NCBI GenBank assembly: GCA_029210815.1
Contig: JARGGB010000002.1
Location: forward strand, 8,450-72,449
Source of the DNA: Candidatus Brevefilum sp.
GTDB taxonomy: Bacteria > Chloroflexota > Anaerolineae > Anaerolineales > Anaerolineaceae
DNA length: 64,000 nucleotides
Direction: 5' to 3'
The position numbers and the translations under genes were made by a program. Positions 1-64,000 of this stretch are shown here, one piece after another. Positions within the stretch are counted from its first letter, which is position 1. The number at the start of each line of letters is the position of its first letter. The notes beneath the pieces were generated by a model. It made no database searches, was not told where the DNA came from, and saw nothing but the letters and a program-made list of their open reading frames with translations.

Positions 1-1078
1 CAATGCACAATTGATCCAATTGCAGGACGATTTTCCCAGATTGCGGCGTGTCTGAAAAATCCATTCGCATATCCCAGGCGTGGCTGGGTTTATCGAGGGC
101 TCCTTCACCTTCTAAAAATGCCACTCGCTTTTCAAGCTGCTTGGCACGCCGTGTCGTTTCAAGAGAACGATCAGCAAAAAAGCCTGCAGAAAATCCGTCG
201 GTGTTTTTTATATCTGCCTTGCCGCCTTTATGCGGTTTGGCCAAATCTCTTACGCTTCGAGCAGCTTTCTTCAAGCGCCTGATCTCATCCTGCTGGTCAT
301 TATAGGCTTGCAGGGCTTCCTCAAATTCCTTTTCACGGACTTCCAAATAATTGGAATAATTACCCGAGTATTCACGAATGCCCTCACCGGAAGGCGGAAA
401 GGCAATCACCTTGTGAATAACCTCATCCAGGAAGGCACGATCATGGGAGACCAGCAGAATCCCGCCCTGGTAGGATAAGACCCATTCCCTGAGCCAATCC
501 CGCATTTCGATATCAAGATGGTTGGTTGGCTCATCCAACAGCAGCACATGAGGTCCCTCCAAAAGGACGCCTGCCAATGCCAAACGAACTTTTTGTCCGC
601 CGCTCAGTGATTCAATTAATGTATCCTGCGGTATATCTTCCAGCTGAAAGCCAGAAAGAATATCCAGGCGAGCGCCCTCCATTTGTTGGGCACGATCTAA
701 ATTTCGCAATGCACGGTCGTACTCATTGACCAACAACCCGTCATCAGGTGAGTCTGCCAGAGCTTCACAAACGGTTTCCAAGCGCTCAAGGCATTCTTTG
801 AGGTTAAACACAAAGCGGTTAAGGTATGCACCGATGGTTTCACCCTGGTCAAAGGAAATCCCCTGACGCAGGTAACCTATTCTGAGATCTGATGGTGTAA
901 AAGCCACGTGCCCTGAATCAGCTTTTTGCACACCAGCAATAATATCCATCAATGTGGATTTTCCGCAGCCATTGGGACCAACCAGGGCAGCACGTTCACC
1001 CTGATTTAAACTGAATGTAATTTTTTTTAGAACGGGATTCAGACCGTATGATTTTGTAAGATTTTGTACTGTAAACAC
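1..1078 (-). CDS. ABC-F family ATP-binding protein, probably antibiotic-resistance (ARE) type; 3' end runs off the window
   Basis: Absent from the ORF track; translated by hand from GTG at 1078: MFTVQNLTKSYG...GPNGCGKST (Walker A), LSGGQ, LLLDEPTNHLD, LVSHDRAFLD, then a long interdomain linker. No TM segments seen. Confidence 0.93.
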   Translation of the reverse strand, partial: MFTVQNLTKSYGLNPVLKKITFSLNQGERAALVGPNGCGKSTLMDIIAGVQKADSGHVAFTPSDLRIGYLRQGISFDQGETIGAYLNRFVFNLKECLERLETVCEALADSPDDGLLVNEYDRALRNLDRAQQMEGARLDILSGFQLEDIPQDTLIESLSGGQKVRLALAGVLLEGPHVLLLDEPTNHLDIEMRDWLREWVLSYQGGILLVSHDRAFLDEVIHKVIAFPPSGEGIREYSGNYSNYLEVREKEFEEALQAYNDQQDEIRRLKKAARSVRDLAKPHKGGKADIKNTDGFSAGFFADRSLETTRRAKQLEKRVAFLEGEGALDKPSHAWDMRMDFSDTPQSGKIVLQLDQLCI

Positions 1079-1094
1079 ATCAACCTGCCTTCTT

Positions 1095-1125
1095 AAAAGA
1101 AAAAACCCAGGGAAAGCCCTCGGTT
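1095..1125 (-). terminator. Intrinsic terminator in the ABC-F 5' leader (attenuator)
   Basis: Minus strand AACCGAGGG-CTTT-CCCTGGGTT (one mismatch) followed by TTTTCTTTT, ending about 17 nt before the ABC-F GTG. Confidence 0.75.
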
Positions 1126-1172
1126 AAATAAAATCTACCAGGAAAATCAGCTTTCCTAAACACTTAAGATTT

Positions 1173-1193
1173 TTAGCAATTGATGCGAATCAC
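1173..1193 (-). CDS. Putative leader peptide MIRINC
   Basis: AAGGAG (1205-1200), 6-nt spacer, GTG ATT CGC ATC AAT TGC TAA; TATAAT at 1230-1225 upstream. Confidence 0.65.
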   Translation of the reverse strand: MIRINC

Positions 1194-1374
1194 GCACAGC
1201 TCCTTACTCGTTGATATGTTCTGAATTATATCCTAATTTAAAATTTTTTTCATTAATTTCCAAAAGAATCGCTGAATAAGTAATTCTTATAGCAAAAATC
1301 AAATTTTTGACCCGTGTTTAGTTTATCGTATATTTTTCAAACAAATTCATTGAGCATGATCTTCGAAAGATGCG

Positions 1375-2808
1375 CTAATTAACCGCTAATGCTTTCTCTT
1401 TAATCCCAAATAATGCCAGGGTTGAGATCAAAAATAGGAAACCAAAGATGCTGAGTAAAACAGTGAAGCCCACACCATCGCCAATCGGACCGCCGATGTA
1501 TGCACCGATCGCTCCTGCCCCAGCACCGGCAAGATTCTGGATGCCCAGGTAGCGTCCAGCTTCTTCCCTGGGTACAAGTGCCGTTCCCAATGCCCAGCTG
1601 GCTGAATAGAAAAAGCCAATCGCAATACCAACCAAAAGGCCGCCCACGTATAAAACCGTCATATTTGGAGAGGACACTACAATAATCGTACCGATCATCG
1701 CCAGAACACCGCTAAAAGCACAAACGGGTTTGCGTCCAAACTTGTCGGTCAGCCAGCCTGCCGGGATGCTGGAAATAAGGATTGCCACACCGACAAACAT
1801 CACCAGCATCGCCGTTGGTCCAGCTGCGGCAGCACCTTGCAGGTTGCTAAATCGTTCCTGGATGAAATACAGGGCAAAGCTGGCAAGGTTGGTAGACCCC
1901 ACCAAAAACGCCAGCCGGTTGACAACCCACCAGGTAAATGAGTTCCTGTCCACGTCGGCTTTTCCACCAAGGCTAATGCGAATACTGCCCCAGACCCCCA
2001 CAACGACGGCTAGTACCATCCCAAGCACCCCCACAGCAGCGGTCATGATCTTCGCAGGTAAGTCTGAAAGGTTCGCGGAAAGGGAATTGATGTAATTTAC
2101 CAATGCGCCAGACCCCAGAATAACCGCTGTAAACGCAATCGTCATACCAAGCAAACGTATGACAGGCTGCCAATCCCATTCATATGGGGGCTTTTTAATA
2201 GGTTTTTCAGGGGCAAACATTGCGATGGCAGTACAAATTAAAACAACAGAACTCAGCACCAGCAAAGCACCCCAAATGTTTTCGTTCTCAACAAATTTTG
2301 TAATGACAAAGGAAACAAAAATCAATGGTGCTGGTAATTCAAAGAAGGCTTTAAACCCGGAAAATATGCCGTGCTTGGACTCAGGGACGATATCCGGGAT
2401 AAGCCCCTGAACGGCTGCATGTCCCGTATTTGCAGAAAGCATAGAGAGAATTGTGGCGGCAAATAATGCCCAATAACCCGCTTCCCCTTCCAAAGTAGCA
2501 GCGATCACACCGATCCCAATGAAAACCAGAACTTCGGTTACAGCGCCAATCAGGATAAACGGACGTCGGCGCCCAAAACGTGAGGTGCTGTGATCGGAGA
2601 CCATCCCTATAAATCCCTGCATCAAAACGGCAATCATCAGCGACCACAAGCGGAGATTGCCGTAAGCAGCACCTTTACCTTCTTCTCCCATGAAAAATTG
2701 CACCAATAAGGGCAATATCAAAGGGGTTAAGGTTTGCGATCGCGCTGTCAGGGCAAAGTAGTAGATATTAATAGTGATATAGTCGTACCAGCGAAGTTGT
2801 CTATCCAC
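1375..2808 (-). CDS. MFS transporter
   Basis: About 12 hydrophobic segments; MFS motif A-like SDHSTSRFGRRRP and LTDKFGRKP. Confidence 0.9.
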   Translation of the reverse strand: MDRQLRWYDYITINIYYFALTARSQTLTPLILPLLVQFFMGEEGKGAAYGNLRLWSLMIAVLMQGFIGMVSDHSTSRFGRRRPFILIGAVTEVLVFIGIGVIAATLEGEAGYWALFAATILSMLSANTGHAAVQGLIPDIVPESKHGIFSGFKAFFELPAPLIFVSFVITKFVENENIWGALLVLSSVVLICTAIAMFAPEKPIKKPPYEWDWQPVIRLLGMTIAFTAVILGSGALVNYINSLSANLSDLPAKIMTAAVGVLGMVLAVVVGVWGSIRISLGGKADVDRNSFTWWVVNRLAFLVGSTNLASFALYFIQERFSNLQGAAAAGPTAMLVMFVGVAILISSIPAGWLTDKFGRKPVCAFSGVLAMIGTIIVVSSPNMTVLYVGGLLVGIAIGFFYSASWALGTALVPREEAGRYLGIQNLAGAGAGAIGAYIGGPIGDGVGFTVLLSIFGFLFLISTLALFGIKEKALAVN

Positions 2809-2823
2809 GTAGGAGGCCCTCCC

Positions 2824-3330
2824 TTAGAGATCCCGCAATAGTGTTCCTTTTATGTCTCGATCTATTTCCCAGGGATAAATAATAAATGCGTCGGTAATTG
2901 CTGCAAAATAATCCGGCCTGTTGGTCCCAAACAAATTTCGATAGGGGTTGAAATGCAAAACGCAGGTGTAAGGAAATCCGCCGGCAGCTGAAACCCGGTT
3001 TTTGACCGATGTGATCGTCCTGCCTGACCCCCAAACATCATCAATGATCAAAATCCTCTCGCCGCTCAGCAATTCATCCTCCGGAAACATTAAAAAGTTC
3101 GGCCAAGCTAACAAACGCGGCCGTTCCATTTCCGCCAGCTCAGAGGGAAAATCAACGGATGCAATCAATAATTTTTGAATATCCATGACTTCAGCCAGCA
3201 ATCCCCCCGGTACGATGCCGCCGCGTGATACCATGATCATACCGTCAAAGGTCAAATCAAATTGTGGGAGCAAATGATCAATCAACTTGTCTACATCATT
3301 CCATGTAAGAACTTCTTTTCTTTTCTGCAT
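2824..3330 (-). CDS. Type I phosphoribosyltransferase (purine PRT-like)
   Basis: VSRGG loop and PRPP-binding motif ILIIDDVWGSGRT. Confidence 0.88.
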   Translation of the reverse strand: MQKRKEVLTWNDVDKLIDHLLPQFDLTFDGMIMVSRGGIVPGGLLAEVMDIQKLLIASVDFPSELAEMERPRLLAWPNFLMFPEDELLSGERILIIDDVWGSGRTITSVKNRVSAAGGFPYTCVLHFNPYRNLFGTNRPDYFAAITDAFIIYPWEIDRDIKGTLLRDL

Positions 3331-3343
3331 ATTAACGTTCCTT

Positions 3344-4321
3344 CTATTTCTTTATGGTCGTTCCCATAGCCTTCCGTAAGATATCCGGGGGAACTGCCCT
3401 CTCAGGTTCGCCCGTTTTCCGAGCTTCTTCCACATTCCTGACCCATTTGTAAAGGGCGGTATGGTAGAAACTCCGGGAATAGGCACTGAAAAGATTGCCG
3501 GAAGTAATAAATAACCACACAATTAACATGCCTACGCCCAAGCCAAGGATCAGCAGCCAGGGATCAGGGGCAATGGGGTCGGTGATCAGAATTGCCACGG
3601 TAAGCCCAATCAAAATACCAATAAAACATAAAATCCACTGCACCAGGCTGCTAACCAGGTCAACTTTTACCAATCCTGGTTGGAATCGAAGCAGGTGATC
3701 ATCGATGATCTGATCAATACGCAGCACAGCGTCCTTTAAGTCACGGTTTTCAATGCTGATCACCGGTACCAACAATGTATACGAGGGTATCCAGGCAGGT
3801 TTCACCTCTATCTCAGGCTTCAATAATTTTTGAAAATGATAAATCAACCGCTTCCATGGCAGACCCAGCGTCAGAATTAGGATGTCTGCCCAGTGCTTAA
3901 ATAAGCTTTTCTCCTGGGGATCTTCCTCAACCTGAGCATTTTCTGCTAACACCGGTTTTTCATCCCCCTCATCTTCTTGCGCTGCTTGTAACGTTTCCTC
4001 ATTTTGAAAAGTGCCCCGAACAACCCGGCTTTTCCCCTCTTGAAATAATGCCGCGACCCTTCGGCTGGCAGGTTCCCTGGTAATCTCGCTCCAGGCATAA
4101 AAACTGAACAGCATAAAAACACCAATCAGACCAATCAGCAGCATGCCAACTGGCCTCAATCCAATTAAACCCAGCACCAAACCAAGGGGTATAAACCAGA
4201 AAAATAATAAAACAAGATTACCAACCGCAATATACACCCACTGTTCTTGAAGCTGGATCGTTTTGAAGGCGATTGAAAAACTTTCTCTAATAAATCGGAA
4301 TGCGTACCTGATGTTTTGCAC
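3344..4321 (-). CDS. Hypothetical membrane protein
   Basis: 325 aa with about 4 TM segments and an acidic insert; in line with neighbouring genes; no motif recognised. Confidence 0.7.
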   Translation of the reverse strand: MQNIRYAFRFIRESFSIAFKTIQLQEQWVYIAVGNLVLLFFWFIPLGLVLGLIGLRPVGMLLIGLIGVFMLFSFYAWSEITREPASRRVAALFQEGKSRVVRGTFQNEETLQAAQEDEGDEKPVLAENAQVEEDPQEKSLFKHWADILILTLGLPWKRLIYHFQKLLKPEIEVKPAWIPSYTLLVPVISIENRDLKDAVLRIDQIIDDHLLRFQPGLVKVDLVSSLVQWILCFIGILIGLTVAILITDPIAPDPWLLILGLGVGMLIVWLFITSGNLFSAYSRSFYHTALYKWVRNVEEARKTGEPERAVPPDILRKAMGTTIKK

Positions 4322-4412
4322 TAATTTAATCCTGAATTTGAAGATATTTCATTCCTATTATAACTTGAGCTGGCTGATAATATAAACCATTTATGAGTGA
4401 ATATTGAACAGC

Positions 4413-6932
4413 TTATAACAAACTGGAAGGATCAACCTCAACCATCCAATCTGGCAATTGCCGATCGCGCAAAAAGCTGGCGGGATCATCACCCCGCAGT
4501 ACAATTTGCCAGCGGTAGCGTCCGTACAAGCGCTGGAAGAAACAGGGGGCGGGGCCAATAATGTCAACCGGATGGTTCTCCTGTGTGTTCCAGGCTTTGA
4601 GATGCTCTGCTAATTCAAAGGCTGCCTTTTCGGCTTTTTGCGAGTCATAATGGCGGTATTCCAATCGCACAAGACGTTTAAACGGCGGGTATCCCAGATC
4701 TCTGCGGTAAGCCATCTCCTTTGCGTAAAAGCCTGTAAAGTCATGATTGGCTGCTGCTTGAATTGCATAATTATCCGGTTCGTAAGTTTGGAGGATCACC
4801 TTTCCGCCAAGGGGACTGCGCCCTGCACGACCGGCAACCTGGGTTAATACCTGGAAGGTGCGCTCCGTGGCAAGGTAATCTGGCAAGTTCAAGCCCACCT
4901 CAGCCAGGATCACCCCGACCAATGTGACCAAAGGCAGGTCGAGTCCCTTCGTCAGCATCTGGGTGCCAACCAGGATATCTGCCTTGTGGTCGGAAAAAGC
5001 CTTCAAAATACGTTCATGGGCACCTTTCGCCCGCGTGGTTTCTGTGTCCCAGCGAAGTGTTGTGACCCCCGGGAAATTTTGATTAACCAATTGCTCAACC
5101 TTTTCAGTGCCGGTTCCCAATTGCTTGATTTGGTTCCCGCCGCAAACCGGGCATGCCTTCGGCATATTGCGTTGATAACCGCATGTATGACACACCAATC
5201 CTCCCCGAGAGCGATGATAAGTAAGCGGTTTATCATCACGGGGGCACTTGATCACATAACCGCAATCACGGCAAAAAACATAAGTCGCCGTGCCAAGCCG
5301 GTTGAGGAAAAGTATTGCCTGCTGACCTGTGTCCAACACCTTCTTAATGCCTGATTGCAAATCCTTACTGAAGATGCTGCGGTTACCTTTGCGCAGTTCC
5401 TGGCGCATGTCCACTATGGAAACTTCGGGTAATCCCAGGTCCGCAGTTGAACCCTCTCCCGGATGAAGGGGGATCTCGATGCCCAATCGCCTGGCATGTT
5501 GAGCGATTGCCTCGCGATGGGCTAAAATGCGTTTGGGCAGCTCAAGATAGGTCCAACTGCCGTTGATCGCCCGATAATACTGTGTGACCTGTGGCGTGGC
5601 TGAACCAAGAAGAACCATAGCCCCTGAAAGACGTGCGTAAGCCCTTGCAGTTTTAACGCCTCGATAAAAAGGAGGTCGATCCGACTGGTCATAAGATTCG
5701 TGATGGCATTCATCGACCACAATTAATCCCAGGTCTTCCATGGGCATAAACAAGGCACTGCGGGGACCAACGATTACCGAAAGTTCACCATTCCTTGCCC
5801 TGCGCCAGGTGTCATAACGCTCACCTTCGGATAGTTGTGAATGCATGACGCCAACCTGATCAGGAAAACGTGATAAAAACCTGTTGACCGTTTGGGGGGT
5901 TAATGATATTTCAGGCACCAGGACAATGGCTCTCTTGCCCATTGCCAGTGTTTCCTTAACAGCACGAAGGTATATTTCTGTTTTTCCAGAACCTGTCACA
6001 CCGTGCAGCAAATAGGGCTTGCCTGGGGGCTCATCATGCCTGACACTTTCTAAACCCTCTTGAATCGTCTCCCAGACCCTTTGTTGATCCCCCGTCAGGT
6101 CAGGCGGCGCTGCCAGGATGTAACTGGCATCCTCAAGGGGATCGCGCCAAACCTGAACTTCAACAAACCTTAACAAATCCAATTCTTCTAAGGCTGTTAG
6201 ATCGTAATTCTTTGCCCCAATCCGATCGTAAATTTGACGTGGCTCAACCAGGCCAGGTTCTTGCGCCAGCATCTTCAAAATGTTCGTGCGCCGTTCGTGG
6301 ACATCATGTACCCTGCTCAATGAGATATCCAGGTCTTCCAATTTTGAAGGCTCGATTGCAAGACAAACCTTACGCACATGTTTTGCCCTAACACGCGGTT
6401 CTGGCAAAATTGAATGGGTATCCACAATACCCTGACGTGCCAGTTTGCGCAGTATACCGCGCCATTCGACATGCCGCAGTGATGCCTCCATCTGGCGCCC
6501 GCGCAGATCACCGCGTTTTTTCAATAAGTTAATGATCCGTTTTTCAAGGGGTGAAAAGTCAACAGCGGTGGTATCAATTTCATCATTAAGATGAACCAGG
6601 GTGTCTGTATACTGGCTTAACCCTGACGGGAGCATCAGGTTGATCATTTCTCCCAAAGAAGACAGGGTTTCGTGTGCCATCCACTCTGCCAGGGACATCA
6701 AGCTGGGTGTCAGCGCCGGTTTCTCGTCCACGACCTCTTCCACAGGACGGGTCTCAGCGACATCCGGCGTCTCAATAAAACTTAAAACCAAGCCCTGCAC
6801 ACGTTGTTTGCCGAAGGGTACGATCACCAGGGATCCAGGCTGGACTGCTCCCACCAATTCTGGCGGCAAGTGATAATGAAAACTATCAGAAATCTGAGGG
6901 AGATTGATCGCAACTTCTACATAAACATGCAT
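4413..6932 (-). CDS. priA: Primosomal protein N' (replication restart helicase)
   Basis: GVTGSGKTEIY, IVVDECH, Cys-rich region CRDC..CPRD..CHTC..CPVC, LVGTQMLTKGLD, QVAGRAGR. Confidence 0.97.
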   Translation of the reverse strand: MHVYVEVAINLPQISDSFHYHLPPELVGAVQPGSLVIVPFGKQRVQGLVLSFIETPDVAETRPVEEVVDEKPALTPSLMSLAEWMAHETLSSLGEMINLMLPSGLSQYTDTLVHLNDEIDTTAVDFSPLEKRIINLLKKRGDLRGRQMEASLRHVEWRGILRKLARQGIVDTHSILPEPRVRAKHVRKVCLAIEPSKLEDLDISLSRVHDVHERRTNILKMLAQEPGLVEPRQIYDRIGAKNYDLTALEELDLLRFVEVQVWRDPLEDASYILAAPPDLTGDQQRVWETIQEGLESVRHDEPPGKPYLLHGVTGSGKTEIYLRAVKETLAMGKRAIVLVPEISLTPQTVNRFLSRFPDQVGVMHSQLSEGERYDTWRRARNGELSVIVGPRSALFMPMEDLGLIVVDECHHESYDQSDRPPFYRGVKTARAYARLSGAMVLLGSATPQVTQYYRAINGSWTYLELPKRILAHREAIAQHARRLGIEIPLHPGEGSTADLGLPEVSIVDMRQELRKGNRSIFSKDLQSGIKKVLDTGQQAILFLNRLGTATYVFCRDCGYVIKCPRDDKPLTYHRSRGGLVCHTCGYQRNMPKACPVCGGNQIKQLGTGTEKVEQLVNQNFPGVTTLRWDTETTRAKGAHERILKAFSDHKADILVGTQMLTKGLDLPLVTLVGVILAEVGLNLPDYLATERTFQVLTQVAGRAGRSPLGGKVILQTYEPDNYAIQAAANHDFTGFYAKEMAYRRDLGYPPFKRLVRLEYRHYDSQKAEKAAFELAEHLKAWNTQENHPVDIIGPAPCFFQRLYGRYRWQIVLRGDDPASFLRDRQLPDWMVEVDPSSLL

Positions 6933-7215
6933 AAGATGATTTTACCTTGATTAGAACAATCGGTTATGTCGAAGGGTGTGAAAAGTGAGGGCTATCCTCA
7001 TATGCTTAATACGTTAAAGACAATGTTTATTAAAGGATCAATTCTGGTAAAATACTCTTGCATAGAAAATGTCGGCGGAAATTCTGCACAAAGAACAATT
7101 TGGCAAGAATATCCGTGCACATTGAAACCGGTCACACGCCGAAATTGAGGCCGTAAAGAAATCTTTCACGAAGACCCTGCATGGGTCAGAAAGTTGTCAT
7201 TTGAGGTTTGATACA

Positions 7216-8202
7216 ATGCCAGTCCCAATTAAGACTGGTACGGTTCTTCGCAGTCGGTATCAGGTCAGTAAGATCATCGGTCAGGGTGGTATGGGGTGCA
7301 TCTACCTGGCTGAAGACCTGCGCCTTGAAGGTCGCCTTTGCGCTGTTAAAGAGGTGGAATATGATCGTGCACTCCCAGAGGAAATGCTCCTTGAGGCACG
7401 CAACCAGTTCCAGCGAGAGGCGACAATATTAGCGCGGCTGGACCATCCGAACCTGCCAAAAGTTTCAGATTTCTTCTCCGTGCGTGACCGCGATTACCTG
7501 ATTATGGATTTTGTGCCTGGAAAAGATTTACGCCAGTTGATCATGGAAGCACGGCAGGAGAAAACCTTCATCCCTGAAGAAAAGGTGCTCGATTGGGCAA
7601 AACAAATTGCAAATGCCCTCAAATACCTCCATTCACAGGAAAATCCCATCCTCCATCGTGACATAAAACCTGGCAATCTCAAATTAACGCCCAACGGCCT
7701 GGTCAAACTGGTAGATTTTGGATTGGTAAAAATGCTGGCACCCGGCGAAGTGACCATCACCGTTTTGCAAGGCCAGGGGACAGCCTTATACACACCCCTG
7801 GAACAATACGGCGGTGACTCCGGTCACACTGACGCACGCAGTGACATCTATGCCTTTGGGGGGACGCTTTACCATTTACTGACGAACGATCCGCCTGTAA
7901 ATGTTCGCGATCGATTTTTGAACCCGGGTAGTTTGCCCCGCATTCGAGAGATCAATCCAGACGTCAGCGGGCGAACAGAACGTGCCGTTCAGTGGGCTTT
8001 ACAACTCCACCCCGAAGACCGCCCAAAGGATATTGACGCCTTGCTGAAAGCACTTTTTGTTGAAGATGCCCCCATCACCCAACCTTTTCGTTCAGACAGG
8101 CTTCAGCCAAAATTAATTCAAAAATCAGAGAAAATTCTGCTCTTCCTGGCAGGCGGGTTAATGGTGATCAGCTTCCTGTTCACGCTGCTCAGAAATTTTT
8201 AG
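7216..8202 (+). CDS. Hanks-type Ser/Thr protein kinase with C-terminal TM anchor
   Basis: IGQGGMG, CAVKE, HRDIKPGN, DFG; hydrophobic C-terminus. ATG 7216 preferred (GAGG upstream). Confidence 0.93.
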   Translation: MPVPIKTGTVLRSRYQVSKIIGQGGMGCIYLAEDLRLEGRLCAVKEVEYDRALPEEMLLEARNQFQREATILARLDHPNLPKVSDFFSVRDRDYLIMDFVPGKDLRQLIMEARQEKTFIPEEKVLDWAKQIANALKYLHSQENPILHRDIKPGNLKLTPNGLVKLVDFGLVKMLAPGEVTITVLQGQGTALYTPLEQYGGDSGHTDARSDIYAFGGTLYHLLTNDPPVNVRDRFLNPGSLPRIREINPDVSGRTERAVQWALQLHPEDRPKDIDALLKALFVEDAPITQPFRSDRLQPKLIQKSEKILLFLAGGLMVISFLFTLLRNF

Positions 8203-8262
8203 ATTCATAAGATTGCTTCCGACTTTTTCTTTCCCCCAGCAAATGGATTGGTCAGCATAAAT

Positions 8263-11094
8263 TTATCCTCTTTTTTTGAGAGGGTAGCGCCCGGCAGTCC
8301 GCATCCACCAAATCAATGCACCTATCCATCCAAATAACAAGCCAACAACAATAACCTCGACGACAAAGACTGTTCCCGATTCCACCATCCAGTATTTTGT
8401 TCCACTTGTACCGAGATTGAGAAGGGTATATGCCATCAATCCCCCAATCAGGGCGCATAATGCAGAACGCAAGCCCCAACGAGCAGATCCCCACCAATAG
8501 AAACCAATCAAATATGTAAAGATGAAACCCAATCCCATCACGATGATCCCCATTGCCCATTCTCCCAGGGTTGGAAACTTATTATGCTTTGGTTCCGGGA
8601 TAGGGGTAGGGCTTTGAGTCGCTGTTGGCTCAGGGGTTGTAGAAGCTGTCGGGGTAGGAGAAGCCAGGGGGGTTGGTGATATTGAGAGGATCGATGTAAT
8701 CCCTTCAGGAGAAATATTAATCTGGAGGGTTTCAGATCGCATCGCCGGCTCGCTGGTTGCGCTTATTTCAAGTCCGCCTGCAGCTTGAATTCGGTAATTA
8801 AAATAAGCCACGCCGCCAGCGGTGGTGGTTTGAAATTGCTGTGTGATCCCGGGCTCACCGGAAATTTGGAAGTTGAACCGCACAACTGTGCCATCCGGCA
8901 CAATATTTCGATTGTGATCATAAATACGCCCGGTGCGAATGGTCAGGGTATCCCCAACATTAAAGCTGGGCAGCGGCGTTGGCGCTGGCGTTTGGGTTGC
9001 GCCGGGGGTTTGTGTTTGAGCAGGGACTTCAGTAGGCGTCTCTTCGGGTAAGACCAATTCTAGGTCAATCACCTGCTCAGGATCTGGAGATGTAACCGTG
9101 ATCAGGTCATAGCCCACGGCATTCAATGATATCGGCAGCGCCCCGGACGGCACCATTTCTTGCATCAAGACCCGTGCGGCAACATCCAAAAAAGCTGGCG
9201 ATCTGCTGTAAAGCGCATAATAAGCTGTTAACTTTGTAATATTGGTCGAATCCAGGTAAATTGGCGGCCCCATTGAAAAAACAACCACCTTTTTCCCGGA
9301 TAATAGATCTGGGCGATCGACTAAAAGCCGTTGAAGGGCGTTCGAACCGGGTTCATCGGGGTTAAGATCAATGGTATTGAAGATCACCCAGTCTGCTGCC
9401 TGGAGGTTCTCAAGTAAAAATTCAGGAGCATCCACTTCGGTATTGTCCAAGACATTGATCAGCTGCGAGAAAGTGTAGGAAAACAGGTTTTGTTCTAAAA
9501 TCTGACCACCAGCCTGGGGGCCGTACAGATTCAGAAGGGCATTTGCCATGGATTTTGTCGCAACCGGGTTGTAAGGGGGGCAAGTGTCACATTGGGAAAC
9601 TGTGCGAACGTCGGTAAAAATGACAATATCCTCATACCAGGCTGGCGGCGACGGCAAAATCGTGTCGAATTCCTGTGCTGGCGGGCTGATCATAGTGACC
9701 GCTTCCTGCGCGACATCGAAGGTAACATCTTCAGATGTGCCAATTTCGCTCAAATTATCCAGCAGCGGAAGCACATTCTGTACATCAAATTCGCCGTAGA
9801 TTTTCTCTTTTGCTTTTAATACTCTCAGCACTGATGCATCGACACGCTGGGCAAAGGCGGAATCTTCACGATATTTTTGAACAAAAAAATCGATGATAGA
9901 AACCAGGGTTGTATACGGATCAGGGTCAGTCGAGGATCTCAAATTGTTCACATACAACACATCGTTCCCTGCGAGGAAAGCATTCCTGGCAACAGGAAGT
10001 GCATCAAAATTGGTCCCATTGGGATCGAAAAACCGTCTTAATGATTCGCTGCCCAAATTATCGCTAATGATAAGCCCACCTTCATCCCGCCATGCCTGAA
10101 ATTCCGGCAGTGACATGATTTCCTGGAAAGCAGTGGAATCAAAGCTGATTGGGCGTGTTGTTTCTCGAATATTTCCCTGGAATCCCTGGTAGCGAATGTG
10201 TGAGACCATAAGCCCATCCACACGGCCGGGGTCGCCATAGGCAGGTGTCGTCACAGAAAAATAAGGGGGTAGTTCAATTTGTTTAAGCTGATCAAGCGAC
10301 TTGCGAACAGTGGCAACTTCAAATTCAGGAGATCGATCAGAATTACCAGTGCCAGGGAAATTCTGTGCCACAACCATCAAACGATCATCACTGGCTGTGT
10401 GAATGCCGCTAATCAGTGATTTTCCCATTTCCCCAACCCAGAAGGGATCACCCCCAAATGTATTCACCCCGAGGGAATCTGCAGCCTCACTGCTGCCGGT
10501 TTCAACAACATCCAAGTTCGGACCAAGAAAGAGGTTGATGCCAAGGCTGCTCAATTCAGTCCCCAACACCTGCCCAACCTGATTCGCCAGGTCCAAATTC
10601 CAGCTCGCGCCAATGGACATATGGGAAGGCAAGGGTGTTAGACCTGTAAGGATCTGGTCTCCAGGGAATCCATTTCCAATTTGCTGCATCCCAATCCATA
10701 AAGGAATATAGTTTGGGGTGCCCTGGTCCCGAACACCCACAATATTCGACTTGCTGGAAGCGGTTTCCCACGCCAGGTTTTGGAGGGAAGCAACAAGTGT
10801 TAGCGTTTTTGCGATTGTATCTTCGGAAGCAAAATTATTATTATCAACTCTCAGGACCACGCCGCCAACATGATAATTGGTAATCAGATCATAGATTTGG
10901 GTTTCTTCATCAATTACCGTCCCGTCAAATGTCACCAGGAACAGCTGACCAACTTTTTCTTCCGGGCTCATCAACTCTAAAAGCGCTTGTGGATCGCCAG
11001 CGTCCGCAGCTTGTGTTGGTATGGCATTTAACAACAGCGCGAAGAGAAGAAAAATAGTGATGACGGATCGACCGATGGACTTAAAACCGAGCAT
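8263..11094 (-). CDS. Secreted/membrane-anchored GH3 (NagZ-like) domain protein with degenerate catalytic motifs
   Basis: Signal peptide; N-terminal MSPEEKVGQLF, NFPGTG, MVSH, ISDNL; Pro/Thr linkers; 3 C-terminal TM segments. Confidence 0.8.
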   Translation of the reverse strand: MLGFKSIGRSVITIFLLFALLLNAIPTQAADAGDPQALLELMSPEEKVGQLFLVTFDGTVIDEETQIYDLITNYHVGGVVLRVDNNNFASEDTIAKTLTLVASLQNLAWETASSKSNIVGVRDQGTPNYIPLWIGMQQIGNGFPGDQILTGLTPLPSHMSIGASWNLDLANQVGQVLGTELSSLGINLFLGPNLDVVETGSSEAADSLGVNTFGGDPFWVGEMGKSLISGIHTASDDRLMVVAQNFPGTGNSDRSPEFEVATVRKSLDQLKQIELPPYFSVTTPAYGDPGRVDGLMVSHIRYQGFQGNIRETTRPISFDSTAFQEIMSLPEFQAWRDEGGLIISDNLGSESLRRFFDPNGTNFDALPVARNAFLAGNDVLYVNNLRSSTDPDPYTTLVSIIDFFVQKYREDSAFAQRVDASVLRVLKAKEKIYGEFDVQNVLPLLDNLSEIGTSEDVTFDVAQEAVTMISPPAQEFDTILPSPPAWYEDIVIFTDVRTVSQCDTCPPYNPVATKSMANALLNLYGPQAGGQILEQNLFSYTFSQLINVLDNTEVDAPEFLLENLQAADWVIFNTIDLNPDEPGSNALQRLLVDRPDLLSGKKVVVFSMGPPIYLDSTNITKLTAYYALYSRSPAFLDVAARVLMQEMVPSGALPISLNAVGYDLITVTSPDPEQVIDLELVLPEETPTEVPAQTQTPGATQTPAPTPLPSFNVGDTLTIRTGRIYDHNRNIVPDGTVVRFNFQISGEPGITQQFQTTTAGGVAYFNYRIQAAGGLEISATSEPAMRSETLQINISPEGITSILSISPTPLASPTPTASTTPEPTATQSPTPIPEPKHNKFPTLGEWAMGIIVMGLGFIFTYLIGFYWWGSARWGLRSALCALIGGLMAYTLLNLGTSGTKYWMVESGTVFVVEVIVVGLLFGWIGALIWWMRTAGRYPLKKRG

Positions 11095-11096
11095 CC

Positions 11097-11792
11097 TTAT
11101 GCCTCCAGAATTGACCTGGTACGCATGGGGTCATTGGTGATGATGCTGTCAACGTTCAACGCTGCCAATCGCCTGATTTCTTCATCGTCATCGACTGTCC
11201 AGACATTGACTTTCCGATTTCTGTCATGCAAGGATGCCACCAGCACCTGGTCCACATCGCTAAAATAGGGATGCAAGGCATCAAAATGGAATAACCGCCA
11301 GATCCACTTCTTTGCCTGGTTGGCTTGGGTGAGCAACCCCAGGCGGACATCAGGCAGCTGCGCGTGAAACCGGGGGAGATTGAAAGGATTAAACGAAGAG
11401 ATTAAAATCGAGTCCTCAATTTGATATTTCTTTACCAGCTTTGCCACTTCAATTGGTAACGCATCAAAAATAGACGCATAATTCTTCAGTTCGATGTTGA
11501 TCAGAAAGCGTCCACCAAAGGCATCAAAGACTTCTTCCAGGCTTGGGATTTTCTGCCCATCGCCTGCGTCCAGTGCTTGAAGTTCTTTTAAAGTCATCTC
11601 CTTCACAGTTCCAAAACCATCCGTGGTTCGTTCCACAGAATCATCATGGATAACAATCAGTTGATGATCTTTTGAAAGCATGACATCCAGCTCAATACCA
11701 TCTGCCCCATGATCCAGGGCAAGCTGGAAGGCTGCCATTGTGTTTTCAGGTGCGTGGGCACTGGCGCCACGATGCGCAATAATTTTCGGCAT
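11097..11792 (-). CDS. Glycerophosphodiester phosphodiesterase
   Basis: IIAHRGAS..APENT, GIELDV, IHD, NIELK, VWTVD, IITND. Confidence 0.93.
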   Translation of the reverse strand: MPKIIAHRGASAHAPENTMAAFQLALDHGADGIELDVMLSKDHQLIVIHDDSVERTTDGFGTVKEMTLKELQALDAGDGQKIPSLEEVFDAFGGRFLINIELKNYASIFDALPIEVAKLVKKYQIEDSILISSFNPFNLPRFHAQLPDVRLGLLTQANQAKKWIWRLFHFDALHPYFSDVDQVLVASLHDRNRKVNVWTVDDDEEIRRLAALNVDSIITNDPMRTRSILEA

Positions 11793-11942
11793 AATTTCTC
11801 TTCTCCGTCTTGTGTGTAATTATAGCATGCCGAAGGTGTCATGGGCACCCCTTGCTGTCGTCGCTGTTCCTTTACTGCAAACCGCATAAAGGGGGTGGAT
11901 TATAATTAGGCACAAACCCGTTAAAGGACACGAGGAGGTTAA

Positions 11943-13025
11943 ATGCTCAAAAGTAAACGCTATCCTGTTGAAGCACTGAAAGATTTCACCATCCGCTATT
12001 TTAAGGGGATGGGTGTTCCAGAAATCGATGCGAGAATTGCGGCAGATGTGTTGATATCTGCTGATTTGCGCGGGATTAATTCTCATGGCGTGATACGACT
12101 TCACAGTTATTACGGCGATCGGCTGCAAAAAGGACTGATTGATCCAGCCTCACCCATAAAAACGCTTTCGGAAAATCCTTCCACATTGGCTTTGGATGGG
12201 GGGAATGGTCTCGGGCAGGTCGTTGCTTATCGTGCAATGTCTCGCTGTATTGAAAAAGCAGATGAAACTGGCCTGGCTGTAACGACAGTCAGGAACAGCA
12301 ACCATTTTGGCATTGCCGGTTATTATGCAATGATGGCTTTGCCAGAAGACATGATCGGCATCAGCCTTACCAATTCACAACCTCTTATTGCCCCGACTTA
12401 TGGCATGAAACGGGTTTTAGGCACGAATCCAATTGCCGTTGCCGTCCCAGCTGGGGAAGAAAAGCCTTTTGTACTGGATATGGCAACAAGTATTGTGCCC
12501 CTTGGGCGAATTTCAGTGTATGAAAAAACCGGTCAGTCGATCCCGGAGGGTTGGGCAATCAATAAACACGGCGAGTTAACACAAAACCCCTCTGATATGA
12601 TCAACGGCGGTGCTTTATTACCCCTTGGTGGTCCGGCAGTGATGCGGGGGTACAAAGGGTATGGGCTGTCACTGCTCGTTGATTTGCTTTCCGGGGTTCT
12701 GGCCGGAGCAGCTTTTGGTGAGGATGTTGGGCGCCCCTCAAAAGAAAGAAATGCCGATGTAGGGCATTTCTTTGCGGCCGTCAAAATTAAAAACTTCCGT
12801 CCGATTGACGAATTTAAATCGGATACGGATGACTATATTCGATGTCTGAAAGCTTCACCGAAGCTTCCCGGGCAGGATCGCATCTTCATTCACGGCGAAA
12901 AGGAAGAAGAGCTGTCTGTAAAACATTTGCGTGAAGGTATTCCACTGCTGAATGAGGTCGTTGAAGCATTGGTAAAGGCGGGTGAGATTGCCGGTGTGCC
13001 TTTTGACCTTAAGCCAGTGCTGTGA
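11943..13025 (+). CDS. Ldh_2 family oxidoreductase (malate/L-lactate dehydrogenase, YbiC/AllD-like)
   Basis: DLRGINSHG, RNSNHFG, GTNPIA, DMATS, YKGYGL. Confidence 0.92.
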   Translation: MLKSKRYPVEALKDFTIRYFKGMGVPEIDARIAADVLISADLRGINSHGVIRLHSYYGDRLQKGLIDPASPIKTLSENPSTLALDGGNGLGQVVAYRAMSRCIEKADETGLAVTTVRNSNHFGIAGYYAMMALPEDMIGISLTNSQPLIAPTYGMKRVLGTNPIAVAVPAGEEKPFVLDMATSIVPLGRISVYEKTGQSIPEGWAINKHGELTQNPSDMINGGALLPLGGPAVMRGYKGYGLSLLVDLLSGVLAGAAFGEDVGRPSKERNADVGHFFAAVKIKNFRPIDEFKSDTDDYIRCLKASPKLPGQDRIFIHGEKEEELSVKHLREGIPLLNEVVEALVKAGEIAGVPFDLKPVL

Positions 13026-13207
13026 ACAAGTGCCAAAGAGGGAGAAATCCCAGTACAACAATAGGAAAAACCATTCCAGTTAAAACGAAACAAATTGGTT
13101 TGATGTAAATAGCGTATGGTTTCACCCCCTCCGTGACAATTTTTCAGTCAGTTAGAGATTGCTAGGCTACAAATTTGCCCTGGAAAAAATTCGCCTTTCT
13201 TACTTGC

Positions 13208-13438
13208 TCCCTCATCAGTCAGCTTGCATCTGAAACGAAGTGGAACACCTTCAGGTGCAAGGAGAAGCCTTAAAAGCCTTCCCGTAGAGCGAAGCGGAAC
13301 ACCCTTATTGCTGGGGGAAAGCGGCACGCCAAAGGCGTGACGGATGAGGATCCTTAGCCCACGTAAGATGGTGGAATCTTTTTCAGGCCAGTGAGGGAAA
13401 GATTGTCACGTATGATTGCAAGGGCAACCATATGTGAC
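13208..13438 (+). ncRNA. Candidate structured non-coding RNA (unassigned)
   Basis: Closing stem TCCCTCA/TGAGGGA encloses four hairpins, two of them capped by CGAAGYGGAACACC; a further hairpin at 13405-13438; G-U pairs favour the + strand. Confidence 0.5.
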
Positions 13439-13508
13439 CTACGATGGTCTCAAGTTGATTGCAGGAATAAAACCTTGTACTTTCAAAAATTAACTTTCCT
13501 TTTTGCAC

Positions 13509-13565
13509 TTGTATTTTAGAACAAATATGCTATACTAATAATTACCAAATTAGAACGTATATTCT
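13509..13565 (+). promoter_or_regulatory. Sigma70-type promoter with two candidate Gram-positive-type LexA boxes
   Basis: TTGTAT (13509)-16 nt-TATACT (13531); AGAAC-AAAT-ATGCT (13518) and AGAAC-GTAT-ATTCT (13552) versus AGAAC-N4-GTTCT. Confidence 0.45.
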
Positions 13566-13585
13566 ATTATCAAAACAGGTGCAGC

Positions 13586-14200
13586 ATGAAAAGAACCATT
13601 GTAATTCCCGCCGTTTTTATTGGATGTTTGATCGTAATTTGGGTCGGAACCGTGGCCGCATCCCATATGCCCTCGCAGGCGCTCCTGGCGCCGACTCAAA
13701 CAGCCATTGCCCGGGCTGCGCAATCCCCCTCCAACAAGGCCATCTCCCCTGAAGCATCTGACGAGGCTGCAAATCTCAAAACAGATTGTTCTCTTTCACA
13801 ACGTTACCCGGCTGAAATCCAGCAATGGTGCCAGCTGATCGAAGCGGCATCAACCATGACAAACCTGCCTTCCGGTTTAATCGCAGCCGTCATGCTGCAA
13901 GAAAGCGGCGGTAACCCGCTGAGCTATTCAAGCAGCGGCGCTGTTGGTCTGATGCAGGTCATGCCCCGCGATGGTCTGGCGTCTGAATTTATATGCATCA
14001 ACGGCCCCTGTTTTTCTTCCCGCCCTACCATCGAGGAACTTGAAGACCCGGAATTTAATATCAATTATGGCAGCCGTATGCTGGCAGATCTTTATCTCAC
14101 CCACGGTTCATACCGGGAAGCGCTCTTTCGCTATGGGCCAATGAACATCGGCTACCATTATGCGGACCTGGTCTTGAAGATTTGGAAATCTTATGGATAA
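13586..14200 (+). CDS. Lytic transglycosylase (SLT domain) with N-terminal anchor
   Basis: AVMLQESGG (catalytic Glu), GAVGLMQVMP, NINYG; hydrophobic N-terminus. Confidence 0.9.
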   Translation: MKRTIVIPAVFIGCLIVIWVGTVAASHMPSQALLAPTQTAIARAAQSPSNKAISPEASDEAANLKTDCSLSQRYPAEIQQWCQLIEAASTMTNLPSGLIAAVMLQESGGNPLSYSSSGAVGLMQVMPRDGLASEFICINGPCFSSRPTIEELEDPEFNINYGSRMLADLYLTHGSYREALFRYGPMNIGYHYADLVLKIWKSYG

Positions 14201-14323
14201 AAACGCTGAATTTTCCCGGGTTCTCATACAAAAGAAATTTATAATCAAATCTCCAAAATCCATATTTGCAATAATTTTTTGAATATATACGCAATATATT
14301 CGATTAATTTTTATTTTACGCCA

Positions 14324-14399
14324 TATGACTGATCAGTCATACAGACTGATGCCTTCTTTTTGAAAAATTTAAGCGCCATTTTATGACCGGGCGGTCACA
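14324..14399. promoter_or_regulatory. Pair of related palindromes, TetR-operator-like
   Basis: Perfect TATGACTGATCAGTCATA (14324-14341) and TATGACCGGGCGGTCACA (14382-14399). Confidence 0.45.
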
Positions 14400-14450
14400 T
14401 TCGGATTATTAAGTGATCTCGATTTGTACTCTTTTTTTATTGATTATTTA

Positions 14451-15344
14451 TTACTTTTGATCCACCCTAAAATCATAAATGCCATCGCGGAAGTCCCATG
14501 TCCTGCCGCATTCGTTACAAACCTGATCCATCTCACCTCCAGGAAGCAGCGAATCGCAAACCGGACACTGGAACAAGTGATCCTCCTCAGCGGCGCCAGT
14601 ATCACCCACAGCAAAACACTTCGAAAAAACACTTGGGCTGACCTGAATCAATGCGCCGGTTGGTTGTAAAAGCGCATCTAAACCTGTTAGGATTTTTAGA
14701 GGAATGCGGCGTTTCAAAAAACCCATTCTGAAGTGAGAAACGGTCAATTGTTTGGCAATCTCAAACCCTGCCTGATCCAGGTAGTGTCGGACAGCTTTTG
14801 GATGAAAATCAAAATTTAAGTCTGCAAATTCCACCGGTTCTTCAGCAAATGGGTTCCATGCCTGTCTGCCCAACAAATACCGACCAATTGCTTTCAAATT
14901 GCGTTTGTTTGCAAATTCCAGGATGAAAATACCCTCTGACACCAAGACCCTTCTAACCTGGGAAAGCGCCAATATGGGTTCCGCCATATGATGCAATGTG
15001 CGTATCATGGTCGCACCATCAAACCGTCCGTTTACAAAGGGCAATTTATAAATATCTGCTGCCACAAACACATAACGCTGGTTCAAGCCCAACCGGTCTC
15101 GTGCCTGTTCTAATTGTGTGCGAGAATAATCCACCAGGGCAACCCGTTTGAAGTTCTTATAACGCGGCGTATTGCGCCCGGCACCTGCTCCCAACTCAAG
15201 CATAAAATTGCCCCCACCAGGCAAAAGGCGCTTCAAAGCGATTTCTTCTGCGGCATCCTCATAAGCGCGTCCGCCTTCATCCCAGAAATCTTTCTGGTAT
15301 TGCGAATTTTCATAATTGCAAACTGGGGGTGTGTTTGAGGTCAT
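14451..15344 (-). CDS. Class I SAM-dependent methyltransferase with C-terminal Zn-ribbon
   Basis: LELGAGAGR motif I, VDYS, ADIYKLPF; CPVC..CNEC tail. Confidence 0.88.
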   Translation of the reverse strand: MTSNTPPVCNYENSQYQKDFWDEGGRAYEDAAEEIALKRLLPGGGNFMLELGAGAGRNTPRYKNFKRVALVDYSRTQLEQARDRLGLNQRYVFVAADIYKLPFVNGRFDGATMIRTLHHMAEPILALSQVRRVLVSEGIFILEFANKRNLKAIGRYLLGRQAWNPFAEEPVEFADLNFDFHPKAVRHYLDQAGFEIAKQLTVSHFRMGFLKRRIPLKILTGLDALLQPTGALIQVSPSVFSKCFAVGDTGAAEEDHLFQCPVCDSLLPGGEMDQVCNECGRTWDFRDGIYDFRVDQK

Positions 15345-15403
15345 ATTATTATCACTCAAGGAATTGATCTATCAAATAATTTTCAATGAATTCTTATAAA
15401 AAA

Positions 15404-15512
15404 TGCCCGGGTAGGATTCCCGGCGGCACCCAGAGATACCTCCTTACCGCTGCTTCCTCTCGGACCTGACGGGGTTCGTAGGGCTCCGCCGCGCCGGTCC
15501 CACCCGGACGGC
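15404..15512 (-). ncRNA. ffs: Small bacterial SRP RNA (4.5S)
   Basis: Helix-8 signature TCAGGTCCGAGAGGAAGCAGC within a long hairpin with complementary ends; TTGACA (about 15545-15540) and TATTCT (15522-15517) upstream. Confidence 0.93.
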
Positions 15513-15668
15513 ATTAAGAATACTTCACGCCCCAAGGACTGTCAAACAAATCAATAGTTAGATAAAATCGACCAAAAACATCCCGATATAACTGGAAAAA
15601 AAACGCCCTTCATTGTATACTTTAATACGATTATAAATACACCCTATGGACAGGAGAGGTCCCCCCCG

Positions 15669-16802
15669 ATGAAAGTTAACGTTAAACAACAACAGCTTGC
15701 ACACTGCGTCAGCATGGTTTCCAGGGCAGTATCACCACGGAGCACTTTGCCCGTTCTCTCAAATATCCTGGTCAAAACAGATAATGGACGTTTGCGCTTA
15801 TCTGCGACCAACCTTGAACTGGGAATAACCTGCTGGATTGGTGCCCGCATTGAAGGCGAAGGTGCGATCACTGTGCCTGCTCGAACTTTCACAGATTTGG
15901 TCAGCAACCTGCCCAGTGATCAGGTGATATTTACGCTGGACAACAGCACCCAGACTCTGAATGTGCGCTGCGGCACCTCTGAGACCAACATCAAGGGCAT
16001 TGATGCAGAAGAATTTCCGCCTATTCCCGAACCAAACCTGGAAGAAGGGGTTCCTCTCAACGTCGTCAACTTCAAGGAAATGGTGCAGCAGGTAGCTTTT
16101 GCAGCCTCAACGGATGAAGCCCGCCCAGTATTGACGGGCGTGCTGTTAAAAATTGATGGTGATCGTATCACAATGGCTGCTACCGACGGTTTCCGCATTT
16201 CAATTCGTGAAGACGAAATTCCCAACGCAGTATCCCGCCCAATTGAAGCCATCATACCCGCCAGGGCGCTGGTTGAACTCGCTCGCATTATCGGTGGGGG
16301 CGATGAGACATTGATCATGACCTTCCCCCCTGACAGGGGTCAGGTCATCTTCCACATGGATGATTTGGAACTGGCATCGCAATTGATTGACGGCAGCTTC
16401 CCGGATTTTCGCGCAATCATCCCGCAAAGCTTCAAAACACACACGCTCCTCTCCACCAGCGGCTTGTTAAAAGCTTGTAAACAGGCGGAAATCATCGCTC
16501 GCGATAGCACAAATGTCGCCCGTCTTAACATCATCCCTGAAACTGATGAAACCAAACCCGGTACACTTGAAATTTCTGCACAATCAGAGCAAACAGGAAC
16601 TTCCGAGGTTCTGGTAGATGCCTCTGTGGACGGCGTCCCATTATTGGTGGCGTTTAACGTTCGTTTCTTGCGAGAAGTGCTTGAAGTGATCAAATCGGAC
16701 AACGTCTGGCTTGAGACCAATGCAGCAAATACGCCTGGCTTAATCCATCCACAGGGAGATGAGCATTTTAAACACATCATTATGCCCATGCACATTGGCT
16801 AA
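15669..16802 (+). CDS. dnaN: DNA polymerase III beta sliding clamp
   Basis: STLPVLSNIL, SATNLE, ARPVLTGV, ATDGFR, FPDFRAIIP, IIMPM. Confidence 0.97.
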   Translation: MKVNVKQQQLAHCVSMVSRAVSPRSTLPVLSNILVKTDNGRLRLSATNLELGITCWIGARIEGEGAITVPARTFTDLVSNLPSDQVIFTLDNSTQTLNVRCGTSETNIKGIDAEEFPPIPEPNLEEGVPLNVVNFKEMVQQVAFAASTDEARPVLTGVLLKIDGDRITMAATDGFRISIREDEIPNAVSRPIEAIIPARALVELARIIGGGDETLIMTFPPDRGQVIFHMDDLELASQLIDGSFPDFRAIIPQSFKTHTLLSTSGLLKACKQAEIIARDSTNVARLNIIPETDETKPGTLEISAQSEQTGTSEVLVDASVDGVPLLVAFNVRFLREVLEVIKSDNVWLETNAANTPGLIHPQGDEHFKHIIMPMHIG

Positions 16803-16831
16803 GGCTAAAATTATCGTATAATATTCAATTT

Positions 16832-16857
16832 GGCGCTTGCCTTGCAGGCGCCTTTTT
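16832..16857 (+). terminator. Intrinsic terminator after dnaN
   Basis: GGCGCTTGC-CTT-GCAGGCGCC followed by TTTTT. Confidence 0.75.
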
Positions 16858-16926
16858 GTATACCTGCACCAAATGGGATATTATCAATATGAATAAATCC
16901 GTCCCTAATTTATGAGGTGATAAATC

Positions 16927-19272
16927 ATGACTTTACCACCCAGTGCTACCGATCGATTATTAAGCGTTTATCTTGTCCTTTCGCAATACCCCATTCTTTC
17001 CTCACGCATTCGTGACTTAATGCGAAGGGAATTGTTCCAGCGTGGGTTTCTGGATCATAAGGAATTCGAACAGGAAGTCATTCGCAAAGCCATCCAATCC
17101 CAGGAACGGGAAGGCTTACAGCACCCCGAAATCGAAGAGCCGGCAGAAGTCTGGGAACGTCGTAAAGCGCTTGTCCGAGATCAATTAACGGATTTTCACT
17201 TCAGCAACCACCTCAGTTTTGAATTAATTGAGGACCTGATCGCTGAGGTGCTCAACGAACGTGGTGTTACCTCACTTGATACCCTCTATCAATTCAATCC
17301 TGAAGTCGCTCCCGAGGAATTATTGTTCAACCAGGGCATGATGATTGAAAAAATGCCCCGTGAAAAAAGAAAACACCTTGACCCACGGCTAAGAGAAATT
17401 AAAGTGGTCTTGATTCGCAACATGATCAGCGATCAACTGCGCTACATTAACATTGCGAGGGCTTGGTTCACAATTGCGGACCTGGCTGAAGTCCGGCGGC
17501 ATAAAATTGGGCACGGCCGGATTGGCGGTAAGGCCGCCGGCATGCTCCTCGCTGCTCGCATCCTGAAAGGCAGCCCGAACATCGATCTGCGTCAAAATTT
17601 GCGCACACCGGAATCCTATTACATGGGATCTGACCTGCTGTATACCTTTATCTCTATCAACAACCTTCATCATTGGAATGATCAAAAATACAAATCTGAG
17701 GATGAAATGCGCCGTGATTATCCAAAGATTGTTGAGGACTTCGTTGCCAGTGATTTCACCCCCAATATCGTTCAACGGCTTGAGACATTGTTGACCTCGG
17801 TCGGAAAACAGCCTTTGATTGTTCGTTCCTCCAGCTTACTCGAAGACAATTTTGGCACCGCCTTTGCTGGAAAATACGAAAGCATCTTTCTGCCGAACCA
17901 GGGGTCTATCGACGAAAACATGACCGCCCTGACCCAGGCAATTGCCCGAATTTACGCCTCAACCCTCAACCCCACTGCGCTTTTATATCGCCGAAGCCGC
18001 GGCTTACAGGATTATGATGAGCGCATGGCTGTTCTGATCCAAACTGTTGAAGGAAACCGTTACGGTCAGTATTATCTGCCCGACCTCTCCGGCGTGGCAT
18101 TCAGCCATAATCAGTACCGCTGGTCGCCCCAGATACGGGCAGAGGAAGGTTTTATCAGAATGGTATGGGGACTGGGCACACGCGCTGTTGACCGTGTTGG
18201 GAATGACTATCCCAGGTTGGTTGCGCTCAGCCACCCCACACTGAGACCCTCCAACACAACCAAATCTATTCGCCGCTATTCACAGCAATATGTTGACCTG
18301 ATAGATTTGAAAGATAATGCTATGAAGACCCTCCCAATCCATGAGGTACTTGACGGAGATTACCCGCCTTTGCGCTATCTTGCCCAGGTTGACCAGGAAG
18401 GTTATTTCCGCTCAATCCGCTCACGATTGGTGGATGCAGATCCCTCACAATTGATATTGACCTTTGAGGAATTGCTGCGACGAACTCCCTTCGCAGAACG
18501 GATGCGGTATTTACTGAACTTCCTTGAAGATGAATACCAATCCCCTGTGGACGTTGAATTTATCGCTGATGTTTTTGATGACAACGGAAAACCCGAGATC
18601 AAATTATCCCTGATACAATGCCGACCATTGAGCTATATGAGAGAAGAAACCCAGACTGATTTACCTCAGAATCTCAACCCGGAGCAAGTCATCTTCTCTT
18701 CAAGCATCATGGTTGCAGGTGGCTGGCTGGAAGAGATCAATTATGTCTTATTCGTTCCGCCCGAAAGCTATTTCAGCCTGCCCTCGCAATCTGCTCGCAA
18801 CAAACTGGAACGAGCCATTGGAAAGCTCAACGCTGCCCTGGGAAACGAAGACTTCATCTGTGTGGGTCCTGGAAGGTGGGGAACCTCCAACCCCGATTTA
18901 GGCGTTCATGTTGACTATGCGGATATCTTCAACAGCAAAGCCCTGGTCGAGCTCTCCGGTGAAGGTATTGGTCCTGCACCCGAACCATCACTGGGCACAC
19001 ATTTTTTTCAAGATCTGCTTGAGGGACAAATTTTCCCGCTTGCCGCTTACATCGGCGAAGATGATTTCAATCGCGATTTCTTTTATGAGACTCCCAACCG
19101 GCTGGCAGAATGGATTAACGTGGAGCCGTCATTATTTGAACGCTTAAGGCTGATCAAAGTCAGCGATTACATGCCAGATCATCATCTCGAATTAATTATG
19201 AACGGCATTGAAGGCCGTGCGGTGGCATTTCTATCCAAATCGCCGCGTGGAAGAGACGGCAGATTGCAATAA
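16927..19272 (+). CDS. PEP/pyruvate-binding (PPDK N-terminal, ATP-grasp) domain protein
   Basis: IGGKAAG, IVRSSSLLED..FAGKYES, MAVLIQ, GLGTRAV, IQCRP; no phospho-His swivel motif seen. Confidence 0.82.
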   Translation: MTLPPSATDRLLSVYLVLSQYPILSSRIRDLMRRELFQRGFLDHKEFEQEVIRKAIQSQEREGLQHPEIEEPAEVWERRKALVRDQLTDFHFSNHLSFELIEDLIAEVLNERGVTSLDTLYQFNPEVAPEELLFNQGMMIEKMPREKRKHLDPRLREIKVVLIRNMISDQLRYINIARAWFTIADLAEVRRHKIGHGRIGGKAAGMLLAARILKGSPNIDLRQNLRTPESYYMGSDLLYTFISINNLHHWNDQKYKSEDEMRRDYPKIVEDFVASDFTPNIVQRLETLLTSVGKQPLIVRSSSLLEDNFGTAFAGKYESIFLPNQGSIDENMTALTQAIARIYASTLNPTALLYRRSRGLQDYDERMAVLIQTVEGNRYGQYYLPDLSGVAFSHNQYRWSPQIRAEEGFIRMVWGLGTRAVDRVGNDYPRLVALSHPTLRPSNTTKSIRRYSQQYVDLIDLKDNAMKTLPIHEVLDGDYPPLRYLAQVDQEGYFRSIRSRLVDADPSQLILTFEELLRRTPFAERMRYLLNFLEDEYQSPVDVEFIADVFDDNGKPEIKLSLIQCRPLSYMREETQTDLPQNLNPEQVIFSSSIMVAGGWLEEINYVLFVPPESYFSLPSQSARNKLERAIGKLNAALGNEDFICVGPGRWGTSNPDLGVHVDYADIFNSKALVELSGEGIGPAPEPSLGTHFFQDLLEGQIFPLAAYIGEDDFNRDFFYETPNRLAEWINVEPSLFERLRLIKVSDYMPDHHLELIMNGIEGRAVAFLSKSPRGRDGRLQ

Positions 19273-19301
19273 ACAAAAAATTGCTATTATATTGTAACTT
19301 T

Positions 19302-19817
19302 CTATTCTGATGGCAAAATAGCGCAGTAGTGATTCAGGTGATACCAGGCTCGATCCAGCCCAAAGATGATCCCACCGCCTTTAAATGCAGCCCAGCGAGC
19401 AGCTTCATATGCTAAAAGTAGCCCCATGTTTGATAATTGATGCTGCATCAACTCAATTTCAACAAGGAAATTTGTCGCTTTCAGATGTGACTTAAGATCT
19501 TCTGATAGATCTCCGCTTATCAAGTCATTGTAAATGCAACTGCCCCTCTCAGACTTAAAATCCGACTCGGTAACAATTAATGGACAGCCGTTATCATCCC
19601 CGTATTCAATTAAGAAAAATGGCAATCTATGAGCTTTTGAAACCACGACGGCAAGATTTGTCCTTGCAGACTCTATTAAAGAAGGATCTAAGCCGTATTG
19701 ACTACAAAGTGTATCAAAATGTACTTCCATCAAGAAAGATCTCAGGCAATTGGAATCAATAACGCCTAAAGACTGTTTGTTAAAAACCAGGATATTGAAG
19801 CTCAAATATGCCTCCAT
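19302..19817 (-). CDS. Hypothetical protein
   Basis: Open frame; ATG 19817 preferred because the longer call reads through both parS sites. Confidence 0.5.
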   Translation of the reverse strand: MEAYLSFNILVFNKQSLGVIDSNCLRSFLMEVHFDTLCSQYGLDPSLIESARTNLAVVVSKAHRLPFFLIEYGDDNGCPLIVTESDFKSERGSCIYNDLISGDLSEDLKSHLKATNFLVEIELMQHQLSNMGLLLAYEAARWAAFKGGGIIFGLDRAWYHLNHYCAILPSE

Positions 19818-19866
19818 CGAGTAAACGCTTATCATACAAGCTGATAAACCATGAACCTTGTCCAAT

Positions 19867-19882
19867 TGTTTCACGTGAAACA
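19867..19882. other. parS site
   Basis: Perfect TGTTTCACGTGAAACA palindrome. Confidence 0.92.
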
Positions 19883-19980
19883 ATAAACGGCTCTCCAATA
19901 TTAATAGTATATCTGACAATGGCCTTTGTACATATACATTTTCGTCTTTATAGCCATTAAAAAAAATAATGCATCCAAAA

Positions 19981-19996
19981 TGTTTCACGTGAAACA
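19981..19996. other. parS site
   Basis: Second perfect TGTTTCACGTGAAACA, 114 bp from the first. Confidence 0.92.
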
Positions 19997-20037
19997 TTCA
20001 TGGTAAGATTCAATCAAACCCTGTTCAGGAAATATTT

Positions 20038-21075
20038 ATGATTGAGATCGATGGTGCTTATGGTGAAGGCGGCGGTCAGGTCTTGCGGAGCAGTCTGACA
20101 CTTTCTGCTCTGACGGGAAAGCCGGTGATCATCCGAAATATTCGAGCAAGTCGCAGTAAGCCGGGTTTGCGGCCGCAGCATTTGGCTGCAGTTAACGCGA
20201 TTGCTAAAATTACACAGGCGCATGTTGAGGGTAACGAACTGAACAGCAGCATTGTTCAGCTTGCGCCAAACAAAGTTACTGCGAGTGATTATCGTTTTGA
20301 TATCCCTACAGCCGGCGCTTTAAGCCTCGTACTTCAAACTATTTTTCTGCCATTAAGTATCGCCAAAAGTAAATCGCACATCACGCTTACAGGTGGGACG
20401 CATGTGCCATGGAGTCCCACCTGGGACTATTTACAGATATGCTGGCTGCCGATGATGACACGCTTAGGGTTTTGCGGAGAAATCCAATTGGAGAATGCGG
20501 GGTTTTATCCTCGCGGGGGCGGCAGAGCTCGGGCTGTTATATCCCCTATTGAGTCACTTAAACCCCTGGTTTGCCTTGAGCGCGGTGATTTACTGAGGGT
20601 CGAGGGCTGGTCTGGCGTTGCAAACCTTGATCTTTCCATTGCAAAGCGGCAAAAACATCAGGCGCTAAGACGACTTTATGATGTTTGTCGAACCTCAAAA
20701 ATTAAAACGGTTCAAGTCCCCTCGATTGGTAAAGGAACATTTATTCTGTTAAAGGCCGTCTTTTCAAGCGGTACCTGTGCCTGTTATTCTGCGTTGGGCG
20801 CACCAGGGAAAAGGGCAGAAGTGGTTGCGGATGAGGCGGTGGATCAATTGATTTCGTTTTTAGTAACCGATGGGTGTATTGACCATTACATGGCGGACCA
20901 GATATTGCTTCCGCTGTCGTTCATTCCTGTTAAATCCGTTTTTTCGACCAACATTATATCTCAGCATTTGCTGACGAATGTCCATATCATTCAAGAATTC
21001 TTTCCTGTAAAAATCAATGTTACTGGCCAGCTTAATGCCCCGGGGACAGTTGAAGTTGAAGGCATGAGCCTCTAA
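20038..21075 (+). CDS. rtcA: RNA 3'-terminal phosphate cyclase
   Basis: IDGAYGEGGGQVLR, GLRPQHL, GGTHV, GFYPRGGG, DHYMADQ. Confidence 0.95.
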   Translation: MIEIDGAYGEGGGQVLRSSLTLSALTGKPVIIRNIRASRSKPGLRPQHLAAVNAIAKITQAHVEGNELNSSIVQLAPNKVTASDYRFDIPTAGALSLVLQTIFLPLSIAKSKSHITLTGGTHVPWSPTWDYLQICWLPMMTRLGFCGEIQLENAGFYPRGGGRARAVISPIESLKPLVCLERGDLLRVEGWSGVANLDLSIAKRQKHQALRRLYDVCRTSKIKTVQVPSIGKGTFILLKAVFSSGTCACYSALGAPGKRAEVVADEAVDQLISFLVTDGCIDHYMADQILLPLSFIPVKSVFSTNIISQHLLTNVHIIQEFFPVKINVTGQLNAPGTVEVEGMSL

Positions 21076-21492
21076 AATCAGGAAAAATCTTCATTTTGCA
21101 GAATCGCCCCTGTTAGCAAAAATTCTTTAATTGTCAAAAATATTGAAAGAGAATTGAACAGAAGGGCTTTCAGCAAAGTTAGAAAATTCAAAAATATTCC
21201 GAGTTAAAATTAAAGACCAGATTATTTACACAAGCGGGTTTGATAACCAGACTCCCGCGATGGTCTCAGGGGAAAATTAGCATTAAAAATTTACAAACTG
21301 TTCACCCTGTCTTAAGCAGGTCATCAGTATCGTTGTTAAACTGATTTTATATTTAATTTGTAATATTTATATTATAAATTTATGATTATTTAACGAGAAG
21401 GGAAATTAAGCTTTTGGAATATTCACGGCGTTTTCAATTATTCTGGTTCATTTCTTCTGATACTGTTCCTTCATGATCAATTTCACTACACC

Positions 21493-22239
21493 TCAGGATT
21501 TCTTCGGACGTGCAATAAATTCCCTGGTTTCCTGGATCGATTTCCCATCAAGGATGTCGACCTGGTAGTTGTGGCTTTGCAAAAATTCAAGCGTCTTCTG
21601 ATGTGCCTCCCGTTGATGGGTGTCTAGAAACAAAATTGGACGGGCACTTTCGATTAAATTTTCCGCCCCACACAAAACATCATGTTCTGCCCCCTCTACG
21701 TCGATTTTCAACACACCAGGGGTGTCCAAATCCCCATTTTCAATCATTTGGTCCAGTGACACCATTTGCACATGTAGACCACCCGTTTCTGACAGGTGTC
21801 CCATTGCTGTGCTGGCACCAAGATCAAATAAAGCCTGTCCCATGTGGTCTGACACAGCCGCTTCGATTACTCTGATGTTTGTTAGCTTATTCAGTGAGAT
21901 GTGCTGTCTAAGAAAATTAATATTTCTTGGCAAGGGCTCAAAGGAAAAAACTTTCCCCTTTTCCTCGACCAGAACTGCCGCTAATAGGGTGAAATAACCT
22001 ACATTTGCACCAATATCATAAACTACTGAACCTGGTTTGACTGTATTTTCAAAAGCTAGACGTTTGTTCATTTCATAGCTTCCCAGCCAGTAACCATGTT
22101 CACCAGAGCCAACAACCCACTTTTTGCCGCGTAAAGCCCCTTGGAGAATTGGCATGACCGTATTTTTTGGGATCAGTCGCAAAGGAAACCGCAGTAAGCG
22201 CCCGATAAAGCTTTGATAATGTATTTTCGAAAAATTCAT
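21493..22239 (-). CDS. FkbM family methyltransferase
   Basis: VYDIGANVGYFT, FEP, LKIDVEGAE; ATG 22239 preferred. Confidence 0.9.
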   Translation of the reverse strand: MNFSKIHYQSFIGRLLRFPLRLIPKNTVMPILQGALRGKKWVVGSGEHGYWLGSYEMNKRLAFENTVKPGSVVYDIGANVGYFTLLAAVLVEEKGKVFSFEPLPRNINFLRQHISLNKLTNIRVIEAAVSDHMGQALFDLGASTAMGHLSETGGLHVQMVSLDQMIENGDLDTPGVLKIDVEGAEHDVLCGAENLIESARPILFLDTHQREAHQKTLEFLQSHNYQVDILDGKSIQETREFIARPKKS

Positions 22240-22478
22240 AGCGACACCTGTTAATAATTGCAAAAGGAATTGTCTGGAAGGCTGAGCATCCTGATTATAC
22301 TTGGCTTTTATACTGGCAAACCGAAACCATTTGCAAATTCTTAATGGTATTATCAGCGAGAATGCAGGTGTGCATTGTGAATTATAATAATTCCAGATGC
22401 AATCCAACTTAACGAAAAGCTTCTTATCAACTTATTTTGATCAAAAAAGCTTTGATCAATAAATAATTGGGTGCTTTT

Positions 22479-23594
22479 ATGAACGATAATGATTACAGCA
22501 TAAAATTCCCCCGAAGGGTATTCGTACGAAAAGGAATGACAGGCTTAGGGAAAATACTGCTGTCCCTCATGGCAGATGTGCAGATCAATGGGAAAGAACG
22601 TTTGCCCAGAAAAGGGCCTGTTATCCTGGCTGGAAACCATGTTGCTGTGATGGAAGCGGTCATGATGGCTGTATTCAACCCCGGATTGGTTGAATTTATC
22701 GGCAACGGGGATATCCCATTTGATCCCAATTATGCCTTCATTGCCCATGCGTATGGCCTGGTACCGGTAAATCGCGGCAATTTGGACCTCAAAGGATTGG
22801 GTATGGGATTGGATGTCCTTGCCCAGGATGGAATTTTGGGGATATTTCCTGAAGGCGGCACATGGAACCCGGCGCAAATGCAAGCACAGCTGGGCGTCGC
22901 CTGGTTGAGTTATAAAGCACATGCGCCTGTTATACCGGTTGGTTTTGGCGGTATCAGGAATGCACTCAGGGACATTCTCCGATTCAAACATCCCAAACTG
23001 ATCATGAATGTTGGTGACATGCGCCAGCCAGTTCAATTAAACGATAACTCGTTTTCGATGAAAGAAAATTTGCAAATTGCAGCGAACCAGATCATGGAAG
23101 ATATTAATGCCCTGGTTCCAGAAGTGGACTTAGCAAGCTTTCAAAAACGCATTTACGAGAATTACGACCTCGAAATTGATATCTTTCCGCCCACTGACAT
23201 CCTTTCCTTACCCGAGGATCTCCAGGTAAAAAACCGGAGCGCCTACGCTCACTTTTTGTTCAACCCAACCATGATCGACGTTCTTTATCGCAACCTGAGC
23301 CTTCCGATCAAACCCATCAAACATCTCGATTATCATTCAGACCTTAATCCTCTTTTAAATGCCTGGCATGCCATTCTTGACTATTTGGAGGTCAATCCCG
23401 GGTTTTTTACTTACCGCTTTGGCATTGAAGAGGGTTTAGCTGTAAAGGAATCGCTTAAAGAATTATGTCGTCTTGGAGAATGGGCACAAGAATCCGGGTA
23501 TAAAATTGCAATCAACCCGGTTTGCCAGTATAAAAATGCCAACACAGGTGCCAGGGTCGTCGAACGCGGGGGCTGTTTCCCGGATAGTATGTGA
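22479..23594 (+). CDS. Lysophospholipid acyltransferase (PlsC-like) with C-terminal extension
   Basis: GNHVAVME, VPVNRG, IFPEGG, IPVG. Confidence 0.82.
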   Translation: MNDNDYSIKFPRRVFVRKGMTGLGKILLSLMADVQINGKERLPRKGPVILAGNHVAVMEAVMMAVFNPGLVEFIGNGDIPFDPNYAFIAHAYGLVPVNRGNLDLKGLGMGLDVLAQDGILGIFPEGGTWNPAQMQAQLGVAWLSYKAHAPVIPVGFGGIRNALRDILRFKHPKLIMNVGDMRQPVQLNDNSFSMKENLQIAANQIMEDINALVPEVDLASFQKRIYENYDLEIDIFPPTDILSLPEDLQVKNRSAYAHFLFNPTMIDVLYRNLSLPIKPIKHLDYHSDLNPLLNAWHAILDYLEVNPGFFTYRFGIEEGLAVKESLKELCRLGEWAQESGYKIAINPVCQYKNANTGARVVERGGCFPDSM

Positions 23595-23637
23595 TTCAAT
23601 TCTTTTTTACGCTTCAAGTAAAAAGGAATGCCCCTGC

Positions 23638-25002
23638 TTACCCATTTGAATAATCCAAAATTCGACCCCAGCTTGGTGAAAGTTTTAAGTTCACGCGGTT
23701 ATTTTCTATTGTAAAGACCTCATTGTTGTTAAGCACGTCCCTGAGTCTTCCCGTTTGCCATGGAAGATCAAGGCTTAAATCAATTTCTTCATTACTGCTG
23801 TTTAGTGCGACCAGGACTTCCCCGCCCTCCAAGTACCTTAAAAACACAAATTGTTCCATATCCACAAATATTTGGCGAAAATTCCCATGCATCAACATTG
23901 CGTGATCCTGTCTGATCCGTGATAATTTTGCAACGGTCCTGGCCAGGTCCGGATTCGGAGGTTGATGCTTCATCATTTCCAGGTCCATTTCCGGACGGAG
24001 CGGCGCATCGCTCCACTGCCCCTTGACTCCTTTAATTCCCCATTCGCTGCCGTAATAAACTGATGGGATACCGGGCATGGTAAAAAGCAGCAAGTATAAA
24101 GGAAAAAGATGTTCGGGATGCGTAAGTTTACTGGCAACACGATCAACATCATGATTGTCTACAAAATTATACAGAACCTTATCTTGGTAAACCCCATGGT
24201 CTCCAAACTGGCGATTGAGACCATACGCGATTTCAAAGTAGTTAGCATCATTAAGGCTGCTGTACAATCCTTTATACGCTTCATAATTCGTCACTGAATC
24301 CAGCGTCTCAGCGTTGACCCATTGACAATAATCCCCATGTACAACCTCTCCCATCAGCCAGAATTGTGGATTGAGGGATTTTGTAAAACGATTCAAGTCT
24401 CTGAGGAAATCCAGATCAATACAATCGGCCGCATCCAGTCTGAGGCCGTCAATGCGAAATTGATCCATCCACATCCTCACCGCATCAAAAAGGTGCGATC
24501 GTACATCAGGATGTGAGAGATTCAATTTGACCAGATCATAATGCCCTTGCCATCCTTCATAAGAGAAAGGATCTCCCTTAGGACTGTGCTGGTCAAACCG
24601 GAGCTTATGAAACCAATCTTTGTATGCCGAATTTTGGCCATTTTTTTGAAGGTCTTTGAAAGCCCAAAAATCTCTGCCGACGTGGTTGAAGACGGCATCG
24701 AGAACCAAAATCATCCCACGCTTGTGGACCAGATAAGAAAAGCGTGCCAGGCTTTCATTATCGCCCAAACGTCGGTCAACCTGGTAATAATCAACGGTGT
24801 CATATCCATGACTCGAAGATTGAAAAACAGGACCTAAATAAATCGCATTGGCACCCAGTCCCTTGATATGTTCCAACCAGGGGTTTAGTGTTTTGATTCG
24901 ATGCTCAAGGGGCTCTCCCAATGCATTGCTCTCGGGCGCACCGCACAAGCCCAGGGGATAGATATGATAAAAAACAGCATCTTCGATCCTATGTGTTCCC
25001 AT
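23638..25002 (-). CDS. GH13 alpha-amylase family (cyclomaltodextrinase/neopullulanase-like), cytoplasmic
   Basis: HGYDT, DAVFNH, GLRLDAA, GEV, FVDNHD, YYGSE. Confidence 0.92.
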   Translation of the reverse strand: MGTHRIEDAVFYHIYPLGLCGAPESNALGEPLEHRIKTLNPWLEHIKGLGANAIYLGPVFQSSSHGYDTVDYYQVDRRLGDNESLARFSYLVHKRGMILVLDAVFNHVGRDFWAFKDLQKNGQNSAYKDWFHKLRFDQHSPKGDPFSYEGWQGHYDLVKLNLSHPDVRSHLFDAVRMWMDQFRIDGLRLDAADCIDLDFLRDLNRFTKSLNPQFWLMGEVVHGDYCQWVNAETLDSVTNYEAYKGLYSSLNDANYFEIAYGLNRQFGDHGVYQDKVLYNFVDNHDVDRVASKLTHPEHLFPLYLLLFTMPGIPSVYYGSEWGIKGVKGQWSDAPLRPEMDLEMMKHQPPNPDLARTVAKLSRIRQDHAMLMHGNFRQIFVDMEQFVFLRYLEGGEVLVALNSSNEEIDLSLDLPWQTGRLRDVLNNNEVFTIENNRVNLKLSPSWGRILDYSNG

Positions 25003-25023
25003 AAAATTACCTCAACGTATTAT

Positions 25024-25041
25024 ATGTACCGGTAGGTATAT
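25024..25041. promoter_or_regulatory. Candidate TetR operator at the GH13 promoter
   Basis: ATGTACCGGTAGGTATAT, 15/18 match to the palindrome at 25646, abutting a minus-strand TATAAT (25024-25019). Confidence 0.6.
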
Positions 25042-25069
25042 TTGATTCAAAAAAAAATATCACTTCGTT

Positions 25070-25636
25070 TTAGCTAAAAATGCCATGTAAGAATTGATGC
25101 ACTGTCAGATAGACAACTTCTTCCGTCAAATCCAGTTCCCCTTCAAGGCTGAGACCGATCATGGCATTGATCGTACCCAGGAATCCCGATGCATACCGCT
25201 TATGCCGTCCTCGTAAATTGCCGTGATCCTGCGCTGCCTGGATAAAAACTTCTTCAATGATCTCGTACTGCTGATTGACAAAGGGCAGCATTGCCAGGTG
25301 AGAATCACTTTCTGGAGGGGAAAAAAGCATGGCAATTTGCATCCGATAAAAATCCGGATGTCTTATCGAGGCATCAAAAAGAGCTCGGGCAATATTTTCT
25401 AGCGTTAATACGATATCCCGTTTGTAAATTGCTGCCTGCAGCAAGCTGGACAATAAACGTCCTTCTTCTCGTTTTAACAGGGCATCCAGCAAGCCGCGTT
25501 TGCTGTCAAAATAATGGTAGAGGGTTGGCTTTGTCACACCAGCTTCTTCCACCACCTCGCGCACACTGACCGTATCGTAGCCGCGCTGGCTGAACAGCAT
25601 TAAGGCAATGTCCAATAATCTTTCTTGATTATTCAT
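25070..25636 (-). CDS. TetR/AcrR family transcriptional regulator
   Basis: ALMLFSQRGY..VSVREV..AGVTKPTLYHYFDSK HTH. Confidence 0.93.
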   Translation of the reverse strand: MNNQERLLDIALMLFSQRGYDTVSVREVVEEAGVTKPTLYHYFDSKRGLLDALLKREEGRLLSSLLQAAIYKRDIVLTLENIARALFDASIRHPDFYRMQIAMLFSPPESDSHLAMLPFVNQQYEIIEEVFIQAAQDHGNLRGRHKRYASGFLGTINAMIGLSLEGELDLTEEVVYLTVHQFLHGIFS

Positions 25637-25642
25637 AGTTTA

Positions 25643-25671
25643 ATAATATACCGATCGGTATATATTGTCAA
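25643..25671 (-). promoter_or_regulatory. tetR promoter with autoregulatory operator
   Basis: TTGACA (25671-25666)-17 nt-TATTAT (25648-25643); perfect 18-bp palindrome ATATACCGATCGGTATAT (25646-25663) in the spacer. Confidence 0.75.
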
Positions 25672-25799
25672 GGGGTTAATTAAATGCTATTCATACAATG
25701 GGTTTGCAAATTAGAACAGCAAGCCTTTGATTCATTACTACGGACAGTTGCCCCCTTTGCCGATTAATATTCTCGATGTCTAACCAGACTTGTAATTAT

Positions 25800-26726
25800 T
25801 TAATCCAATTTTTCAATGATCGCTTCTGTTAATTCCTGCGTCTTCACAGAATCCCAGGCTGTTGTTTGGGGTTGTTCCCGACTTTCAACACAATCAAAAA
25901 AATGCGAAATCTGAGCCTCAAAACCTCTCCCTGCAAGGGTGGATTGCCACGCAGAAGAATAAGGCTCAACCCATTGTTTTTGCTCAGGACCCTGTGTAAT
26001 GGAAAGCTTAGAAAAGGCTTCGATTTCTACCGTTGTCTGATGCCCGTAAAGCGAATAATATTCCCGCCAGGCGCCTGCCTGCAAATTGGTTTCAATGATC
26101 CCAATGCCGCCTGAATCCAATCTTATCGCTACAGCAGCAGACAGAAGTTTTCCACCCATTGACTCATGAACTAAGGATTCCACCTCGCCTTCGCCGCAGT
26201 AAAACCGAAGCAAGTCGATTTGGTGAATGGTGTCCTCATATAATTGTCGTCTGCGGTCTTTGAAGGATGGGTTCTGCCTGAATTTTCTAAAAACCCCCAT
26301 GCTTACTGGGTTTTCGCCCCACAGCGTTTTTGCCCGGATGTGAAGCGGTGCATAGCGGCGGTTAAAACCAACCATCAATATTCGTTCATGTTCGTCTGCC
26401 AGTTCAGCCAATATTCTTGTCTCATTGATATCCATGGTGGCAGGTTTTTCGACGAAAACATCCACGCCATTTTGAAGCAGCAGCTTAACAATCTCAAAAT
26501 GGCTGTGGGACGATGTTAGAACAAAGGCTGCCTGGGGTTGATCATCAATTAACTGGTCAAGATTGTTCGTTCCGTAATCAATGCGGTACTTTTGCTGCGT
26601 GTCAGCTAAAGGCTCGGGTGACCGGTTGTACAGCATCAGCTCGAAGTCTTTTTGTGTGCCTAAAATCGGCATGTAGGCTTTCTGACAAATACTTCCCAAG
26701 CCGATTACAGCGATTTTCTTTTTCAT
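25800..26726 (-). CDS. Gfo/Idh/MocA family oxidoreductase
   Basis: IGLGSI, VFVEKP, VGFNRRY, DTIHQID. Confidence 0.92.
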   Translation of the reverse strand: MKKKIAVIGLGSICQKAYMPILGTQKDFELMLYNRSPEPLADTQQKYRIDYGTNNLDQLIDDQPQAAFVLTSSHSHFEIVKLLLQNGVDVFVEKPATMDINETRILAELADEHERILMVGFNRRYAPLHIRAKTLWGENPVSMGVFRKFRQNPSFKDRRRQLYEDTIHQIDLLRFYCGEGEVESLVHESMGGKLLSAAVAIRLDSGGIGIIETNLQAGAWREYYSLYGHQTTVEIEAFSKLSITQGPEQKQWVEPYSSAWQSTLAGRGFEAQISHFFDCVESREQPQTTAWDSVKTQELTEAIIEKLD

Positions 26727-26833
26727 AGAAACTTGACCTTTCTCTCTCGTGATGATTTCTTCCCCTTTTTAATGATACTCAGATCATGGCAGGATCTGTT
26801 CTTGATTTCTTGCCATATTTTCTTCTTAACAAA

Positions 26834-27373
26834 TTAAGACACGCTGTCAAATTCCTGACGATAGTAAACGACCCCTTCTACGGCTGTCATAATTTTGGGT
26901 TTGAGTATCTTAATCATAAAAGCCTCCTCTGGAACATCGTCATAGGCACATCGAATACCAAAAGTGTTGGCTGGTTTAAATCCAAACCGGGGATAATAAG
27001 CGGAATCTCCCAAGACAACCACAAAGGGGTATCCTGCCAATGCCGCCCGGGTCAAACCTTCAACGCATAAAGCAGTGCCAATCCCCTGTTTCTGGTATTC
27101 CGGCAAAACAGCCAGGGGCGCAAGCCCCAAGCCCTCGATTGACCAACCCTGATTTTGGATCAATCGAGCGGGTGTAAAAAGAACATGGCCAAGGACGTTA
27201 TCGCCGATTTTAGCTACCAATGAAATAAAAACAGGACAATTTTCACGCAATCTATCGACGACATCTGCTTCACCATCACCATGAAATGCCAATCGATGAA
27301 CCAAACGGATGCCTTGCACATCCTGTTCAGTTTCTTCCTGAATATTAAATTTCAATTGCTTATCAAGGTTCAT
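26834..27373 (-). CDS. GNAT N-acetyltransferase (YhbS-like)
   Basis: LAPLAVLPEYQKQGIG, VLGDSAYYPRFGF; ATG 27373 preferred. Confidence 0.9.
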   Translation of the reverse strand: MNLDKQLKFNIQEETEQDVQGIRLVHRLAFHGDGEADVVDRLRENCPVFISLVAKIGDNVLGHVLFTPARLIQNQGWSIEGLGLAPLAVLPEYQKQGIGTALCVEGLTRAALAGYPFVVVLGDSAYYPRFGFKPANTFGIRCAYDDVPEEAFMIKILKPKIMTAVEGVVYYRQEFDSVS

Positions 27374-27433
27374 GTAAGAAATTATAGCCTGATACAATAA
27401 ATTATCGGCAACATCACACAAAAGACTTTATGC

Positions 27434-27841
27434 TTAATTCGCTGATACTAAAGCCTCAGTTGAAATTTCAAATTCTGGTGGGTTTTCAAGATGTTTTTTA
27501 ACCGCACAAAGCTGTGCAGATCGAATTAAAGACTCTCTGTATCTTTCAGGGAATGTCTCCGGCACCTGGATGATAAGCTCAACCTTGTCCACCATGTGCG
27601 TGAAGGGAGAACTGTGAACCCGCTGAATAATTTGAATATTATTCGTAGGCAATCCTCTCTGTTTGCAGAAACCTAAAACATAGATCCCGGCACAGGTACC
27701 CATCGATGCCAGGAATAAAGAAAATGGCGTTGGCGCTTCTCCCCTGCCGCCGCCAGCGGGAGGTTGATCTGTTTTTATTGTATAGGGTCCGAAATGAGCG
27801 TCAACTCGTGCGCCACCGGGAAAATCAATCAGCATTTCCAT
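27434..27841 (-). CDS. OsmC family protein
   Basis: TDQP...PTPFSLFLASMGTC..C, CAVKKHL. Confidence 0.88.
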   Translation of the reverse strand: MEMLIDFPGGARVDAHFGPYTIKTDQPPAGGGRGEAPTPFSLFLASMGTCAGIYVLGFCKQRGLPTNNIQIIQRVHSSPFTHMVDKVELIIQVPETFPERYRESLIRSAQLCAVKKHLENPPEFEISTEALVSAN

Positions 27842-28348
27842 AAATAAAATCCTCTTTCCAATTTTGAATGTCTATTTATTGATGCAAAAAGAACCATTCA
27901 GGTTACAGTTTATTGGAAAGAGAGAGTCTTAATTAATTTATTCACATAGTTTATTTAAAGAATCTTTAATTAGTCGTAGTCGTAGGGTGTGTGGAAAAGT
28001 GGATAAAGGGAAAATAACTCGGGTGCTGAACATTTTTTACAGGGATATACTGGGAAGCATTGGTCAGCTTTGGAAAATTTTGGTTTACACCAGACGGTTT
28101 TTTATCAACAAATGCTTGTTGATATCCTGATAAATAAGGACCACTTTTTTGAACAAGTTTTATGAAGGGGAAAAAGTACTTCTTTTTATCCAGAAATTCT
28201 CCAGAATTCGGTGGAAATTTCACACAAAAATAGGGCAAGTTATCCACATTTCGTATAAGTTATCCACAGTTTTTGATGTTTTATCCACAGTTTTGTTGAT
28301 AAATGAGGTGTTTTTGAAGAAACAGACTGGTTGTGAAAAAAACAGAAA
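27842..28348. other. Probable chromosomal replication origin (oriC)
   Basis: TTWTNCACA boxes at 27938, 27990 (reverse), 28240, 28260 and 28281; 1-mismatch boxes at about 27998, 28102 and 28294; AT-rich 27928-27970; TAG/TCG trio run 27971-27985. Confidence 0.82.
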
Positions 28349-29356
28349 TTAGATCCCGTAAGCGTTTTCCCAGGATTCGATCGCAATTTCGAGGCTGTCT
28401 AAATAGGCATCTAAAGCCGTGCATTTTTCAGCGGCGCGATCCTGTGTCAGTTCAAGGGATGCAAGACAATTTTCCCATGTCTCTCTGTTAGGCGTGTCCC
28501 CATCCAAAGCGAGCTGAATGTCCAGCCATGTTCGAAGCAGCGGCCAAAGCGCTTGACCGGGTGAATCGCTGTTCAGCAATGCCTGAATCCCAGAGACGTA
28601 ATAGCTGTGTCTGCTGGGTTTTAGGTGAACAGGCGCATCCACCTTTTTTGAGATATAGCTCAGATCTTCTTCGAATGCTTTTGCCCAATCCTTTAGATAC
28701 TCATTTTGTTCTTCGTTATAACCTAATAAGCCGTAAATCCCGGCCAGCACCTTTGGAACGCCGAGGGTTTCTACACGATCTTTCAGGGACATCAAGAATC
28801 GTCGTGTGGTTAGCGGAGGTCCGATCAAGCCTGCAACGCTGTTTGCCCCCAAGGATAAAATATTAAGGCAATGATCCAGCCATGATTCGTGCGATTCGGG
28901 AGGGGCTTGCAATAAAGAAAACCAGTTTTCACGTGCGGCAGAGGAGAATTTCCTGACTCTTGCCAGCACATTGTCCGAACGGTGAAATTCAGCGTTGACA
29001 CTGGATTGGATAAATTCGAGCCAATGTTCATTATCATGCAGGATGATGTTGTAATGGGTAAGCGGATAGCCCATTAATGGATCCTTGCGGAAGGCTCGGT
29101 GGTCGGTATATGCTTCACGGACCTTATGATAAATATCCAGTGAGATATCTGGCGTTACGACAGCGCATTCTCGTGTTGTTGGTGCCTGGTATTTGTGAAC
29201 CAGAACCAAATCGATATCCGTCGTTCCTCCCAGCAGCGGATCTTCTTCAACCAATGACCCGACCAGGTAAGCAGCGTATATATCAGGCTCGCTTCGCAGA
29301 CGGGCAGTGACGGTCTGCTGGGCAAACTTATGGAGTAAGTCTCGTGTGATTCGCAT
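28349..29356 (-). CDS. Hypothetical protein with Pol-beta-type nucleotidyltransferase motif
   Basis: YLVGS-x12-TDIDL plus a later SLDIY; helical C-terminal half. Confidence 0.65.
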   Translation of the reverse strand: MRITRDLLHKFAQQTVTARLRSEPDIYAAYLVGSLVEEDPLLGGTTDIDLVLVHKYQAPTTRECAVVTPDISLDIYHKVREAYTDHRAFRKDPLMGYPLTHYNIILHDNEHWLEFIQSSVNAEFHRSDNVLARVRKFSSAARENWFSLLQAPPESHESWLDHCLNILSLGANSVAGLIGPPLTTRRFLMSLKDRVETLGVPKVLAGIYGLLGYNEEQNEYLKDWAKAFEEDLSYISKKVDAPVHLKPSRHSYYVSGIQALLNSDSPGQALWPLLRTWLDIQLALDGDTPNRETWENCLASLELTQDRAAEKCTALDAYLDSLEIAIESWENAYGI

Positions 29357-29371
29357 GATCTTTCCCTTTAT

Positions 29372-30007
29372 CTATAGATCAATTGGCAAGCTTTCCTGGA
29401 ATGGTGACAATTTCAGTGTTTGTCGGATCCGTTGTTCAATTTGTTCCAGGTGTTCGGAATAGCGTACGTAGTCCAGGTTGTTGGTATTGATCGTCAAAAC
29501 AGTTTGCCCCGGATAGCTTTTAAACCGTGTCTCATAGGTTTGATTAAGGGCAGCAATATAATTGACGTCCATCTTGCGCTCATAGGGGCGATCGCGGTGG
29601 GCAATTCTTTGCATCAGGACGTCAGTATCCGCCTGTAAGTAAACGATCAGGTTTGGTTTGATGATTTTCTCAGCTAGAGCCTCATGTACCTGGATATAGG
29701 TTTCTAATTCATCACCGGAAAGGTTTGCTTCAGCGAAAAGGCGGTCTTTTTCAAATGTGTAATCAGAAATTAACCAGGGGTTGTTCTTGAGGGATTCCGG
29801 TACGCCTCTGCGTTGTTGATGATATCGACTGAGCAAGAAAAAGATCTGAGTTTGAAAGGCAAAACGCTCACGATCTCCATAAAAATCACTGAGAAATGGA
29901 TTTTCTTCAAAAATTTCCAATAGCAGTTCAGCGTTGAAGGATGTTTGTAAGAGACGAGCCAGGGTGGTTTTCCCCACACCAATAACGCCCTCAATGGCAA
30001 TGTACAT
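29372..30007 (-). CDS. Deoxynucleoside kinase (dCK/dGK family)
   Basis: IAIEGVIGVGKTTL, ENPFL, FQTQIFFL, RIAHRDRPYE. Confidence 0.93.
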   Translation of the reverse strand: MYIAIEGVIGVGKTTLARLLQTSFNAELLLEIFEENPFLSDFYGDRERFAFQTQIFFLLSRYHQQRRGVPESLKNNPWLISDYTFEKDRLFAEANLSGDELETYIQVHEALAEKIIKPNLIVYLQADTDVLMQRIAHRDRPYERKMDVNYIAALNQTYETRFKSYPGQTVLTINTNNLDYVRYSEHLEQIEQRIRQTLKLSPFQESLPIDL

Positions 30008-30215
30008 GGGTGCTCCTGTATATTTTTAGAATGGTTAAAATATACCATAGGTAAGACCTGCAGTGGAATCCAAATCAGCAATTTAGCTGACTCAGCGAGT
30101 GCTTTGTAAAAAACTTAATCTTAATTGGGATAAAAATTGTCTTTATTGTAGCTAAAGAAGGGTCAATCCGTTATAATGATACAATCGACTGAAAAAACAT
30201 TTAAAGGTATTTGAT

Positions 30216-30722
30216 ATGACGGATGAGAAGAAAAAAGGAATGAGCTCAAACCAGCTCAAATTCATCATCAGCGGGGGTTTATTTCTGATTGCAGTGGTCA
30301 TTCTGATCATCAGTGCAACGCGGGGAACAGCAGAATTTTTTATGACCGTTGAGGAATTGCAGCAGTCTGAAAATGAACTGCAGGGTCAAAATTTGCGTGT
30401 GTCCGGCGCTGTATTAGGCGAGAGCATCTATTTTGACACTCAAACTGGGCTTCTCCATTTTACAATAGCCCATATCCCGGCGGATGAAGACCTGGCTAAA
30501 GAAGAAGGCGAGTTGAGCAAGGTCTTACACCAGGCTGTTAACGACCCGGATAATTCCCGGTTAGACGTGATTTATGAAGGGGCTAAACCGGACATGCTCA
30601 GGCATGAAAGTCAGGCGATTCTGACCGGCCAATTAAATTCGGAAGGTGTTTTTGTCGCTGAGGAATTATTGCTGAAATGCCCTTCAAAATATGAAGAAGC
30701 CTTACCAGAACAGGCGGAGTAG
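30216..30722 (+). CDS. ccmE: Cytochrome c maturation heme chaperone, CxxxY variant
   Basis: N-terminal TM, LRVSG, KPDM, LLKCPSKY. Confidence 0.88.
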   Translation: MTDEKKKGMSSNQLKFIISGGLFLIAVVILIISATRGTAEFFMTVEELQQSENELQGQNLRVSGAVLGESIYFDTQTGLLHFTIAHIPADEDLAKEEGELSKVLHQAVNDPDNSRLDVIYEGAKPDMLRHESQAILTGQLNSEGVFVAEELLLKCPSKYEEALPEQAE

Positions 30723-30728
30723 AACATC

Positions 30729-32744
30729 GTGATATCTTCATTTGGTTACATGACCCTTGCCCTGGCATTTTTATTGTCATTCTATGGTTTGGTCATCCTA
30801 ATTTTTGGTCTTATCCAAGAATCACCGGCTTTTTTTGAGTCTGCTCGTCGGGCATTGGTATTGATTTTCCCATTGTCAACAGCTGGCATCCTTGTGCTGG
30901 TGTTTTTGTTATTAACGGACCGCTTTGATGTCGCTTATGTCTACAGCGTCAGCAGCAGGGAAATGCCGGCTTATTTGAAATTAACAGCCCTTTGGGGAGG
31001 GCAGGAAGGCTCGCTTCTCTTTTGGAGCTGGTTATTGAGCGGGTTTTCTTTGGGATTTTCCAGCCGAAAAATCCGGAAGGAAAGCGACCTGTTCCCCTGG
31101 GCGATGCTGGTGGCTTTTATTTTATTAATTTTCTTCCTTGGCTTGAACGTGTTCTTAGCCACGCCCTTTGAACGTTTCTGGCATTTTACCGACGGCGGCA
31201 GGGTCTTATCTGTTTTCCAACCTCGAAACGCCTGGACGTTGACCCCAGGAGATGGACAGGGCTTGAACCCGCTCTTACGCCATCCTGGCATGATCTGGCA
31301 TCCCCCTGCGCTCTACCTGGGCTTTGTGGGTTTCCTTATTCCATTTGGCCTGGCAGCAGCGACCCTGATCACAAAGCGTCGGGATGGACGATGGATTGAA
31401 CTTTCACGCACATGGATCCTAATTGCCTGGGTATTTCTATCCCTGGGTCTGGTGCTAGGTATGCGTTGGGCTTATGACGTTCTGGGCTGGGGCGGCTATT
31501 GGGGCTGGGATCCTGTTGAAATTGCAGCCTTAATGCCCTGGCTGAGCGCAACAGCTTTGATTCACACCGCGTTACTCCAGAAAAAAGCAAATGGTTTTCA
31601 GCGTTGGAATTTAAGCCTGATCATCCTCACTTTCGGTCTGGTCATATTTGGCACTTTTATCACCCGATCAGGGGTCTTATCCTCTGTGCATACCTTCGCT
31701 GGCAGTAATATTGGTCCGGCAATGTTTGTTATTATGGGGATTACAAGCATCGGCGGCTTAGGCTTGCTGATCTATCGCTGGCGTGACTTTGGACCTTCCC
31801 AGGAAATTGAGTTTGGCTTTTCGCGAGAAGTTTTAACCCTGTTTTCAAACCTGGTTTTATTGAGCATCTTGATGGTCTGTTTTCTTGGTGTCGTTTACCC
31901 GATTTTTTCGGATCTGCTCACCGGTACCCAGGTCACTGTTGGCCCTGCCTGGTATGAACGTATTACCGGTCCCTTATTCACCTTATTGTTGTCGCTGATG
32001 GGGCTTTGTCCGCTTGCCGCATGGGGTTTGACTCGACTTAACAAAATTCGCCAGGGACTTACAATTTTGTTGCCCCTGTCCCTTTTAGTCCCACTATTAA
32101 TCTGGCTTTTGGGTGGTGTTAACAATTTTTATGCACTGGCTGCCTTATGGTTGGCGGGATTGGCGGCTATTGTCATTTCCTGGGAATATATCAATGCTGC
32201 CCGAAAGGGTTTAGCAAGGCCAGATGGGAGACTCCCCGGGGCTTTGTGGGTGCCTTTCCGGCGAAATCATCGGCGCTACGGCGGAATGCTGGTTCATCTG
32301 GGGATCGTCCTGATGAGCCTGGGGATTATAGGCTTGGAAGGCTTACAGCAAGAAACACAGCTCAGGCTTGAGCGAGGCGAATCAGCATCCATCGGCGCTT
32401 ACCAGTACACCTTTGAGGGCATTGAACGCTTCACAGAAGCAGAAACTACCACAACCCAGGCTGTTTTGACGATTCTATACCAGGGGCAGCCAGAGGGAGC
32501 GCTGTATCCCAGCCGTGAGGTTTATTCCAATTTGGGCATGGCAGTTACCATACCCGGCGTGAAAAGCAACCTTTCTTTGGATCATTATGCGATCCTGGTG
32601 GACTGGCAGCCAGAATTGCCAGACGAGGCAACCTTCAGGATTTTTGTTAATCCCCTGGTGAACTGGTTGTGGATAGGCTCTGGCGTGTTGACCTTAGGGA
32701 CCATCATCGCGGTTTTACCAAAGTCAAGGAATGGTAGGCTTTAA
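30729..32744 (+). CDS. ccmF: Cytochrome c heme lyase subunit
   Basis: WGGQEGSLLFW, LNPLL..HPP, WGGYWGWDPVE, SVHTF, HLG, NPLVNWLW. Confidence 0.96.
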   Translation: MISSFGYMTLALAFLLSFYGLVILIFGLIQESPAFFESARRALVLIFPLSTAGILVLVFLLLTDRFDVAYVYSVSSREMPAYLKLTALWGGQEGSLLFWSWLLSGFSLGFSSRKIRKESDLFPWAMLVAFILLIFFLGLNVFLATPFERFWHFTDGGRVLSVFQPRNAWTLTPGDGQGLNPLLRHPGMIWHPPALYLGFVGFLIPFGLAAATLITKRRDGRWIELSRTWILIAWVFLSLGLVLGMRWAYDVLGWGGYWGWDPVEIAALMPWLSATALIHTALLQKKANGFQRWNLSLIILTFGLVIFGTFITRSGVLSSVHTFAGSNIGPAMFVIMGITSIGGLGLLIYRWRDFGPSQEIEFGFSREVLTLFSNLVLLSILMVCFLGVVYPIFSDLLTGTQVTVGPAWYERITGPLFTLLLSLMGLCPLAAWGLTRLNKIRQGLTILLPLSLLVPLLIWLLGGVNNFYALAALWLAGLAAIVISWEYINAARKGLARPDGRLPGALWVPFRRNHRRYGGMLVHLGIVLMSLGIIGLEGLQQETQLRLERGESASIGAYQYTFEGIERFTEAETTTTQAVLTILYQGQPEGALYPSREVYSNLGMAVTIPGVKSNLSLDHYAILVDWQPELPDEATFRIFVNPLVNWLWIGSGVLTLGTIIAVLPKSRNGRL

Positions 32745-32782
32745 TTCGTCGGAATTATTCGATTGTATTACAGTCGGCCTAA

Positions 32783-32810
32783 CCCTCACGTCGTGCCTCC
32801 TGAGGGCAGG
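32783..32810 (-). repeat. Isolated copy of the REP internal core
   Basis: Minus strand CCTGCCCTCAGGAGGCACGACGTGAGGG, 26/28 identical to the core inside the REP at about 56386. Confidence 0.7.
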
Positions 32811-32876
32811 GGCTTCACTCCTTTTTGTAAGAAATTCAAATGAAGAAAATTTTTGTTATCTCTATAAACTGCAGGC

Positions 32877-33971
32877 TTAATCAAGCTGACATGTTTTTCC
32901 AGGGATAGATATGTCAATTGTTTCTGTCAATTTTTGTGGGAGCGGTTGGGCTAAATGTGCGACTGTTGCGATCCCTGCTTGTAAAATTGAAAAACCGGTA
33001 TCGCTGTTGATGTAGCTTATGGTATCCGAAGTTCGATGATAGTTGTAATTTCGATCTGATTTTCCGCAAGTTTCATCCGGATGGTAGAAGGAATTCTCCA
33101 TCATTAAAACCCCTGGCACACCTTTTCTCCAAAATGGATCGTGATCCGAGAAAGGGTAAGCATTTTCGTCATCGAGAAAATCATAGGTCAGCCTTAAATC
33201 GTAAGCCTCGATCACCGATCCGATCAGATTGCCAATTTCCTGTGATTCTGGCAAAGTCCCGGCGTGCACCTCAAAACAGCCATCGCTATCTCCATCGAAG
33301 GCAAACATATCCATGTTCACCACACCAACTATGTTTGGCAGCCAATCGGCATAATCCTCAACAAAGGATGTGCTGCCGATGCGCGATTTTTCCTCACCGC
33401 TAAACCATATTAAGTCGATTGTTCGTCCAAATCGATAATACTGAAGAATTGATGCTGCTTCTAATAATCCTGCTGTGCCGCTGGCATTGTCATCGGCACC
33501 CGGTGCAATTAAATACTCGTTGCCAGATGTGCTGTCCATGTGGGCGACAAACAAAACGTGTTCATTTTTCAGCTTGGAGTCATCCCCCTGAAAGCTTAAT
33601 ATGATATTCTTCCAATTTCTTTTGGGATAGCGGTCACCAAACGGGAAGTTGTAATTGTGAATTTGGAAATCCTGCCCTTCAACGAAGCCCAATCGAAGGA
33701 GTTCATCAATAAGATAATCAAAAGCACTTGGCTTTGCATCCGGTTCAAACATCACCAGGCTGCTGCGGGTTATTATCTTTTCCATACCGTCCGCAGTTTG
33801 AATGGGGTCCGCCCCAGACAATGCCCTGATCCACCCCATCCAACGGTGCGGATTGGCTTCCGAGAGCATTTCAGCAACCTGGGGATTATAAACACTGCTG
33901 TTGGCAAATGGGGGTAAAAATATTTGAAAAAGGATCAGGCTGATTGCCATGAAGGAGTTCAGGTAATTCAT
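32877..33971 (-). CDS. M28 family Zn aminopeptidase, secreted
   Basis: AHMDS, GADDNASG, FSGEE, NMDM, SDH, YH..SD. Confidence 0.9.
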   Translation of the reverse strand: MNYLNSFMAISLILFQIFLPPFANSSVYNPQVAEMLSEANPHRWMGWIRALSGADPIQTADGMEKIITRSSLVMFEPDAKPSAFDYLIDELLRLGFVEGQDFQIHNYNFPFGDRYPKRNWKNIILSFQGDDSKLKNEHVLFVAHMDSTSGNEYLIAPGADDNASGTAGLLEAASILQYYRFGRTIDLIWFSGEEKSRIGSTSFVEDYADWLPNIVGVVNMDMFAFDGDSDGCFEVHAGTLPESQEIGNLIGSVIEAYDLRLTYDFLDDENAYPFSDHDPFWRKGVPGVLMMENSFYHPDETCGKSDRNYNYHRTSDTISYINSDTGFSILQAGIATVAHLAQPLPQKLTETIDISIPGKTCQLD

Positions 33972-34119
33972 TGATTTTACGATAAATAAAAAGGGTTTTC
34001 AGAAATCATGTTAATTTGATTATACTCCTGCGAAATGATCACCTGGTTTTCTTGAAATCAGCTTGCTTATGGTATGCTTATTTTGGATATTTTTACCTTG
34101 GTGATAAAGGTGATCTTTT

Positions 34120-34590
34120 ATGAAACAGCACAAACTAATCCAAATATTTGTATTAAGTTTATTTGTTTGCCTATCCTTGTTCTTGCCCGTGGAGGCAGTC
34201 CGGGGACAAACAGATATCCCTACGGATGATGATGTCAACCGGATAGCAAAGCAGTTGTATTGCCCGGTGTGTGAAAATGTCCCACTGGATGAGTGTACAA
34301 CTGAAGCCTGTCAACAGTGGCGGAATCTGATCCGCCAGCAGTTGTCTGATGGATGGACGGAAGATGAAATTTTAGCCTATTTTGTTGCCCAATTTGGCGA
34401 TAAAGTCCTGGGGGAACCGCCCAGGCGCGGGCTGAATTGGGTTTTATATCTAATTCCTCCCCTTGTGATACTGACCGGTATCATCTTGTTGATTAATCGG
34501 CTCAGGCGTCCAAAGGTGGATTCTACAAATGTTGAAGAAAGTGACCCCTATCTTTTACAGATTGAGCAAGATTTGAATGAGCGTGAGTGA
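34120..34590 (+). CDS. ccmH: Cytochrome c biogenesis protein CcmH
   Basis: LYCPVCENVPL, YFVAQFG..VLGEP, LYLIP. Confidence 0.9.
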   Translation: MKQHKLIQIFVLSLFVCLSLFLPVEAVRGQTDIPTDDDVNRIAKQLYCPVCENVPLDECTTEACQQWRNLIRQQLSDGWTEDEILAYFVAQFGDKVLGEPPRRGLNWVLYLIPPLVILTGIILLINRLRRPKVDSTNVEESDPYLLQIEQDLNERE

Positions 34591-34592
34591 AT

Positions 34593-35174
34593 ATGCGTAA
34601 AGAAATGCCGGAGAAAACCTCCGAGAACCCAAGAACCAAAAAATTTTGGATCATTGTAAGTATTCTTAGCCTGGTTATTCTATTAGTTGTCTTTGGTCTG
34701 CGCCTTTTTTCTGACGGTAAGTCAATGCTTGAAATGGGTAAAGCGCCTGAAGATTTCAGCTTAATGACATTCTCAGGTGAAAGAATCCAAATGGGTGATT
34801 TAAGAGGAAAAATTGTCCTGGTCAATTTTTGGGCATCCTGGTGTGTGACATGTGACGAGGAAGCAGTCGTGCTTGAGCAAGCCTGGCAGGAACTCCAGGA
34901 GAAGGCACCTGGTGAAACCTTTTTCCTGGGCATCGCTTATATGGATACCGAACCGGCAGCACGCTCCTTTCTGGAGGAATACAGCGTGAGCTATCCCAAT
35001 GGCCCGGACCTGCGCGGTGAGATTTCAGATTTATACCAGGTTCAGGGGGTGCCGGAAACGTTTATTTTAGACCAGGAGGGGATTTTGCGCAGTATTAAAT
35101 ATGGTCCCTTTCTTTCAGTTGAAGAGATATTGAGCTTGATCAACCCTTTGCTCACAGGGCAGGGAGGGGAATAG
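34593..35174 (+). CDS. TlpA/CcmG thiol-disulfide oxidoreductase
   Basis: N-terminal TM, VNFWASWCVTC, GVPETF. Confidence 0.9.
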   Translation: MRKEMPEKTSENPRTKKFWIIVSILSLVILLVVFGLRLFSDGKSMLEMGKAPEDFSLMTFSGERIQMGDLRGKIVLVNFWASWCVTCDEEAVVLEQAWQELQEKAPGETFFLGIAYMDTEPAARSFLEEYSVSYPNGPDLRGEISDLYQVQGVPETFILDQEGILRSIKYGPFLSVEEILSLINPLLTGQGGE

Positions 35175-35182
35175 GCTGATGA

Positions 35183-35908
35183 TTGTTGATGGAGGCGAAT
35201 TTGGATAGGGATGAAATAAAGTCCCCCGTTTTATTGAAGGCTGAAGGTTTGGGATACCAGGTGGATGGACAGGTTCTGCTTTCAGATATCAATTTTGAGA
35301 TCTCAACTGGGGAACGAGTTGCGATTTTTGGCCCTTCCGGTGCCGGGAAAAGCACATTGATCCGTTTGCTGAATCGTTTGGATGAACCTGGCTCCGGGAC
35401 AGTTTATTTGGATGGGCAGGATTACAAGGAGATCCCACCACGGGTGCTCAGGCGGCGATTGGGCATGGTGATGCAGCAGCCAAACCTCTTCCCCGGCAGC
35501 GTGGCTGATAACCTCCGTTTTGGACCGACAGCTCAGGGCGAAAGCCTGGATGAAGCAAGGATCAAAGCCTTGTTGTCCGGGGTGGATCTTAAAGGCTTTG
35601 CTGATCGGGACGTGGCGAAGTTGTCTGGCGGGGAAGCGCAGCGAGTAAACCTGGCACGAACATTAGCCAATAAGCCCGAAGTGCTGCTTTTGGATGAGCC
35701 AACCTCTTCACTGGATCAGGCAGCCAGGCGAGAAGTGGAAGAAACAATCCTGTCTGTGCTGGACTCCGGAGAGGTTACCTGTATTTTAGTCAGCCATGAC
35801 AGGGCGCAGGTGCAGCGCGTAGCAGACCGCGTGCTTGTGCTTGAGGGCGGCAAACTGATCGCAGACAGCCCGGTGGAGGAGGTTTTGGATGCTCAGTCAA
35901 TGGATTGA
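35183..35908 (+). CDS. ABC ATP-binding protein, FetA/YbbL-like
   Basis: GPSGAGKST, LSGGEAQR, LLDEPTS; overlaps the FetB-like permease. Confidence 0.85.
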   Translation: MLMEANLDRDEIKSPVLLKAEGLGYQVDGQVLLSDINFEISTGERVAIFGPSGAGKSTLIRLLNRLDEPGSGTVYLDGQDYKEIPPRVLRRRLGMVMQQPNLFPGSVADNLRFGPTAQGESLDEARIKALLSGVDLKGFADRDVAKLSGGEAQRVNLARTLANKPEVLLLDEPTSSLDQAARREVEETILSVLDSGEVTCILVSHDRAQVQRVADRVLVLEGGKLIADSPVEEVLDAQSMD

Positions 35909-36680
35909 TAATCAAATCTTGCTGGGGGCAGCACAGGCAGGGATAACATTGGTTGCAGCTTTGTTGGTGGTGGCTGTAACAATGCGATTAAAACTGGGGT
36001 TAAAGAAGGATATCCTGGTTGGCTTGGGACGAGGGCTGGTGCAGATTGTGGCGGTGGGCTTTCTGCTAACTTTGATCTTCAGTGCAGACCTGTGGATATC
36101 AATACCGATTATCCTGGTGATGATCGTCACTGCGGGCTTTATAACGGTGCAGCGTATCAAATCCATCCCCAATGCCCTGTGGATATCCCTGGCAGGGATC
36201 AGCGCTGGTGCCGGGTCTGTGATCCTCGTTATGACAATCCTGGGAGTCATTAAGCAGGACCTCACTTCAATTATCCCCATCGGCAGCATGATGGTGTATG
36301 GTGCAATGAACGCCAATGCATTATTGCTTGAACGTTTTCATTCGGAACTGGCGTCCCATGCAGGGCAGGTTGAGGCTGGGTTGGCTTTGGGTGCGCCCCC
36401 AGAGCAGGTGGTCGCCCCTTACGCCCGCCGGGCGGTCACAGCAGCCATGATCCCACGCATCAATGGCTTGCAGTCTTTAGGGATTGTTTGGATTCCAGGG
36501 GCAATGTCTGGGATGCTTCTGTCCGGAGAAAACCCAGCCTATGCAGGGTTCTATCAATTTGTTGTTTCCGGGTCGATCTTTGTGACCGTCGGTATTACCG
36601 TTCTTATATCGATTGTCCTGGTTCGAAAGCAGGTTTTCTCAAAAGCAGAACAATTATTGATCCGGGCAGAGGAGAACTGA
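35889..36680 (+). CDS. ABC permease, FetB/YbbM (UPF0014)-like
   Basis: RGLVQIVAVG, IIPIGSM, VEAGLALGA, IPG.MSGMLLSG. Confidence 0.85.
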   Translation: MLSQWIDNQILLGAAQAGITLVAALLVVAVTMRLKLGLKKDILVGLGRGLVQIVAVGFLLTLIFSADLWISIPIILVMIVTAGFITVQRIKSIPNALWISLAGISAGAGSVILVMTILGVIKQDLTSIIPIGSMMVYGAMNANALLLERFHSELASHAGQVEAGLALGAPPEQVVAPYARRAVTAAMIPRINGLQSLGIVWIPGAMSGMLLSGENPAYAGFYQFVVSGSIFVTVGITVLISIVLVRKQVFSKAEQLLIRAEEN

Positions 36681-36705
36681 TTAATTTTTGAAGTGCAAAA
36701 AGAAA

Positions 36706-38472
36706 TTAGAGGGGCCACAACCAGGGAACCATGAAGATGGCGATCAGGAATATCAGCACCGTCAAAATGGAGCCAACCTTGATGAAATCGAAGAAGCGAT
36801 AATTTCCAGCGCCGTAGACGATCAATGCCGCGGGTTCCAGCGGGGTGATGAAGGAACAGCTGGCACCGACAGCGATCATAACGGCGAATGTACGGGGGTT
36901 TAATCCCAGTTGAGAGGCTGTTTGGAGCGCAATTGGGATGATCACGACTGCTGCTGCCTGGTTGGACATGGGTTGGGTTAATGCCAGGGATAAGAAAAAG
37001 AATGCTGATAGGAGCCACATTGGGTGAGCTGCCCCGACAAGCTTGACAATTTGATCTGCCAATAATGCTGCCAGACCTGAAATTTCCATCGCCTGCCCCA
37101 GGGCTAACATACTGGCGATCAGAAACCACACATTCCAGTTGACCTGTTGATACGCGCCAACGGGTGAGATACAGCGGGTGAGAAAGGCTATCAGGACACC
37201 CAGCATGACAGCAACTGGCAGCGAAAGCACATTAAAAGATACCAGCAAAACAACACCTAAAAATATCGCCAGGGCTATCGGCGCTCTTTTTGTTTCAGGC
37301 ATGATATCAAGTTTAGCAGAGACGACTCTGAAATTATTGTTGTTGCTTAATCCCTGGATTGTCGCGGGATCGCCCTGAATTAATAATTGGTCGCCAACTT
37401 TTAGCCGTGTTCGGCTGATACGTTGGTGAATCGTTTCGCCTTTTCGATTGATCCCCAATACTTGCAAGCCTAAACGCTGTCGAAAGCTCAGCCCCCATAA
37501 AGTGCGCCCGATCAAGGGCGATCCTGGCAAAACGATGACCTCTGCCAGCGATAATTCTTGTGAGACATCCTTTTTGTCTTTGAATTCACCGGTGAATTTG
37601 ATGGTGTCTTGTTCTTGCATGGCAACCAGGTCGTCCCGATCGCCTTCGACTAATACTTTGTCGCCCTTTTGCAGCACTGTATTTCCTCTTGGAGATACAT
37701 GATAACCAGGTTCCTTTAAAATTCGCAGGACAGTCAAATCATATTCATGACCAAGACCGATTTCGCTCAGGGTCTTGCCTTTCCAGGCGGAATCCTCTGT
37801 GATTTTAAATTCAGAACAATAAGGGAGGATTTTTTCTGTTAGACCGACTTCTTCCTCGTCCCTGGCTGGGACAAGGTGACGCCCAATAAAAAACATATAC
37901 AAAAGCCCAACAATGACGATTGGGATCCCAATTGGTGTTAGTTCAAACATACCCAGCGGTTTCATGCCATAATCAGTCAGTAAACCGCTGACAACCACGT
38001 TGGTTGAGGTGCCAACCAGGGTTAACGAACTGGCTAAAATGGTCGCAAAAGCCAGGGACATCAATAATTTTGAAGGGTGGATTTTGTAGCGTCGTGCCAG
38101 GCCGATGGTCATAGGTGTGAAGAAAGCAGATGTAGCGGTATTAGAGATAAAACCGCTTAACAAGGCTGCAGTCCCCATGATGACCCAATAGAGCTGATTT
38201 TTGTTATTGCCGACACGCCGCAATATTTGCCGAGAAATAATTTGGACAACACCCGTACGCACCAGGGCGCCAGTCAGGATCAATAATCCCAAAATCATGA
38301 TGGCTGTATCGCTGCCAAACCCTGAAAAGGCAATGTCAGCCGGGACAATGCCCGTCAGGATCAAAGCCATCATAACGCCTAATGCGACAACATCTGCCTG
38401 GATGATGTCAATTGAAAACATGATAAGGGCAGCCAGGATTAAAATCAGCAGGATTATCATATGCAGGGTCAT
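36706..38472 (-). CDS. SLC13/CitMHS permease with two TrkA-C domains
   Basis: LSGFISNT, GTSTN, PMSNQA, SCSFITP; soluble central domains. Confidence 0.9.
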   Translation of the reverse strand: MTLHMIILLILILAALIMFSIDIIQADVVALGVMMALILTGIVPADIAFSGFGSDTAIMILGLLILTGALVRTGVVQIISRQILRRVGNNKNQLYWVIMGTAALLSGFISNTATSAFFTPMTIGLARRYKIHPSKLLMSLAFATILASSLTLVGTSTNVVVSGLLTDYGMKPLGMFELTPIGIPIVIVGLLYMFFIGRHLVPARDEEEVGLTEKILPYCSEFKITEDSAWKGKTLSEIGLGHEYDLTVLRILKEPGYHVSPRGNTVLQKGDKVLVEGDRDDLVAMQEQDTIKFTGEFKDKKDVSQELSLAEVIVLPGSPLIGRTLWGLSFRQRLGLQVLGINRKGETIHQRISRTRLKVGDQLLIQGDPATIQGLSNNNNFRVVSAKLDIMPETKRAPIALAIFLGVVLLVSFNVLSLPVAVMLGVLIAFLTRCISPVGAYQQVNWNVWFLIASMLALGQAMEISGLAALLADQIVKLVGAAHPMWLLSAFFFLSLALTQPMSNQAAAVVIIPIALQTASQLGLNPRTFAVMIAVGASCSFITPLEPAALIVYGAGNYRFFDFIKVGSILTVLIFLIAIFMVPWLWPL

Positions 38473-38641
38473 TAGGCGCCTTTGTTTGGATGGTTTTTAA
38501 CAATATAAATTATACGATATAAATTATCTGGCACTTCCCTCTTGCATTAACAATTTTAAGATTGGTATATTGATATGGATAAACGAGTTCAGTTTCTGCA
38601 TTTAAGAATTTTTAATCTCCTTGAAGTATAATCGGGTCACG

Positions 38642-40501
38642 ATGACTGAAGAAGTGAATACTGAAACAAAAAAGAATATTCCCCTCCAATTAATCTTAGC
38701 CCTGCCATTGAGCCTGCTCATTTTTCTGATATTGTTATTTGCAGCGCTTGCAGGTTTTGAGCTTAACTATGCAGATCGAATTTTTCCTGGTGTTTATGTG
38801 CACCAGCAGGATTTATCTGGAATGACCCTTGACGAAGCCAGCGAGCACCTGGCAGCTGCGTTCCCCTATACTTACCAGGGTGAATTGCGCTTATCTTACG
38901 AAGACCAGGTTTGGGAAGCCCAGCCGATTGATCTTGGCTATTTGATTGACCCCAAGGCCAGTGCGCAGCAAGCTTATGATGTTGGAAGAGGGAAATGGTT
39001 GACTCAAGACTGGATTGACCGCGGTAAGGCCTGGTTTACGGGCGTACACCTTTCGCCTATCGCCTTTTTTGACCAGAGAGCGGCGTTATCTTACTTGCAA
39101 AATATTGCCGAAGCCATTGATCTGTCCGTTCGTGAAGCATCCCTGGACTTACAAAACTCAGAGGTGATTGTTGAGCCAGGGCAGGTCGGCTTGACGCTGG
39201 ATATTTTGAACACCCTTGCTGCCATCACGCCTAAGCTAACAAACATGGAAAGCGGTGAGACTTCACTCATCGTTGATTCCTTTGAACCTGAAATATTGGA
39301 CGTTGGTCCCCAGGCTGAATTGGCAAGAGAAATGCTCAGCGAGAGCCTGGTGCTGGTGGCGCCAATGAATGCAGAACGGGAGGAAACCTGGGAGATCACA
39401 CCAGATGCACTGGCTGATATGCTGATCATCAACCGTGTAAAAGATGGTGAGGACGGCGATGTCGAATTTCAGATTGCCCTCAATGAAAACCTGTTCCGAA
39501 TTTATCTCGACAGTTTGAAGCCCGGGTTGCACATTAACCCTGTTAATGCCCGTTTTATCTTTAATGACGAGACACGGGCTTTAGAAGTGATTGAACCTGC
39601 CATTATTGGACGTGATCTTGATGTGGACGCGAGCATTGCCAGTATTGGCGAGACCTTAAAATCAGGAGAACACAAAGTCGCTTTGCAATTTGAGGCATTA
39701 GACCCCGAAGTAACGGATGAGACACCGGGTGAAGACCTGGGAATTATCGAGCTGGTTGAAGAACGTACGACTTATTTTTATGGGTCAGATGCTGCCAGGA
39801 TACAAAACATCAAAACTGCCTCTGCAGAATTCCATGGGCTGCTGGTAGCGCCTGGTGCAACATTTTCAATGGCGAATGCCCTCGGCAATATCAGCCTGGA
39901 GAATGGCTATGCAGAAGCGCTGATCATATACGGCGGGCAAACAATCCAGGGTGTGGGCGGCGGCGTGTGCCAGGTAAGCACAACCCTTTTCAGGGCGGCG
40001 TTTTTTGCAGGCTTTCCAATTGTTGAGCGCCATCCCCATGCCTATCGGGTTGGATATTACGAGATGGAATACGGTGGTCGCAGGGATTCTAACTGGGCAG
40101 GTTTTGACGCCACTGTTTATGTCCCCATTGTGGACTTTAAGTTTACCAACGACACCGGTCACTGGCTGTTGATGGAAACTTATGTGACAGGTAATAATGC
40201 ATTGACCTGGAAGTTTTATTCGACGGATGATGGGCGTAGTGTGGATTGGCGCACGACGGGTCCGACGAGTATTGTTGAGGCACCTGAGCCGCTTTATCGC
40301 GAAAACCCCGATCTCGAAAAGGGTGAAATCAAGCAGGTGGACTACGAAGCGGATGGCGCGGACATCAACATCACCCGGACTGTGTATAAAGATGATAAAG
40401 TACATTTTGCCGACTCTTTTTTCACTCGTTTTCGCCCCTGGCAGGCGATTTATGAATATGGACCGGGGACAGAAGGCATTCCAGAGCAGGAAAATGATTA
40501 A
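38642..40501 (+). CDS. VanW-domain protein with peptidoglycan-binding repeats (YoaR-like)
   Basis: N-terminal TM; GGGVCQVSTTLFRA, ERHPH, DATV..P..DFKF.N. Confidence 0.88.
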   Translation: MTEEVNTETKKNIPLQLILALPLSLLIFLILLFAALAGFELNYADRIFPGVYVHQQDLSGMTLDEASEHLAAAFPYTYQGELRLSYEDQVWEAQPIDLGYLIDPKASAQQAYDVGRGKWLTQDWIDRGKAWFTGVHLSPIAFFDQRAALSYLQNIAEAIDLSVREASLDLQNSEVIVEPGQVGLTLDILNTLAAITPKLTNMESGETSLIVDSFEPEILDVGPQAELAREMLSESLVLVAPMNAEREETWEITPDALADMLIINRVKDGEDGDVEFQIALNENLFRIYLDSLKPGLHINPVNARFIFNDETRALEVIEPAIIGRDLDVDASIASIGETLKSGEHKVALQFEALDPEVTDETPGEDLGIIELVEERTTYFYGSDAARIQNIKTASAEFHGLLVAPGATFSMANALGNISLENGYAEALIIYGGQTIQGVGGGVCQVSTTLFRAAFFAGFPIVERHPHAYRVGYYEMEYGGRRDSNWAGFDATVYVPIVDFKFTNDTGHWLLMETYVTGNNALTWKFYSTDDGRSVDWRTTGPTSIVEAPEPLYRENPDLEKGEIKQVDYEADGADINITRTVYKDDKVHFADSFFTRFRPWQAIYEYGPGTEGIPEQEND

Positions 40502-40615
40502 ACTTGTCGTTTTATGTACGACGCGCTAAAATCCTAAAATACTTAAAACTGTAAAGTTTGAAATAAAGGTTCGTTTACTACTAAAAATACTTTTGCAAGA
40601 ATAATTGGAGGATCG

Positions 40616-40837
40616 ATGGTGGATAGAGAATTACTGGATATGCTTCGTTGCCCGAACTGCGTTCAGGAAAAAGAAGGCTTATTAGAAGAATACAAAGACA
40701 CCTGGCTGATTTGCCAGGATTGCAATCGAAAATATCCGATAGTTGAGGATATTCCGGTGATGTTGATTGATGAAGGCGATAAGTGGATTGACACCGCTAA
40801 AGAAGATCTACCGGTACCACCGCCCCCTTTAACCTGA
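40616..40837 (+). CDS. Trm112-like (UPF0434) protein
   Basis: LLDMLRCP..LIC..C.RKYPIVEDIPVML; GGAGG RBS. Confidence 0.88.
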   Translation: MVDRELLDMLRCPNCVQEKEGLLEEYKDTWLICQDCNRKYPIVEDIPVMLIDEGDKWIDTAKEDLPVPPPPLT

Positions 40838-41187
40838 TTTTCTATTCATTACTAAATGCCCAGCTGCAGTTCTGTATTTAATCAATTGCAGGGCTTTTTC
40901 AATTTTTTTTGGGTTTTACGTACAAATCAAAGGTTAGCCTTTGCTTAAATCAATTCAAAATTACTTGATCCCAGGTTTTGCCGTCTTCACCTGGGGTTTT
41001 GTTGTTTAAATTGCTGTCATCAAAACAAATTCCATTGAGGCTTGTCAAAATCAAATGCTTGATCTTTTCATATTGACTTTGAATCTGAAATTCGGGGATC
41101 GCTACCCTGCTGTGGTTTGGCGGAAAAATAACCTTTACCGGTACGATCACTATCGATCTAATTATAGCTTTCTGAAATTATCTCTTT

Positions 41188-41337
41188 ATGACCATGTTAC
41201 CTAATGCTGACCAGATATTGGTGATCAATGAGGGGGAATTGATTGAGCGTGGTAAACACGAGGCATTGCTGGAGGAAAAAGGATTTTATTACAAGCTTTA
41301 CACAAGCCAATTTAAAGGCCTTTCAATTGAAGTATAA
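41188..41337 (+). pseudogene. 3' remnant of an ABCB/MsbA-type ABC exporter
   Basis: Hand translation: MTMLPNADQILVINEGELIERGKHEALLEEKGFYYKLYTSQFKGLSIEV*; no upstream Walker motifs seen. Confidence 0.8.
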
Positions 41338-41365
41338 AGGGGGGGAAAAATTAAATTGACCAAAC

Positions 41366-41392
41366 AAAAAACCCGGGATTCCCGGGCTTTCT
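41366..41392. terminator. Probably bidirectional terminator
   Basis: AAAAAA-CCCGGG-ATT-CCCGGG-CTTTCT between convergent frames. Confidence 0.65.
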
Positions 41393-41410
41393 TAATGTAA
41401 ACAATTGTTT

Positions 41411-42283
41411 TCAGGGCAATTTGGGCATCTGATCAAGTGGCGCAAATACGACTCCGACCAGTCCCTGCCCGGTGTGGGCACCTAAAACAGGCGAGATTGA
41501 GCACTCTTGCAGCCATTTACAGGAGAAAAGTTTATCCATTTCCTGGCGAAGCTGTATTGCCCCTTCAGGGTTATTTGCATGGGCAATTTGTGCTCGTAAA
41601 GTTGTACCATGCGGAATTCGATTTGCAATATAAGTTGGAATAGCCTGAACCGCCCGCTTGAAAGTCCTTGCTTTGCCGCGATCATAATATTTGCCGTCAG
41701 CCTTATCCACCCCGATTAAGGGTTTGATCCCTAAAAGCGATGCGAGCAAGCCTTTGAGGTGGCTGATGCGGCCGCCATGGATCAGGTAGGACAAATTGGG
41801 CAAGGTAAAAACGACTTCGGAGGCTTCCCTGACTTTTGTGAGAAGTTCAAGAATCTTATCAACAGGCCAGCCTGCTTGAACAGCTTTGATGGCTGCTTCC
41901 AGCTGCCATCCCATTTCAACAGACAGGGAGCGGGTATCTACCAGAGTAATATTTGCACCTTTGAATTGTTCTACTGCTGTTCTGGCTGAATTATAGGTGC
42001 CGCTCAAACCTGAAGAGATGTGAATGGAGAGGATGTCAGGATCTTTTTCTGCAACTTTCTCGTAAATTTCGAGAAATTCACCTGGTGATGGTGTTGAAGT
42101 AATCGGCATATCACCGGTTTTCTTGAGCAGTGTGTAAAATTCTTCTGACTGGATGTCAATGCTGCTGCGGTAACTGACGCCGCTCAATGTAATTTTCAAG
42201 GGGAGGGCATGAAACTTAAAATCACCTTTTTGTTGCGGAGAAAGGTCAAAACCGCTGTCTGTCACAATTTGCATTTGAAACAC
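41411..42283 (-). CDS. DegV family fatty-acid-binding protein
   Basis: IVTDS, TSTPSPG, ISSGLSGTYNSA, L..GGRI, HTG.G.VG. Confidence 0.93.
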   Translation of the reverse strand: MFQMQIVTDSGFDLSPQQKGDFKFHALPLKITLSGVSYRSSIDIQSEEFYTLLKKTGDMPITSTPSPGEFLEIYEKVAEKDPDILSIHISSGLSGTYNSARTAVEQFKGANITLVDTRSLSVEMGWQLEAAIKAVQAGWPVDKILELLTKVREASEVVFTLPNLSYLIHGGRISHLKGLLASLLGIKPLIGVDKADGKYYDRGKARTFKRAVQAIPTYIANRIPHGTTLRAQIAHANNPEGAIQLRQEMDKLFSCKWLQECSISPVLGAHTGQGLVGVVFAPLDQMPKLP

Positions 42284-42402
42284 TCCTTATCCGAAAAAAT
42301 AATGACATCCTTCTGACAAAGGAATAAAAAAATTATACTTGAGAAGGATACAAAGTATACCCAATTGGGGGTAATTTGTGTCAAGCTTGATTAATTAAAT
42401 AT

Positions 42403-42439
42403 AAAAACCCGCTGGGGACTGACGCACCAACGGGTTTTT
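42403..42439. terminator. Terminator downstream of the SIMPL genes
   Basis: AAAAACCCGCTGG...CCAACGGGTTTTT. Confidence 0.65.
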
Positions 42440-42464
42440 GGTTGAGTATTCAGTTATTTGTTTG

Positions 42465-43190
42465 TCAATCAATATCATAGGTGAAGTTTGCTGTCACCTG
42501 TATGGTTAAAGTGCCGCTTGAAACGGGCACCTCACCAGCACCCATAGCCGCTTCTTCGACGGCAAAATCATAACGGGGCATCATGCCGCCATTCTGATTG
42601 ATGCCAATGCTGCGGATTTTTCCTAATTTGACGCCTGCGGCATCAGCAATGGCTTCTGCCTGTGATTTTGCATCCTCAATTGCCAGTTTTCGGGCTTCCT
42701 CTACCGCTGCTTCTCGATCTTCAACGTCGAAGCTGATCCCGTGAATGGTGTTTGCCCCCTCAGCGACCATGGTCGAGAGCACTTCACCCAGGGAGTCCAG
42801 GTCTCTCACGACGACTGCGACTGTGTTTTCAACAACATAGCTCGTTGTCGGTTCTTCCTCTCCCTCAAAAGGTCGAGGTTCTTGCTGCTGGTAAATGTTA
42901 AAGTTTCGGGTCTGGATATCCTTTTGCTCAACGCCCATCCCAATCAACTTTTGGATGATATTCTCAGCAATTTCAGAATTCTCATGAAATGCTTCGATGA
43001 TTTCGGGGGATTGAGAGCGAACGCCTATGTTGACGTGGGCGATATCCGGTTTTATTTTGACCTTTCCAGTACCCGTAGCGTTGATAGTTCGAAGTGTATC
43101 ATTACTTGCATTAGTGACGGTACCTGCACAACCGGTAATGAAAGCGGCAATTGTAACAAAAAGTAAAAGGGTTAAGAGTGTTTTCTTCAT
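42465..43190 (-). CDS. SIMPL (DUF541) domain lipoprotein, copy 2
   Basis: Lipobox ITGC; ATGTGKV..PDIA, EARKLAIEDAK.QA..IA. Confidence 0.88.
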   Translation of the reverse strand: MKKTLLTLLLFVTIAAFITGCAGTVTNASNDTLRTINATGTGKVKIKPDIAHVNIGVRSQSPEIIEAFHENSEIAENIIQKLIGMGVEQKDIQTRNFNIYQQQEPRPFEGEEEPTTSYVVENTVAVVVRDLDSLGEVLSTMVAEGANTIHGISFDVEDREAAVEEARKLAIEDAKSQAEAIADAAGVKLGKIRSIGINQNGGMMPRYDFAVEEAAMGAGEVPVSSGTLTIQVTANFTYDID

Positions 43191-43283
43191 AAATATCCTC
43201 CTTACAAATATTTATTAATCGTTGGTTTTTGCGAGAGGCTGAGTGATCAGCCTCTCGCGTTGTCAGGAGTGGGGGATAATTTT

Positions 43284-43988
43284 CTACTTGATCGAGTAGG
43301 TCAGGCTGGCTTCCATGGTAATGGACAGGGTGCCAGCAGCGATCGGGACAGCAGCTTCTGAATATGCGCCGCCTTTAGCATCGTAATAGATGGTGGGCGT
43401 ACTGCCGCTGTAAACGCTGATGCTGATTATTTCACCAAGCTCAACGCCTGATTCTTCAGCGATATCCTGTGCCTTTGCCTTGGCATCTTCAATCGCCAGC
43501 TTGCGAGCTTCCGCAACAGCAGCTTCACGATCTTCAACATCGAAGTTGATACCGTAAATATTGTTTGCACCTGCTTCGACCACGGCTGTGAGCACTGCAC
43601 CCAGGCTGGTCAGATCGCGAACGGTTACATTGACGGTGTTTTCTACCACAAAATAACGTCCTTCAACCTGCCCCGTCATGGGGTCATAGCGATCTGAGGG
43701 ATAAACATTGAAGTTCGATGTTTGGATATCGTCTTCTTCAATGCCCAATTCTTGCAAAGCCCGTGAAATCCTGCTAGCCTGGGCTGTATTTGTGTCCAGT
43801 GCATCCGTCACGTTTTCTGCTTCTGATCGCACACCGATATTGATGGCAGCGATGTCCGGTACAACAGTCACCCTGCCGGTGCCGCTGACGCCCATCGTTC
43901 GTTCTTTTTCCGGGGCAGTGGGGCTGCAAGCAGCCAGCAGTCCGATGACAATCATGCTGATCATGATAAGGCTAAATTTTTTATTCAT
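43284..43988 (-). CDS. SIMPL (DUF541) domain lipoprotein, copy 1
   Basis: Lipobox LAAC; SGTGRV..PDIA, EARKLAIEDAKAKA. Confidence 0.88.
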   Translation of the reverse strand: MNKKFSLIMISMIVIGLLAACSPTAPEKERTMGVSGTGRVTVVPDIAAINIGVRSEAENVTDALDTNTAQASRISRALQELGIEEDDIQTSNFNVYPSDRYDPMTGQVEGRYFVVENTVNVTVRDLTSLGAVLTAVVEAGANNIYGINFDVEDREAAVAEARKLAIEDAKAKAQDIAEESGVELGEIISISVYSGSTPTIYYDAKGGAYSEAAVPIAAGTLSITMEASLTYSIK

Positions 43989-44154
43989 CTTTGTGATCCT
44001 CCAATAATAAGGTTTTTAATATTTTTTATGCTTTCACTCAATAGACGCATAGTGCGGCTAAAAAGTTCCAAAAACTCGATTTTTTTGAGACACTTATTGA
44101 AATTCGGTTATTCAGGCATGAGATGACATAAAAGTATAGAATAGAGTGTCAGCA

Positions 44155-44170
44155 TGTGATGAATGTCACA
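44155..44170. promoter_or_regulatory. Candidate CRP/FNR-family binding site
   Basis: TGTGA-TGAATG-TCACA, a perfect TGTGA-N6-TCACA, in the divergent SIMPL/gdhA region. Confidence 0.5.
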
Positions 44171-44401
44171 CGAGAAGGCATCAACATTCTATTGACGAGT
44201 TTCAGATTCTCAATTATTGTTAAGCTATCAAGACAATTGTGGAGCGGGCATGTTCTTCATTCAGGGACAACTGAGCGAGAACAGATGCGGGGATTGGACC
44301 GAGATGCCCGCTTATTTTTATTTAATCCTGCAATCCACAGAATTGGGTATAACTTGAAAATGTTTTATTAACCTCACCAAACCATATTAATAGGAGAGAC
44401 T

Positions 44402-45688
44402 ATGTCAGAAACAACAAATGCATTTGCAATGGCTCAACAGCAATTCGATCATGTTGCGGATCTGTTGGGCCTTGATCAACAGGTGCGCGAGATGCTGCGG
44501 TGGCCGATGCGAGAATTCCATCTGCGAATCCCAGTCCGTATGGATGACGGCAGCATCCGTGTTTTCCAGGGTTTTCGTGTACAGCATAACGATGCGCGTG
44601 GACCGAATAAGGGCGGATTGCGTTTTCACCCGGCGGAAACCATTGATACAGTACGCGCCCTGGCGATGTGGATGACCTGGAAGTGCGCTGTCGCGGATAT
44701 CCCCCTGGGCGGTGGTAAGGGCGGTGTCGTCCTTGACCCGGCAACACTGTCTGTAGACGAAAAAGAACGCTTATGCCGAGCCTTTGTTCGCAATCTCTGG
44801 CGTGAAGTTGGCCCGCGGCAGGATGTCCCTGCACCTGATGTAGGCACGACCCCCCAGATGATGGGATGGATGATGGACGAATATTCCCGCATTACAGGGC
44901 AATATACCCCTGGTGTGATCACAGGCAAACCTGTTGGCGGCGGTGGTTCCCTTGGGCGAACGGAAGCAACTGGCTTTGGCGTCATTTACACCATCAGGGA
45001 AGCCATGAAGCGTTTGAATATTGACTCGAGCAAGGCAACAGCAGCCATTCAAGGATTTGGCAATGTGGCACAGTACGCAGCCAAAGGTTTCATTGCGCAC
45101 CTGGGCGGTAAAGTGATTTGCGTCAGTTACTGGGATCGCGATGATCGCAAGGCTTATACCGTTAGCAAGGCTGATGGGATCGACCCGGACCTCTTAATGA
45201 GCATCACGGATCAGTACGGTTCAATCAATAAGGATGCAGCCGTAAAAGCCGGCTATGCAATTGAATCTGGTGATGCCTGGATAAGCAAAGAAGTGGATGT
45301 GTTGATCCCGGCTGCCCTTGAGGGACAGATCAATGGCGAAAGCGTTCATCTTATCAACAAGCGTGTAAAGATTTTGGCAGAAGGTGCCAACGGCCCAACC
45401 ACACCTGAAGCAGATGAAGTTCTTAAGGAACGTGGCATCTTTGTGATCCCTGACTTCTTGTGCAATGCTGGTGGTGTGACGACCTCTTACTTTGAAGGCG
45501 TTCAAAATGATATGAACTTCTATTGGACCAAGAAAGAGGTCCTTGAGAAGCTGGATGACAAAATGACGCAGGCTTTTGACGGCGTTTATGAAATGGCACA
45601 ATCTCAGAATGTGTTCATGCGCGATGCTGCCTATATGGTGGCAATTGATCGTGTTGTAAAGGCAATGGAATTGCGCGGCTGGCTCTAA
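44402..45688 (+). CDS. gdhA: Glu/Leu/Phe/Val dehydrogenase (glutamate dehydrogenase)
   Basis: GPNKGGLRF, GGGKGG, DVPAPDV, TGKP, QGFGNV, EGANGP, NAGGV. Confidence 0.93.
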   Translation: MSETTNAFAMAQQQFDHVADLLGLDQQVREMLRWPMREFHLRIPVRMDDGSIRVFQGFRVQHNDARGPNKGGLRFHPAETIDTVRALAMWMTWKCAVADIPLGGGKGGVVLDPATLSVDEKERLCRAFVRNLWREVGPRQDVPAPDVGTTPQMMGWMMDEYSRITGQYTPGVITGKPVGGGGSLGRTEATGFGVIYTIREAMKRLNIDSSKATAAIQGFGNVAQYAAKGFIAHLGGKVICVSYWDRDDRKAYTVSKADGIDPDLLMSITDQYGSINKDAAVKAGYAIESGDAWISKEVDVLIPAALEGQINGESVHLINKRVKILAEGANGPTTPEADEVLKERGIFVIPDFLCNAGGVTTSYFEGVQNDMNFYWTKKEVLEKLDDKMTQAFDGVYEMAQSQNVFMRDAAYMVAIDRVVKAMELRGWL

Positions 45689-45707
45689 AAGCTCGTTTTT
45701 CGGAAGG

Positions 45708-45736
45708 AAAACCCCCGGCAATCGTCGGGGGTTTTT
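45708..45736 (+). terminator. Intrinsic terminator after gdhA
   Basis: AAAACCCCCGGC-AATC-GTCGGGGGTTTTT. Confidence 0.85.
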
Positions 45737-45749
45737 GTTTAATTAATTT

Positions 45750-45780
45750 TTGACAAAATTTTAAAAACATATGCTATAAT
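45750..45780 (+). promoter_or_regulatory. Extended -10 promoter with no downstream + strand gene
   Basis: TTGACA (45750) and TG-C-TATAAT (45772-45780); spacer is 19 nt. Confidence 0.6.
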
Positions 45781-45784
45781 TGTT

Positions 45785-45835
45785 ATGGAGACAGCGTCAG
45801 CAGGATGCCCCCCTCATCCTTGGCGCTGTTTCCAT
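45785..45835 (+). ncRNA. Candidate small RNA hairpin with C-rich loop
   Basis: 15-bp stem plus 6-bp stem, loop CCCCCCT, starting 5 nt after the -10 box. Confidence 0.5.
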
Positions 45836-45978
45836 TTAAACTAAAGTGTCAAGCAAATAAGTCCTATTAAGTTTCTTGATACTTTATGTATAAAGTCGGC
45901 CTGAAGGCTTCGCTCCGAATATTAAGAATGAGAAAGCACTTGAAATGCATTGAGTTTTTAGTTTGATAATTTCAATTT

Positions 45979-46983
45979 CTACTCTTCGTTTGTGATGATG
46001 ATCAGCGTGTTGCTGCTGAAGGCATAATAATTTTCCGGAATTTTGTCGTTGTACATCAGGTGATCTCTCAGTGCGTAAGCAAAGGGGCTCTGGTCCACCA
46101 GGCGATCAAAATCATCCAGTTCAAAGAAGGGCTGGTACCGTGCAGCAAGGTAAGCTGCTCTGCCCATATCCAATTTAATTTGCGGCCAATCATCTTTGGG
46201 GAACAGGATCGGGTGGTCCGCCAGAAGGATTAAGTCATCAGGAAGATCCGGTAATAATGCCTGCAAATCTTTCAAGAACAGCATTGGGTAATCCGATTCT
46301 CGTAATTCATATTCCCGGTTTGCATCACGATGTGTAATGTAGGGGTCAAAGGGCTGTGAAGATTCTCGCACCTGCATTTGTATGTAGGCTGTGCCGCCTG
46401 CGGGGATATCCTCAATCGGGATGTTTTCCCCGGGGGTACCCCCCAGGACCAGCTGCATTGGATAAGGCACCCCATTGAATTCATGGGTGACATTTAGATA
46501 ATAAACGGTAATGGTTTGGTCCAAAAAGTCAAAATTGCGCAGGTGGATCGCCCTGTCAAGGAGTTGAAATCCCATAAAAGCCCACAGGTCATTGATCTCG
46601 TTCAGGCGGTTGAAGCCAATGCGAGTGATATGGGCGTAGGACCAATCAACAGTTTTTCCATTCACGTCTTTATAAGGGAATAAGACCGACGGACGTGCCT
46701 CTACCGAAGTGGGCGTTGGGGTGAAGGTCAGGCTTGGGTAAGGGGTGAGGGTTATGGTTGGTGTATTGGATGGGCGCGGGGTGATTGTGTTTGCCGGCGT
46801 TTTTGTGTGGGTCGGTGTGGGTGTTGGGGTGATGGTTGGCGTGCGTGTCTCGGTTGGGCTGGGGGACAGCGTTAATGTGCTCGTTGGTGTTGGTGAGGCA
46901 TTTGCACCGCATCCCAGTAAAATTAACAACGTTAACAGGCTTGTGATCAATAAGATGGCTTTTTTTGCAGTCTGAGCAGGCAT
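45979..46983 (-). CDS. Hypothetical lipoprotein with Pro/Thr-rich linker
   Basis: Lipobox LLGC, about 50-aa PT repeats, unrecognised globular domain. Confidence 0.75.
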   Translation of the reverse strand: MPAQTAKKAILLITSLLTLLILLGCGANASPTPTSTLTLSPSPTETRTPTITPTPTPTHTKTPANTITPRPSNTPTITLTPYPSLTFTPTPTSVEARPSVLFPYKDVNGKTVDWSYAHITRIGFNRLNEINDLWAFMGFQLLDRAIHLRNFDFLDQTITVYYLNVTHEFNGVPYPMQLVLGGTPGENIPIEDIPAGGTAYIQMQVRESSQPFDPYITHRDANREYELRESDYPMLFLKDLQALLPDLPDDLILLADHPILFPKDDWPQIKLDMGRAAYLAARYQPFFELDDFDRLVDQSPFAYALRDHLMYNDKIPENYYAFSSNTLIIITNEE

Positions 46984-47005
46984 CGTTTTTTTGGTTGATC
47001 TGCCT

Positions 47006-47854
47006 TTAGATTGGACGGGTTATTGCTGCGGCACCATAACCAACCACTGATGAGCGATCACCGGTTGTAGTTGCCGAAGTGTCATAGCTTAGCAGCGTGA
47101 CTTTATCTGCCCCAAGCGCCCGGGAAGCCCATAAGACCGTTGCAATCGGCGCCAGACCGCAAGCCTGCCCGAGGCCTTTGTCTTTGAGGTCAAATAAAGC
47201 ATCGGGGGAGAAATCCGTCACTGCCATTAGCACCAGATGGTCAAGTTTGTTGGCAGTGGTTTCGGCATGGAAATGAGAGAGATCACTGCTGGCGACCATC
47301 AAGCAGGATTTGTCTTTTATTGTTTCTGCGATCAGTTCCCCGAGGATTTTTGAAAAAGAACGCGATTGGTCTCGCAGCATCAGGGGGATCAGGTCAAACT
47401 CGCTATCGATTGCCCTTTGCAAGAAGGGCAGTTCGATCTCAAGCGCGTGCTCCTGGTCGTAGCGAATTTGGGCTAACCCAACGCCGGTCTTTTCTTTAAT
47501 ATTTGCATGGATGCGGTCGAGAACATCCCTGGCAATTGGGATGTTGCCCAGGGGTGTTTGGTAAGCGGTATGGGCGCTGGTCAATATCGGTTGGGAGTGG
47601 TATTGGTGCAAAGGAGAAATCACCAAAACAGTATCGTATGCCCGTCCCTTAATGGCATTAAATGCATGCCCGGCGACTTGCCCTGAATAGCGGTAGCCGG
47701 CGTGCGGTGCAATCACAGCCACAACTTCACCGGGCAGGTCAGGGTTCGATGCGTTTTCAATGTACCTGTCCACAGTTTTCCTTAATTGACCCGGATCATT
47801 GCTGTACCAGGTACCTGCAATTGGGGAGGGTCGAATATCGGTCTGTTTATCCAT
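47006..47854 (-). CDS. amrB: AmmeMemoRadiSam system protein B (MEMO1 family)
   Basis: RPSPIAGTWY, PHAGYRYSG, EHALE.ELPFLQ, SSDLSH, CG..P, VVGY. Confidence 0.92.
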   Translation of the reverse strand: MDKQTDIRPSPIAGTWYSNDPGQLRKTVDRYIENASNPDLPGEVVAVIAPHAGYRYSGQVAGHAFNAIKGRAYDTVLVISPLHQYHSQPILTSAHTAYQTPLGNIPIARDVLDRIHANIKEKTGVGLAQIRYDQEHALEIELPFLQRAIDSEFDLIPLMLRDQSRSFSKILGELIAETIKDKSCLMVASSDLSHFHAETTANKLDHLVLMAVTDFSPDALFDLKDKGLGQACGLAPIATVLWASRALGADKVTLLSYDTSATTTGDRSSVVGYGAAAITRPI

Positions 47855-48048
47855 GGTGTTAAAATTTTAGCATATCCCTGATTTGATTACCATATTGACC
47901 TTGTGAGAGATGATATTGCTGGGAAGGCAGGATTTGTGTTGATAAATATACAGACATCATTTATTATTGGATTGCGAATGTTCTCATATCTAATATTTCA
48001 ACAATTTTAATATGAAAAAATCAGGTTTTCTGGTTGATGGAGGGTGTG

Positions 48049-50487
48049 ATGCAATTTGGATATTTTGATGATTCTAATCGTGAGTACGTGATCAGCCAGC
48101 CTGATACGCCGCTGCCGTGGATCAATTACCTGGGTGCTGAGGATTATTTTGGTTTGATCTCAAATACAGGGGGCGGTTACTCCTTTTACCAGGATGCTCG
48201 ATTACGCCGGCTTACTAGGTATCGCTATAACAACGTCCCGACGGATATGGGAGGACGCTATCTTTATTTACGCGATAATGCAGAAGGTCAGTTCTGGTCA
48301 CCAACCTGGATGCCCACGCAAAACCAATTAGAAGATTATTCCTGCCGGCATGGTATGGGATATACCAAAATCGGGTCGACCTACAATGGCATCCGGGCTG
48401 ACCTGCGGTATTTTGTTCCTCCTGGTGAGACCCTGGAAATCTGGGATGTGACGATTAAGAATCTGACCGATGAGGTCAGGCAGCTTTCGGCGTTTTCAAG
48501 TGTTGAATTCTGCCTGTGGGATGCCAATGACGATGCCACGAACTTCCAGCGCAATTTGAACATCGGTGAACTTGAGGTACAGGGTTCGGTCATTTATCAT
48601 AAAACCGAATACCGGGAGAGGCGGAATCATTTTGCGTATTTTGCTTGTTCAGAGCCTTTGGCTGGTTTTGAAACACAGCGGGAAGCCTTTTTGGGACCCT
48701 ATCGGGGATACCAGAATCCACAGGCGGTTGAAAGGGACATGTCCAATAACTCACTCACGGTGGGCTGGGCGCCAGTTGGTGTTCATCACTTACGCTTTTC
48801 CCTGGCACCTGGCGAAACCAGGCGAGTGATTTTCCTTTTAGGCTATTTTGAAAACCCGATTGACCAAAAATTCTCACCCCCCGGATCGCGAAACATCAAT
48901 AAAGCAGGGGTTGAACCGATCATTGAGAAGTATCTAAATCCACAAGCAGTTGACCAGGCTTTTGAGGATTTGAAGCAATACTGGCAGGCAAACTTAAATG
49001 TGCTGCAGGTAGCGACGCCTGATCAACGTGTCAATCGGATGGTCAATATCTGGAATGCCTATCAATGTATGGTGACCTTTAACCTGTCTCGATCTGCATC
49101 GTATTTTGAATCCGGCATTGGGCGCGGCATGGGATTCAGGGATTCCAACCAGGATTTGCTTGGATTTGTGCTGATGGTGCCTGAAAGGGCACGACAGCGA
49201 ATTTTGGACCTGGCGGGGACACAGCTAGAAAGCGGCGGTGCTTATCATCAATATCAACCCCTCACCAAGCGCGGCAATGACGCGGTCGGGGGGAACTTCA
49301 ATGATGATCCAGCCTGGTTGGTTTTGGGAACGGCAGCCTACCTGAAAGAAACTGCGGATTGTGGTATTTTAGATGAGGCGGTGCCTTTTGACAACAAACC
49401 CGGGTCGGAAGCCAGTTTGTTTGAGCATCTTGAGCGTAGCATTCAATACACCCTGGATAATATCGGTCCGCACGGTTTGCCCTTGATCGGTCGAGCTGAT
49501 TGGAATGATTGTTTGAATTTGAACACTTTCTCCGAGAAGCCGGGAGAATCCTTCCAGACCACGACCTCTCGTGATGGAAAGGTGGCAGAATCGGTTGTGG
49601 TTGCAGCCCTGTTTATCATAGCTGCCAATGAAATGCGGGCGATCAGCGACCATTTTGGATTTGGGGATAAAGCTGCTTTCTATAAAAACGCTGCCGAAAA
49701 AATGGCTGGGGTGACTCGAAAATTTGGTTGGGATGGGGATTGGTTCCTGCGAGCCTACGACCATTTTGGTGATGTGATTGGCTCTAAGCAATGTGAAGAT
49801 GGCAAAATCTTTATTGAACCCCAGGGGCTGTGTGCCATGGCAGGGATCGGGCTTGAGGAAGGTATGGTGAAAAAGGCGCTTGAAGCCGTACAAACCCATC
49901 TGGCAACCGTGCACGGCATCGTTCTTTTAGATCCGCCCTATCACGAGTATCATCTTCAATTGGGTGAGATTTCTTCCTATCCCCCAGGCTATAAGGAAAA
50001 TGGCAGTGTGTTTTGTCACACCAACCCCTGGATCATGATTGCAGAATCAATCATGGGGAATGGTGATCGCGCGATGGATTATTACCTGCGGATCAATCCT
50101 TCCAATCGTGAGGCAATCAGCGAAGTCCATCGCTCCGAGCCCTATGTGTATGCCCAAACCATTGCAGGTAAAGCCGCTGATCGTTTTGGCGAAGCGAAAA
50201 ACTCATGGCTGACAGGGACGGCAGCCTGGAATTATGTTGCTATCACCCAATGGATTTTGGGTATTCGACCGGATTATGATGGTTTGAGGATTGAACCGGT
50301 TGTACCTAAAGATTGGAATGGGTTCAAAGTCAGGCGGCAATTCCGCGGTACCCTTTATGACATCGATGTCGTTCGTGAGGGAACCGGAAATAAACTCAGC
50401 TTGTTCGTCAACGGGAAAAAGATTGAAGGAACCCTTGTGGAGGCATTGGAAGCGACCCAGGTTTCGGTTAAAGCTGTGATTGTTTAA
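48049..50487 (+). CDS. GH94 cellobiose phosphorylase-like
   Basis: GYFDD..REYVI..P.TPLPWINYLG, RRLTRYRYNNVP, RDSNQD, RADWND, PGYKEN, NSWLTGTA. Confidence 0.92.
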   Translation: MQFGYFDDSNREYVISQPDTPLPWINYLGAEDYFGLISNTGGGYSFYQDARLRRLTRYRYNNVPTDMGGRYLYLRDNAEGQFWSPTWMPTQNQLEDYSCRHGMGYTKIGSTYNGIRADLRYFVPPGETLEIWDVTIKNLTDEVRQLSAFSSVEFCLWDANDDATNFQRNLNIGELEVQGSVIYHKTEYRERRNHFAYFACSEPLAGFETQREAFLGPYRGYQNPQAVERDMSNNSLTVGWAPVGVHHLRFSLAPGETRRVIFLLGYFENPIDQKFSPPGSRNINKAGVEPIIEKYLNPQAVDQAFEDLKQYWQANLNVLQVATPDQRVNRMVNIWNAYQCMVTFNLSRSASYFESGIGRGMGFRDSNQDLLGFVLMVPERARQRILDLAGTQLESGGAYHQYQPLTKRGNDAVGGNFNDDPAWLVLGTAAYLKETADCGILDEAVPFDNKPGSEASLFEHLERSIQYTLDNIGPHGLPLIGRADWNDCLNLNTFSEKPGESFQTTTSRDGKVAESVVVAALFIIAANEMRAISDHFGFGDKAAFYKNAAEKMAGVTRKFGWDGDWFLRAYDHFGDVIGSKQCEDGKIFIEPQGLCAMAGIGLEEGMVKKALEAVQTHLATVHGIVLLDPPYHEYHLQLGEISSYPPGYKENGSVFCHTNPWIMIAESIMGNGDRAMDYYLRINPSNREAISEVHRSEPYVYAQTIAGKAADRFGEAKNSWLTGTAAWNYVAITQWILGIRPDYDGLRIEPVVPKDWNGFKVRRQFRGTLYDIDVVREGTGNKLSLFVNGKKIEGTLVEALEATQVSVKAVIV

Positions 50488-50577
50488 CGAATAAGAAAAT
50501 CTGCCTTGATGGCTTTGACAGCTATTATGATTAAACCGGGTGATTGCCTGTATAAAATGCCCGGTTTTTAATTTAAT

Positions 50578-51264
50578 CTAAAAGCTGCCTCTTTTACCTT
50601 CCATTTCAAACCCCGGGATACGTGCTTTACGTTCCAACCATTTTAACAGGGCATTTACTGCGAAAACCATAACCAGGTAGACAACAGCGACTGCCAGGTA
50701 ACTGCCAATTGGATTGTAGGTGGTGGTGGCGGCACGTTTCGCCTTTGCCATCAGATCCTGCACGGCGATCAGGAATACGACAGCAGTGGATTTTAATAGT
50801 AAGATCGGTTCGTTAGACCAGGATGGGATTGCCAGCCGCAGTGCCTGGGGCAGAATGATGTGCAGGATGGTTTGCCAGCGCGAGAGTCCAATTGCCCTGC
50901 CGGCGGTCATCTGTGTGTTTCCAATGGCAAGGATAGCCCCGCGCAGGTATTCAGCCTGGTAAGCGGCACTGTTTAATCCCAATGCCAGGTAGGCAGACAG
51001 GGTTTGTGAAAGGGTAATCCCCAGGGATGGGAGACCGTAGTAAATAAGAAAAAGCTGAACAAGCAGGGGCGTGCCGCGGAACAACTCGATGTAAGCCGTG
51101 GCAAACCAGCACAGAGGTTTGGCGCCGTATACCTTGGCGAGAGCCAATCCCAGCCCTAATAAGAAGCCCATGACTAAACCGATGGCTGTTAGCTCTAAGG
51201 TAACCCCAGCACCAACCAGGAAATCATCAAAAAACCGGATTAAAAGATTGAGCCAATCGCTCAT
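50578..51264 (-). CDS. Polar amino-acid ABC permease
   Basis: FRGTPLLVQ, AYQAEYLRG, ILPQALR. Confidence 0.92.
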   Translation of the reverse strand: MSDWLNLLIRFFDDFLVGAGVTLELTAIGLVMGFLLGLGLALAKVYGAKPLCWFATAYIELFRGTPLLVQLFLIYYGLPSLGITLSQTLSAYLALGLNSAAYQAEYLRGAILAIGNTQMTAGRAIGLSRWQTILHIILPQALRLAIPSWSNEPILLLKSTAVVFLIAVQDLMAKAKRAATTTYNPIGSYLAVAVVYLVMVFAVNALLKWLERKARIPGFEMEGKRGSF

Positions 51265-51273
51265 TTATTGTTC

Positions 51274-52029
51274 CTATTCCTTCTTCCCATAAAGCTCGGT
51301 GATTTTCCAAAGAAATTCCCGGGTACGCTGGAACTTCGGGCGGTTAAAGAGGTCTTCAGGTGAGCCTTCTTCAACAATACTGCCCTTTTCCATGAACACA
51401 ATTCGATCTGCGACTTCACGAGCAAAGCCCATCTCGTGGGTAACCACAAGCATGGTCATGCCTGCTAAGGAAAGCTTGCGCATCACCTCAAGCACCTCGC
51501 CGATTAATTCCGGGTCCAATGCAGAGGTAGGTTCGTCAAAGAGCATGATCCGGGGGTCCATTGCCAGGGCTCTTGCGATGGCAACGCGCTGCTGCTGACC
51601 GCCGGAAAGTTGACCGGGGAAGTGGTGTGCCCTGTCAACCAGCCCGACCCTTTCCAATTCTTGAAAGGTTTTTGCTTCAGCAGCAGTTTTATCCATTTTC
51701 TTTACTTTTACCAGACCAAGCTTGACATTTTCCAGGGCAGTCAGGTGGTTGAAAAGAAGAAAATTTTGAAAAACCATCCCAATGTGCTGCCTGACATTAT
51801 CTTCATTGACTTCCTTTGAGGTTATCTCCTCATCGTCCAGCCAGATTTGCCCACCGTTTGGTTTTGTAAGCAGGTTGATGCATCGCAGTAAGGTGCTTTT
51901 GCCAGTTCCGCTGGGACCAATAATAACAACGGTGTCACCTTCGTTGATGGAAAGGTCGATATTCTGAAAAACGATATTATTCCCGTAAGTTTTTGTGAGG
52001 TTTTTTATCGTTAGGATCTTGTTTGCCAT
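51274..52029 (-). CDS. Polar amino-acid ABC ATP-binding protein (GlnQ-like)
   Basis: [37 protein letters not shown]. Confidence 0.95.
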
Positions 52030-52044
52030 TAATTACTCCACGAT

Positions 52045-52689
52045 TTATGGATTAGCTGGGATGCGCAGGCGGTTTTCAAGGCGCCTGAGCAGGGTATTGG
52101 TAAATAGGACCAGCCCGAAATAGATAAGTGCAGCTGTGGTATATGCCAGGAAGGGCTGCTGCGTACTGGCGCTGATCAATTGGGCTCGACGCAGTATTTC
52201 AGGCACACCCAGGGCATACACCAATGATGAATCTTTGATTACTATTGCAGCTTCATTCGACCATGGTGGAATTGCCAGGCGTAAAGTTTGAGGAAGAACA
52301 ATATAGCGGATCGCCTGCAGTCGGCTCATGCCAATTGCAAGGGCAGCGATCATTTGTCCGCCGCTGACAGATAGAATTGCCCCACGGATGATCTCCATCT
52401 GGTAAGCGCTGCTAATAACCCCAAGGGAGATCGACCCAGCCCAAAAAGGTGACAGGTTGATCGTCCCCGACATGATGAAGTACAGGATGAACAGGAGGAC
52501 AATGGGAGGAATGCCGCGCATGACCGTGCTGTAAACACTCAATATCCTGGCAGCGATTTTCCCACCGTAAACGTAGATAATTGCTAAAATAAGTCCGAGA
52601 ATGAGACCGGATGGGAGCGCAACGAATGTGACCCCCAAAGTATAGGCTGTGCCCGATGCGATGTATTGGATAAACCTGATAATATCCAA
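52045..52689 (-). CDS. Polar amino-acid ABC permease
   Basis: RGIPP, SAYQMEIIRG, LPQ.LR, IKDSSL. Confidence 0.92.
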   Translation of the reverse strand: MDIIRFIQYIASGTAYTLGVTFVALPSGLILGLILAIIYVYGGKIAARILSVYSTVMRGIPPIVLLFILYFIMSGTINLSPFWAGSISLGVISSAYQMEIIRGAILSVSGGQMIAALAIGMSRLQAIRYIVLPQTLRLAIPPWSNEAAIVIKDSSLVYALGVPEILRRAQLISASTQQPFLAYTTAALIYFGLVLFTNTLLRRLENRLRIPANP

Positions 52690-52797
52690 GCCTGATCCCT
52701 TCCAATTTGTGAGAGGGCGTTATTCAATCGATAATGTGGATTCGATGATGAGCGATCCGAATTTTCCCGGATCGCTCATCATTATTAAGCGCTTGTT

Positions 52798-53592
52798 TTA
52801 ATCGCTGAAGTATTTGACAGCGAGGTCATCAATGAAGCCTTCGCTTTGAAGCTCAGCGATGATGCTGTTGACTCTCTCCTGGAGCTCAGAATCGCCTTCT
52901 GGCAGAACGATGTTGATTGGTCCGGTATAGAGCATGTCCTCAAAGACAATTTTGAAACCACCAAATTGTCCCATCAGTGCCTGGGCTGGGACTGAGTCTG
53001 CCACGATTACTTCGATACGGCCTGCCTGCAAGTCCATCGCAGCCTGGTCTACACGTTCATAACGTGAAAGATTGGCTTCTTCCATTAAGCCAGCATCAAT
53101 CAGCTCGGTTGTAACCCATTCGTCCTGCACAGTACCGGATTGCACGCCAATTTTGAAGTTTGCAACGTCCTCAGCATTGGTGATCGTCCCGGCGAAATCC
53201 TCGGCAACGAGGAAAGCATCTTCGGATGTATAGTAGGCATCTGAGAAGTCGACTTTTTCATCGCGCTCTTCACTGTAGTTAAAACAGGAAATGGACATAT
53301 CAATTTTGTCCTCCTGAACTGCAGCGATTAAGCTGTCAAAAGGCATATCCGTCCATTCCAGTTCGACATCCATACGTTTGGCAATCTCTGTCATCAGCTC
53401 AATATCAAAGCCGGCGAAATTGCCCGATTCATCCACGTATTCATAAGGGGGGTAGTCTGCAGAAGTGCCTACAACCACAGTGCCAGCCTCTTGTATTTTA
53501 TCAAGGACTGAATCTGCTTCCGGGCTGGCACATGCAACCAACGCGCTTGCCAGCAAGAACATCACCATCAATACAACACTTACCTTCTTCAT
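52798..53592 (-). CDS. Polar amino-acid ABC substrate-binding lipoprotein
   Basis: Lipobox LVAC; GTSADYPPYE, GFDIEL, FDSLI, VQSGT. Confidence 0.93.
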   Translation of the reverse strand: MKKVSVVLMVMFLLASALVACASPEADSVLDKIQEAGTVVVGTSADYPPYEYVDESGNFAGFDIELMTEIAKRMDVELEWTDMPFDSLIAAVQEDKIDMSISCFNYSEERDEKVDFSDAYYTSEDAFLVAEDFAGTITNAEDVANFKIGVQSGTVQDEWVTTELIDAGLMEEANLSRYERVDQAAMDLQAGRIEVIVADSVPAQALMGQFGGFKIVFEDMLYTGPINIVLPEGDSELQERVNSIIAELQSEGFIDDLAVKYFSD

Positions 53593-53929
53593 AAAAAATC
53601 TCCTTTTCAATATTTTAAATAGAATTTTTTCCTACGTTCATTATATATTAAAACATTAAAATTAATGATTGTCTTCAGAAAGATTGTTTTGTGTGAAGTT
53701 CACGAGGGATGGTTAATGGCGGTGATGAAGCAAGTCTTTTTCTGAACAAATTTTTTCAGGCAGGATTTATAATTAGATACGGCAAGGGACCAAAAAGATA
53801 GTGTGTTCTCGTTGTCTGATGTGTCCATACTGGTAGGCAGTAAAGACATAAGAAAAAACCTAATCTAAAATGCGGTTATCCTGCCGTATTGAAATACCAT
53901 TTTGAAGAATATCTGAGAAAGAGGATTCT

Positions 53930-56353
53930 ATGACATCCTACGGCTATTTTGACGATGCGCATCGTGAATATGTGATCACAAATCCAAAGACCCCTGTCAA
54001 ATGGATCAATTATATTGGCACATTGGCATTTGGCGGTTTTGTCGATCAGACCGGCGGCATGTTGATTTGTAAGCAGGACCCGGCGTTGAATCGGATTACG
54101 AAGTATCTCACGCAGGGCACCCCGTCTGAATTCAGGGGGACGACGCTTTATGTGCGAACATCCGGGGATCATGGCGGGTATGATATTTTCTCGCCCTTTC
54201 CTGTGCCAACAGGGACATCCCCTGGCAGGTATGAATGCCGTGTAGGTCTGGGGTACTCAGATTTTGTTTCAGAAGCGAAAAATTTACGCATGCATGTGCG
54301 TGTATTTGTCCCCATTAATCAAAGTTTGGTGATCTGGGAAATCACAATTACCAACAACGGCAAAGCGGAACAATCGGTAGACTTGATTCCTGTTGTTGAA
54401 TATACACATCCCGATGCCCTTAAGCAGCTGACCAACGCCGATTGGGTACCCCAGACCATGCAATCCTATTTGCACCAGGGCGATGACGGCTTGGTAGTGC
54501 TCAGCCAGTGTCCCTTTATGAATAAAGAACACCAGCGGAATTATTTGACAGCCAATCAGCCAGTTTCTTCCTTTGAAACGGATCGCAGCCGCTTTTTGGG
54601 TGAAAATGGCTACGGAAGCTGGGCTTCCCCGGGGAGTTTACAGCAAGATGAGCTCAGCAATACCCTTGCATTGCGTGGGGATAATATTGCCGCTTTGATG
54701 CTCCACCTTAGTCCGATTCCGGCTGGTGAGAGCCAGAAGGCAATTGTCCTGTTAGGTCAGACGTCCGATATTGAAAAAGCCATGCCATCTATCCAGCATT
54801 TTAGAGATCCAGTCCATGTAGAAGAAGCGTTTGAGTCCCTGAATACATTTTGGGAGTCCGCCCTGGACATTACTCAGGTGCAAACGCCGGATGCAAATCT
54901 CGACCGTATGCTGAACATCCATAACCCTCGCCAGTGCATCATAACCATGAACTGGTCTCGCTACCTGTCCCTGTACCAGCTTGGGTTTGGCGCTCGGGGG
55001 ATGGGTTTTCGTGACAGTTCGCAGGATGTGATGGGGGCGGTATCCCTGTTGACTGAACCTGCTAAATCATTGCTGGTCAAACTGCTTCACGTCCAAAAGA
55101 TGGATGGGTCCGCCATGCACCAGTTCAATCCGCTCAGCATGGTTGCAAATATGGGCGACTCGGCAGCGGAGGAAGACCGACCGAAATTTTACAGTGACGA
55201 TCATTTATGGGGTGTGCTGGCTGTTGCAGAATATCTTAAAGAAACCGGTGATTTCACCTTCCTGCAACAGGAAATACCATTTTATGAAAAAGATCGTCAT
55301 GAGAATCCCCTTGAGGGTGGGACGGTCTGGGAGCATTTGACCAGGGCGATCCAATTCACACATGATCACACAGGCCTACATGGATTGCCGCTGCTCGGTT
55401 TTGCCGATTGGAATGACACCGTGAATTTAACGGCGGGGGCGGAATCTTTGTTCACAGCGCACCTTTATGGATGGGCGCTGCGAGAGATGCTTGCTTTGGG
55501 AGAGATGCTTGGGGAAGATGACCATGTTGAGACATTCAAAGCATATTATCAAGAGATGTCTGATGTGGTTAATACTGCAGCCTGGGATGGGGACTGGTAT
55601 GTGCGTTATTTTGACCATCATGGTCAGCCGTTGGGATCGCGGTCTAATGAACAAGGTCAGATCTACACCAATGCGCAATCCTGGGCTGTCCTTTCAGGCT
55701 TTGCACCCCCAGAACGTGCTCTTGCTGCGCTGGATGCTGTTTATGAGCGCCTTAACACCAGCAGGGGGATTAAGCTCAGCAACCCCGGTTATAACGGTTT
55801 TGACCCTGAGAAAGGCGGCGTCACCACCTATCCCCCCGGGGCAAAGGAGAACGGCGGCATTTTCTTGCATGCTAACCCCTGGGTGATGATTGCCGAGACG
55901 AAATTGGGTCGCGGTGACCGGGCGTACCAGTATTATCGCCAGATCAACCCGGCAGGAATGAATGACCGGATTGATGAATTTGAATGTGAGCCCTATGTTT
56001 ACCCGCAAAATATTCTGGGTGATGAACATCCGCAGTTCGGATTGGCGCGTAATTCCTGGCTGACGGGTACAGCGTCGTGGACATACCAGGCAGGGCTGAA
56101 ATATATCCTGGGGATTCGCCCTGAATATGATGGTCTGCGGGTTGATCCTTGCATTCCATCGAGCTGGGATGGGTTTGCAGTCTCACGGAAATTTAGGGGG
56201 GCAACCTATCACATTCGGGTCAGCAATCCTGATGGGGTATGCAAGGGGGTGCGGTCAGTCCTTGTGGATGGTCAGCCCTTCACAGGGACTTTGTTGCCCG
56301 TTTTTGAGGATGGCGATGTCCATATGGTCGAGGTTACCCTGGGCAAGGAATAA
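53930..56353 (+). CDS. Second GH94 glycoside phosphorylase (substrate uncertain)
   Basis: GYFDD..REYVI, RDSSQD, ADWND, PGAKENG, NSWLTGTA; clearly divergent from the first copy. Confidence 0.9.
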   Translation: MTSYGYFDDAHREYVITNPKTPVKWINYIGTLAFGGFVDQTGGMLICKQDPALNRITKYLTQGTPSEFRGTTLYVRTSGDHGGYDIFSPFPVPTGTSPGRYECRVGLGYSDFVSEAKNLRMHVRVFVPINQSLVIWEITITNNGKAEQSVDLIPVVEYTHPDALKQLTNADWVPQTMQSYLHQGDDGLVVLSQCPFMNKEHQRNYLTANQPVSSFETDRSRFLGENGYGSWASPGSLQQDELSNTLALRGDNIAALMLHLSPIPAGESQKAIVLLGQTSDIEKAMPSIQHFRDPVHVEEAFESLNTFWESALDITQVQTPDANLDRMLNIHNPRQCIITMNWSRYLSLYQLGFGARGMGFRDSSQDVMGAVSLLTEPAKSLLVKLLHVQKMDGSAMHQFNPLSMVANMGDSAAEEDRPKFYSDDHLWGVLAVAEYLKETGDFTFLQQEIPFYEKDRHENPLEGGTVWEHLTRAIQFTHDHTGLHGLPLLGFADWNDTVNLTAGAESLFTAHLYGWALREMLALGEMLGEDDHVETFKAYYQEMSDVVNTAAWDGDWYVRYFDHHGQPLGSRSNEQGQIYTNAQSWAVLSGFAPPERALAALDAVYERLNTSRGIKLSNPGYNGFDPEKGGVTTYPPGAKENGGIFLHANPWVMIAETKLGRGDRAYQYYRQINPAGMNDRIDEFECEPYVYPQNILGDEHPQFGLARNSWLTGTASWTYQAGLKYILGIRPEYDGLRVDPCIPSSWDGFAVSRKFRGATYHIRVSNPDGVCKGVRSVLVDGQPFTGTLLPVFEDGDVHMVEVTLGKE

Positions 56354-56366
56354 ATTCGATCAGCTT

Positions 56367-56565
56367 GTAGGGCGGGATGCGGTTTCCTGCCCTGAGGAGG
56401 AACGACGTGAGGGTCATCCCGCCGATTTTGTGCATCCCATTTTAAATAGATTCGGTTAGACAGGGTTGATATTTGAGACATGCCTGTCTGTTGGTTCAGG
56501 TCGGGAGACCTGAACCATCTTCGCGATGACAAAAAGCGGGATGAAAAACTCATCCCGCCGATTTT
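56367..56565. repeat. GTAG-type REP composite element
   Basis: GTAG-GGCGGGATG...CATCCCGCC, conserved spacer, palindrome GGTTCAGGTC-GGGA-GACCTGAACC, then GCGGGATG-AAAAACT-CATCCCGC. Confidence 0.8.
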
Positions 56566-56590
56566 ATTGTTTTCTTTGGAGAACCGCTGA

Positions 56591-57808
56591 TTAATTCAAG
56601 AAATTCCAGGGATTAACCCGGCCGAATTCATCGCTGCGCATTTCGAGGTGCAGGTGGGGGCCGGTTGATTTCCCGGTGCTGCCCATCAGTCCAATTGTGT
56701 CCCCCTTCATCACTTCCTGTCCGCAGCTGACATTGATCTGGCTCAAGTGCGCATACAGGGTCTGCCAGCCTGAGCCGTGGTCGATCACGATCATCTCGCC
56801 GTAGCCGTAATCATTCCAGCCTGCGTATACCACCACACCGTGATCGGCAGCGAAAATGGGATTGCCTTGCTGCCCGGCAATGTCAACAGCAAAATGGTTT
56901 GTCTCAGGGCTGTAATCAAATCCCGAAAGATAGCGCTCTGTGCTTGGCCACATGAAGACGAGACTGCCGGTGATGCCGTCATAACTGGTAGTGCAGGCAC
57001 CCGGACCAAGATGCTGGGCTGTGGCAGGTTCTTCACGGCTGATGCGCGGCGTACGCCAATCGGTGTATGTTCCCTGTCCGCCGGGGATCACGAGCATGGT
57101 GTCCGGTGGAATTTTGGGGTTGGCGTAATCACCAATCTCGTCCGGGTTCAAATTATTCCCCGGCCAATTGACGATGTCTTCAGGTGAAACACCATAAAAA
57201 GACGCGACACCGTTCAAGCCTTCACCAGCGCTCCACATATGATAAACGCCGTCCACGGGCAAAATATTCAAGGTTTGCCCGGGGAGAATGAAGTGGGGGT
57301 CGTCGCCAAGTGTATAGCGGTTTCCCCAGAGAATGGTTTCAGGATTGAGATTAAATTTATCGGCAATGGAGAAAATCGAATCCCCTGATTCAACGGTGTA
57401 TTCAACGACCTCATAACGTGCATTCCGAACCGGTAATACCGTATACAGGTCAGCTTTGCGTGAAACCCCGACTGCATCACTGCCGCCAACTTTAAATAGG
57501 GGAACTTGAGGGGGCGTTGTTGGATTCGGCAGGTTTGCAGCATTGACAGCGCTGAAGGATTCATTTTCAAGCTGTGAAATATCCAGGTAAAACGCGTCCA
57601 TCACCCAAACAACCAGGAGGATCAACAAGACGGTTGTAACCAAAGTCGCAAAGCGTAATGTAGAATCACCCAGGCCAATACGCCGTAAAGCCTCCCATGT
57701 GCGTTTGATCATAGGCTCGGTCGTTTGTTCTGGTTCAATTGTTTGGGAAACGGTTTCTTCAGGGCTTATTTGTTCCTGACGAAACCAGGGATTATTCTTT
57801 TCCTGCAT
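56591..57808 (-). CDS. M23 peptidase with LysM domains, membrane-anchored
   Basis: TM; YTVESGDSIFSIA; HFAVD, YAHLS, STGPHLH. Confidence 0.93.
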   Translation of the reverse strand: MQEKNNPWFRQEQISPEETVSQTIEPEQTTEPMIKRTWEALRRIGLGDSTLRFATLVTTVLLILLVVWVMDAFYLDISQLENESFSAVNAANLPNPTTPPQVPLFKVGGSDAVGVSRKADLYTVLPVRNARYEVVEYTVESGDSIFSIADKFNLNPETILWGNRYTLGDDPHFILPGQTLNILPVDGVYHMWSAGEGLNGVASFYGVSPEDIVNWPGNNLNPDEIGDYANPKIPPDTMLVIPGGQGTYTDWRTPRISREEPATAQHLGPGACTTSYDGITGSLVFMWPSTERYLSGFDYSPETNHFAVDIAGQQGNPIFAADHGVVVYAGWNDYGYGEMIVIDHGSGWQTLYAHLSQINVSCGQEVMKGDTIGLMGSTGKSTGPHLHLEMRSDEFGRVNPWNFLN

Positions 57809-58017
57809 AAATTCACTCCGCTAATGAGTCTAACACCTTTGATATTGAAAAGCGAGTCTTTTTCTTCTTCCAAAGCTCAAAATGCTATAATGTTGAAATA
57901 ATTACGATGTCAATAAATGAAATTTGCCCTTAGCGGGTGATCATGGGATTAATTTGCCGGATGTGCTCATGGCGTTAAGCACATCCGGCAGGAGCGAAAT
58001 TTATGTAATTGTGATTA

Positions 58018-58686
58018 TTAATCGTCTTTTTGGTTCTGATTTTCTGAATCAAATTGCGTTAATTGTTCTGAAAGGCTGGTGATGCGTTTTTCAAGTTCTT
58101 GCTGTCGATAGCTGATGGTCACATCTGCCTGGGTGCGTTCGATAATGCTGCGAGCAATATCTGTCCGCCGCCGCAAACCGTATGTCAGGGCATCCGGGAA
58201 GTCCATGGTGACCAATTGTGCATAGATATCATCCATCACATCCAGCAGGCGTTCCACTTCCTGTGAATGACCTTCCCGCATGATGTCCATAATGCGGCGG
58301 CGAAGTTCGCCAACCACCTCTGACATGCCGTTGAGGTAGGTAGCAAATTCCACCTTCAGGTCCTCTGGTGAAGGCCAATCCTTGTTCAGGATCGTTGCAA
58401 CCGTGAGGTGCGCTTCGCAGTATTCTTTCAGTGCATCCTGCGCGTAACCGGAAAAATAGAGATCCGGATCTTCAGATAAGCCTTCGCGTAAAGCCGTTGC
58501 AAGGGCATCCGCCTGCTTGAGGTTTTCATATGCCAGGTCTGCATCGTCCCGATGGATAGCGCGTATGGCGCGGGCGGCATGCCGGATCAGGTTTCGACTC
58601 TGTGCTAATGCCTCATCCCTGATTTGGTTTTGTCTTTCAAAGGATTCCCTGATGCGGTCCGAAAGGGCTTCAAGGTCGATTGGCAT
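58018..58686 (-). CDS. Translin/TRAX family protein
   Basis: RD.AL..SR..IR, KEYCEA, YLNGMSEVVGELRR; all-helical. Confidence 0.85.
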   Translation of the reverse strand: MPIDLEALSDRIRESFERQNQIRDEALAQSRNLIRHAARAIRAIHRDDADLAYENLKQADALATALREGLSEDPDLYFSGYAQDALKEYCEAHLTVATILNKDWPSPEDLKVEFATYLNGMSEVVGELRRRIMDIMREGHSQEVERLLDVMDDIYAQLVTMDFPDALTYGLRRRTDIARSIIERTQADVTISYRQQELEKRITSLSEQLTQFDSENQNQKDD

Positions 58687-58994
58687 CACTCCTCCTCAGG
58701 TGTGGTGTTTGGTCGGAACAGGTCATCTGCAAGGGATTGTTTCATTGGCAAGCTGATTTCTCCGAATTTGCTTTCGTAGCGTTTGATATTTTCAGACATA
58801 GCATGCAAAAAGAGCTTCATCGCTGTGGGGGACATCACAAGGCGGGATTCAACCTCAGGTTTTACAACCCCCGGCAAAAGCAGGGAAAAATCCATCACGA
58901 ATTCCGAGGCAGTATGAGAGATCCTGACGAAATTGACATACTGCGATACCAGGTCTTCCGGCAGGTTCAGGTCAGGTATGGGTGGTTTTTGCAT
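58686..58994 (-). CDS. DUF3467-like protein
   Basis: YVNFVRISHT.SEFVMDF..RLVMSP..MKLF..AM.ENI.RYE.KFGEI. Confidence 0.82.
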   Translation of the reverse strand: MQKPPIPDLNLPEDLVSQYVNFVRISHTASEFVMDFSLLLPGVVKPEVESRLVMSPTAMKLFLHAMSENIKRYESKFGEISLPMKQSLADDLFRPNTTPEEE

Positions 58995-59006
58995 AAACGC
59001 TCCAGT

Positions 59007-59429
59007 CTAGAAGGGTATTTCGTCGTCCTCGGGGCCTCCGGCGTCGTCACCCATGTCTTCCTGGTACCCGCCCGATTCGCCGCGTCCGCCGGGCAAGAAC
59101 CGAACATTTTGTGCGTTGATCTCAAATGAAGCACCAGGTGTACCGTCGTTGCGCGTATAAATGCGTGGGTTACCCGATTGTGGATCAGGGCGCAGACGAC
59201 CCACGACCAGCACAGGGCTGCCCTTCTTAAGATACTGGTTGCAGGATTCTGCCTGAGCGCCCCAGACCGAAATGCGGAACCAGGTGGTTTCGTCCACTTT
59301 TTGTCCGGCATTGGTGGTGTAGGAGCGAGAGGTCGCAACCGAAAAACTGGTGACAGCCTGGCCGCTGGGGGTGAACCGCATTTCAGGATCTCGACCCAGG
59401 TAACCGACAATTGTAATTTGTTGATACAT
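59007..59429 (-). CDS. ssb: Single-stranded DNA-binding protein
   Basis: VGYLGRDPE.RFT.SG, TTWFR..WG, KG..V.V.GRL, C-terminal DDEIPF. Confidence 0.96.
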   Translation of the reverse strand: MYQQITIVGYLGRDPEMRFTPSGQAVTSFSVATSRSYTTNAGQKVDETTWFRISVWGAQAESCNQYLKKGSPVLVVGRLRPDPQSGNPRIYTRNDGTPGASFEINAQNVRFLPGGRGESGGYQEDMGDDAGGPEDDEIPF

Positions 59430-59493
59430 TTTTACTCCCTTTTCTTTGATGGTTTGGACAATTTCTATTGTACATCAATATGACGAAATTTTC

Positions 59494-60423
59494 TTACCAA
59501 TCTCCGGCATACCATCGAAGATATTGCGACAAATGGGCTGACCAGTAAGATTCTGAGTGGCCGCCATTGAACAGGTACCATTCGTGAGGGATAGCGTTTT
59601 GATCCAGTTGATTTGCAAATGTCAGTGCCGTTTGCCAATCCGGATCGTTACGGCCGATATCAAGATAAACCAAGGGCAAATCCTCCTTGGGGATTTTGGT
59701 AAGCCAGGTCTGAACCCGGTTTACATCGGATTTGAACAAGGGCAGACTGTGCCCGCCGACTTTGCTGAAGCGGTCATAATGCTCAAAGCCAAGCCTGACA
59801 GCCCAGGCGGCACCCCGTGAGAGTCCGCCGATCGCCCGGTACGCCTTCTCATCCAGGGTACGGAAATTTGAATCGACATGGGTGAGGAGTTCCTGCATGA
59901 CTGCATCACCAAAAAGGGATGACTCCGGCGGGGCGAAGCGCGCTTCCAGGGGCAGGACGACAATAAAGGGAGAAACCTCGCCAGATTGGATCAATGCGTC
60001 CATCTCACTTTTCAAGCCCAGACGAAGCCACTGCTGATTGTCATACGACAGCCCGTGCAGAAGGTACAGGACCGGGTAATGTTGACCCGGGTTTGAGTCG
60101 TAACAGGGCGGCAGGTAGATTTTATAGGAGAAATCAGCCGTCAGGATCTCGCTGGAAAAAGCCATATCTTCGACGGTACCGCCGTCCAGCAGGCAGTCTG
60201 GCGTGGGTGTAAGTTCCTGTTCATTGGGTTGGGCGGTGTTCACAAGGGGTATGGTAGGCGAAACTGTAATGCTTAGTCCAGGGGCATCTTCCGTTGTTTG
60301 CCTTGGGGTTTGGGTAATCGTCCGGGTGCCGCATCCAATCAGGAACAGGAGACAAACAAGCGCTGCTGCAAGTAAACGGGAAAAGGGCGCCAAAGTTGGT
60401 AGGAAGGCTTGACGTTTGGACAT
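59494..60423 (-). CDS. Esterase family (alpha/beta hydrolase) lipoprotein
   Basis: Lipobox LIGC; YLPP.Y, YPVLYLLHG, GGLSRG, GGH; ATG 60423 (the longer call runs into the tRNA). Confidence 0.87.
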   Translation of the reverse strand: MSKRQAFLPTLAPFSRLLAAALVCLLFLIGCGTRTITQTPRQTTEDAPGLSITVSPTIPLVNTAQPNEQELTPTPDCLLDGGTVEDMAFSSEILTADFSYKIYLPPCYDSNPGQHYPVLYLLHGLSYDNQQWLRLGLKSEMDALIQSGEVSPFIVVLPLEARFAPPESSLFGDAVMQELLTHVDSNFRTLDEKAYRAIGGLSRGAAWAVRLGFEHYDRFSKVGGHSLPLFKSDVNRVQTWLTKIPKEDLPLVYLDIGRNDPDWQTALTFANQLDQNAIPHEWYLFNGGHSESYWSAHLSQYLRWYAGDW

Positions 60424-60447
60424 ACTTCGGATTATACTCTTATCTGC

Positions 60448-60521
60448 CGGGGTGTAGCGCAGTCGGCCAGCGCGCCGCGTTTGGGACGCGGAGGTCGGCG
60501 GTTCAAGTCCGCCCACCCCGA
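60448..60521 (+). tRNA. tRNA-Pro (UGG)
   Basis: CGGGGTG/CACCCCG acceptor stem, anticodon arm CCGCG-TTTGGGA-CGCGG, GGTTCAAGTCC T-arm; the full CCA is not encoded. Confidence 0.96.
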
Positions 60522-60611
60522 CCTTAAAAAATGGGAAGACGAACGGAGGGCTTAACCAACGTTCTCCTTCCCATTTTTTATCTTATTGGGTTATTGAAAA
60601 AGGCTCAAGTC

Positions 60612-61343
60612 TTGGAAAAACCATTTCTTTCGATCGTTATCCCGGCGCATAATGAAGCCCAACGGCTCCCACCGTCTTTGGAGAAGATCGATTCATTTTT
60701 GCAGCAGCAAGCTTATTCTGCTGAGGTGATTGTTGTTGAGAACGGCTCCAGTGACGGCACCCTTGCCATTGCGCAGGATATTGCCCGGGAGATGCCAAAC
60801 CTGCGTGTGTTTCACGAAGAAGCGCGCGGCAAAGGTTTGGCGATCAAACGTGGAATGATGGAAGCCCTGGGGAACTATCGCTTTTTATGCGACGCGGATT
60901 TATCCATGCCGGTTGAACAGATTAATCGCTTTTTACCGCCCTCCCTCGAAGTCGTCGATGTCGCGATTGGGTCCCGTGAGGTCCCGGGGGCAGAGCGATT
61001 TAACGAACCCCCATACCGTCACTTCATTGGTCGCATTTTCAACACCATGGTTCGGTGGTTGGTACTGCCTGGCTTGCAGGATACGCAATGCGGTTTCAAG
61101 TGCTTCAGGGAGGAGGTCGCTCAGGCCGTCTTCCCGCTGCAGACACTGGACGGCATGTCCTTTGATGCTGAGGTGTTGTTCATTGCCCGTAAAAAGAGCT
61201 ATAAGGTTGTGGAAGTCCCCATTGATTGGTATCACGACCCTGACAGCCGGGTGCGCCTGGTGCAGGATTCGCTGCGCATGGGGCTGGATTTATTAAAAAT
61301 ACGCTGGCGTGACTTCAAGGGGGGATATGACTCCCAGGCATAA
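60612..61343 (+). CDS. GT2 glycosyltransferase (polyprenol-phosphate hexosyltransferase-like)
   Basis: SIVIPAHNE, VENGSSDGT, GKG.A, DAD, DTQCGFK, FDAE; TTG 60612 preferred. Confidence 0.9.
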   Translation: MEKPFLSIVIPAHNEAQRLPPSLEKIDSFLQQQAYSAEVIVVENGSSDGTLAIAQDIAREMPNLRVFHEEARGKGLAIKRGMMEALGNYRFLCDADLSMPVEQINRFLPPSLEVVDVAIGSREVPGAERFNEPPYRHFIGRIFNTMVRWLVLPGLQDTQCGFKCFREEVAQAVFPLQTLDGMSFDAEVLFIARKKSYKVVEVPIDWYHDPDSRVRLVQDSLRMGLDLLKIRWRDFKGGYDSQA

Positions 61344-62004
61344 GTTTGACCTTTCGAGTTTGCCTGACCATCCGGATTTATCCTTTGAAAACAAATTATG
61401 GGGTGAGGGGCTGCGCTTTGTCGCTGGTGTGGATGAGGCCGGTCGCGGCGCGCTGGCAGGGCCGGTTGCGGCAGGGGCTGTTGTGCTTCCTTGCGACTTG
61501 CCCGATCTGGCCAATCTGCTTGAGGGAGTGAATGATTCTAAGGTGATGACACCCGCAGAGCGAGAAGCGAAGGCTGAAATTATCCGGGCTGTTGCATTTA
61601 GATGGGGCGTGGGCTTTGCCACTTCGGCTGAAATTGACCGGATTGGTATTCTGCCGGCAACCTGCCTGGCAGTCAGCAGGGCAATATTAGAATTGAAGTT
61701 GGAATTAGAGCATGTTTTGGTGGATTACCTGCGTTTGCCTGATTTGGATGTCCCACAGACCCCGCTTGTCAAAGGCGATGCCCGCTGCCTGTCGATTGCG
61801 GCAGCGTCGATCCTGGCGAAAACGGCGAGGGATGCTGTCCTGGTAGAAATGGATGGCACCTATCCCGGGTATTATTTTGCCAGCAACAAAGGTTATGGCA
61901 CCCAGGCACACAGGCAGGCGATCGCGCAGTTAGGCCCCTGTGACCAGCATCGTAAAACCTTTTCACCGGTGAAGGATTATTATTCCCTGTTCCCGCCGGA
62001 ATAA
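61327..62004 (+). CDS. rnhB: Ribonuclease HII
   Basis: GVDEAGRG.LAGPV, DSK, KGD...SIAAASILAK..RD, KGYGT..H. Confidence 0.96.
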   Translation: MTPRHKFDLSSLPDHPDLSFENKLWGEGLRFVAGVDEAGRGALAGPVAAGAVVLPCDLPDLANLLEGVNDSKVMTPAEREAKAEIIRAVAFRWGVGFATSAEIDRIGILPATCLAVSRAILELKLELEHVLVDYLRLPDLDVPQTPLVKGDARCLSIAAASILAKTARDAVLVEMDGTYPGYYFASNKGYGTQAHRQAIAQLGPCDQHRKTFSPVKDYYSLFPPE

Positions 62005-62009
62005 TCTAT

Positions 62010-62537
62010 GTAGGGTGGGATGCGGTCCTGCACTGAGGAGGGACGACGTGAGTGTCATCCCGCCGATTTTGTGTATTCCATTCCAAATATATTCGGTCAG
62101 ACAGGGTTGATAATGGAGACATGCCTGTGATGGTGCGTGGAAAGGCACCACGCACCCTACGAGGATGTTTGTAGTATTAATGCATTCCATAACAAATGAA
62201 TTCGGTCAGACAAGGTTGATATTGGAGACATGCCTGTGATGGTGCGGTGAAGAACGCACCGCACCCTACGGATATGTTTGTAGGGCGGGATGCGGTCCTG
62301 CACTGAGGAGGGACGACGTGAGTGTCATCCCGCCGATTTTGTACATTCAATTCCAAACAAATTTGGTAAGACAAGGATGATATTGGAGACATGTCTGTGA
62401 TGGTGCGGTGAAGAACGCACCGCACCCTACAAAAATACAAAGATTTTATGCATTCCATTCCAAATATATTCGGTCAGACAAGGTTGATATTGGAGACATG
62501 CCTGTGATGGTGCGTGGAAAGGTACCACGCACCCTAC
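62010..62537. repeat. Tandem REP/BIME-like array
   Basis: Two forward GTAG-GGYGGGATG...CATCCCGCC units (62010, 62280) and four reverse GGTGCG...CGCACC-CTAC units (ending 62160, 62269, 62430, 62537) joined by a conserved spacer. Confidence 0.88.
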
Positions 62538-62546
62538 AACTACGGC

Positions 62547-63386
62547 TTATGTTCCCCAATCGCGCGGGTATAAAAAGTCGTAGCCAATCGTGCGCTGGGA
62601 GAGCTTAGCAATCGGCGGCATGACCCGCTTGAAGTGATTCCTTCGCATCATCCCCATCACCCGCTCAACAAAGGCTTTATCAAATCCCTCTTCCACACAG
62701 GCTTCCGGTCGGTAGCGCTGATCAACCAGCAAATACAGCAGCTTGTCTACCTCCGCGTATGTGAATCCCAGCTCGCCCTCGTCGGTTTGCCCGGCCCATA
62801 AATCCGCAGAGGGTGCTTTCTGGATCACCTTATCCGGCACGCCCAGAGCCTTAGCAAGCTGGCGCACCTGGGTTTTATAAAGATCGCCGATCGGCTGAAG
62901 TGCAGCGGCTGAATCCCCAAAGATGGTGGAATAGCCTAAAAGCATCTCGGTCTTATTGCTGGTTCCCATCACCAGCCCTTTGAAGGGTACCGATTGGTCA
63001 TACAACACGATCATGCGCATGCGCGCCATGATGTTGCCAGCCCGCAGTTTTGTCATGTCTTCATAGTGATCGATCAAGGGGTCAACCATCTCGGTGATCT
63101 CAACCGTCATGGACTGCACGCCCAGGTCGTCGATCATGGTTTGGGCGTCTTCCAATGTGTCTTGTGGAGAGGTTTTGCTCGAAGAGTGCTTCGCATAGGG
63201 CATGCGCACCGCCAGCACGTTTTCAGGACCAAATGCCCTGGCAGACAGGTACAAACTGACGGCGGAGTCGATCCCGCCAGATAAGCCCATTAATGTCTTG
63301 TTGAATCCAACGCGGTTGAGTTCTGTTTTGATGAACCCGGTCAGGATTTTTATAGTCAGGTCTGTGTTGATGCTCAGATCGATCAT
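62547..63386 (-). CDS. nadE: NAD+ synthetase, synthetase subunit
   Basis: GLSGGIDS, NIMAR.RM, GTSNKTE, GYSTIFGD, KTQV, PSADL..GQTDE. Confidence 0.96.
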   Translation of the reverse strand: MIDLSINTDLTIKILTGFIKTELNRVGFNKTLMGLSGGIDSAVSLYLSARAFGPENVLAVRMPYAKHSSSKTSPQDTLEDAQTMIDDLGVQSMTVEITEMVDPLIDHYEDMTKLRAGNIMARMRMIVLYDQSVPFKGLVMGTSNKTEMLLGYSTIFGDSAAALQPIGDLYKTQVRQLAKALGVPDKVIQKAPSADLWAGQTDEGELGFTYAEVDKLLYLLVDQRYRPEACVEEGFDKAFVERVMGMMRRNHFKRVMPPIAKLSQRTIGYDFLYPRDWGT

Positions 63387-64000
63387 TTTACACCCAGTAT
63401 TCTTTCCAGTTCACGCAGGACCACGTTTGTGCGTTCATCCCGAAGCAGCGGGAGTCTGGCGCGTGAACGATGCAGTTGGTTTAAATCAATTTCAGCCACA
63501 GCAAGTGTGCTTTCAAAATCTGGTGCCCGGATCACCAGCTCACCATATGGATCAAAAATCGTGGATCCGCCCCAAAAATTCAAGCCGTCTTCATAGCCCA
63601 CTTTATTGGCATGGACCACAAAATTTGTAAATAAACCCGCATAAGCGCGGTTGGTGTGTTCAACCCAAAGGGAACTGCTCAGTCGGGGACTCTCAGTCAG
63701 CCCGCGCCCCGGTGACGCTGAAGAAAAGAGGAGAAAGTCTGCCCCGTCCAGCCATAAAAGATACGGCAGCGAGGCGTGCCAGAAGTCCTCACAGATCAGC
63801 ATCCCCACCCTGCCGAATTTGGTGTCAAATGCCCTCACCGAATCCCCTTCGGCGAAAAAGCGGCCTTCATCGAACATGCCATAGGTTGGCAGGTAAACCT
63901 TGTTGTGGATGTGGCGGGTCTTTCCTTCAGAAAGGTAAGCCGCAGCGATGTAGAACCGGTGCCGGCGGTCTTCGTGGACAAAACCTACCACCAGGTCGAT
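63383..64000 (-). CDS. Nitrilase-family amidohydrolase (probable glutaminase subunit of NAD synthetase); 5' end runs off the window
   Basis: HNKVYLPTYGMFDE, LICEDFW, SASP; 4-nt overlap with nadE; frame open to 64000. Confidence 0.88.
   Translation of the reverse strand: MDLVVGFVHEDRRHRFYIAAAYLSEGKTRHIHNKVYLPTYGMFDEGRFFAEGDSVRAFDTKFGRVGMLICEDFWHASLPYLLWLDGADFLLFSSASPGRGLTESPRLSSSLWVEHTNRAYAGLFTNFVVHANKVGYEDGLNFWGGSTIFDPYGELVIRAPDFESTLAVAEIDLNQLHRSRARLPLLRDERTNVVLRELERILGVK

Follow-up and report, generated by a model that had tools for sequence, protein, structure and literature searches.

We have identified, upstream of a ribosome-associated ABC-F gene of Brevefilum/Anaerolineaceae, a control region of ~140 bases that probably reports the dwell time of a ribosome on a six-codon upstream open reading frame (uORF) and controls the gene at two levels. 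At the level of translation, the start site would stay masked unless a ribosome sits on the uORF, as covariation and modelling suggest. At the level of transcription, a hairpin and U-run 16 nt before the start would serve as an intrinsic terminator, and two boxes, GGAAAGC(Y) and YGGTT, would pair with the loop/3′ arm and the 5′ arm of this terminator, respectively, forming a 13-bp antiterminator. Slowed or arrested uORF translation would then give more read-through and an exposed start, and with them more ABC-F. All leader coordinates refer to the minus strand and are numbered within the window, i.e., the whole stretch of 64,000 nucleotides analysed:

1225–1253, minus strand: promoter-like site with −35 ATGAAA (1253–1248), a 17-nt spacer and −10 TATAAT (1230–1225), 10/12 matches in the scan
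1210–1218, minus strand: 5′-terminal stretch CATATCAAC, a possible second ‘anti-start’ strand with GTTGATGTG (1084–1076) as partner
1200–1205, minus strand: Shine-Dalgarno sequence of the uORF, AAGGAG, 6 nt before its start codon; AGGAG is invariant in 14/14 leaders and lies outside every conserved helix
1173–1193, minus strand: uORF GTG ATT CGC ATC AAT TGC TAA (MIRINC*), conserved in orthologues
1163–1187, minus strand: putative anti-start-site strand (uORF codons 3–6, stop and TCTTAA(G)), complementary to 1076–1097
1149–1156, minus strand: Box 1, GGAAAGCT, 5′ strand of the antiterminator, pairs with 1118–1111
1140–1157, minus strand: hairpin AGGAAAG/CTGA/TTTTCCT in the Box 1:Box 2 region, with six Watson–Crick pairs and one G.U, a candidate anti-antiterminator
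1137–1142, minus strand: Box 2, CCTGGT (CGGTTG-like in orthologues), 5′ strand of the inner antiterminator helix, whose partner is the terminator 5′ arm (1124–1118)
1095–1125, minus strand: intrinsic-terminator-like element, stem-loop 1125–1104 (8 bp with a G.G mismatch, loop CTTT) followed by TTTTCTTTT to 1095
1076–1097, minus strand: ABC-F translation initiation region TTTAAGAAGGCAGGTTGATGTG, with Shine-Dalgarno-like AAGG/AGG and GTG at 1078–1076, nearly invariant in orthologues
1–1078, minus strand: ABC-F gene, N-terminal 359 codons, running off the window; start GTG at 1078 (MFTVQNLTKSYG)

The window was compared with 13 orthologous loci from Brevefilum/Anaerolineaceae (68–97% protein identity), giving 14 leaders in total, and structure counts were taken in alignment A2. 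One close locus (L001, 97%) came from a scan of a genome collection and 12 further orthologues were retrieved singly via exact-protein look-up; a metagenome scan with generic patterns returned only distant paralogues (≤43% identity). Without exception, the leaders contain TATAAT, AGGAG, 5–7 nt, GTG/ATG and the uORF, in that order. The uORF is followed by a TCTTAA box (lacking in L087 and L099), a U-rich stretch, GGAAAGC(Y) and a variable spacer containing YGGTT, and all 14 leaders end in a hairpin with a CTTT loop, a T-run and TTTTAAGAAGGCAGG-N5-GTG. This motif was absent from all distant ABC-F loci examined. The TATAAT box is invariant and keeps a constant distance to the uORF Shine-Dalgarno sequence; the sequence farther upstream differs, and so does the neighbouring gene (MFS transporter, GH127, CitMHS, GyrI-like and others). 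Transcription probably starts near 1219–1217. Downstream of the ABC-F gene, a NifU-like gene and then a VWA/Mg-chelatase gene on the other strand are syntenic in the orthologues.

This comparison identifies the region as a conserved leader rather than a pattern arisen by chance. In favour of a fortuitous combination of short motifs in AT-rich intergenic DNA are the strict scan, which misses the terminator of the window, and the hairpin at 1157–1140, which is not significant alone; however, the arrangement is conserved and covarying in 14 loci with differing upstream genes, and coincidence is effectively refuted. The comparative evidence establishes that the leader is conserved and covaries, and that it comprises a uORF, a terminator with its antiterminator, and a start site that is masked. 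The minimum free energy of the leader is −39.6 kcal/mol (z = −2.25; 4/200 shuffles fold equally well), a moderate excess only, and Rfam covariance models matched it with no family at gathering score, the best E-value of 0.16 being far below the threshold. The architecture that the sequence-only reading had proposed upstream of the ABC-F gene, namely a uORF and two folds that exclude each other, an intrinsic-terminator-like hairpin and an antiterminator, in a Chloroflexota-like lineage, is borne out by the 14 loci and by their affiliation with Brevefilum/Anaerolineaceae. That reading knew of no such leader described in Chloroflexota, and a literature search likewise turned up no description.

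Related sequence occurs in RNA runs, one of them labelled as an oil-field metagenome and several as sediment metagenomes, and the other orthologues come from unlabelled public metagenome assemblies. Four RNA-labelled runs contain the locus, as contigs, with contig breaks at 1100/1101 and 1129/1130 that flank a 31-mer common to strains. These breaks were considered as RNA 3′ ends and rejected: they coincide with strain variants and are uninformative on termination.

The proposal of an attenuator had been staked, among other points, on conservation of the uORF in orthologues, and the frame is indeed intact in 13/14 loci. It comprises six codons in 12 loci and seven in one; the remaining locus, L094, carries a 1-nt insertion, possibly an assembly error, since it comes from a long-read assembly with ‘contig_N’ names. 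The start codon is GTG in 11 leaders and ATG in three, and the stop is always TAA. The encoded peptides (MIRINC, MIRIKL, MIRIYC, MIRIKH, MTRNNL, MTRIHL, MIRIRL, MIRIHL, MIRINL and MIRIRLQ) follow the consensus M-[I/T]-R-[I/N]-x-x, with synonymous changes (ATT/ATC, CTG/CTC/CTT) across loci. Judged by the GTG/ATG swap, the in-frame TAA, these synonymous changes and the seven-codon variant that keeps its stop, the uORF looks translated. Two other frames were considered and rejected. One starts from a GTG 4 nt upstream (MRDSHQLLKILSV), with a Shine-Dalgarno spacing of 2 nt, an unconserved length and an immediate stop in L087. The other, a 27-aa ORF from GTG 1163 to TGA 1080, runs across the boxes and the terminator and ends adjoining the ABC-F start, which suggested re-initiation or coupling, but no orthologue keeps its start or frame.

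All motifs listed in the sequence-only reading lie where it had placed them, but its description was incomplete, as the best-supported feature of the leader, the pairing of uORF codons with the Shine-Dalgarno sequence and start of the ABC-F gene, had been missed. RNAalifold detected a helix between uORF codons 3–5 and the ABC-F start region (1187–1180:1076–1083), in which 96.4% of cells are paired and four of the eight pairs show compensatory changes (CG/UA/UG, AU/CG, AU/GC and UA/AU); none of 500 shuffles matched these values, and slid controls reached ~40%. A second helix (1169–1164:1091–1096) is 89% paired, and the duplex extends via codon 6 (TGC or CTG versus GGCA/CAG of the Shine-Dalgarno region) to TCTTAA:TTAAGA. 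In L087 and L099, TCTTAA is replaced by TGCCA together with a loss of GA in TTAAGAAGG, and complementarity to GGCA is preserved. The RNAduplex energy is −16.6 kcal/mol in the window and ranges from −12 to −23 kcal/mol (z from −1.3 to −5.1) in 14/14 leaders. These data support an imperfect duplex of ~20 bp, formed by uORF codons 3–6, the stop and TCTTAA, that would mask the ABC-F Shine-Dalgarno/GTG. Because uORF codons pair with the very elements needed to initiate ABC-F translation, the duplex would act as a translational lock, to be opened by a ribosome translating the uORF. Sequestration of Box 1 by a small TCTTAA:TTAGGA hairpin was considered but not adopted: this hairpin is found in ~8/14 loci and is lost uncompensated in L087 and L099, the loci where the start-site pairing is compensated.

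The duplex also changes how the peptide is to be read. The invariant CGC-AT of the uORF is accounted for by its pairing to ATGTG, and the variable residues 5 and 6 would thus be explained by RNA pairing as well. As RNA pairing can explain why the peptide, MIRI included, is conserved, this conservation gives no support to a drug-specific arrest peptide. The same constraint on codons 3–6 could be taken further, in that peptide conservation would need no translation at all and the conserved block would be purely an RNA anti-start-site strand, with the Shine-Dalgarno sequence, start and stop incidental. We hold this to be very improbable. The invariant AGGAG lies 5–7 nt before a start that alternates between GTG and ATG; an in-frame TAA is kept in 13/14 loci within the unpaired part of the duplex; the length is fixed at six codons (seven in one locus); and both the Shine-Dalgarno sequence and codon 2 are outside the conserved helices.

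Modelling suggests that occupancy of a translated uORF reaches the start site. When the 5′ region of the leader was occluded, the modelled unpaired probability rose from 0.20 to 0.72–0.84 for the start codon and from 0.18 to ~0.47 for the whole ABC-F start region. With a minimal or standard ribosome footprint the modelled rise was smaller, and there was none in the window, L001 and L084, where the start stays paired through a local hairpin and the 5′-terminal stretch, which can substitute for the uORF strand. Pairing of this stretch with the start (1218–1210:1084–1076) belongs to the minimum-free-energy fold of the window. Across orthologues it reaches 72.8%, weaker than the uORF:start helix, and it is missing in L095 and L097; its role as a second anti-start strand is tentative. 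No consistent pairing partner for the 5′-terminal stretch was found in the boxes or the terminator. Altogether, the covarying duplex and the models support a main Shine-Dalgarno/start that is masked and then unmasked by uORF occupancy.

In the cat-86, cmlA and ermC leaders, the ribosome-binding site of the resistance gene is hidden in a helix to which the coding sequence of a short leader ORF contributes one strand, and this helix opens when a ribosome dwells on the leader. The leader described here is similar in that a short leader ORF would supply the masking strand, to be opened by the ribosome. However, the helices of cat-86, cmlA and ermC are local, whereas here the strands are ~65–80 nt apart, with a complete terminator/antiterminator module between them.

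A terminator ending ~17 nt before the ABC-F start had been proposed for this module. A hairpin and T-run are present, but the stem (AACC-G-AGGG / CTTT / CCCT-G-GGTT, 1125–1104) is imperfect and the gap is 16 nt. A strict terminator scan over the window made no call because of the G.G mismatch; the same scan called the orthologous hairpins of L088 (9 bp) and L084 (10 bp). The hairpin and T-run stand just before the ABC-F start in 14/14 leaders, with 85.7% of cells paired and little covariation in this register, and bases 1118–1111 of the terminator double as the 3′ strand of the antiterminator. The exact complementarity of GGAAAGC (1156–1150) to GCTTTCC (1117–1111), already recognised from the sequence alone, is kept in orthologues. 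In the antiterminator helix 1156–1149:1118–1111 (columns 77–84:128–135), 112/112 cells are paired, with two compensatory changes (GGAAAGTC/GACTTTCC in L085 and AGAAAGCC/GGCTTTCT in L093); 13/500 shuffles reach the observed values and slid controls ≤77%. The inner antiterminator helix forms in 14/14 antiterminator-constrained folds, and ~76% of its cells are paired in the MAFFT register. In constrained folds, the energy difference between the terminator and antiterminator conformers ranges from −7 to +8 kcal/mol, which is switch-like.

The hairpin at 1157–1140 had been proposed as the element that a ribosome on the uORF would flip. Its sequence is present and folds with −6.3 kcal/mol; the proposed role is not supported, as the sequence is unconserved and the fold not significant (z = −0.87). 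Comparable local hairpins in most orthologues are not significant either (z from +0.8 to −2.1, mean ~−0.6). Moreover, the hairpin is outside the reach of a stalled ribosome, since it lies 15–16 nt past the uORF stop and a ribosome covers ~10–11 nt. Across loci, Box 1 lies 13–16 nt past the uORF stop and at a fixed 35–37 nt from the uORF start, the seven-codon variant included. Pairing of the ribosome-covered zone with the region from Box 1 to the terminator was no better than in shuffled sequence, and no conserved anti-antiterminator was found within ribosome reach among the 14 leaders. Folding with and without a ribosome on the uORF, a check that the sequence-only reading had suggested, gave no systematic terminator/antiterminator shift in constrained folds (mean ~−0.9 kcal/mol). 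The terminator and antiterminator are real; uORF occupancy may bias them kinetically, through pausing or by steric hindrance at the base of the hairpin.

These results bear on whether the uORF addresses both levels. It may govern start masking alone, the terminator/antiterminator being a constitutive partial terminator or responding to something else, for instance nucleotide levels, an RNA-binding factor, NusA/NusG or pausing of RNA polymerase. The unchanged terminator/antiterminator balance under modelled occlusion and the lack of a conserved anti-antiterminator within ribosome reach speak for control at translation only, and repression of cplR was reported to need no more than translational attenuation (PMC10201436). 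Against it, the fixed spacing between uORF start and Box 1, even with an added codon, suggests geometric coupling, all characterised ABC-F leaders of this layout couple both levels, and co-transcriptional kinetics go beyond what thermodynamic folding captures. We consider control confined to translation possible but doubtful, and prefer the two-level reading. For the transcription level, its elements are supported, and we infer their coupling to the uORF: following the vmlR/cplR/msrD paradigm, a lingering ribosome would also favour the antiterminator.

Genes of antibiotic-resistance (ARE) ABC-F proteins are normally silenced by premature termination, and antibiotics induce them by stalling ribosomes on uORFs (PMC10201436), and their control typically combines stalling on a short uORF with transcription and translation attenuation (PMC10201436, PMC9226507, PMC10314930). 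The vmlR leader consists of a uORF-containing anti-antiterminator, a pause hairpin, a terminator and a hairpin sequestering the Shine-Dalgarno sequence; in Bacillus subtilis the anti-antiterminator is SL-1, the terminator SL-3 and the Shine-Dalgarno-sequestering hairpin SL-4 (PMC9226507). Like vmlR (PMC9226507), the present leader combines a promoter of its own with a very short uORF driven by a Shine-Dalgarno sequence, an intrinsic terminator directly ahead of the ABC-F gene, an overlapping antiterminator with an apical hairpin and an extra layer masking the main Shine-Dalgarno sequence. However, the three-codon uORF of vmlR lies inside the anti-antiterminator, which the stalled ribosome opens directly, whereas here the uORF has six codons and no conserved anti-antiterminator overlaps it. 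Start masking relies on a local hairpin in vmlR and would rely here on a long-range duplex with the uORF itself. The two also differ in the NusG-type TTNTTT pause motif, which occurs as TTATTT in the spacer of the window but is not conserved across the Brevefilum/Anaerolineaceae leaders.

Consensus uORF peptides of the known systems are MIN (VmlR), MR[I/M] (CplR), MK[L/Q] (VmlR2) and MAGN (LsaA) (PMC10201436). Clostridioides difficile cplR (uORF MRI, PMC10201436) shares with our leader transcriptional plus translational attenuation, an M-R/I start of the uORF and a terminator near the main start. In cplR, the terminator stem sequesters the main Shine-Dalgarno sequence and a 5′ hairpin sequesters the uORF (PMC10201436), whereas in our leader 16 nt separate the terminator from the start, and the Shine-Dalgarno/start would pair with the uORF coding sequence. 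Streptococcal msrD has a six-residue leader, MsrDL (MYLIFM), which stalls at UAA and is subject to self-feedback; the six-codon length, the UAA stop, the intrinsic terminator and the ABC-F gene downstream are common to both leaders (PMC10314930). However, an MsrDL-stalled ribosome physically blocks the terminator hairpin, and here the terminator begins ~48 nt past the uORF stop. MsrDL is a macrolide-specific arrest peptide, whereas RNA pairing may account for the residues conserved here.

By analogy with vmlR, cplR, lmo0919 and msrD, the natural trigger is most likely a ribosome-targeting antibiotic, which would make the leader an antibiotic sensor. Both the trigger, be it an antibiotic or general translation stress, and the route from the ribosome to the terminator are what we infer from such parallels.

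The nature of the protein is relevant to this question. Upstream of GTG 1078 the ABC-F frame is closed by a stop without another start codon. The fragment in the window contains an ABC_tran domain (PF00005) and an ABC_tran_Xtn linker (PF12848), and full-length orthologues (558 aa, two ABC_tran matches) have two ABC domains with a linker and no membrane domain. Database relatives are named Brevefilum sp., Anaerolineaceae or Chloroflexota. The best NCBIfam model of the fragment is NF000355, ‘ribosomal protection-like ABC-F’ (207.6 bits over 63% of the model), and the full-length orthologue P0001 (96% identical) passes it with 392.7 bits (cut-off 380). Against the named resistance subfamilies (Lsa, Vga, Msr, Sal, OptrA, CplR and the producer-type TlrC/CarA/OleB/SrmB), P0001 scored 180–283 bits with cut-offs of 680–1450, and against EttA, Uup and YbiT-type models it was far below the cut-off. 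Hence the protein is ARE-like by a generic model and belongs to no characterised subfamily. The sole mention of Chloroflexi in the ABCF survey of Murina et al. concerns the ARE4 subfamily (PMC6723617), and P0001 does not pass the ARE4 model. In alignments with solved structures, the match begins at the N-terminus for EttA and PoxtA and only at residue ~150 for VmlR, Lsa and Vga, which points to an EttA-like insertion in the first nucleotide-binding domain.

Inheritance of the ABC-F gene looks vertical from these comparisons and, together with the conserved downstream synteny, makes a housekeeping role possible. The protein would then be a core translation factor of Anaerolineaceae whose leader gauges translation stress or the activity of the factor itself, on ribosomes slowed at the uORF, in a homeostatic loop. 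Consistent with this are the 68–97% identity of the orthologues with their conserved NifU-like and VWA/Mg-chelatase neighbours, the first nucleotide-binding domain that aligns along its length with EttA/PoxtA, and the failure to match any named resistance subfamily. MsrD, too, feeds back on its own leader (PMC10314930), and VmlR is also induced by ribosome-assembly defects (PMC9226507). On the other hand, vmlR, cplR, lsa(A) and sal are chromosomal and vertically inherited, yet encode bona fide intrinsic resistance factors under the same type of leader, and the protein passes NF000355 while staying far below the EttA, Uup and YbiT-type cut-offs. We regard homeostatic feedback on a housekeeping factor as rather unlikely.

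We find it improbable that the departure goes further, to a switch wired unlike the Firmicute paradigm whose ABC-F gene, rather than conferring drug resistance, encodes a core translation factor of Anaerolineae that adjusts its own level through feedback on the MIRI uORF. In a switch wired differently, read-through could be the default and normally terminating ribosomes could promote termination, or the terminator may answer a separate signal. Default read-through is conceivable because no anti-antiterminator lies in ribosome reach and the antiterminator strands are made first.

On the reading that we prefer, control at two levels by ribosome dwell time, uORF-based attenuation of ABC-F genes for ribosome protection, a logic known so far from work in Firmicutes and Actinobacteria, would extend to Chloroflexota. 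As four of its six codons would also serve to pair with the main start site, the uORF would be an example of dual coding, which calls for caution with tools that treat leader-peptide conservation as a sign of drug-specific arrest motifs. The leader also offers a direct test case for the transfer of a ribosome signal to a terminator ~48 nt away. Finally, an uncharacterised, widespread family of 558-aa ABC-F proteins is marked as putatively inducible by translation stress, which makes it a candidate intrinsic resistance determinant for environmental resistome surveys.

Across the whole 64-kb window, just two Rfam families reached their gathering scores: the small SRP RNA and a tRNA. They are listed here with the two genes upstream of the ABC-F gene, both in its orientation, and with a short ORF lying inside the ABC-F leader.

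Features of the window discussed in the text
1080-1163, minus strand: 27-aa ORF, from GTG 1163 to TGA 1080, crossing the boxes (5' strands of the antiterminator) and the terminator
1375-2808, minus strand: MFS transporter
2824-3330, minus strand: phosphoribosyltransferase-domain protein (PRTase)
15406-15505, minus strand: bacterial small SRP RNA (Rfam, 62.6 bits)
60448-60521, plus strand: tRNA (Rfam, 68.2 bits)

The 27-aa ORF ends one base ahead of the ABC-F start codon and so resembles a coupling ORF. It was rejected in this role: apart from L001 (97% identical), no orthologous locus preserves its reading frame or its start. Several database orthologues, namely L084 (2001-2063), P0007, P0018, P0027, P0104, P0108 and P0118, are annotated with lengths of 562-578 aa because the gene caller picked a start within the leader; in L084, the annotated start precedes the conserved GTG by 60 nt. 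The real length of these over-long proteins is most likely 558 aa.

The uORF itself is altered in orthologous locus L094 (about 1905-1930), where one additional T at codon 2/3 (GTGACTTCGCATC) turns the frame into a 15-codon ORF and leaves all RNA pairings intact. The extra T is possibly an assembly error, since the source assembly has 'contig_N' names.

Near-identical leader and coding sequences from several strains occur as contigs in RNA-labelled sequencing runs from sediments and oil fields (X1-X5; window 1099-1130). Among the variants are G>C at 1099 and substitutions in the hairpin loop at 1148/1149. One of these contigs extends beyond the promoter into a different upstream sequence, as is the case in L001, and the RNA-labelled sequence may therefore reflect DNA carry-over or read-through from upstream.

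The gene order PRTase-MFS-ABC-F of the window recurs in L084, L094 and L095, and in L089 an MFS gene adjoins the ABC-F. A drug-efflux partnership of the two is conceivable, although the ABC-F has a promoter of its own. For P0018 (75% identical) and P0064 (71% identical), two members of this ABC-F family, the longest contig is listed as 587,321 bp in each case, the same size as NPIE01000562.1 (the source of L088), and the two may be paralogues within a single genome.

A similar arrangement is found at the distant locus L009, whose ABC-F is 41% identical and is preceded, at about 1340-1500, by TTATAAT, a five-codon uORF (ATG ACG GAC ATC CTG TAA, encoding MTDIL) and a GC-rich hairpin. A stretch of this uORF, ATCCTGTA, can pair without a mismatch with TACAGGAT, which lies at the ribosome-binding site of the main gene. 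Masking of the main start by the uORF may thus be a widespread design.

Follow-up and report, generated by a model that had tools for sequence, protein, structure and literature searches.

A probable nest of modular palindromic repeats between the Ldh_2 and SLT genes of a Brevefilum-like member of the Anaerolineae

The window, by which we mean the whole 64-kb stretch of DNA that was analysed, was placed in Brevefilum-like Anaerolineae through its SLT and Ldh_2 homologues. These organisms are abundant fermenters in anaerobic digesters and sediments. An earlier note, made from the sequence alone, had reported an ORF-free gap of 560 nt, and this gap was found between an ORF for an Ldh_2-family dehydrogenase (11943-13025, + strand) and an ORF for an SLT-domain transglycosylase (13586-14200, + strand). 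The gene order GH3 - GDPD - Ldh_2 - gap - SLT - methyltransferase - SRP RNA - dnaN was conserved, but the gap itself was not. The approximately 50 ORFs of the 64-kb window were housekeeping genes, and no transposase, RAYT, recombinase, invertase or reverse transcriptase was found among them. Candidate promoter-like sites and two conserved GAAC-N4-type boxes were located at 13515-13570, downstream of the element described below, and no promoter-like or terminator-like site was found in or adjoining the element. An ORF spanning the element was not conserved at the related locus L078, and it had zero protein homologues when it was used as a protein query for other copies.

The whole 64-kb window was scanned with Rfam 15 at gathering thresholds, which gave tRNA-Pro (60448-60523) and the SRP RNA (15406-15505, - strand) only. 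A permissive scan of 13000-13620 gave RT-6 as the top match (16.9 bits against a threshold of 46.7, E 0.47), and models of 6S RNA, riboswitches and ribozymes had zero matches in the gap at E <= 10. When a score at or above the gathering threshold was taken as the criterion, the families tested, including self-cleaving ribozymes and IS605/HEARO-type RNAs, gave no match. The related loci L077 and L078 and the repeat arrays of Chloroflexota MAG58 showed the SRP RNA alone. The Rfam scan agreed with the earlier note in assigning the element to no family. The resemblance to 6S RNA that the same note had mentioned was limited to a linker: no 6S model matched even at E <= 10, no rod fold was present, and the locus was not conserved.

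Several other ideas were tried and rejected. A hammerhead was considered, as the - strand gives CUGAUGAG at the 5' inverted end, and no ribozyme model matched. A parS, DnaA-box or origin role for GTGGAACA, which resembles a parS half-site, was dismissed, the probable oriC lying about 15 kb off, at 27.9-28.3 kb. A sigma-54 promoter reading of GGCACG-N4-..GC in the tail hairpin was judged to be a coincidence of the palindrome.

The + strand of the window aligned with the - strand of L078 from GTGACAA (13133-13139) to TTGTCAC (13403-13409), and the 263-nt segment 13140-13402 was therefore defined as the accessory segment. Its parts and its flanks were as follows.

13113-13139, no strand: left-hand, degenerate copy of the palindromic hairpin that flanks the segment, ending in GTGACAA (13133-13139); it aligns with a complete hairpin of L078 (A1) and is also marked by repeats D8 and I2.
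13140-13402, + strand: the accessory segment in full, 263 nt, between GTGACAA and its inverted counterpart TTGTCAC; inverted in L078.
13140-13207, + strand: left arm of the low-copy outer segment, 78.5% identical to L078 and pairing imperfectly with the right arm.
13208-13350, + strand: MITE-like core of 143 nt, dispersed; its inverted ends are 12 nt long and its fold is three- or four-way.
13210-13221, + strand: 5' inverted end CCTCATCAGTCA, which pairs with 13338-13349 (I5, 92%).
13223-13234/13250-13261, + strand: 12-bp stem with 11 Watson-Crick pairs and one G-T pair (I6).
13234-13271, + strand: copy 1 of the repeat unit, a high-copy sub-module with its 14-mer at 13236-13249, identified from metagenome unitigs and the MAG58 alignment.
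13284-13310, + strand: copy 2 of the repeat unit, GTAGAGCGAAGCGGAACACCCTTATTG, a 27-nt insertion in the loop of hairpin CCTTCCC/GGGGGAA; it is the second twin loop and is absent from L078 (loop TC).
13313-13349, + strand: tail module GGGGGAAAGCGGCACGCC-AAA-GGCGTGACGGATGAGG, the highest-copy sub-module, containing a third, degenerate motif copy.
13351-13402, + strand: right arm of the outer segment, including TGAGGGA (13392-13398); 84.8% identical to L078.
13403-13438, no strand: flanking REP-like palindromic hairpin TTGTCACGTATGATTGC-AAGG-GCAACCATATGTGAC, whose relatives read CAC-GTAG-GTTGC at the 5' side; it stands alone at the empty site of L075, L086 and L087, is missing from L085, flanks the element left and right in L078 and has two copies in L077.

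The fold of the stretch is real and unusually stable: 13200-13445 folded at -90.5 kcal/mol (z -4.1), and 0 shuffles folded as well. The earlier note had assembled a multibranch RNA from this region. The two halves of its closing stem, TCCCTCA (13208-13214) and TGAGGGA (13392-13398), were both present, as were its 12-bp stem 13223-13234/13250-13261, one pair of which is G-T, and its hairpin CACGCC-AAA-GGCGTG (13325-13339). The hairpin that it had placed at 13405-13438 was also found, with 14 pairs in the computed fold (-18.0 kcal/mol, z -4.7) instead of 15. At 13345-13384, where a fourth bulged hairpin had been drawn, the MFE fold contained two small hairpins. A stronger alternative closing stem, 13210-13221/13338-13349 (92% complementary), and a third, degenerate copy of the loop motif, AAGCGGCACGCC (13319-13330), had been missed. 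The opposite strand of the stretch folded at -86.5 kcal/mol (z -3.95), and the preference for the + strand that had been read from G-U pairs was marginal, because the opposite strand folds nearly as well.

We analyzed the parts of the fold separately. The core 13208-13350 alone folded at -57.5 kcal/mol (z -4.3), and after removal of unit 2 the fold was intact at -47.7 kcal/mol (z -3.9). The outer arms alone folded no better than shuffles (z -0.2). The arms of inverted repeat I2 (13132-13150/13392-13410, 19 nt) were 84% complementary, and those of I1 (13176-13206/13360-13390) were imperfect, at 74% complementarity. GGA, which had been said to be exposed in loops and linkers, was observed 8 times against 5.3 expected, a number that 241 of 2000 shuffles reached, and 3 of the 8 were unpaired where the overall unpaired fraction was 0.34. 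The GGA triplets were thus neither enriched nor preferentially exposed, which argues against a protein sponge of the CsrA/RsmA type.

The twin 14-mers, CGAAGTGGAACACC (13236-13249) and CGAAGCGGAACACC (13290-13303), were verified to be identical at 13 of 14 positions. They were the only exact matches to CGAAGYGGAACACC in the 64 kb, and a 14-mer pair this near-identical arose in 2 of 200 shuffles of the gap. The similarity of the two copies extended past the loop, to GTAG.AG on the 5' side and TTCAGGTG on the 3' side, giving a 28-nt repeat unit of the form (GTAG)GAGCGAAGCGGAACACC(TTYAGGTGT). Conserved loops on different stems had been taken as a sign of selection on RNA structure rather than of DNA duplication. 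Because the likeness of the 14-mers continues beyond the loop on both sides, this pattern is explained by plain duplication of a 28-nt DNA unit.

Comparison with L078 showed how the segment varies. L078 has a 13-nt insertion after 13229, TGAGGGA is replaced by TGACAAAGAGG, and in place of the second loop there is a plain hairpin, CCTTCCC-TC-GGGGGAAGG; window positions 13284-13310 are therefore a 27-nt insertion that starts with GTAG. The twin loops, supposed to be conserved, are not, as L078 and several metagenome variants lack the second one. The closing stem proposed by the earlier note had 4 of its 8 pairs broken in L078. Among the 62 pairs that an MFE fold of that type has within 13208-13398, 40 were unchanged in L078, 4 showed one-sided changes, 1 was compensated, 9 were broken, and 8 were lost with the missing loop. 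With 9 pairs broken and 1 compensated, the homologue shows neither the covariation nor the loop conservation whose lack the earlier note itself had said would speak against its candidate. The stem 13210-13221/13338-13349 was conserved, with one U-A to U-G change. The RNAalifold consensus of the window and L078 was -47.9 kcal/mol, as compared with -46.6 kcal/mol for the opposite strand, and neither strand was preferred. The identity between the window and L078 was 78-85%, and that of neutral-looking spacer among the relatives was 68-89%; conservation of the element is no higher than that of nearby spacer. L078 also retains extra spacer and a full left hairpin; inversion alone does not account for the difference between the two loci. 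No target-site duplication was found in the flanks of the window and L078 copies, the copies in which left and right flanks could be paired.

The same locus was then compared among relatives. The close relatives L075-L078 and L084-L087 showed about 86-89% nt identity to the window in the flanking genes, and the SLT gene was about 87-89% identical in non-carriers (L075, L076, L085-L087) and carriers (L077, L078) alike. As all of them are similarly close to the window, the differences in the gap do not track relatedness. In L075/L076 and L086/L087 the gap measured about 305 nt and contained one palindromic hairpin only (..TGTCAC-GTAG-GTTGC..GCAAC..GTGACCTACGATGG). L085 was without the element and without the hairpin too, L088, L089 and L079 were without the element, and the empty site was also found in a 2117-nt contig of metagenome X6. 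In L078 the segment was complete but lay on the opposite strand, with a full copy of the hairpin on each side. L077 carried the segment in + orientation followed by the hairpin, but displaced, upstream of sequence that is absent from the window. The contigs of L077 and L084 break inside or next to the element or the hairpin. The gap comparison covered these loci; six further contigs with the Ldh_2 protein of L086/L087, reported with mostly the same neighbouring genes, lay outside it. The region past 13439, with the SLT promoter-like sites, was conserved in all close relatives. The segment was thus lacking in most of the relatives compared. These data show that 13140-13402 is accessory, with polymorphism of presence, orientation and module number at one locus.

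The tetranucleotide GTAG recurred at three indel edges, namely the start of unit 2 (13284-13287), the edge of the L085 deletion, which ends directly after CACGTAG, and the boundaries of the array units. In the flanking hairpin of the relatives GTAG stands immediately 5' of GTTGC..GCAAC, and the long form of the hairpin pairs GTAG too. The equivalent place in the window's own flanking hairpin reads GTAT.

Relatives of the 28-nt unit were also investigated. Five contigs of Chloroflexota MAG58 contained tandem arrays (CCTGGAG)(CGAAGCGGAACACCTTYAGGTGTAGGAG)n with at least 3-5 units, as compared with one unit in L078 and two in the window. Window copy 1 matched the MAG58 unit over about 40 nt, and copy 2 matched GTAG-AGCGAAGCGGAACACC of that unit at 20 of 21 positions. 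Words of the arrays were found in 20 of the 24 listed metagenome runs (aquatic, marine, sludge, landfill, sediment and biofilm), and sample S4 contained array words together with words of the window's gap. A scan of the genome collection for two copies of the motif gave 70 loci, the pattern being one that picks tandem repeats of any origin, and among these loci the MAG58 arrays alone were truly related. Most of the others were coding repeats, 23-nt arrays of Vicinamibacterales, CGGAACAC arrays of Mucilaginibacter or a terminator-like hairpin of Geobacillus. A metagenome scan with GGAACACC..CCTTAAAAGCCTTCC, too strict a pattern, gave a single chance match inside an ECF sigma-factor gene. Matches in the viral scan were coding GTPSGV or unrelated repeats, and BLAST against plasmids and phages and a search of viral contigs found no relatives of the element.

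The region was compared with contigs from seven metagenome runs of DNA and from one RNA run. The sub-module 13234-13271 was recovered as 38-nt unitigs with 0 mismatches at a depth of 23-35 (X2, X25), and the sub-module 13313-13349 was found on 5-11 separate contigs per metagenome run. Both had sharp ends, raised depth and many unrelated flanks, and in the DNA runs module depth was about 1.8-4.7 times that of the flanking genes. Some copies of the tail module were directly preceded by the 28-nt unit. The core had a sharp 5' edge at 13208/9, where three left flanks unrelated to one another were seen (X6, X24, X25), and a sharp 3' edge at 13349/50, where the right flanks were many and unrelated. 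Because of these sharp edges and the unrelated flanks on many contigs, 13208-13350 was classed as a dispersed, MITE-like core; its dispersed copies are those of the metagenomes, and within the 64-kb window it is a single copy. Among the metagenome variants some have the second unit and others lack it; the latter run from ..CCTTCCCT directly into GGGGG. No strand-changing joints were seen in the metagenome contigs, except for one palindromic duplication of the tail module. The sole RNA run with related words was an oligo-dT sediment library with unstranded contigs that may contain DNA. Its contigs matched parts of the element, and module depth was 6-11 times that of the flanking genes; because the contigs are unstranded and the library is oligo-dT, the run is uninformative on a discrete transcript.

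Taken together, 13140-13402 is probably a set of nested insertions of modular REP/MITE-like repeats, whose nearest counterpart in design is the pneumococcal BOX element. Since related strains lack the element, carry it flipped or carry it with one loop, it is better regarded as an ordinary accessory repeat than as a new regulatory RNA. Short repeated palindromic modules are of the kind left between bacterial genes by small mobile elements. The outermost layer would be the GTAG-carrying REP-like palindromic hairpins, bracketing the whole segment, and the next would be the low-copy outer segment between them. The 143-nt dispersed MITE-like core (13208-13350) with its 12-nt inverted ends would form the inner layer, and one extra copy of the 28-nt unit, inside a hairpin loop of the core, would be the innermost. 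The "twin identical loops" would then be two copies of the 28-nt unit, and the multibranch fold with its twin loops would arise because inverted repeats lie nested within one another.

The modules presumably spread as DNA. A candidate mover would be a single-strand, hairpin- or GTAG-directed tyrosine transposase of the Y1/RAYT type, and recombination between hairpins would be another. The GTAG tags suggest a mechanism of the REP/RAYT type, single-stranded and hairpin-directed. Observations that run against a RAYT-type mechanism are that GTAG is base-paired in the long hairpin, that no RAYT gene was found in the window and no target duplication in the flanks of the window and L078 copies. The earlier note had also offered a domesticated mobile RNA, and in seeking its origin in a mobile element that proposal goes in the right direction. 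If the element affects its host, it would do so incidentally, through co-transcription, for instance as a structured 3' end of the Ldh_2 transcript. Incidental effects of co-transcription, such as structured 3' ends, have been reported for REP, BOX and ERIC elements.

A rival to nested repeats is the rather unlikely reading in which the 143-nt core belongs to a multi-copy, possibly mobile family of structured small RNAs whose GGAACACC-containing hairpins are bound by a protein or ligand, the polymorphism being gene-family turnover. It gains from observations that run against repeats: the stability of the core fold is significant (z -4.3), L078 retains both the closing stem 13210-13221/13338-13349 and the hairpins, and contigs of the sediment RNA library match parts of the element and cover the modules at 6-11 times the depth of the flanking genes. 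Moreover, the consensus structure compared with L078 showed 7 one-sided and 2 double changes and 0 broken pairs, and the 5' arm of hairpin 1 is TGCATCTGAA in the window and CCTGGAG in L078 and MAG58, both of which pair the constant 3' arm. However, this consensus comes from two full sequences, and that of the opposite strand is equally good. The raised depth in the RNA run, which is oligo-dT and unstranded and may contain DNA, is accompanied by a rise of 1.8-4.7 times in the DNA runs. As L078 shows, the second loop can be dispensed with; no promoter- or terminator-like site lies in or next to the element, conservation equals that of neighbouring spacer, and GGA is not enriched. A more specific form, that the core and its relatives are an undescribed modular multi-copy RNA family of the Anaerolineae in which a dedicated protein recognises the GAAGYGGAACACC-bearing hairpins, from one to many, is distinctly unlikely; if it were true, that family would spread as DNA and act as RNA.

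The opposite orientations of the segment at one locus in the window and L078, which are different lineages, also raise the idea of a DNA switch, in which a recombinase flips the segment between inverted repeats and alters SLT or Ldh_2 expression. The inverted GTGACAA/TTGTCAC inside palindromic hairpins would provide the bounds, and the assemblies of L084 and L077 are broken at the hairpin or within the element. This idea is very unlikely, however: L078 retains extra spacer and a full left hairpin, the left repeat of the window is degenerate, no promoter-like site is present inside the segment and no invertase in the 64-kb window. Downstream of the element SLT retains a conserved promoter region of its own, and strand-changing joints were absent from the contigs, save the one palindromic tail-module duplication. 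The earlier note's riboswitch-like leader of the SLT gene, whether a tandem-aptamer riboswitch or a protein-binding attenuator, had in its favour a position upstream of SLT on the same strand and two similar hairpin loops. As the element is absent, inverted (L078) or displaced (L077) in relatives that retain SLT and its promoter region, and as the region past 13439 is conserved, such a leader RNA is practically excluded. The promoter-like sites and GAAC-N4-type boxes (13515-13570) are downstream of the element, no Rfam riboswitch matched at E <= 10, the twin loop was not conserved, and no terminator or anti-terminator that could serve as an expression platform was found. Tandem-aptamer and twin-hairpin riboswitches (glycine, guanidine-II/mini-ykkC) share with the element two near-identical hairpin loops upstream of a gene, but differ from it in that its position, its orientation and the second hairpin are not conserved, and that it has no Rfam match and no expression platform.

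Nested modular repeats were compared with known systems. BOX elements have the form boxA-(boxB)n-boxC, in which boxB may be absent or multiple without disturbing the fold; their inverted ends pair, and they occur in clusters, one repeat inserted into another (PMC3049150). Like the BOX elements of Streptococcus pneumoniae and S. suis, the present repeats are small, non-coding, tightly folded, modular and intergenic, and their inverted ends likewise pair; a head is followed by one or two 28-nt units (MAG58 has up to 5 or more) and then by a tail. Unit number varied and the fold tolerated the change, which points to the same design and not to shared ancestry; the sequences and the phylum are unrelated, and the unit here is 28 nt. 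We know of no mobilising transposase for BOX or for the present element.

REP sequences are short imperfect palindromes, their stem 5-13 bp long, that carry a GTAG tag, unpaired, at one end. REP, BIME and REPIN elements resemble the present repeats in being short extragenic palindromes, often GTAG-tagged, that form clusters or tandem arrays and vary among strains; here GTAG appears in the flanking hairpin, CAC-GTAG-GTTGC..GCAAC, and is also where the units and two indel edges begin or end. They differ in that GTAG is base-paired in the long hairpin here, unlike in canonical REPs. In the 28-nt unit GTAG overlaps the 3' side of a small palindrome instead of preceding it. Unit 2 and the array units begin with GTAG, and their palindrome lies downstream. 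No RAYT gene was present among the approximately 50 window ORFs, and BIME linkers are far shorter than the 263-nt segment. RAYT cleaves at GTAG, and tandem or clustered REPs have been described, including in Chloroflexi (PMC3733652).

The element shares with MITEs (Correia, ERIC/IRU, RUP, Nezha) small size, no coding capacity, copies with unrelated flanks, and presence or absence at orthologous sites. Terminal inverted repeats were found for the core (12 nt, 92%) and the outer segment (19 nt, 84%). Empty sites were found in L075, L085-L087 and X6, and the metagenome copies had at least 3 unrelated left flanks and many right ones. It differs in that neither a target-site duplication nor a parent insertion sequence whose ends match could be identified.

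The kind of element is therefore well known, and these Anaerolineae repeats are newly documented; a literature search found no description of them. One false lead is removed, in that a fold resembling a tandem riboswitch probably arises from nested palindromic repeats, and this is a useful warning for RNA discovery from sequence alone in repeat-rich genomes. The repeats break metagenome assemblies at the locus (L077, L084) and could serve as strain markers. The newly documented system comprises the 28-nt unit, which also forms tandem arrays, the 37-nt tail module and the GTAG-bearing hairpins, and it may be a substrate for the study of hairpin-directed transposition outside Proteobacteria.

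The gene for the SLT transglycosylase, which follows the element at 13140-13402, has promoter-like sites that are overlapped by two direct repeats:

13516-13533, direct repeat TTAGAACAAATATGCTAT
13550-13567, direct repeat TTAGAACGTATATTCTAT

Both repeats were kept in all relatives, including the distant loci L079 and L089. Their sequences are similar to LexA boxes of the Cheo type (GAAC-N4-GTTC), and this likeness hints that the SLT transglycosylase may be under SOS control.

A further small insertion, ATTTTATTCCTTGAAT...CCACGAAGTA, was found between the flanking REP-like hairpin and the SLT promoter region in two relatives (L084, 24-123, where it spans about 90 nt, and L077, about 126-230). 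Across the relatives, the structural alleles of the gap between the Ldh_2 and SLT genes therefore number at least five or six.

The 28-nt unit, whose core is the 14-mer loop of the element, formed intergenic tandem arrays in Chloroflexota MAG58 (JAXHUT01):

L024, 5522-5640, tandem array of the 28-nt unit
L029, L043, L044 and L065, further tandem arrays of the unit

These arrays started with CCTGGAG and ended with CTTCAGGTGCATACCCTACAAAAAA, and several of them were located at contig ends. Related repeats of the form CCTGGAGCGAAGCGGAGGGTGCATCG were also present in L043. The motif GAAGYGGAACAC also occurred, by chance, in unrelated multi-copy elements, namely 23-nt arrays of GGAGGAAGTGGAACACGGATTTC at many loci per genome in Vicinamibacterales MAGs (among the scanned loci L002-L066), and CGGAACAC-rich arrays, beginning with an inverted GTGTTCCACTTTGCGTGAGCGGAAC, in Mucilaginibacter sp. 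UR6-11 (L007, L013, L015, L042, L057 and L059).

A second dispersed repeat family, unrelated to the element, was observed in the window:

62004-62537, four copies in tandem (about 108 nt each), with GGTGCGGTGAAGAACGCACCGCACCCTAC hairpins, lying between the genes for RNase HII and NAD synthase
56363-56519 (56.4 kb), single copy
32775-32810 (32.8 kb), partial copy, inverted

The window also carried two RNA genes:

15406-15505, minus strand, SRP RNA, between a methyltransferase gene and dnaN
60448-60523, plus strand, tRNA-Pro(TGG)

The mechanically called ORF 59494-60516 (minus strand) overlaps this tRNA gene, so its true start must be further downstream.

Ten DnaA-box-like 9-mers were clustered in an intergenic gap at 27938-28302, three of them perfect copies of TTATCCACA (28240, 28260 and 28281). 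No dnaA gene adjoining this cluster was found within the window, and dnaN (15669-16802) was about 12 kb away. The minimum of the cumulative GC skew coincided with the cluster, and 27938-28302 is probably the chromosomal origin.

Follow-up and report, generated by a model that had tools for sequence, protein, structure and literature searches.

A probable chromosomal replication origin with a candidate A/C-centred DnaA-trio code in an uncultured Brevefilum-like Anaerolineaceae bacterium

The window analysed here is a 64-kb stretch of DNA from an uncultured Brevefilum-like Anaerolineaceae bacterium (Chloroflexota), in which we investigated a 507-bp intergenic spacer between the genes at 27434-27841 and 28349-29356. 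A first-pass annotation had placed a probable functional origin at 27928-28302, inside this spacer, between an osmC-like and an NTase-like gene. The assignment of the left gene held, while that of the right gene goes no further than an hG[GS]x12DxD motif. The neighbouring and replication-related genes were the following:

27434-27841, minus strand: OsmC-like gene (Pfam PF02566)
28349-29356, minus strand: uncharacterised 335-aa gene, adjoining the spacer
29372-30007, minus strand: deoxynucleoside kinase (dNK) gene, following the 335-aa gene
15669-16802, plus strand: dnaN (TIGR00663, 290 bits), 11 kb from the candidate origin
4413-6932, minus strand: priA, 21 kb from the candidate origin

The 335-aa protein had more than 1000 homologues, nearly all of this same length, and no match in Pfam, NCBIfam, or PDB sequences; likewise, its AlphaFold model (pLDDT 72) had no Foldseek match with E <0.3. 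Its invariant G33-S34...D47-x-D49 motif is the single feature that hints at a nucleotidyltransferase. Pfam scans of the 30 larger open reading frames recovered dnaN and priA and no DnaA, and tblastn with an approximate E. coli DnaA probe found no dnaA match in the window or in any of the related loci described below. The dnaN gene was preceded by an opposite-strand methyltransferase gene, not by dnaA, and in one related locus (L021) dnaN was located 3.3 kb from the module. Within the spacer, promoter and terminator scans returned nothing above chance and no sigma-70-like promoter, and no RNA family was identified with Rfam in 26500-29500. Further out, past the 335-aa and dNK genes, the right replichore carried a cytochrome c maturation cluster (CcmE, CcmF, CcmH, thioredoxin-like) at 30216-35174, ~2 kb away from the origin, and an opposite-strand M28 peptidase gene broke this cluster. 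The window also encoded two adjacent SIMPL/DUF541 paralogues (42465-43988) and two paralogous GH94 genes of the cellobiose/chitobiose phosphorylase type (48034-50487 and 53930-56353).

On the plus strand, the AT-rich tract (27928-27970) was followed by TAG TCG TAG TCG TAG (27971-27985), by GGTG (27986-27989), and by two tandem DnaA boxes (27990-28006), with a triple of perfect boxes 230 bp beyond the tandem boxes; the first-pass coordinates of all five elements proved exact to the base. The elements recognised in the spacer were:

27928-27970: AT-rich DNA unwinding element (DUE), overlapping the region upstream of the OsmC-like gene (start codon at 27841)
27938-27946, plus strand: DUE-distal DnaA box TTATTCACA, 1 mismatch, inverted relative to the tandem boxes
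27968-27985, plus strand: six DnaA-trio-like triplets, 5'-AAT TAG TCG TAG TCG TAG-3', their register and number conserved in 46 unique origins
27986-27989: GC-rich 4-bp spacer GGTG (GGGC or GGGG in relatives)
27990-27998, minus strand: trio-proximal DnaA box TTTTCCACA (plus strand reads TGTGGAAAA), 1 mismatch, R1-type
27998-28006, minus strand: second co-oriented box TTATCCACT (plus strand (A)GTGGATAA, with GTGGATAA at 27999-28006), 1 mismatch
28102-28125: palindromic weak-box pair TTATCAACA-aatgct-TGTTGATAT, homologous to the TCCACA-n6-TGTGGA pair of relatives
28186-28218, plus strand: weak-box group with TTATCCAGA (28186-28194) and TTCTCCAGA (28197-28205), and ATTTCCACC on the opposite strand (28210-28218)
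28240-28289, plus strand: three perfect TTATCCACA with a 20-21 bp period, the predicted distal high-affinity DnaA anchor
28294-28302, minus strand: outermost box TTATCAACA, 1 mismatch, inverted relative to the triple

A scan for TTATCCACA with up to one mismatch returned 31 matches in the 64 kb, compared to 16.2 ± 4.2 in shuffled sequences, and 9 of these 31 fell within the 365 bp from 27938 to 28302, where the density outside the cluster predicts ~0.13. Such a cluster above chance is expected of an oriC, and the same scan detected no second box cluster in the window. The three copies at 28240, 28260, and 28281 were the only perfect ones in the 64 kb. The tandem boxes were offset by 8 bp, so that the second 9-mer had one base in common with the proximal box.

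The AT-rich tract reached 87.5% A+T in 40 bp, a value matched by 0.08% of the 40-bp windows in the 64 kb, and the 30-mer with the lowest predicted Tm of the intergenic spacer (27930-27959) adjoined the trios, as expected for the easily melted element of an oriC. We also considered whether the DUE-distal box might head a mirror-image basal unwinding system (BUS) on the opposite strand, and rejected this reading, since no triplet pattern followed that box.

Cumulative GC skew, a check named in the first-pass annotation, was V-shaped over the window and lowest at 27754, a point 174 bp away from the AT-rich tract; it thus showed a strand switch at the site over 64 kb. Across a span of this length, sequencing coverage around an origin would be expected to vary by less than 1%. 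To place the locus among relatives, we retrieved loci through the 335-aa protein, whose relatives were found in metagenome-assembled genomes of Anaerolineaceae and Brevefilum; a contig of GCA_032250855.1 obtained in this way was 99.7% identical to the window. One flank protein of the window led to a 14.7-kb contig of another assembly that added just 1.2 kb, and a database look-up of the other flank protein returned no record. The gene for the 335-aa protein, followed by the deoxynucleoside kinase gene, flanked the origin in 61 of 66 Anaerolineaceae loci (L002-L067), and in ~60 of the 66 no more than ~100 bp separated the stop codon of this gene from the start of the box cluster. Two loci carried extra DNA between this gene and the box cluster (~3 kb in L017 and ~0.5 kb in L028), with the origin intact.

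All 22 close relatives that could be used (clade A, the Brevefilum-like clade; ±6 kb examined) had negative skew on the flank with the gene and positive skew on the opposite flank. Across all loci, right-flank skew exceeded left-flank skew in 47 of 51 (Wilcoxon p = 3e-9), a value to be read with the caveat that left flanks share genes and their skews are not fully independent. The right flank carried osmC in only 16 loci and varied in gene content, which indicates that the sign change in skew is not a property of one conserved gene set. The DUE and the distal box were conserved even where the downstream gene was not osmC. Together with the layout and polarity discussed below, the skew minimum and the skew switch in relatives support the earlier claim of a functional origin, and we conclude that 27928-28302 is probably the chromosomal oriC, or at least its unwinding half, of this uncultured bacterium.

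The related origins could be read element by element in the orientation of the loci, which corresponds to the minus strand of the window: an inverted box, three TGTGGATAA with the spacer CTTATACGAAA, the weak boxes TCTGGATAA and TGGAGAAAA, the palindromic pair TCCACA-n6-TGTGGA, ~100 variable bp, TTATCCAC(A/T)T(A/T)TCCACA, GCCC, five triplets, ATTAAAGATTCT, more AT-rich DNA, and then TGTGAATAA. Conservation was pronounced in the unwinding module, where the string TTATCCAC-(A/T)T(A/T)TCCACA-GCCC-five triplets-AT-rich DNA recurred in relatives: the trio-proximal box was a nearly invariant (A/T)T(A/T)TCCACA, the second tandem box was TTATCCAC in most relatives, the DUE block beginning with ATTAAAGATTCT was conserved, and the DUE-distal box was kept as (A)TGTGAATAA, ~27 nt past the last trio, in most clade-A origins, whatever gene came next. 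The palindromic pair was TCAACA...TGTTGA in the window and in L002 and TCCACA...TGTGGA in most relatives, with the same change in both arms. The weak-box group at 28186-28218 corresponded to the conserved TCTGGATAA and TGGAGAAAA elements of our alignment A2.

The distal triple, including its CTTATACGAAA spacer, was nearly invariant across clade A. This 11-bp spacer between distal boxes (28249-28259, read on the minus strand; A2 columns 46-56, distal boxes 2-3) stayed almost constant among genomes whose flanking protein was merely 50-60% identical, which may reflect an additional binding site or a tight structural constraint. The distances between the triple and the tandem boxes (28006-28281 in the window) took the values 261, 272-273, 280-287, 292-296, and 303-306 in 46 related origins, forming a ladder of ~11 bp (261, 272, 283, 294, and 305). 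Steps of this size suggest that the distal triple and the unwinding module keep a constant helical phase, which would be compatible with an interaction of the kind reported for the DnaA loop at B. subtilis incC (PMC6669920).

In the published definition, a BUS begins with one or two co-oriented DnaA boxes, which are followed by a spacer of 0-16 bp that contains a GC-rich gap of ~4 bp, by a run of three or more NAN triplets, and finally by AT-rich DNA (PMC8287927; PMC8235120). Its trios occupy the strand that has its 5' end directed away from the boxes. The corresponding search program (Pelliciari et al., 2021) accepts a box with up to 2 mismatches and an optional second co-oriented box with up to 4, separated by a box gap of 0-3 bp. 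In the window, TTTTCCACA and TTATCCACT had the same orientation and one mismatch each, although their 8-bp offset lies outside the 0-3 bp gap of the program. The first triplet was separated from the proximal box by 4 bp and from the better box by 12 bp, compared to a published mode of 13, and the triplets lay on the TGTGGATAA-reading strand, 5' of the box, with AT-rich DNA following. The order AT-rich DNA, trios, GC spacer, and two co-oriented boxes, which the first-pass annotation had likened to B. subtilis, thus agrees with the published BUS, including its polarity.

The triplets themselves departed from the rule. Read 3' to 5' outward from the boxes, they were GAT GCT GAT GCT GAT TAA, and the five box-proximal ones (GAT GCT GAT GCT GAT) offered no register with three consecutive NAN, as (.A.){3,} would demand. 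Of the 46 clade-A origins, 12 passed the (NAN)x3 rule and 34 failed it, and all passed when N[A/C]N was allowed. Given this failure, and with order, spacing, and polarity in agreement, we file the module as a BUS variant: it would work like a BUS yet is not a strict member. The authors of the (NAN)x3 rule themselves suspected deviant trios without a central adenine.

The 46 distinct box-spacer-triplet cores of the Brevefilum-like clade came from the genome loci combined with a metagenome scan using the conserved triple, which yielded 30 further loci, 28 of them with the module. We wrote the triplets 3' to 5' on the strand complementary to the loci, equivalent to the plus strand of the window, and pooled the first five of each origin, with the following base counts:

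Trio position 1: G 197, A 22, T 11 (G 86%)
Trio position 2, the middle base: A 137, C 89, T 4, G 0 (A 60%, C 39%, T 2%)
Trio position 3: T 226, C 4 (T 98%)

Accordingly, the middle base was A or C in 226 of 230 triplets and G in none, and the five box-proximal triplets had the consensus 3'-G[A/C]T-5' in a fixed register. The first triplet was always GAT, the sixth was mostly TAA, and each origin contained one to three C-centred triplets (GAT 113, GCT 76, AAT 21, TCT 10, and GTT 4 among triplet types). A-type and C-type triplets swapped positions between genomes, as in GAT GAT TCT GCT GAT and GAT AAT GCT GCT GAT. This shuffling shows that the unit is 3 nt rather than 6 and that TAGTCG in the window is one arrangement among several; a reading of the array as a TAGTCG hexamer repeat was rejected on these grounds. 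At the middle position, A and C replaced one another by transversion, and G or T, which the report of mutationally easier transitions would give, were almost never seen; this indicates selection and argues in favor of an amino base being the selected feature. The more distant Anaerolineaceae (15 cores) had the same register with canonical NAN trios, such as GAT GAC GAA AAT GAT GAA, and their middle base was A in 64, C in 9, and T in 2 cases.

Bases 1 and 2 of the triplets also appeared to be coupled, with 3'-GA, GC, AA, and TC common, AC and TA seen once each, and GT four times. Such coupling would fit a dinucleotide pocket, and shared ancestry could also underlie these counts.

In B. subtilis, the same authors later showed that C, unlike G and T, is accepted in place of the central A both in vitro and in vivo, as judged by strand separation, colony growth, and marker frequency; cytosine carries the same exocyclic amino group as adenine, which Asn187 contacts (PMC10721633). 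The natural A/C pattern agrees with the rule from this mutagenesis, and the two lines of evidence converge on the earlier suggestion that TCG is a trio variant. We see about an even chance that Brevefilum-like Anaerolineaceae use a natural 3'-G-[A/C]-T-5' trio code, in which C is a regular alternative to the central A, G and T are excluded from the middle, and the third base is fixed as T. Our literature searches, incomplete in their coverage, returned no account of an origin from Anaerolineae and no case of a natural C-centred trio.

If the locus acts as we propose, DnaA would assemble on the three perfect distal boxes and on the weaker central boxes, and the co-oriented boxes at 27990-28006 would place DnaA-ATP beside the 4-bp GC spacer. 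From there, the DnaA oligomer would grow onto the plus strand, with one protomer per triplet along 3'-GAT GCT GAT GCT GAT TAA-5', so that the plus strand at 27968-27985 is the proposed single-strand binding strand. The oligomer would capture the G and the A or C of each triplet, and the AT-rich tract at 27928-27970 would open for helicase loading. The sequence elements, their conservation and register, the skew switch, and the polarity are what our analysis shows; DnaA binding, a B. subtilis-like readout of C via the amino group, a loop that joins the triple to the module, and firing in vivo are the parts of this scheme that we infer.

Clusters of DnaA boxes outside oriC occur in E. coli and B. 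subtilis, so the site might instead be a secondary DnaA-binding locus, serving to titrate or reactivate DnaA in the manner of datA or DARS, or acting as a promoter through which DnaA controls the osmC-like or 335-aa gene. The lack of a nearby dnaA in the window and loci and the overlap of the AT-rich tract with the upstream region of the osmC-like gene would both be compatible with such a role. We nevertheless consider it very improbable, given that the skew minimum of the window lies at the site and the sign change recurs in 22 of 22 close relatives, that the whole module of box, spacer, trios, and DUE is present in the correct polarity, that the DUE and distal box persist where the downstream gene is not osmC, and that the spacer contains no sigma-70-like promoter. 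It is somewhat less improbable, though still unlikely, that initiation involves a second box cluster, for example beside dnaA, that is either needed or competes, which would make the locus one component of a bipartite origin or one of a pair of origins. Bipartite origins are known from B. subtilis, H. pylori, and C. difficile, and the window and fetched loci, which are without dnaA, leave room for a dnaA-linked box cluster elsewhere. However, the high-affinity boxes, weak boxes, unwinding module, and DUE all fit within 375 bp, and the 64 kb held no other box cluster, both of which favor a single oriC at this site.

Even if the locus is oriC, TCG might not be read by DnaA: C-type triplets could be tolerated fillers, with only TAG and TAA counting, or TAGTCG could be the double-strand site of another protein. 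The array of the window is itself a 6-bp repeat, the canonical rule demands a central A, and a constraint on the complementary strand for T or G would yield the same pattern. Against this, the shuffled A-type and C-type triplets of relatives rule out a hexamer unit, a middle base that is A or C in 226 of 230 triplets and never G is not a free one, and C works in place of A in B. subtilis (PMC10721633). We therefore regard an unread TCG as rather unlikely, and favor C-centred triplets as part of the module.

For uncultured phyla, an origin is usually assigned just by counting boxes, whereas here an unwinding module could be read base by base across ~46 natural origins. These amount to an evolutionary experiment parallel to the 2023 B. 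subtilis mutagenesis, with central A and C interchangeable and G and T not, and the TCG-mixed module occurs naturally here in a form so far made only artificially, in B. subtilis. If the proposed code is true, it would be the first natural evidence for an amino-group readout of the trio, would suggest a clade-specific change in how the single-strand pocket of DnaA reads the trio, and would account for some of the 15% of genomes that yield no trios in the present BUS search. Origin-prediction software could be corrected to allow N[A/C]N, and the clade provides a natural substrate set for testing how DnaA reads single-stranded DNA. The origin could also anchor peak-to-trough growth-rate estimates for Anaerolineaceae, which are abundant in anaerobic digesters.

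Among named systems, E. coli oriC is similar in lying apart from dnaA, in having several high- and low-affinity boxes, and, by comparison with the oriC sequence, in having its DUE (13-mers) 5' of the TGTGGATAA-reading R1 box. However, it scores weakly as a BUS and has 13-mer repeats, IHF and Fis sites, and GATC clusters, none of which were seen here. Helicobacter pylori oriC2 is comparable in its natural departure from GAT in one trio (3'-GAC-5'), with DnaA-dependent unwinding beginning at the first trio; unlike the origins described here, this deviation keeps the central A, and the H. pylori origin is bipartite around dnaA. The C. difficile BUS example has a layout equal to ours.

The closest likeness in parts is the B. 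subtilis incC BUS, composed of boxes 6 and 7, a GC-rich gap, six trios, and an AT-rich 27-mer. Both systems share two co-oriented boxes, a 4-bp GC-rich gap, six triplets beginning with 3'-GAT-5', AT-rich DNA, and equal polarity, as well as a distal box cluster at a helically phased distance. In contrast to B. subtilis, the origin here does not lie in a dnaA-dnaN interval, its boxes have an 8-bp offset, the DnaD-type 5'-TnnT-3' pattern on the opposite strand is not kept, and trios 2-5 of the clade have a middle A or C rather than A alone, with a nearly invariant 5' T. In this last respect, the module resembles the engineered B. subtilis origins with A-to-C changes in trios 1-3 (Pelliciari et al., 2023; PMC10721633), which likewise place a central C in a functional context and disfavour G and T. 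Those C-trios were artificial and reduced fitness, whereas the C-centred triplets described here are natural, mixed with A-type triplets, and conserved clade-wide.

Follow-up and report, generated by a model that had tools for sequence, protein, structure and literature searches.

RsaE/RoxS and Staphylococcus aureus RNAIII are transcribed from their own promoters, end at rho-independent terminators and expose C-rich unpaired motifs to G-rich sites resembling the Shine-Dalgarno (SD) sequence. These Firmicutes RNAs are at least about 100 nt long and carry several UCCC or CCCC motifs in varied structural contexts. The CcsR1-4 'cuckoo' RNAs of Rhodobacter, which also bear C-rich loop motifs, are encoded by tandem gene copies, each form two hairpins whose loops read CCUCCUCCC, and share the transcript of an upstream gene without individual promoters. 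The actinobacterial 6C RNA combines at least two C-rich hairpins with a terminator, and its C-rich loops pair with G-rich mRNA sites independently of a chaperone (PMC6486639). In Xanthomonas, the Hfq-independent RNA sX13 represses mRNAs with G-rich motifs near the start codon (PMC3771888); it displays three stem-loops with 4-5 C each.

Here, we describe a locus of Candidatus Brevefilum sp. (Anaerolineae; Chloroflexota) between the terminator of gdhA and a convergent gene, located in a stretch of 64,000 nucleotides that was analysed as a whole and is referred to as the window. Its predicted product resembles the 6C RNA in being a small stand-alone RNA whose C-rich loop, like the 6C loops with their at least six C residues, is conserved across a high-ranking taxon; unlike the 6C RNA, it consists of one hairpin, with the loop lying within the probable terminator. 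The apical C-rich loop on a stable stem recalls sX13, but only one such loop is present, and G-rich ribosome-binding-site motifs, found in about 5% of Xanthomonas genes, occur in 2 of 468 ORFs here. An own promoter and a C-rich motif are shared with RsaE/RoxS and RNAIII, from which the window RNA differs in its predicted length of about 52 nt, its single C run and its host lineage; moreover, the local SD sequences AGGAG and GGAGG are not complementary to its loop. Tandem pairs reminiscent of the CcsR genes recur in four loci of the same family (L101, L162, L155 and L143), but each copy there has its own promoter. Finally, an ordinary intrinsic terminator also consists of a G+C-rich hairpin followed by U residues, whereas the element described here has, in addition, a dedicated promoter 4-6 nt upstream and a loop sequence fixed across an order. 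The features of the locus are as follows.

45707-45736, + strand: intrinsic terminator of gdhA, from a terminator scan; symmetric, with an A run before it and a T run after it
45750-45755, + strand: -35-like hexamer TTGACA, 19 nt upstream of the -10; TTGGTA and TTATTA in orthologues
45772-45780, + strand: extended -10 TGcTATAAT, in which TATAAT (45775-45780) is preceded by TGn
45786-45788, + strand: predicted site of transcription initiation, G45787 +/- 1, seven nt beyond the -10
45787-45840, + strand: predicted small RNA (sRNA) of about 52-54 nt; dG -29.3, z -6.9
45787-45799, + strand: 5' arm of the outer stem, GGAGACAGCGUCA; from the fold and the type-A family alignment (91.4% paired)
45800-45801, + strand: bulge or internal loop GC, 2 nt; from the fold, variable among type-A members
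45802-45807, + strand: 5' arm of the apical stem, AGGAUG; unchanged in the five synteny orthologues
45808-45814, + strand: heptaloop CCCCCCU, the most conserved element and presumed functional site
45815-45820, + strand: 3' arm of the apical stem, CAUCCU; same basis as the 5' arm
45821-45833, + strand: 3' arm of the outer stem, UGGCGCUGUUUCC; from the fold and the type-A alignment
45834-45840, + strand: tail AUUUAAA, a weak U run and likely 3' end; conservation ends at 45839/45840
45867-45950, - strand, and 45886-45966, + strand: short ORFs beside the hairpin
45979-46983, - strand: convergent neighbour gene, 334 aa, no Pfam domain

The hairpin (45785-45835) comprises 15 outer pairs, the GC bulge, six apical pairs and the heptaloop. 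Folded as + strand RNA it reaches a dG of -30.4 kcal/mol (z -8.2), a value matched by none of 200 shuffles. The - strand folds less stably (-23.8 kcal/mol, z -3.7), because the wobble pairs G45790.U45830 and U45797.G45823 become A.C mismatches there. An earlier note, made from the letters of the window, had described a 21-bp hairpin with two G-U pairs that fix the + strand, preceded by TTGACA and TATAAT directly after the gdhA terminator and followed by a convergent gene, so that no mRNA is available for it to lead; the sequence, the folds of both strands and the - strand orientation of 45979-46983 agree with this description. The outermost pairs (45785/45786 with 45834/45835) are absent in orthologues, and the conserved stem begins at G45787.

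The same note called the promoter strong and placed the hairpin 5 nt beyond TATAAT. Any such strength would come from the extended -10, as TTGACA with its 19-nt spacer is peculiar to the window genome: compared with L082 and L083, the -35 region is 70% identical and the hexamer itself has changed. The 19-nt spacing also explains why the promoter is missing from a consensus scan that allows 16-18 nt. The hairpin does follow TATAAT, although A45785 lies only 4 nt away. From the promoter geometry and the onset of stem conservation, transcription is predicted to start at G45787 +/- 1; across the family, a start 7 nt past the -10 would fall on the first or second stem nucleotide. At the other end, the window copy has a tail of UUUAAA with 3 U only, whereas most family members, among the matches listed, have 4-7 U within 8 nt after the stem. 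The hairpin probably terminates its own transcript.

Orthologues were reached through homologues of the 334-aa neighbour protein (96-75% identical), which led to the syntenic contigs L081-L085; the sRNA element is kept in all five. Identity between the window and L082/L083 is 100% in the extended -10, 14% in the 7-nt spacer that follows, 95.6% in the hairpin core (45788-45832) and 46% downstream (45841-45978). Metagenome contigs of related strains jump over 45840-45979, a hot spot of turnover. Given the decay of the spacer and the downstream DNA and the skipping of 45840-45979, the conserved unit can be delimited as the -10 plus the hairpin, ending at about 45840. The joints of the related strains (45839>45976/45980 and 45834>45985) were seen in four metagenomes, and in other strains unrelated sequence replaces the stretch. 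Within the hairpin, the pair G45787-C45833 has become A-U in L082 and L083, C45798 has become U, creating a U.G pair, and in L085 C45826 has become U, creating a G.U pair; judged as substitutions, these changes fit an RNA read from the + strand.

Several observations concern the neighbouring DNA. The gdhA gene (44402-45688) encodes the ELFV dehydrogenase domains, and its terminator is the upstream boundary, outside the sRNA unit. An exact-match look-up returned no record of the GdhA protein sequence, and its closest relatives in named genomes, at 80% identity or less, belong to Anaerolineaceae and Anaerolineae metagenome-assembled genomes (MAGs), which places the window in Chloroflexota and not in Firmicutes. 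At 80 gdhA loci of named genomes (gdhA 61-80% identical), neither BLAST nor covariance model R1 found an intergenic homologue and synteny was lost; the linkage to gdhA is therefore restricted to a subclade. In the 5' leader of gdhA (window approximately 44372-44390), a conserved AACCTCACCAAACCA precedes the SD AGGAGAG by about 10-15 nt in 11 loci, the others being L082, L084, L085, L099, L117, L123, L125, L135, L174 and L183. This leader motif may be a cis-regulatory element; it has CCUCAYC in common with the 3' side of the sRNA head. On the other flank, the 334-aa protein, with a lipoprotein-like N-terminus and a long Pro/Thr-rich linker, has more than 250 homologues and represents a conserved family, whose organism-named members come from Anaerolineaceae or Brevefilum. 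In addition, a dispersed repeat with the core CCTCACGTCGTGCCTCCTSAGGGCAGG is present in at least four copies in the window, against none expected by chance.

32784-32810, + strand: CCTCACGTCGTGCCTCCTSAGGGCAGG repeat copy
56386-56412, - strand: CCTCACGTCGTGCCTCCTSAGGGCAGG repeat copy
62027-62053, - strand: CCTCACGTCGTGCCTCCTSAGGGCAGG repeat copy
62297-62323, - strand: CCTCACGTCGTGCCTCCTSAGGGCAGG repeat copy
56363-56519 and 62004-62537: 157-nt units of the repeat

In the orthologue L084, the same core motif occupies part of the DNA separating the sRNA from the 334-aa gene; it also occurs at loose ends at 45902 and 45964 in run X27. The repeat looks like a small mobile element that lands beside the sRNA in relatives.

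Beyond the synteny orthologues, the apical 19-mer AGGATGCCCCCCTCATCCT, searched for as an exact match, was present in at least 120 stretches of metagenome contigs, while viral contigs contained none. About 110 of the matches listed share the same layout, namely a -35, a TAnAAT -10, 4-6 nt, the hairpin and a U run; seven or eight are G+C-rich coding matches. Two types can be distinguished. Type A, to which the window copy conforms, has a TGnTAnAAT promoter, an outer stem GAAGRCAGCG/CGCUGUYUUC and a small internal loop, whereas in type B the outer stem is an unbroken run of 11 pairs, which may have any sequence, and a strong U tail comes next. In a gapless alignment of 80 distinct type-B copies among the matches listed, 95.9% of cells are paired, compared with 71.4% in shuffles and 33-54% in slid controls, and both-side changes amount to 317 cells versus 79. 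Covariation extends to all 11 outer pairs, with 4-6 pair types each, and every one of the approximately 145 wobble cells (about 122 U.G and 23 G.U) is a mismatch on the opposite strand, on which the family's covariance-model scores drop to about half. The type-A alignment (28 sequences, among the matches listed) is 91.4% paired, against 38-53% when slid. Judging from these alignments, the outer stem is free to vary in sequence provided that pairing holds. Homologue search and covariation, which the earlier note had proposed as a check, have thus revealed a large family with massively covarying stems. Member loci range from 31 to 64% G+C. The neighbour proteins of two type-B loci, L101 and L177 (64% G+C), are nearest to proteins of Anaerolineales or Chloroflexota MAGs, and the family is found here only in Anaerolineae.

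In this family, the position of the promoter is tied to that of the hairpin. Among the matches listed, the distance from the end of the -10 to the first stem pair is 4-6 nt in 96 of 112 copies of both types. Measured to the apical core, the -10 ends 15-17 nt ahead in 70 of 83 type-B copies and 20-22 nt ahead in 26 of 29 type-A copies, the extended TGn being present in 26 of the 29 type-A members listed. As the spacing is fixed although stem lengths differ by about 5 nt between the subtypes, the -10 tracks the foot of the stem. In one type-B subgroup (L090, L140, L186 and L204), TTGGGGGAG occupies the -35 position of the sRNA promoter; in DNA this is a G run, complementary to the sRNA loop.

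The 19-mer used for the scan includes the loop, and the conservation of the loop was therefore assessed in 12 distinct copies found independently of it: the five synteny orthologues, tandem paralogues in L101, L162, L155 and L143 (detected with covariance model R1, each with its own promoter) and recN-adjacent orthologues reached through RecN homologues (seven contigs, three distinct sequences). CCCCCCU is kept in all 12, one of which reads C7U; since these copies were found without the 19-mer, the loop can be regarded as the fixed element. The apical stem, identical in the five synteny orthologues, shows compensatory or wobble changes elsewhere in this set (AGGGUG/CACCCU, UGGGUG/CACCCA and GGGAUG/CAUCCU), within a family consensus of GGRUG/CAYCC. 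By this comparison, the apical stem is structural yet unusually constrained in sequence.

Covariance model R1 matches the window once (36.9 bits, E 5e-9), and the match is still single with filters off. Each member locus has either a single copy or a tandem pair, and about 0.56 Mb of member loci contained no copies beyond the anchor copy and four tandem partners, which sets a rough bound of fewer than about 20 copies per genome. The earlier note would have taken many dispersed copies as the mark of a repeat; the copies are indeed many, but they lie in different genomes, singly or in tandem, and differ by compensatory changes. Among the matches listed, 89 loci have a gene no more than 300 nt away, and at 67 of them the downstream gene is convergent. 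Neighbour genes are mutually unrelated from locus to locus, and no conserved co-directional gene follows, as would be expected of a 5' leader. A common type-A order is gdhA, sRNA and convergent dnaK, and at the RecN loci and L149 a separate terminator stands after the sRNA. Given these separate terminators and the unrelated, mostly convergent neighbours, the element is neither a leader nor the mere terminator of a neighbour.

The contexts of individual loci include further elements. In many type-A loci, dnaK (HSP70 Pfam) is the convergent neighbour of the sRNA. About 35 nt before the dnaK SD, L087, L099, L123, L133, L160, L167, L174 and L203 carry a conserved inverted repeat (e.g., TTGAGTATCCTCATACTAAG), which is similar to the HAIR/HspR-type heat-shock operator. 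At the RecN loci L207, L208 and L211, the element immediately preceding the sRNA is a tRNA-like gene, which has a TGTGTATAAT promoter of its own; read by eye, its anticodon loop is CUCCUAA (Arg-CCU). In L142 (1159-1340), CRISPR repeats with sub-threshold Rfam CRISPR-DR matches precede the sRNA by about 90 nt, and a gene for a RAMP-superfamily protein is upstream in L145; both are probably coincidental.

Searches for described RNAs returned nothing comparable. At gathering score, Rfam 15 has no family for the hairpin in the whole window and no family match at 15 family loci. Relaxing the threshold to E <= 10 at 45600-46100 gave only chance-level matches far below gathering (frnS, RsaJ and others), which the neighbouring gdhA terminator drives. 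The 6C RNA (RF01066) does not match at 45600-46100 even at E <= 10, nor in the whole window or the 15 loci, and there is no Rfam match to RsaE/RoxS (RF01820). A match to ncr1175 in L149 reached 36.5 bits versus 60 and reflects a generic hairpin plus the second terminator. As for tRNA or tmRNA, ARAGORN detected none, and a CsrA-type site, with GGA in the loop, does not fit an element that has GGA in the stem here and GGG in paralogues. A literature search found the loop-stem sequence on neither strand and no work on Anaerolineae sRNAs. The description of the RNA as undescribed in the earlier note therefore holds for Rfam 15 and the literature search. Elsewhere in the window, Rfam at gathering score identifies the signal recognition particle RNA and one tRNA, at 15406-15505 (-) and 60448-60521 (+).

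With regard to transcripts, the intergenic stretch alone as a query matched no RNA run. Eight RNA runs hold a type-B hairpin at depth 2-11; these shallow contigs span promoter and flanks and may thus represent DNA carry-over or read-through. One RNA-run contig extends from the hairpin into a co-directional gene. In run X25, the gdhA mRNA ends near its terminator and the hairpin is uncovered, while the even coverage throughout run X27 suggests DNA.

Candidate targets were sought at translation starts. In the SD window of 468 ORFs, AGGAG is found 101 times, GGAGG 56 times and GGGGG 3 times, and G5 runs are not enriched at ribosome-binding sites. Complementarity to the loop is no higher in the translation-start regions of the window than in coding sequence. 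The three best starts in the window belong to a methyltransferase gene (15203, -), rnhB (61327, +) and an MFS transporter gene (2808, -), and the start regions of gdhA and dnaK show no complementarity to the loop. The loop had been called anti-Shine-Dalgarno-like; it is indeed the complement of a G run, but not of the SD used here, which is AGGAG or GGAGG.

Taken as a unit of sequence, the element is conserved, structured, read from the + strand, coupled to its promoter and low in copy number, and it appears to be one member of a large, apparently undescribed Anaerolineae family of RNA genes, each a single hairpin of about 50 bases. The comparative evidence, that is, promoter spacing, covariation and the kept loop, upholds the earlier proposal of an independent structured RNA gene on the + strand without a leader role. 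We favor, with a probability of roughly 0.6, a stand-alone sRNA gene of about 52 nt in which the C-rich loop is the functional site and likely pairs in trans with G-rich mRNA stretches. In this proposal, an extended -10 sigma-70 promoter would start transcription at the foot of the 19-21-bp hairpin, and the hairpin with its short U tail would double as terminator, so that the whole RNA would be one hairpin of about 52 nt. The exposed C-rich loop would be the working part, blocking translation or altering the stability of a few mRNAs through pairing with their G-rich stretches. Pairing in trans with G-rich targets is probable by analogy with the 6C RNA, RsaE/RoxS and sX13, whose C-rich loops act in this way independently of a chaperone. 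As complementarity to the loop is enriched neither at SDs nor in start regions, a protein ligand is a serious rival, in our view unlikely but deserving attention: the RNA gene would be the same, with the GGRUG-C6U-CAYCC head binding a protein (for example a KH or poly(C)-type binder, a cold-shock protein or a nuclease) and the RNA acting as decoy, sponge or cofactor. The unenriched G runs at start sites would then be expected, and the apical stem is conserved beyond the needs of pairing, the changes seen in it being A-U to G-C, A-U to U-A and A to G only, whereas any sequence is tolerated in the outer stem, a pattern that a protein ligand fits equally well. However, the C-rich loops of known sRNAs work by pairing, neighbours vary without any linked candidate protein gene, and the placement of GGA outside the loop is a misfit for a CsrA-type protein. 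A more speculative reading, which we consider doubtful, is that the hairpin does not regulate mRNAs but is an order-wide minimal housekeeping RNA, with a fixed GGRUG-CCCCCCU-CAYCC head that would be bound by a conserved cellular machine (a protein, or a stable RNA through a G-rich segment).

It is improbable that the hairpin is a cis element, whether a terminator or insulator that also serves the convergent gene or an attenuator or leader of a downstream gene. The stop of a convergent gene is often only 0-50 nt from the hairpin, about 10 loci among the matches listed have a co-directional ORF within 40 nt, and the RNA-run contig reaching into a co-directional gene points the same way; but a plain terminator needs neither a fixed loop nor a promoter at a fixed distance, gdhA has a terminator of its own, as do the RecN loci and L149 after the sRNA, and downstream genes are unrelated and mostly convergent, with A.C mismatches in the stem when read from the - strand. 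We regard as very improbable a role as antitoxin RNA (type I or type III), which the earlier note had also suggested and which finds no support here: the RNA is small, strongly structured and flanked by the two short ORFs, but the DNA between the hairpin and the next gene that contains them is unconserved and absent from relatives, and the family has no conserved accompanying small ORF. A tiny protein gene has a next to negligible likelihood. Although RUG-CCC-CCC is present in all copies, the leaderless 19-codon frame mentioned in the earlier note is refuted by its start, since the ATG at 45785 reads TCA in L082 and L083 and ACG in L084; the internal frame from the AUG at 45805 (MPPSS...) runs from 5 to more than 20 codons across copies with no conserved end, and is frameshifted in the L143 paralogue. 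Its AUG is buried in the 19-21-bp helix without a spaced SD, and changes in the 3' arm track pairing, not codons. Equally remote is a dispersed REP- or MITE-like repeat or a palindrome acting at the DNA level as a protein-binding or recombination site. Metagenome copies are many, and in metagenome contigs the hairpin has 2-3 times the depth of its flanks, an excess that arises because other family members map to the conserved core; against both stand the single copy in 64 kb, the roughly 0.56 Mb of member loci free of further copies, the syntenic placement of orthologues, the lack of viral matches, and the compensatory differences together with wobble pairs that indicate one strand.

Anaerolineae are abundant in digesters, sediments and wastewater but hard to culture, and to our knowledge no regulatory RNA has been characterised in this class. 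The stand-alone sRNA gene described here offers an easily recognised RNA gene for these bacteria, with more than 100 natural variants that define its structure, and the covariance model could help to annotate genomes and metagenomes for this family. Its layout is close to the smallest conceivable for a riboregulator, with a promoter and one hairpin that would provide body, functional loop and terminator. If the head serves a housekeeping RNA, the family would represent a functional class new among bacterial RNAs, as well as the first Chloroflexota-specific non-coding RNA to be characterised; if the loop binds a protein, it would be a pointer to an RNA-protein system not yet described. Should the loop pair with G-rich targets, regulation by C-rich loops would have arisen independently in a fourth phylum-level lineage.
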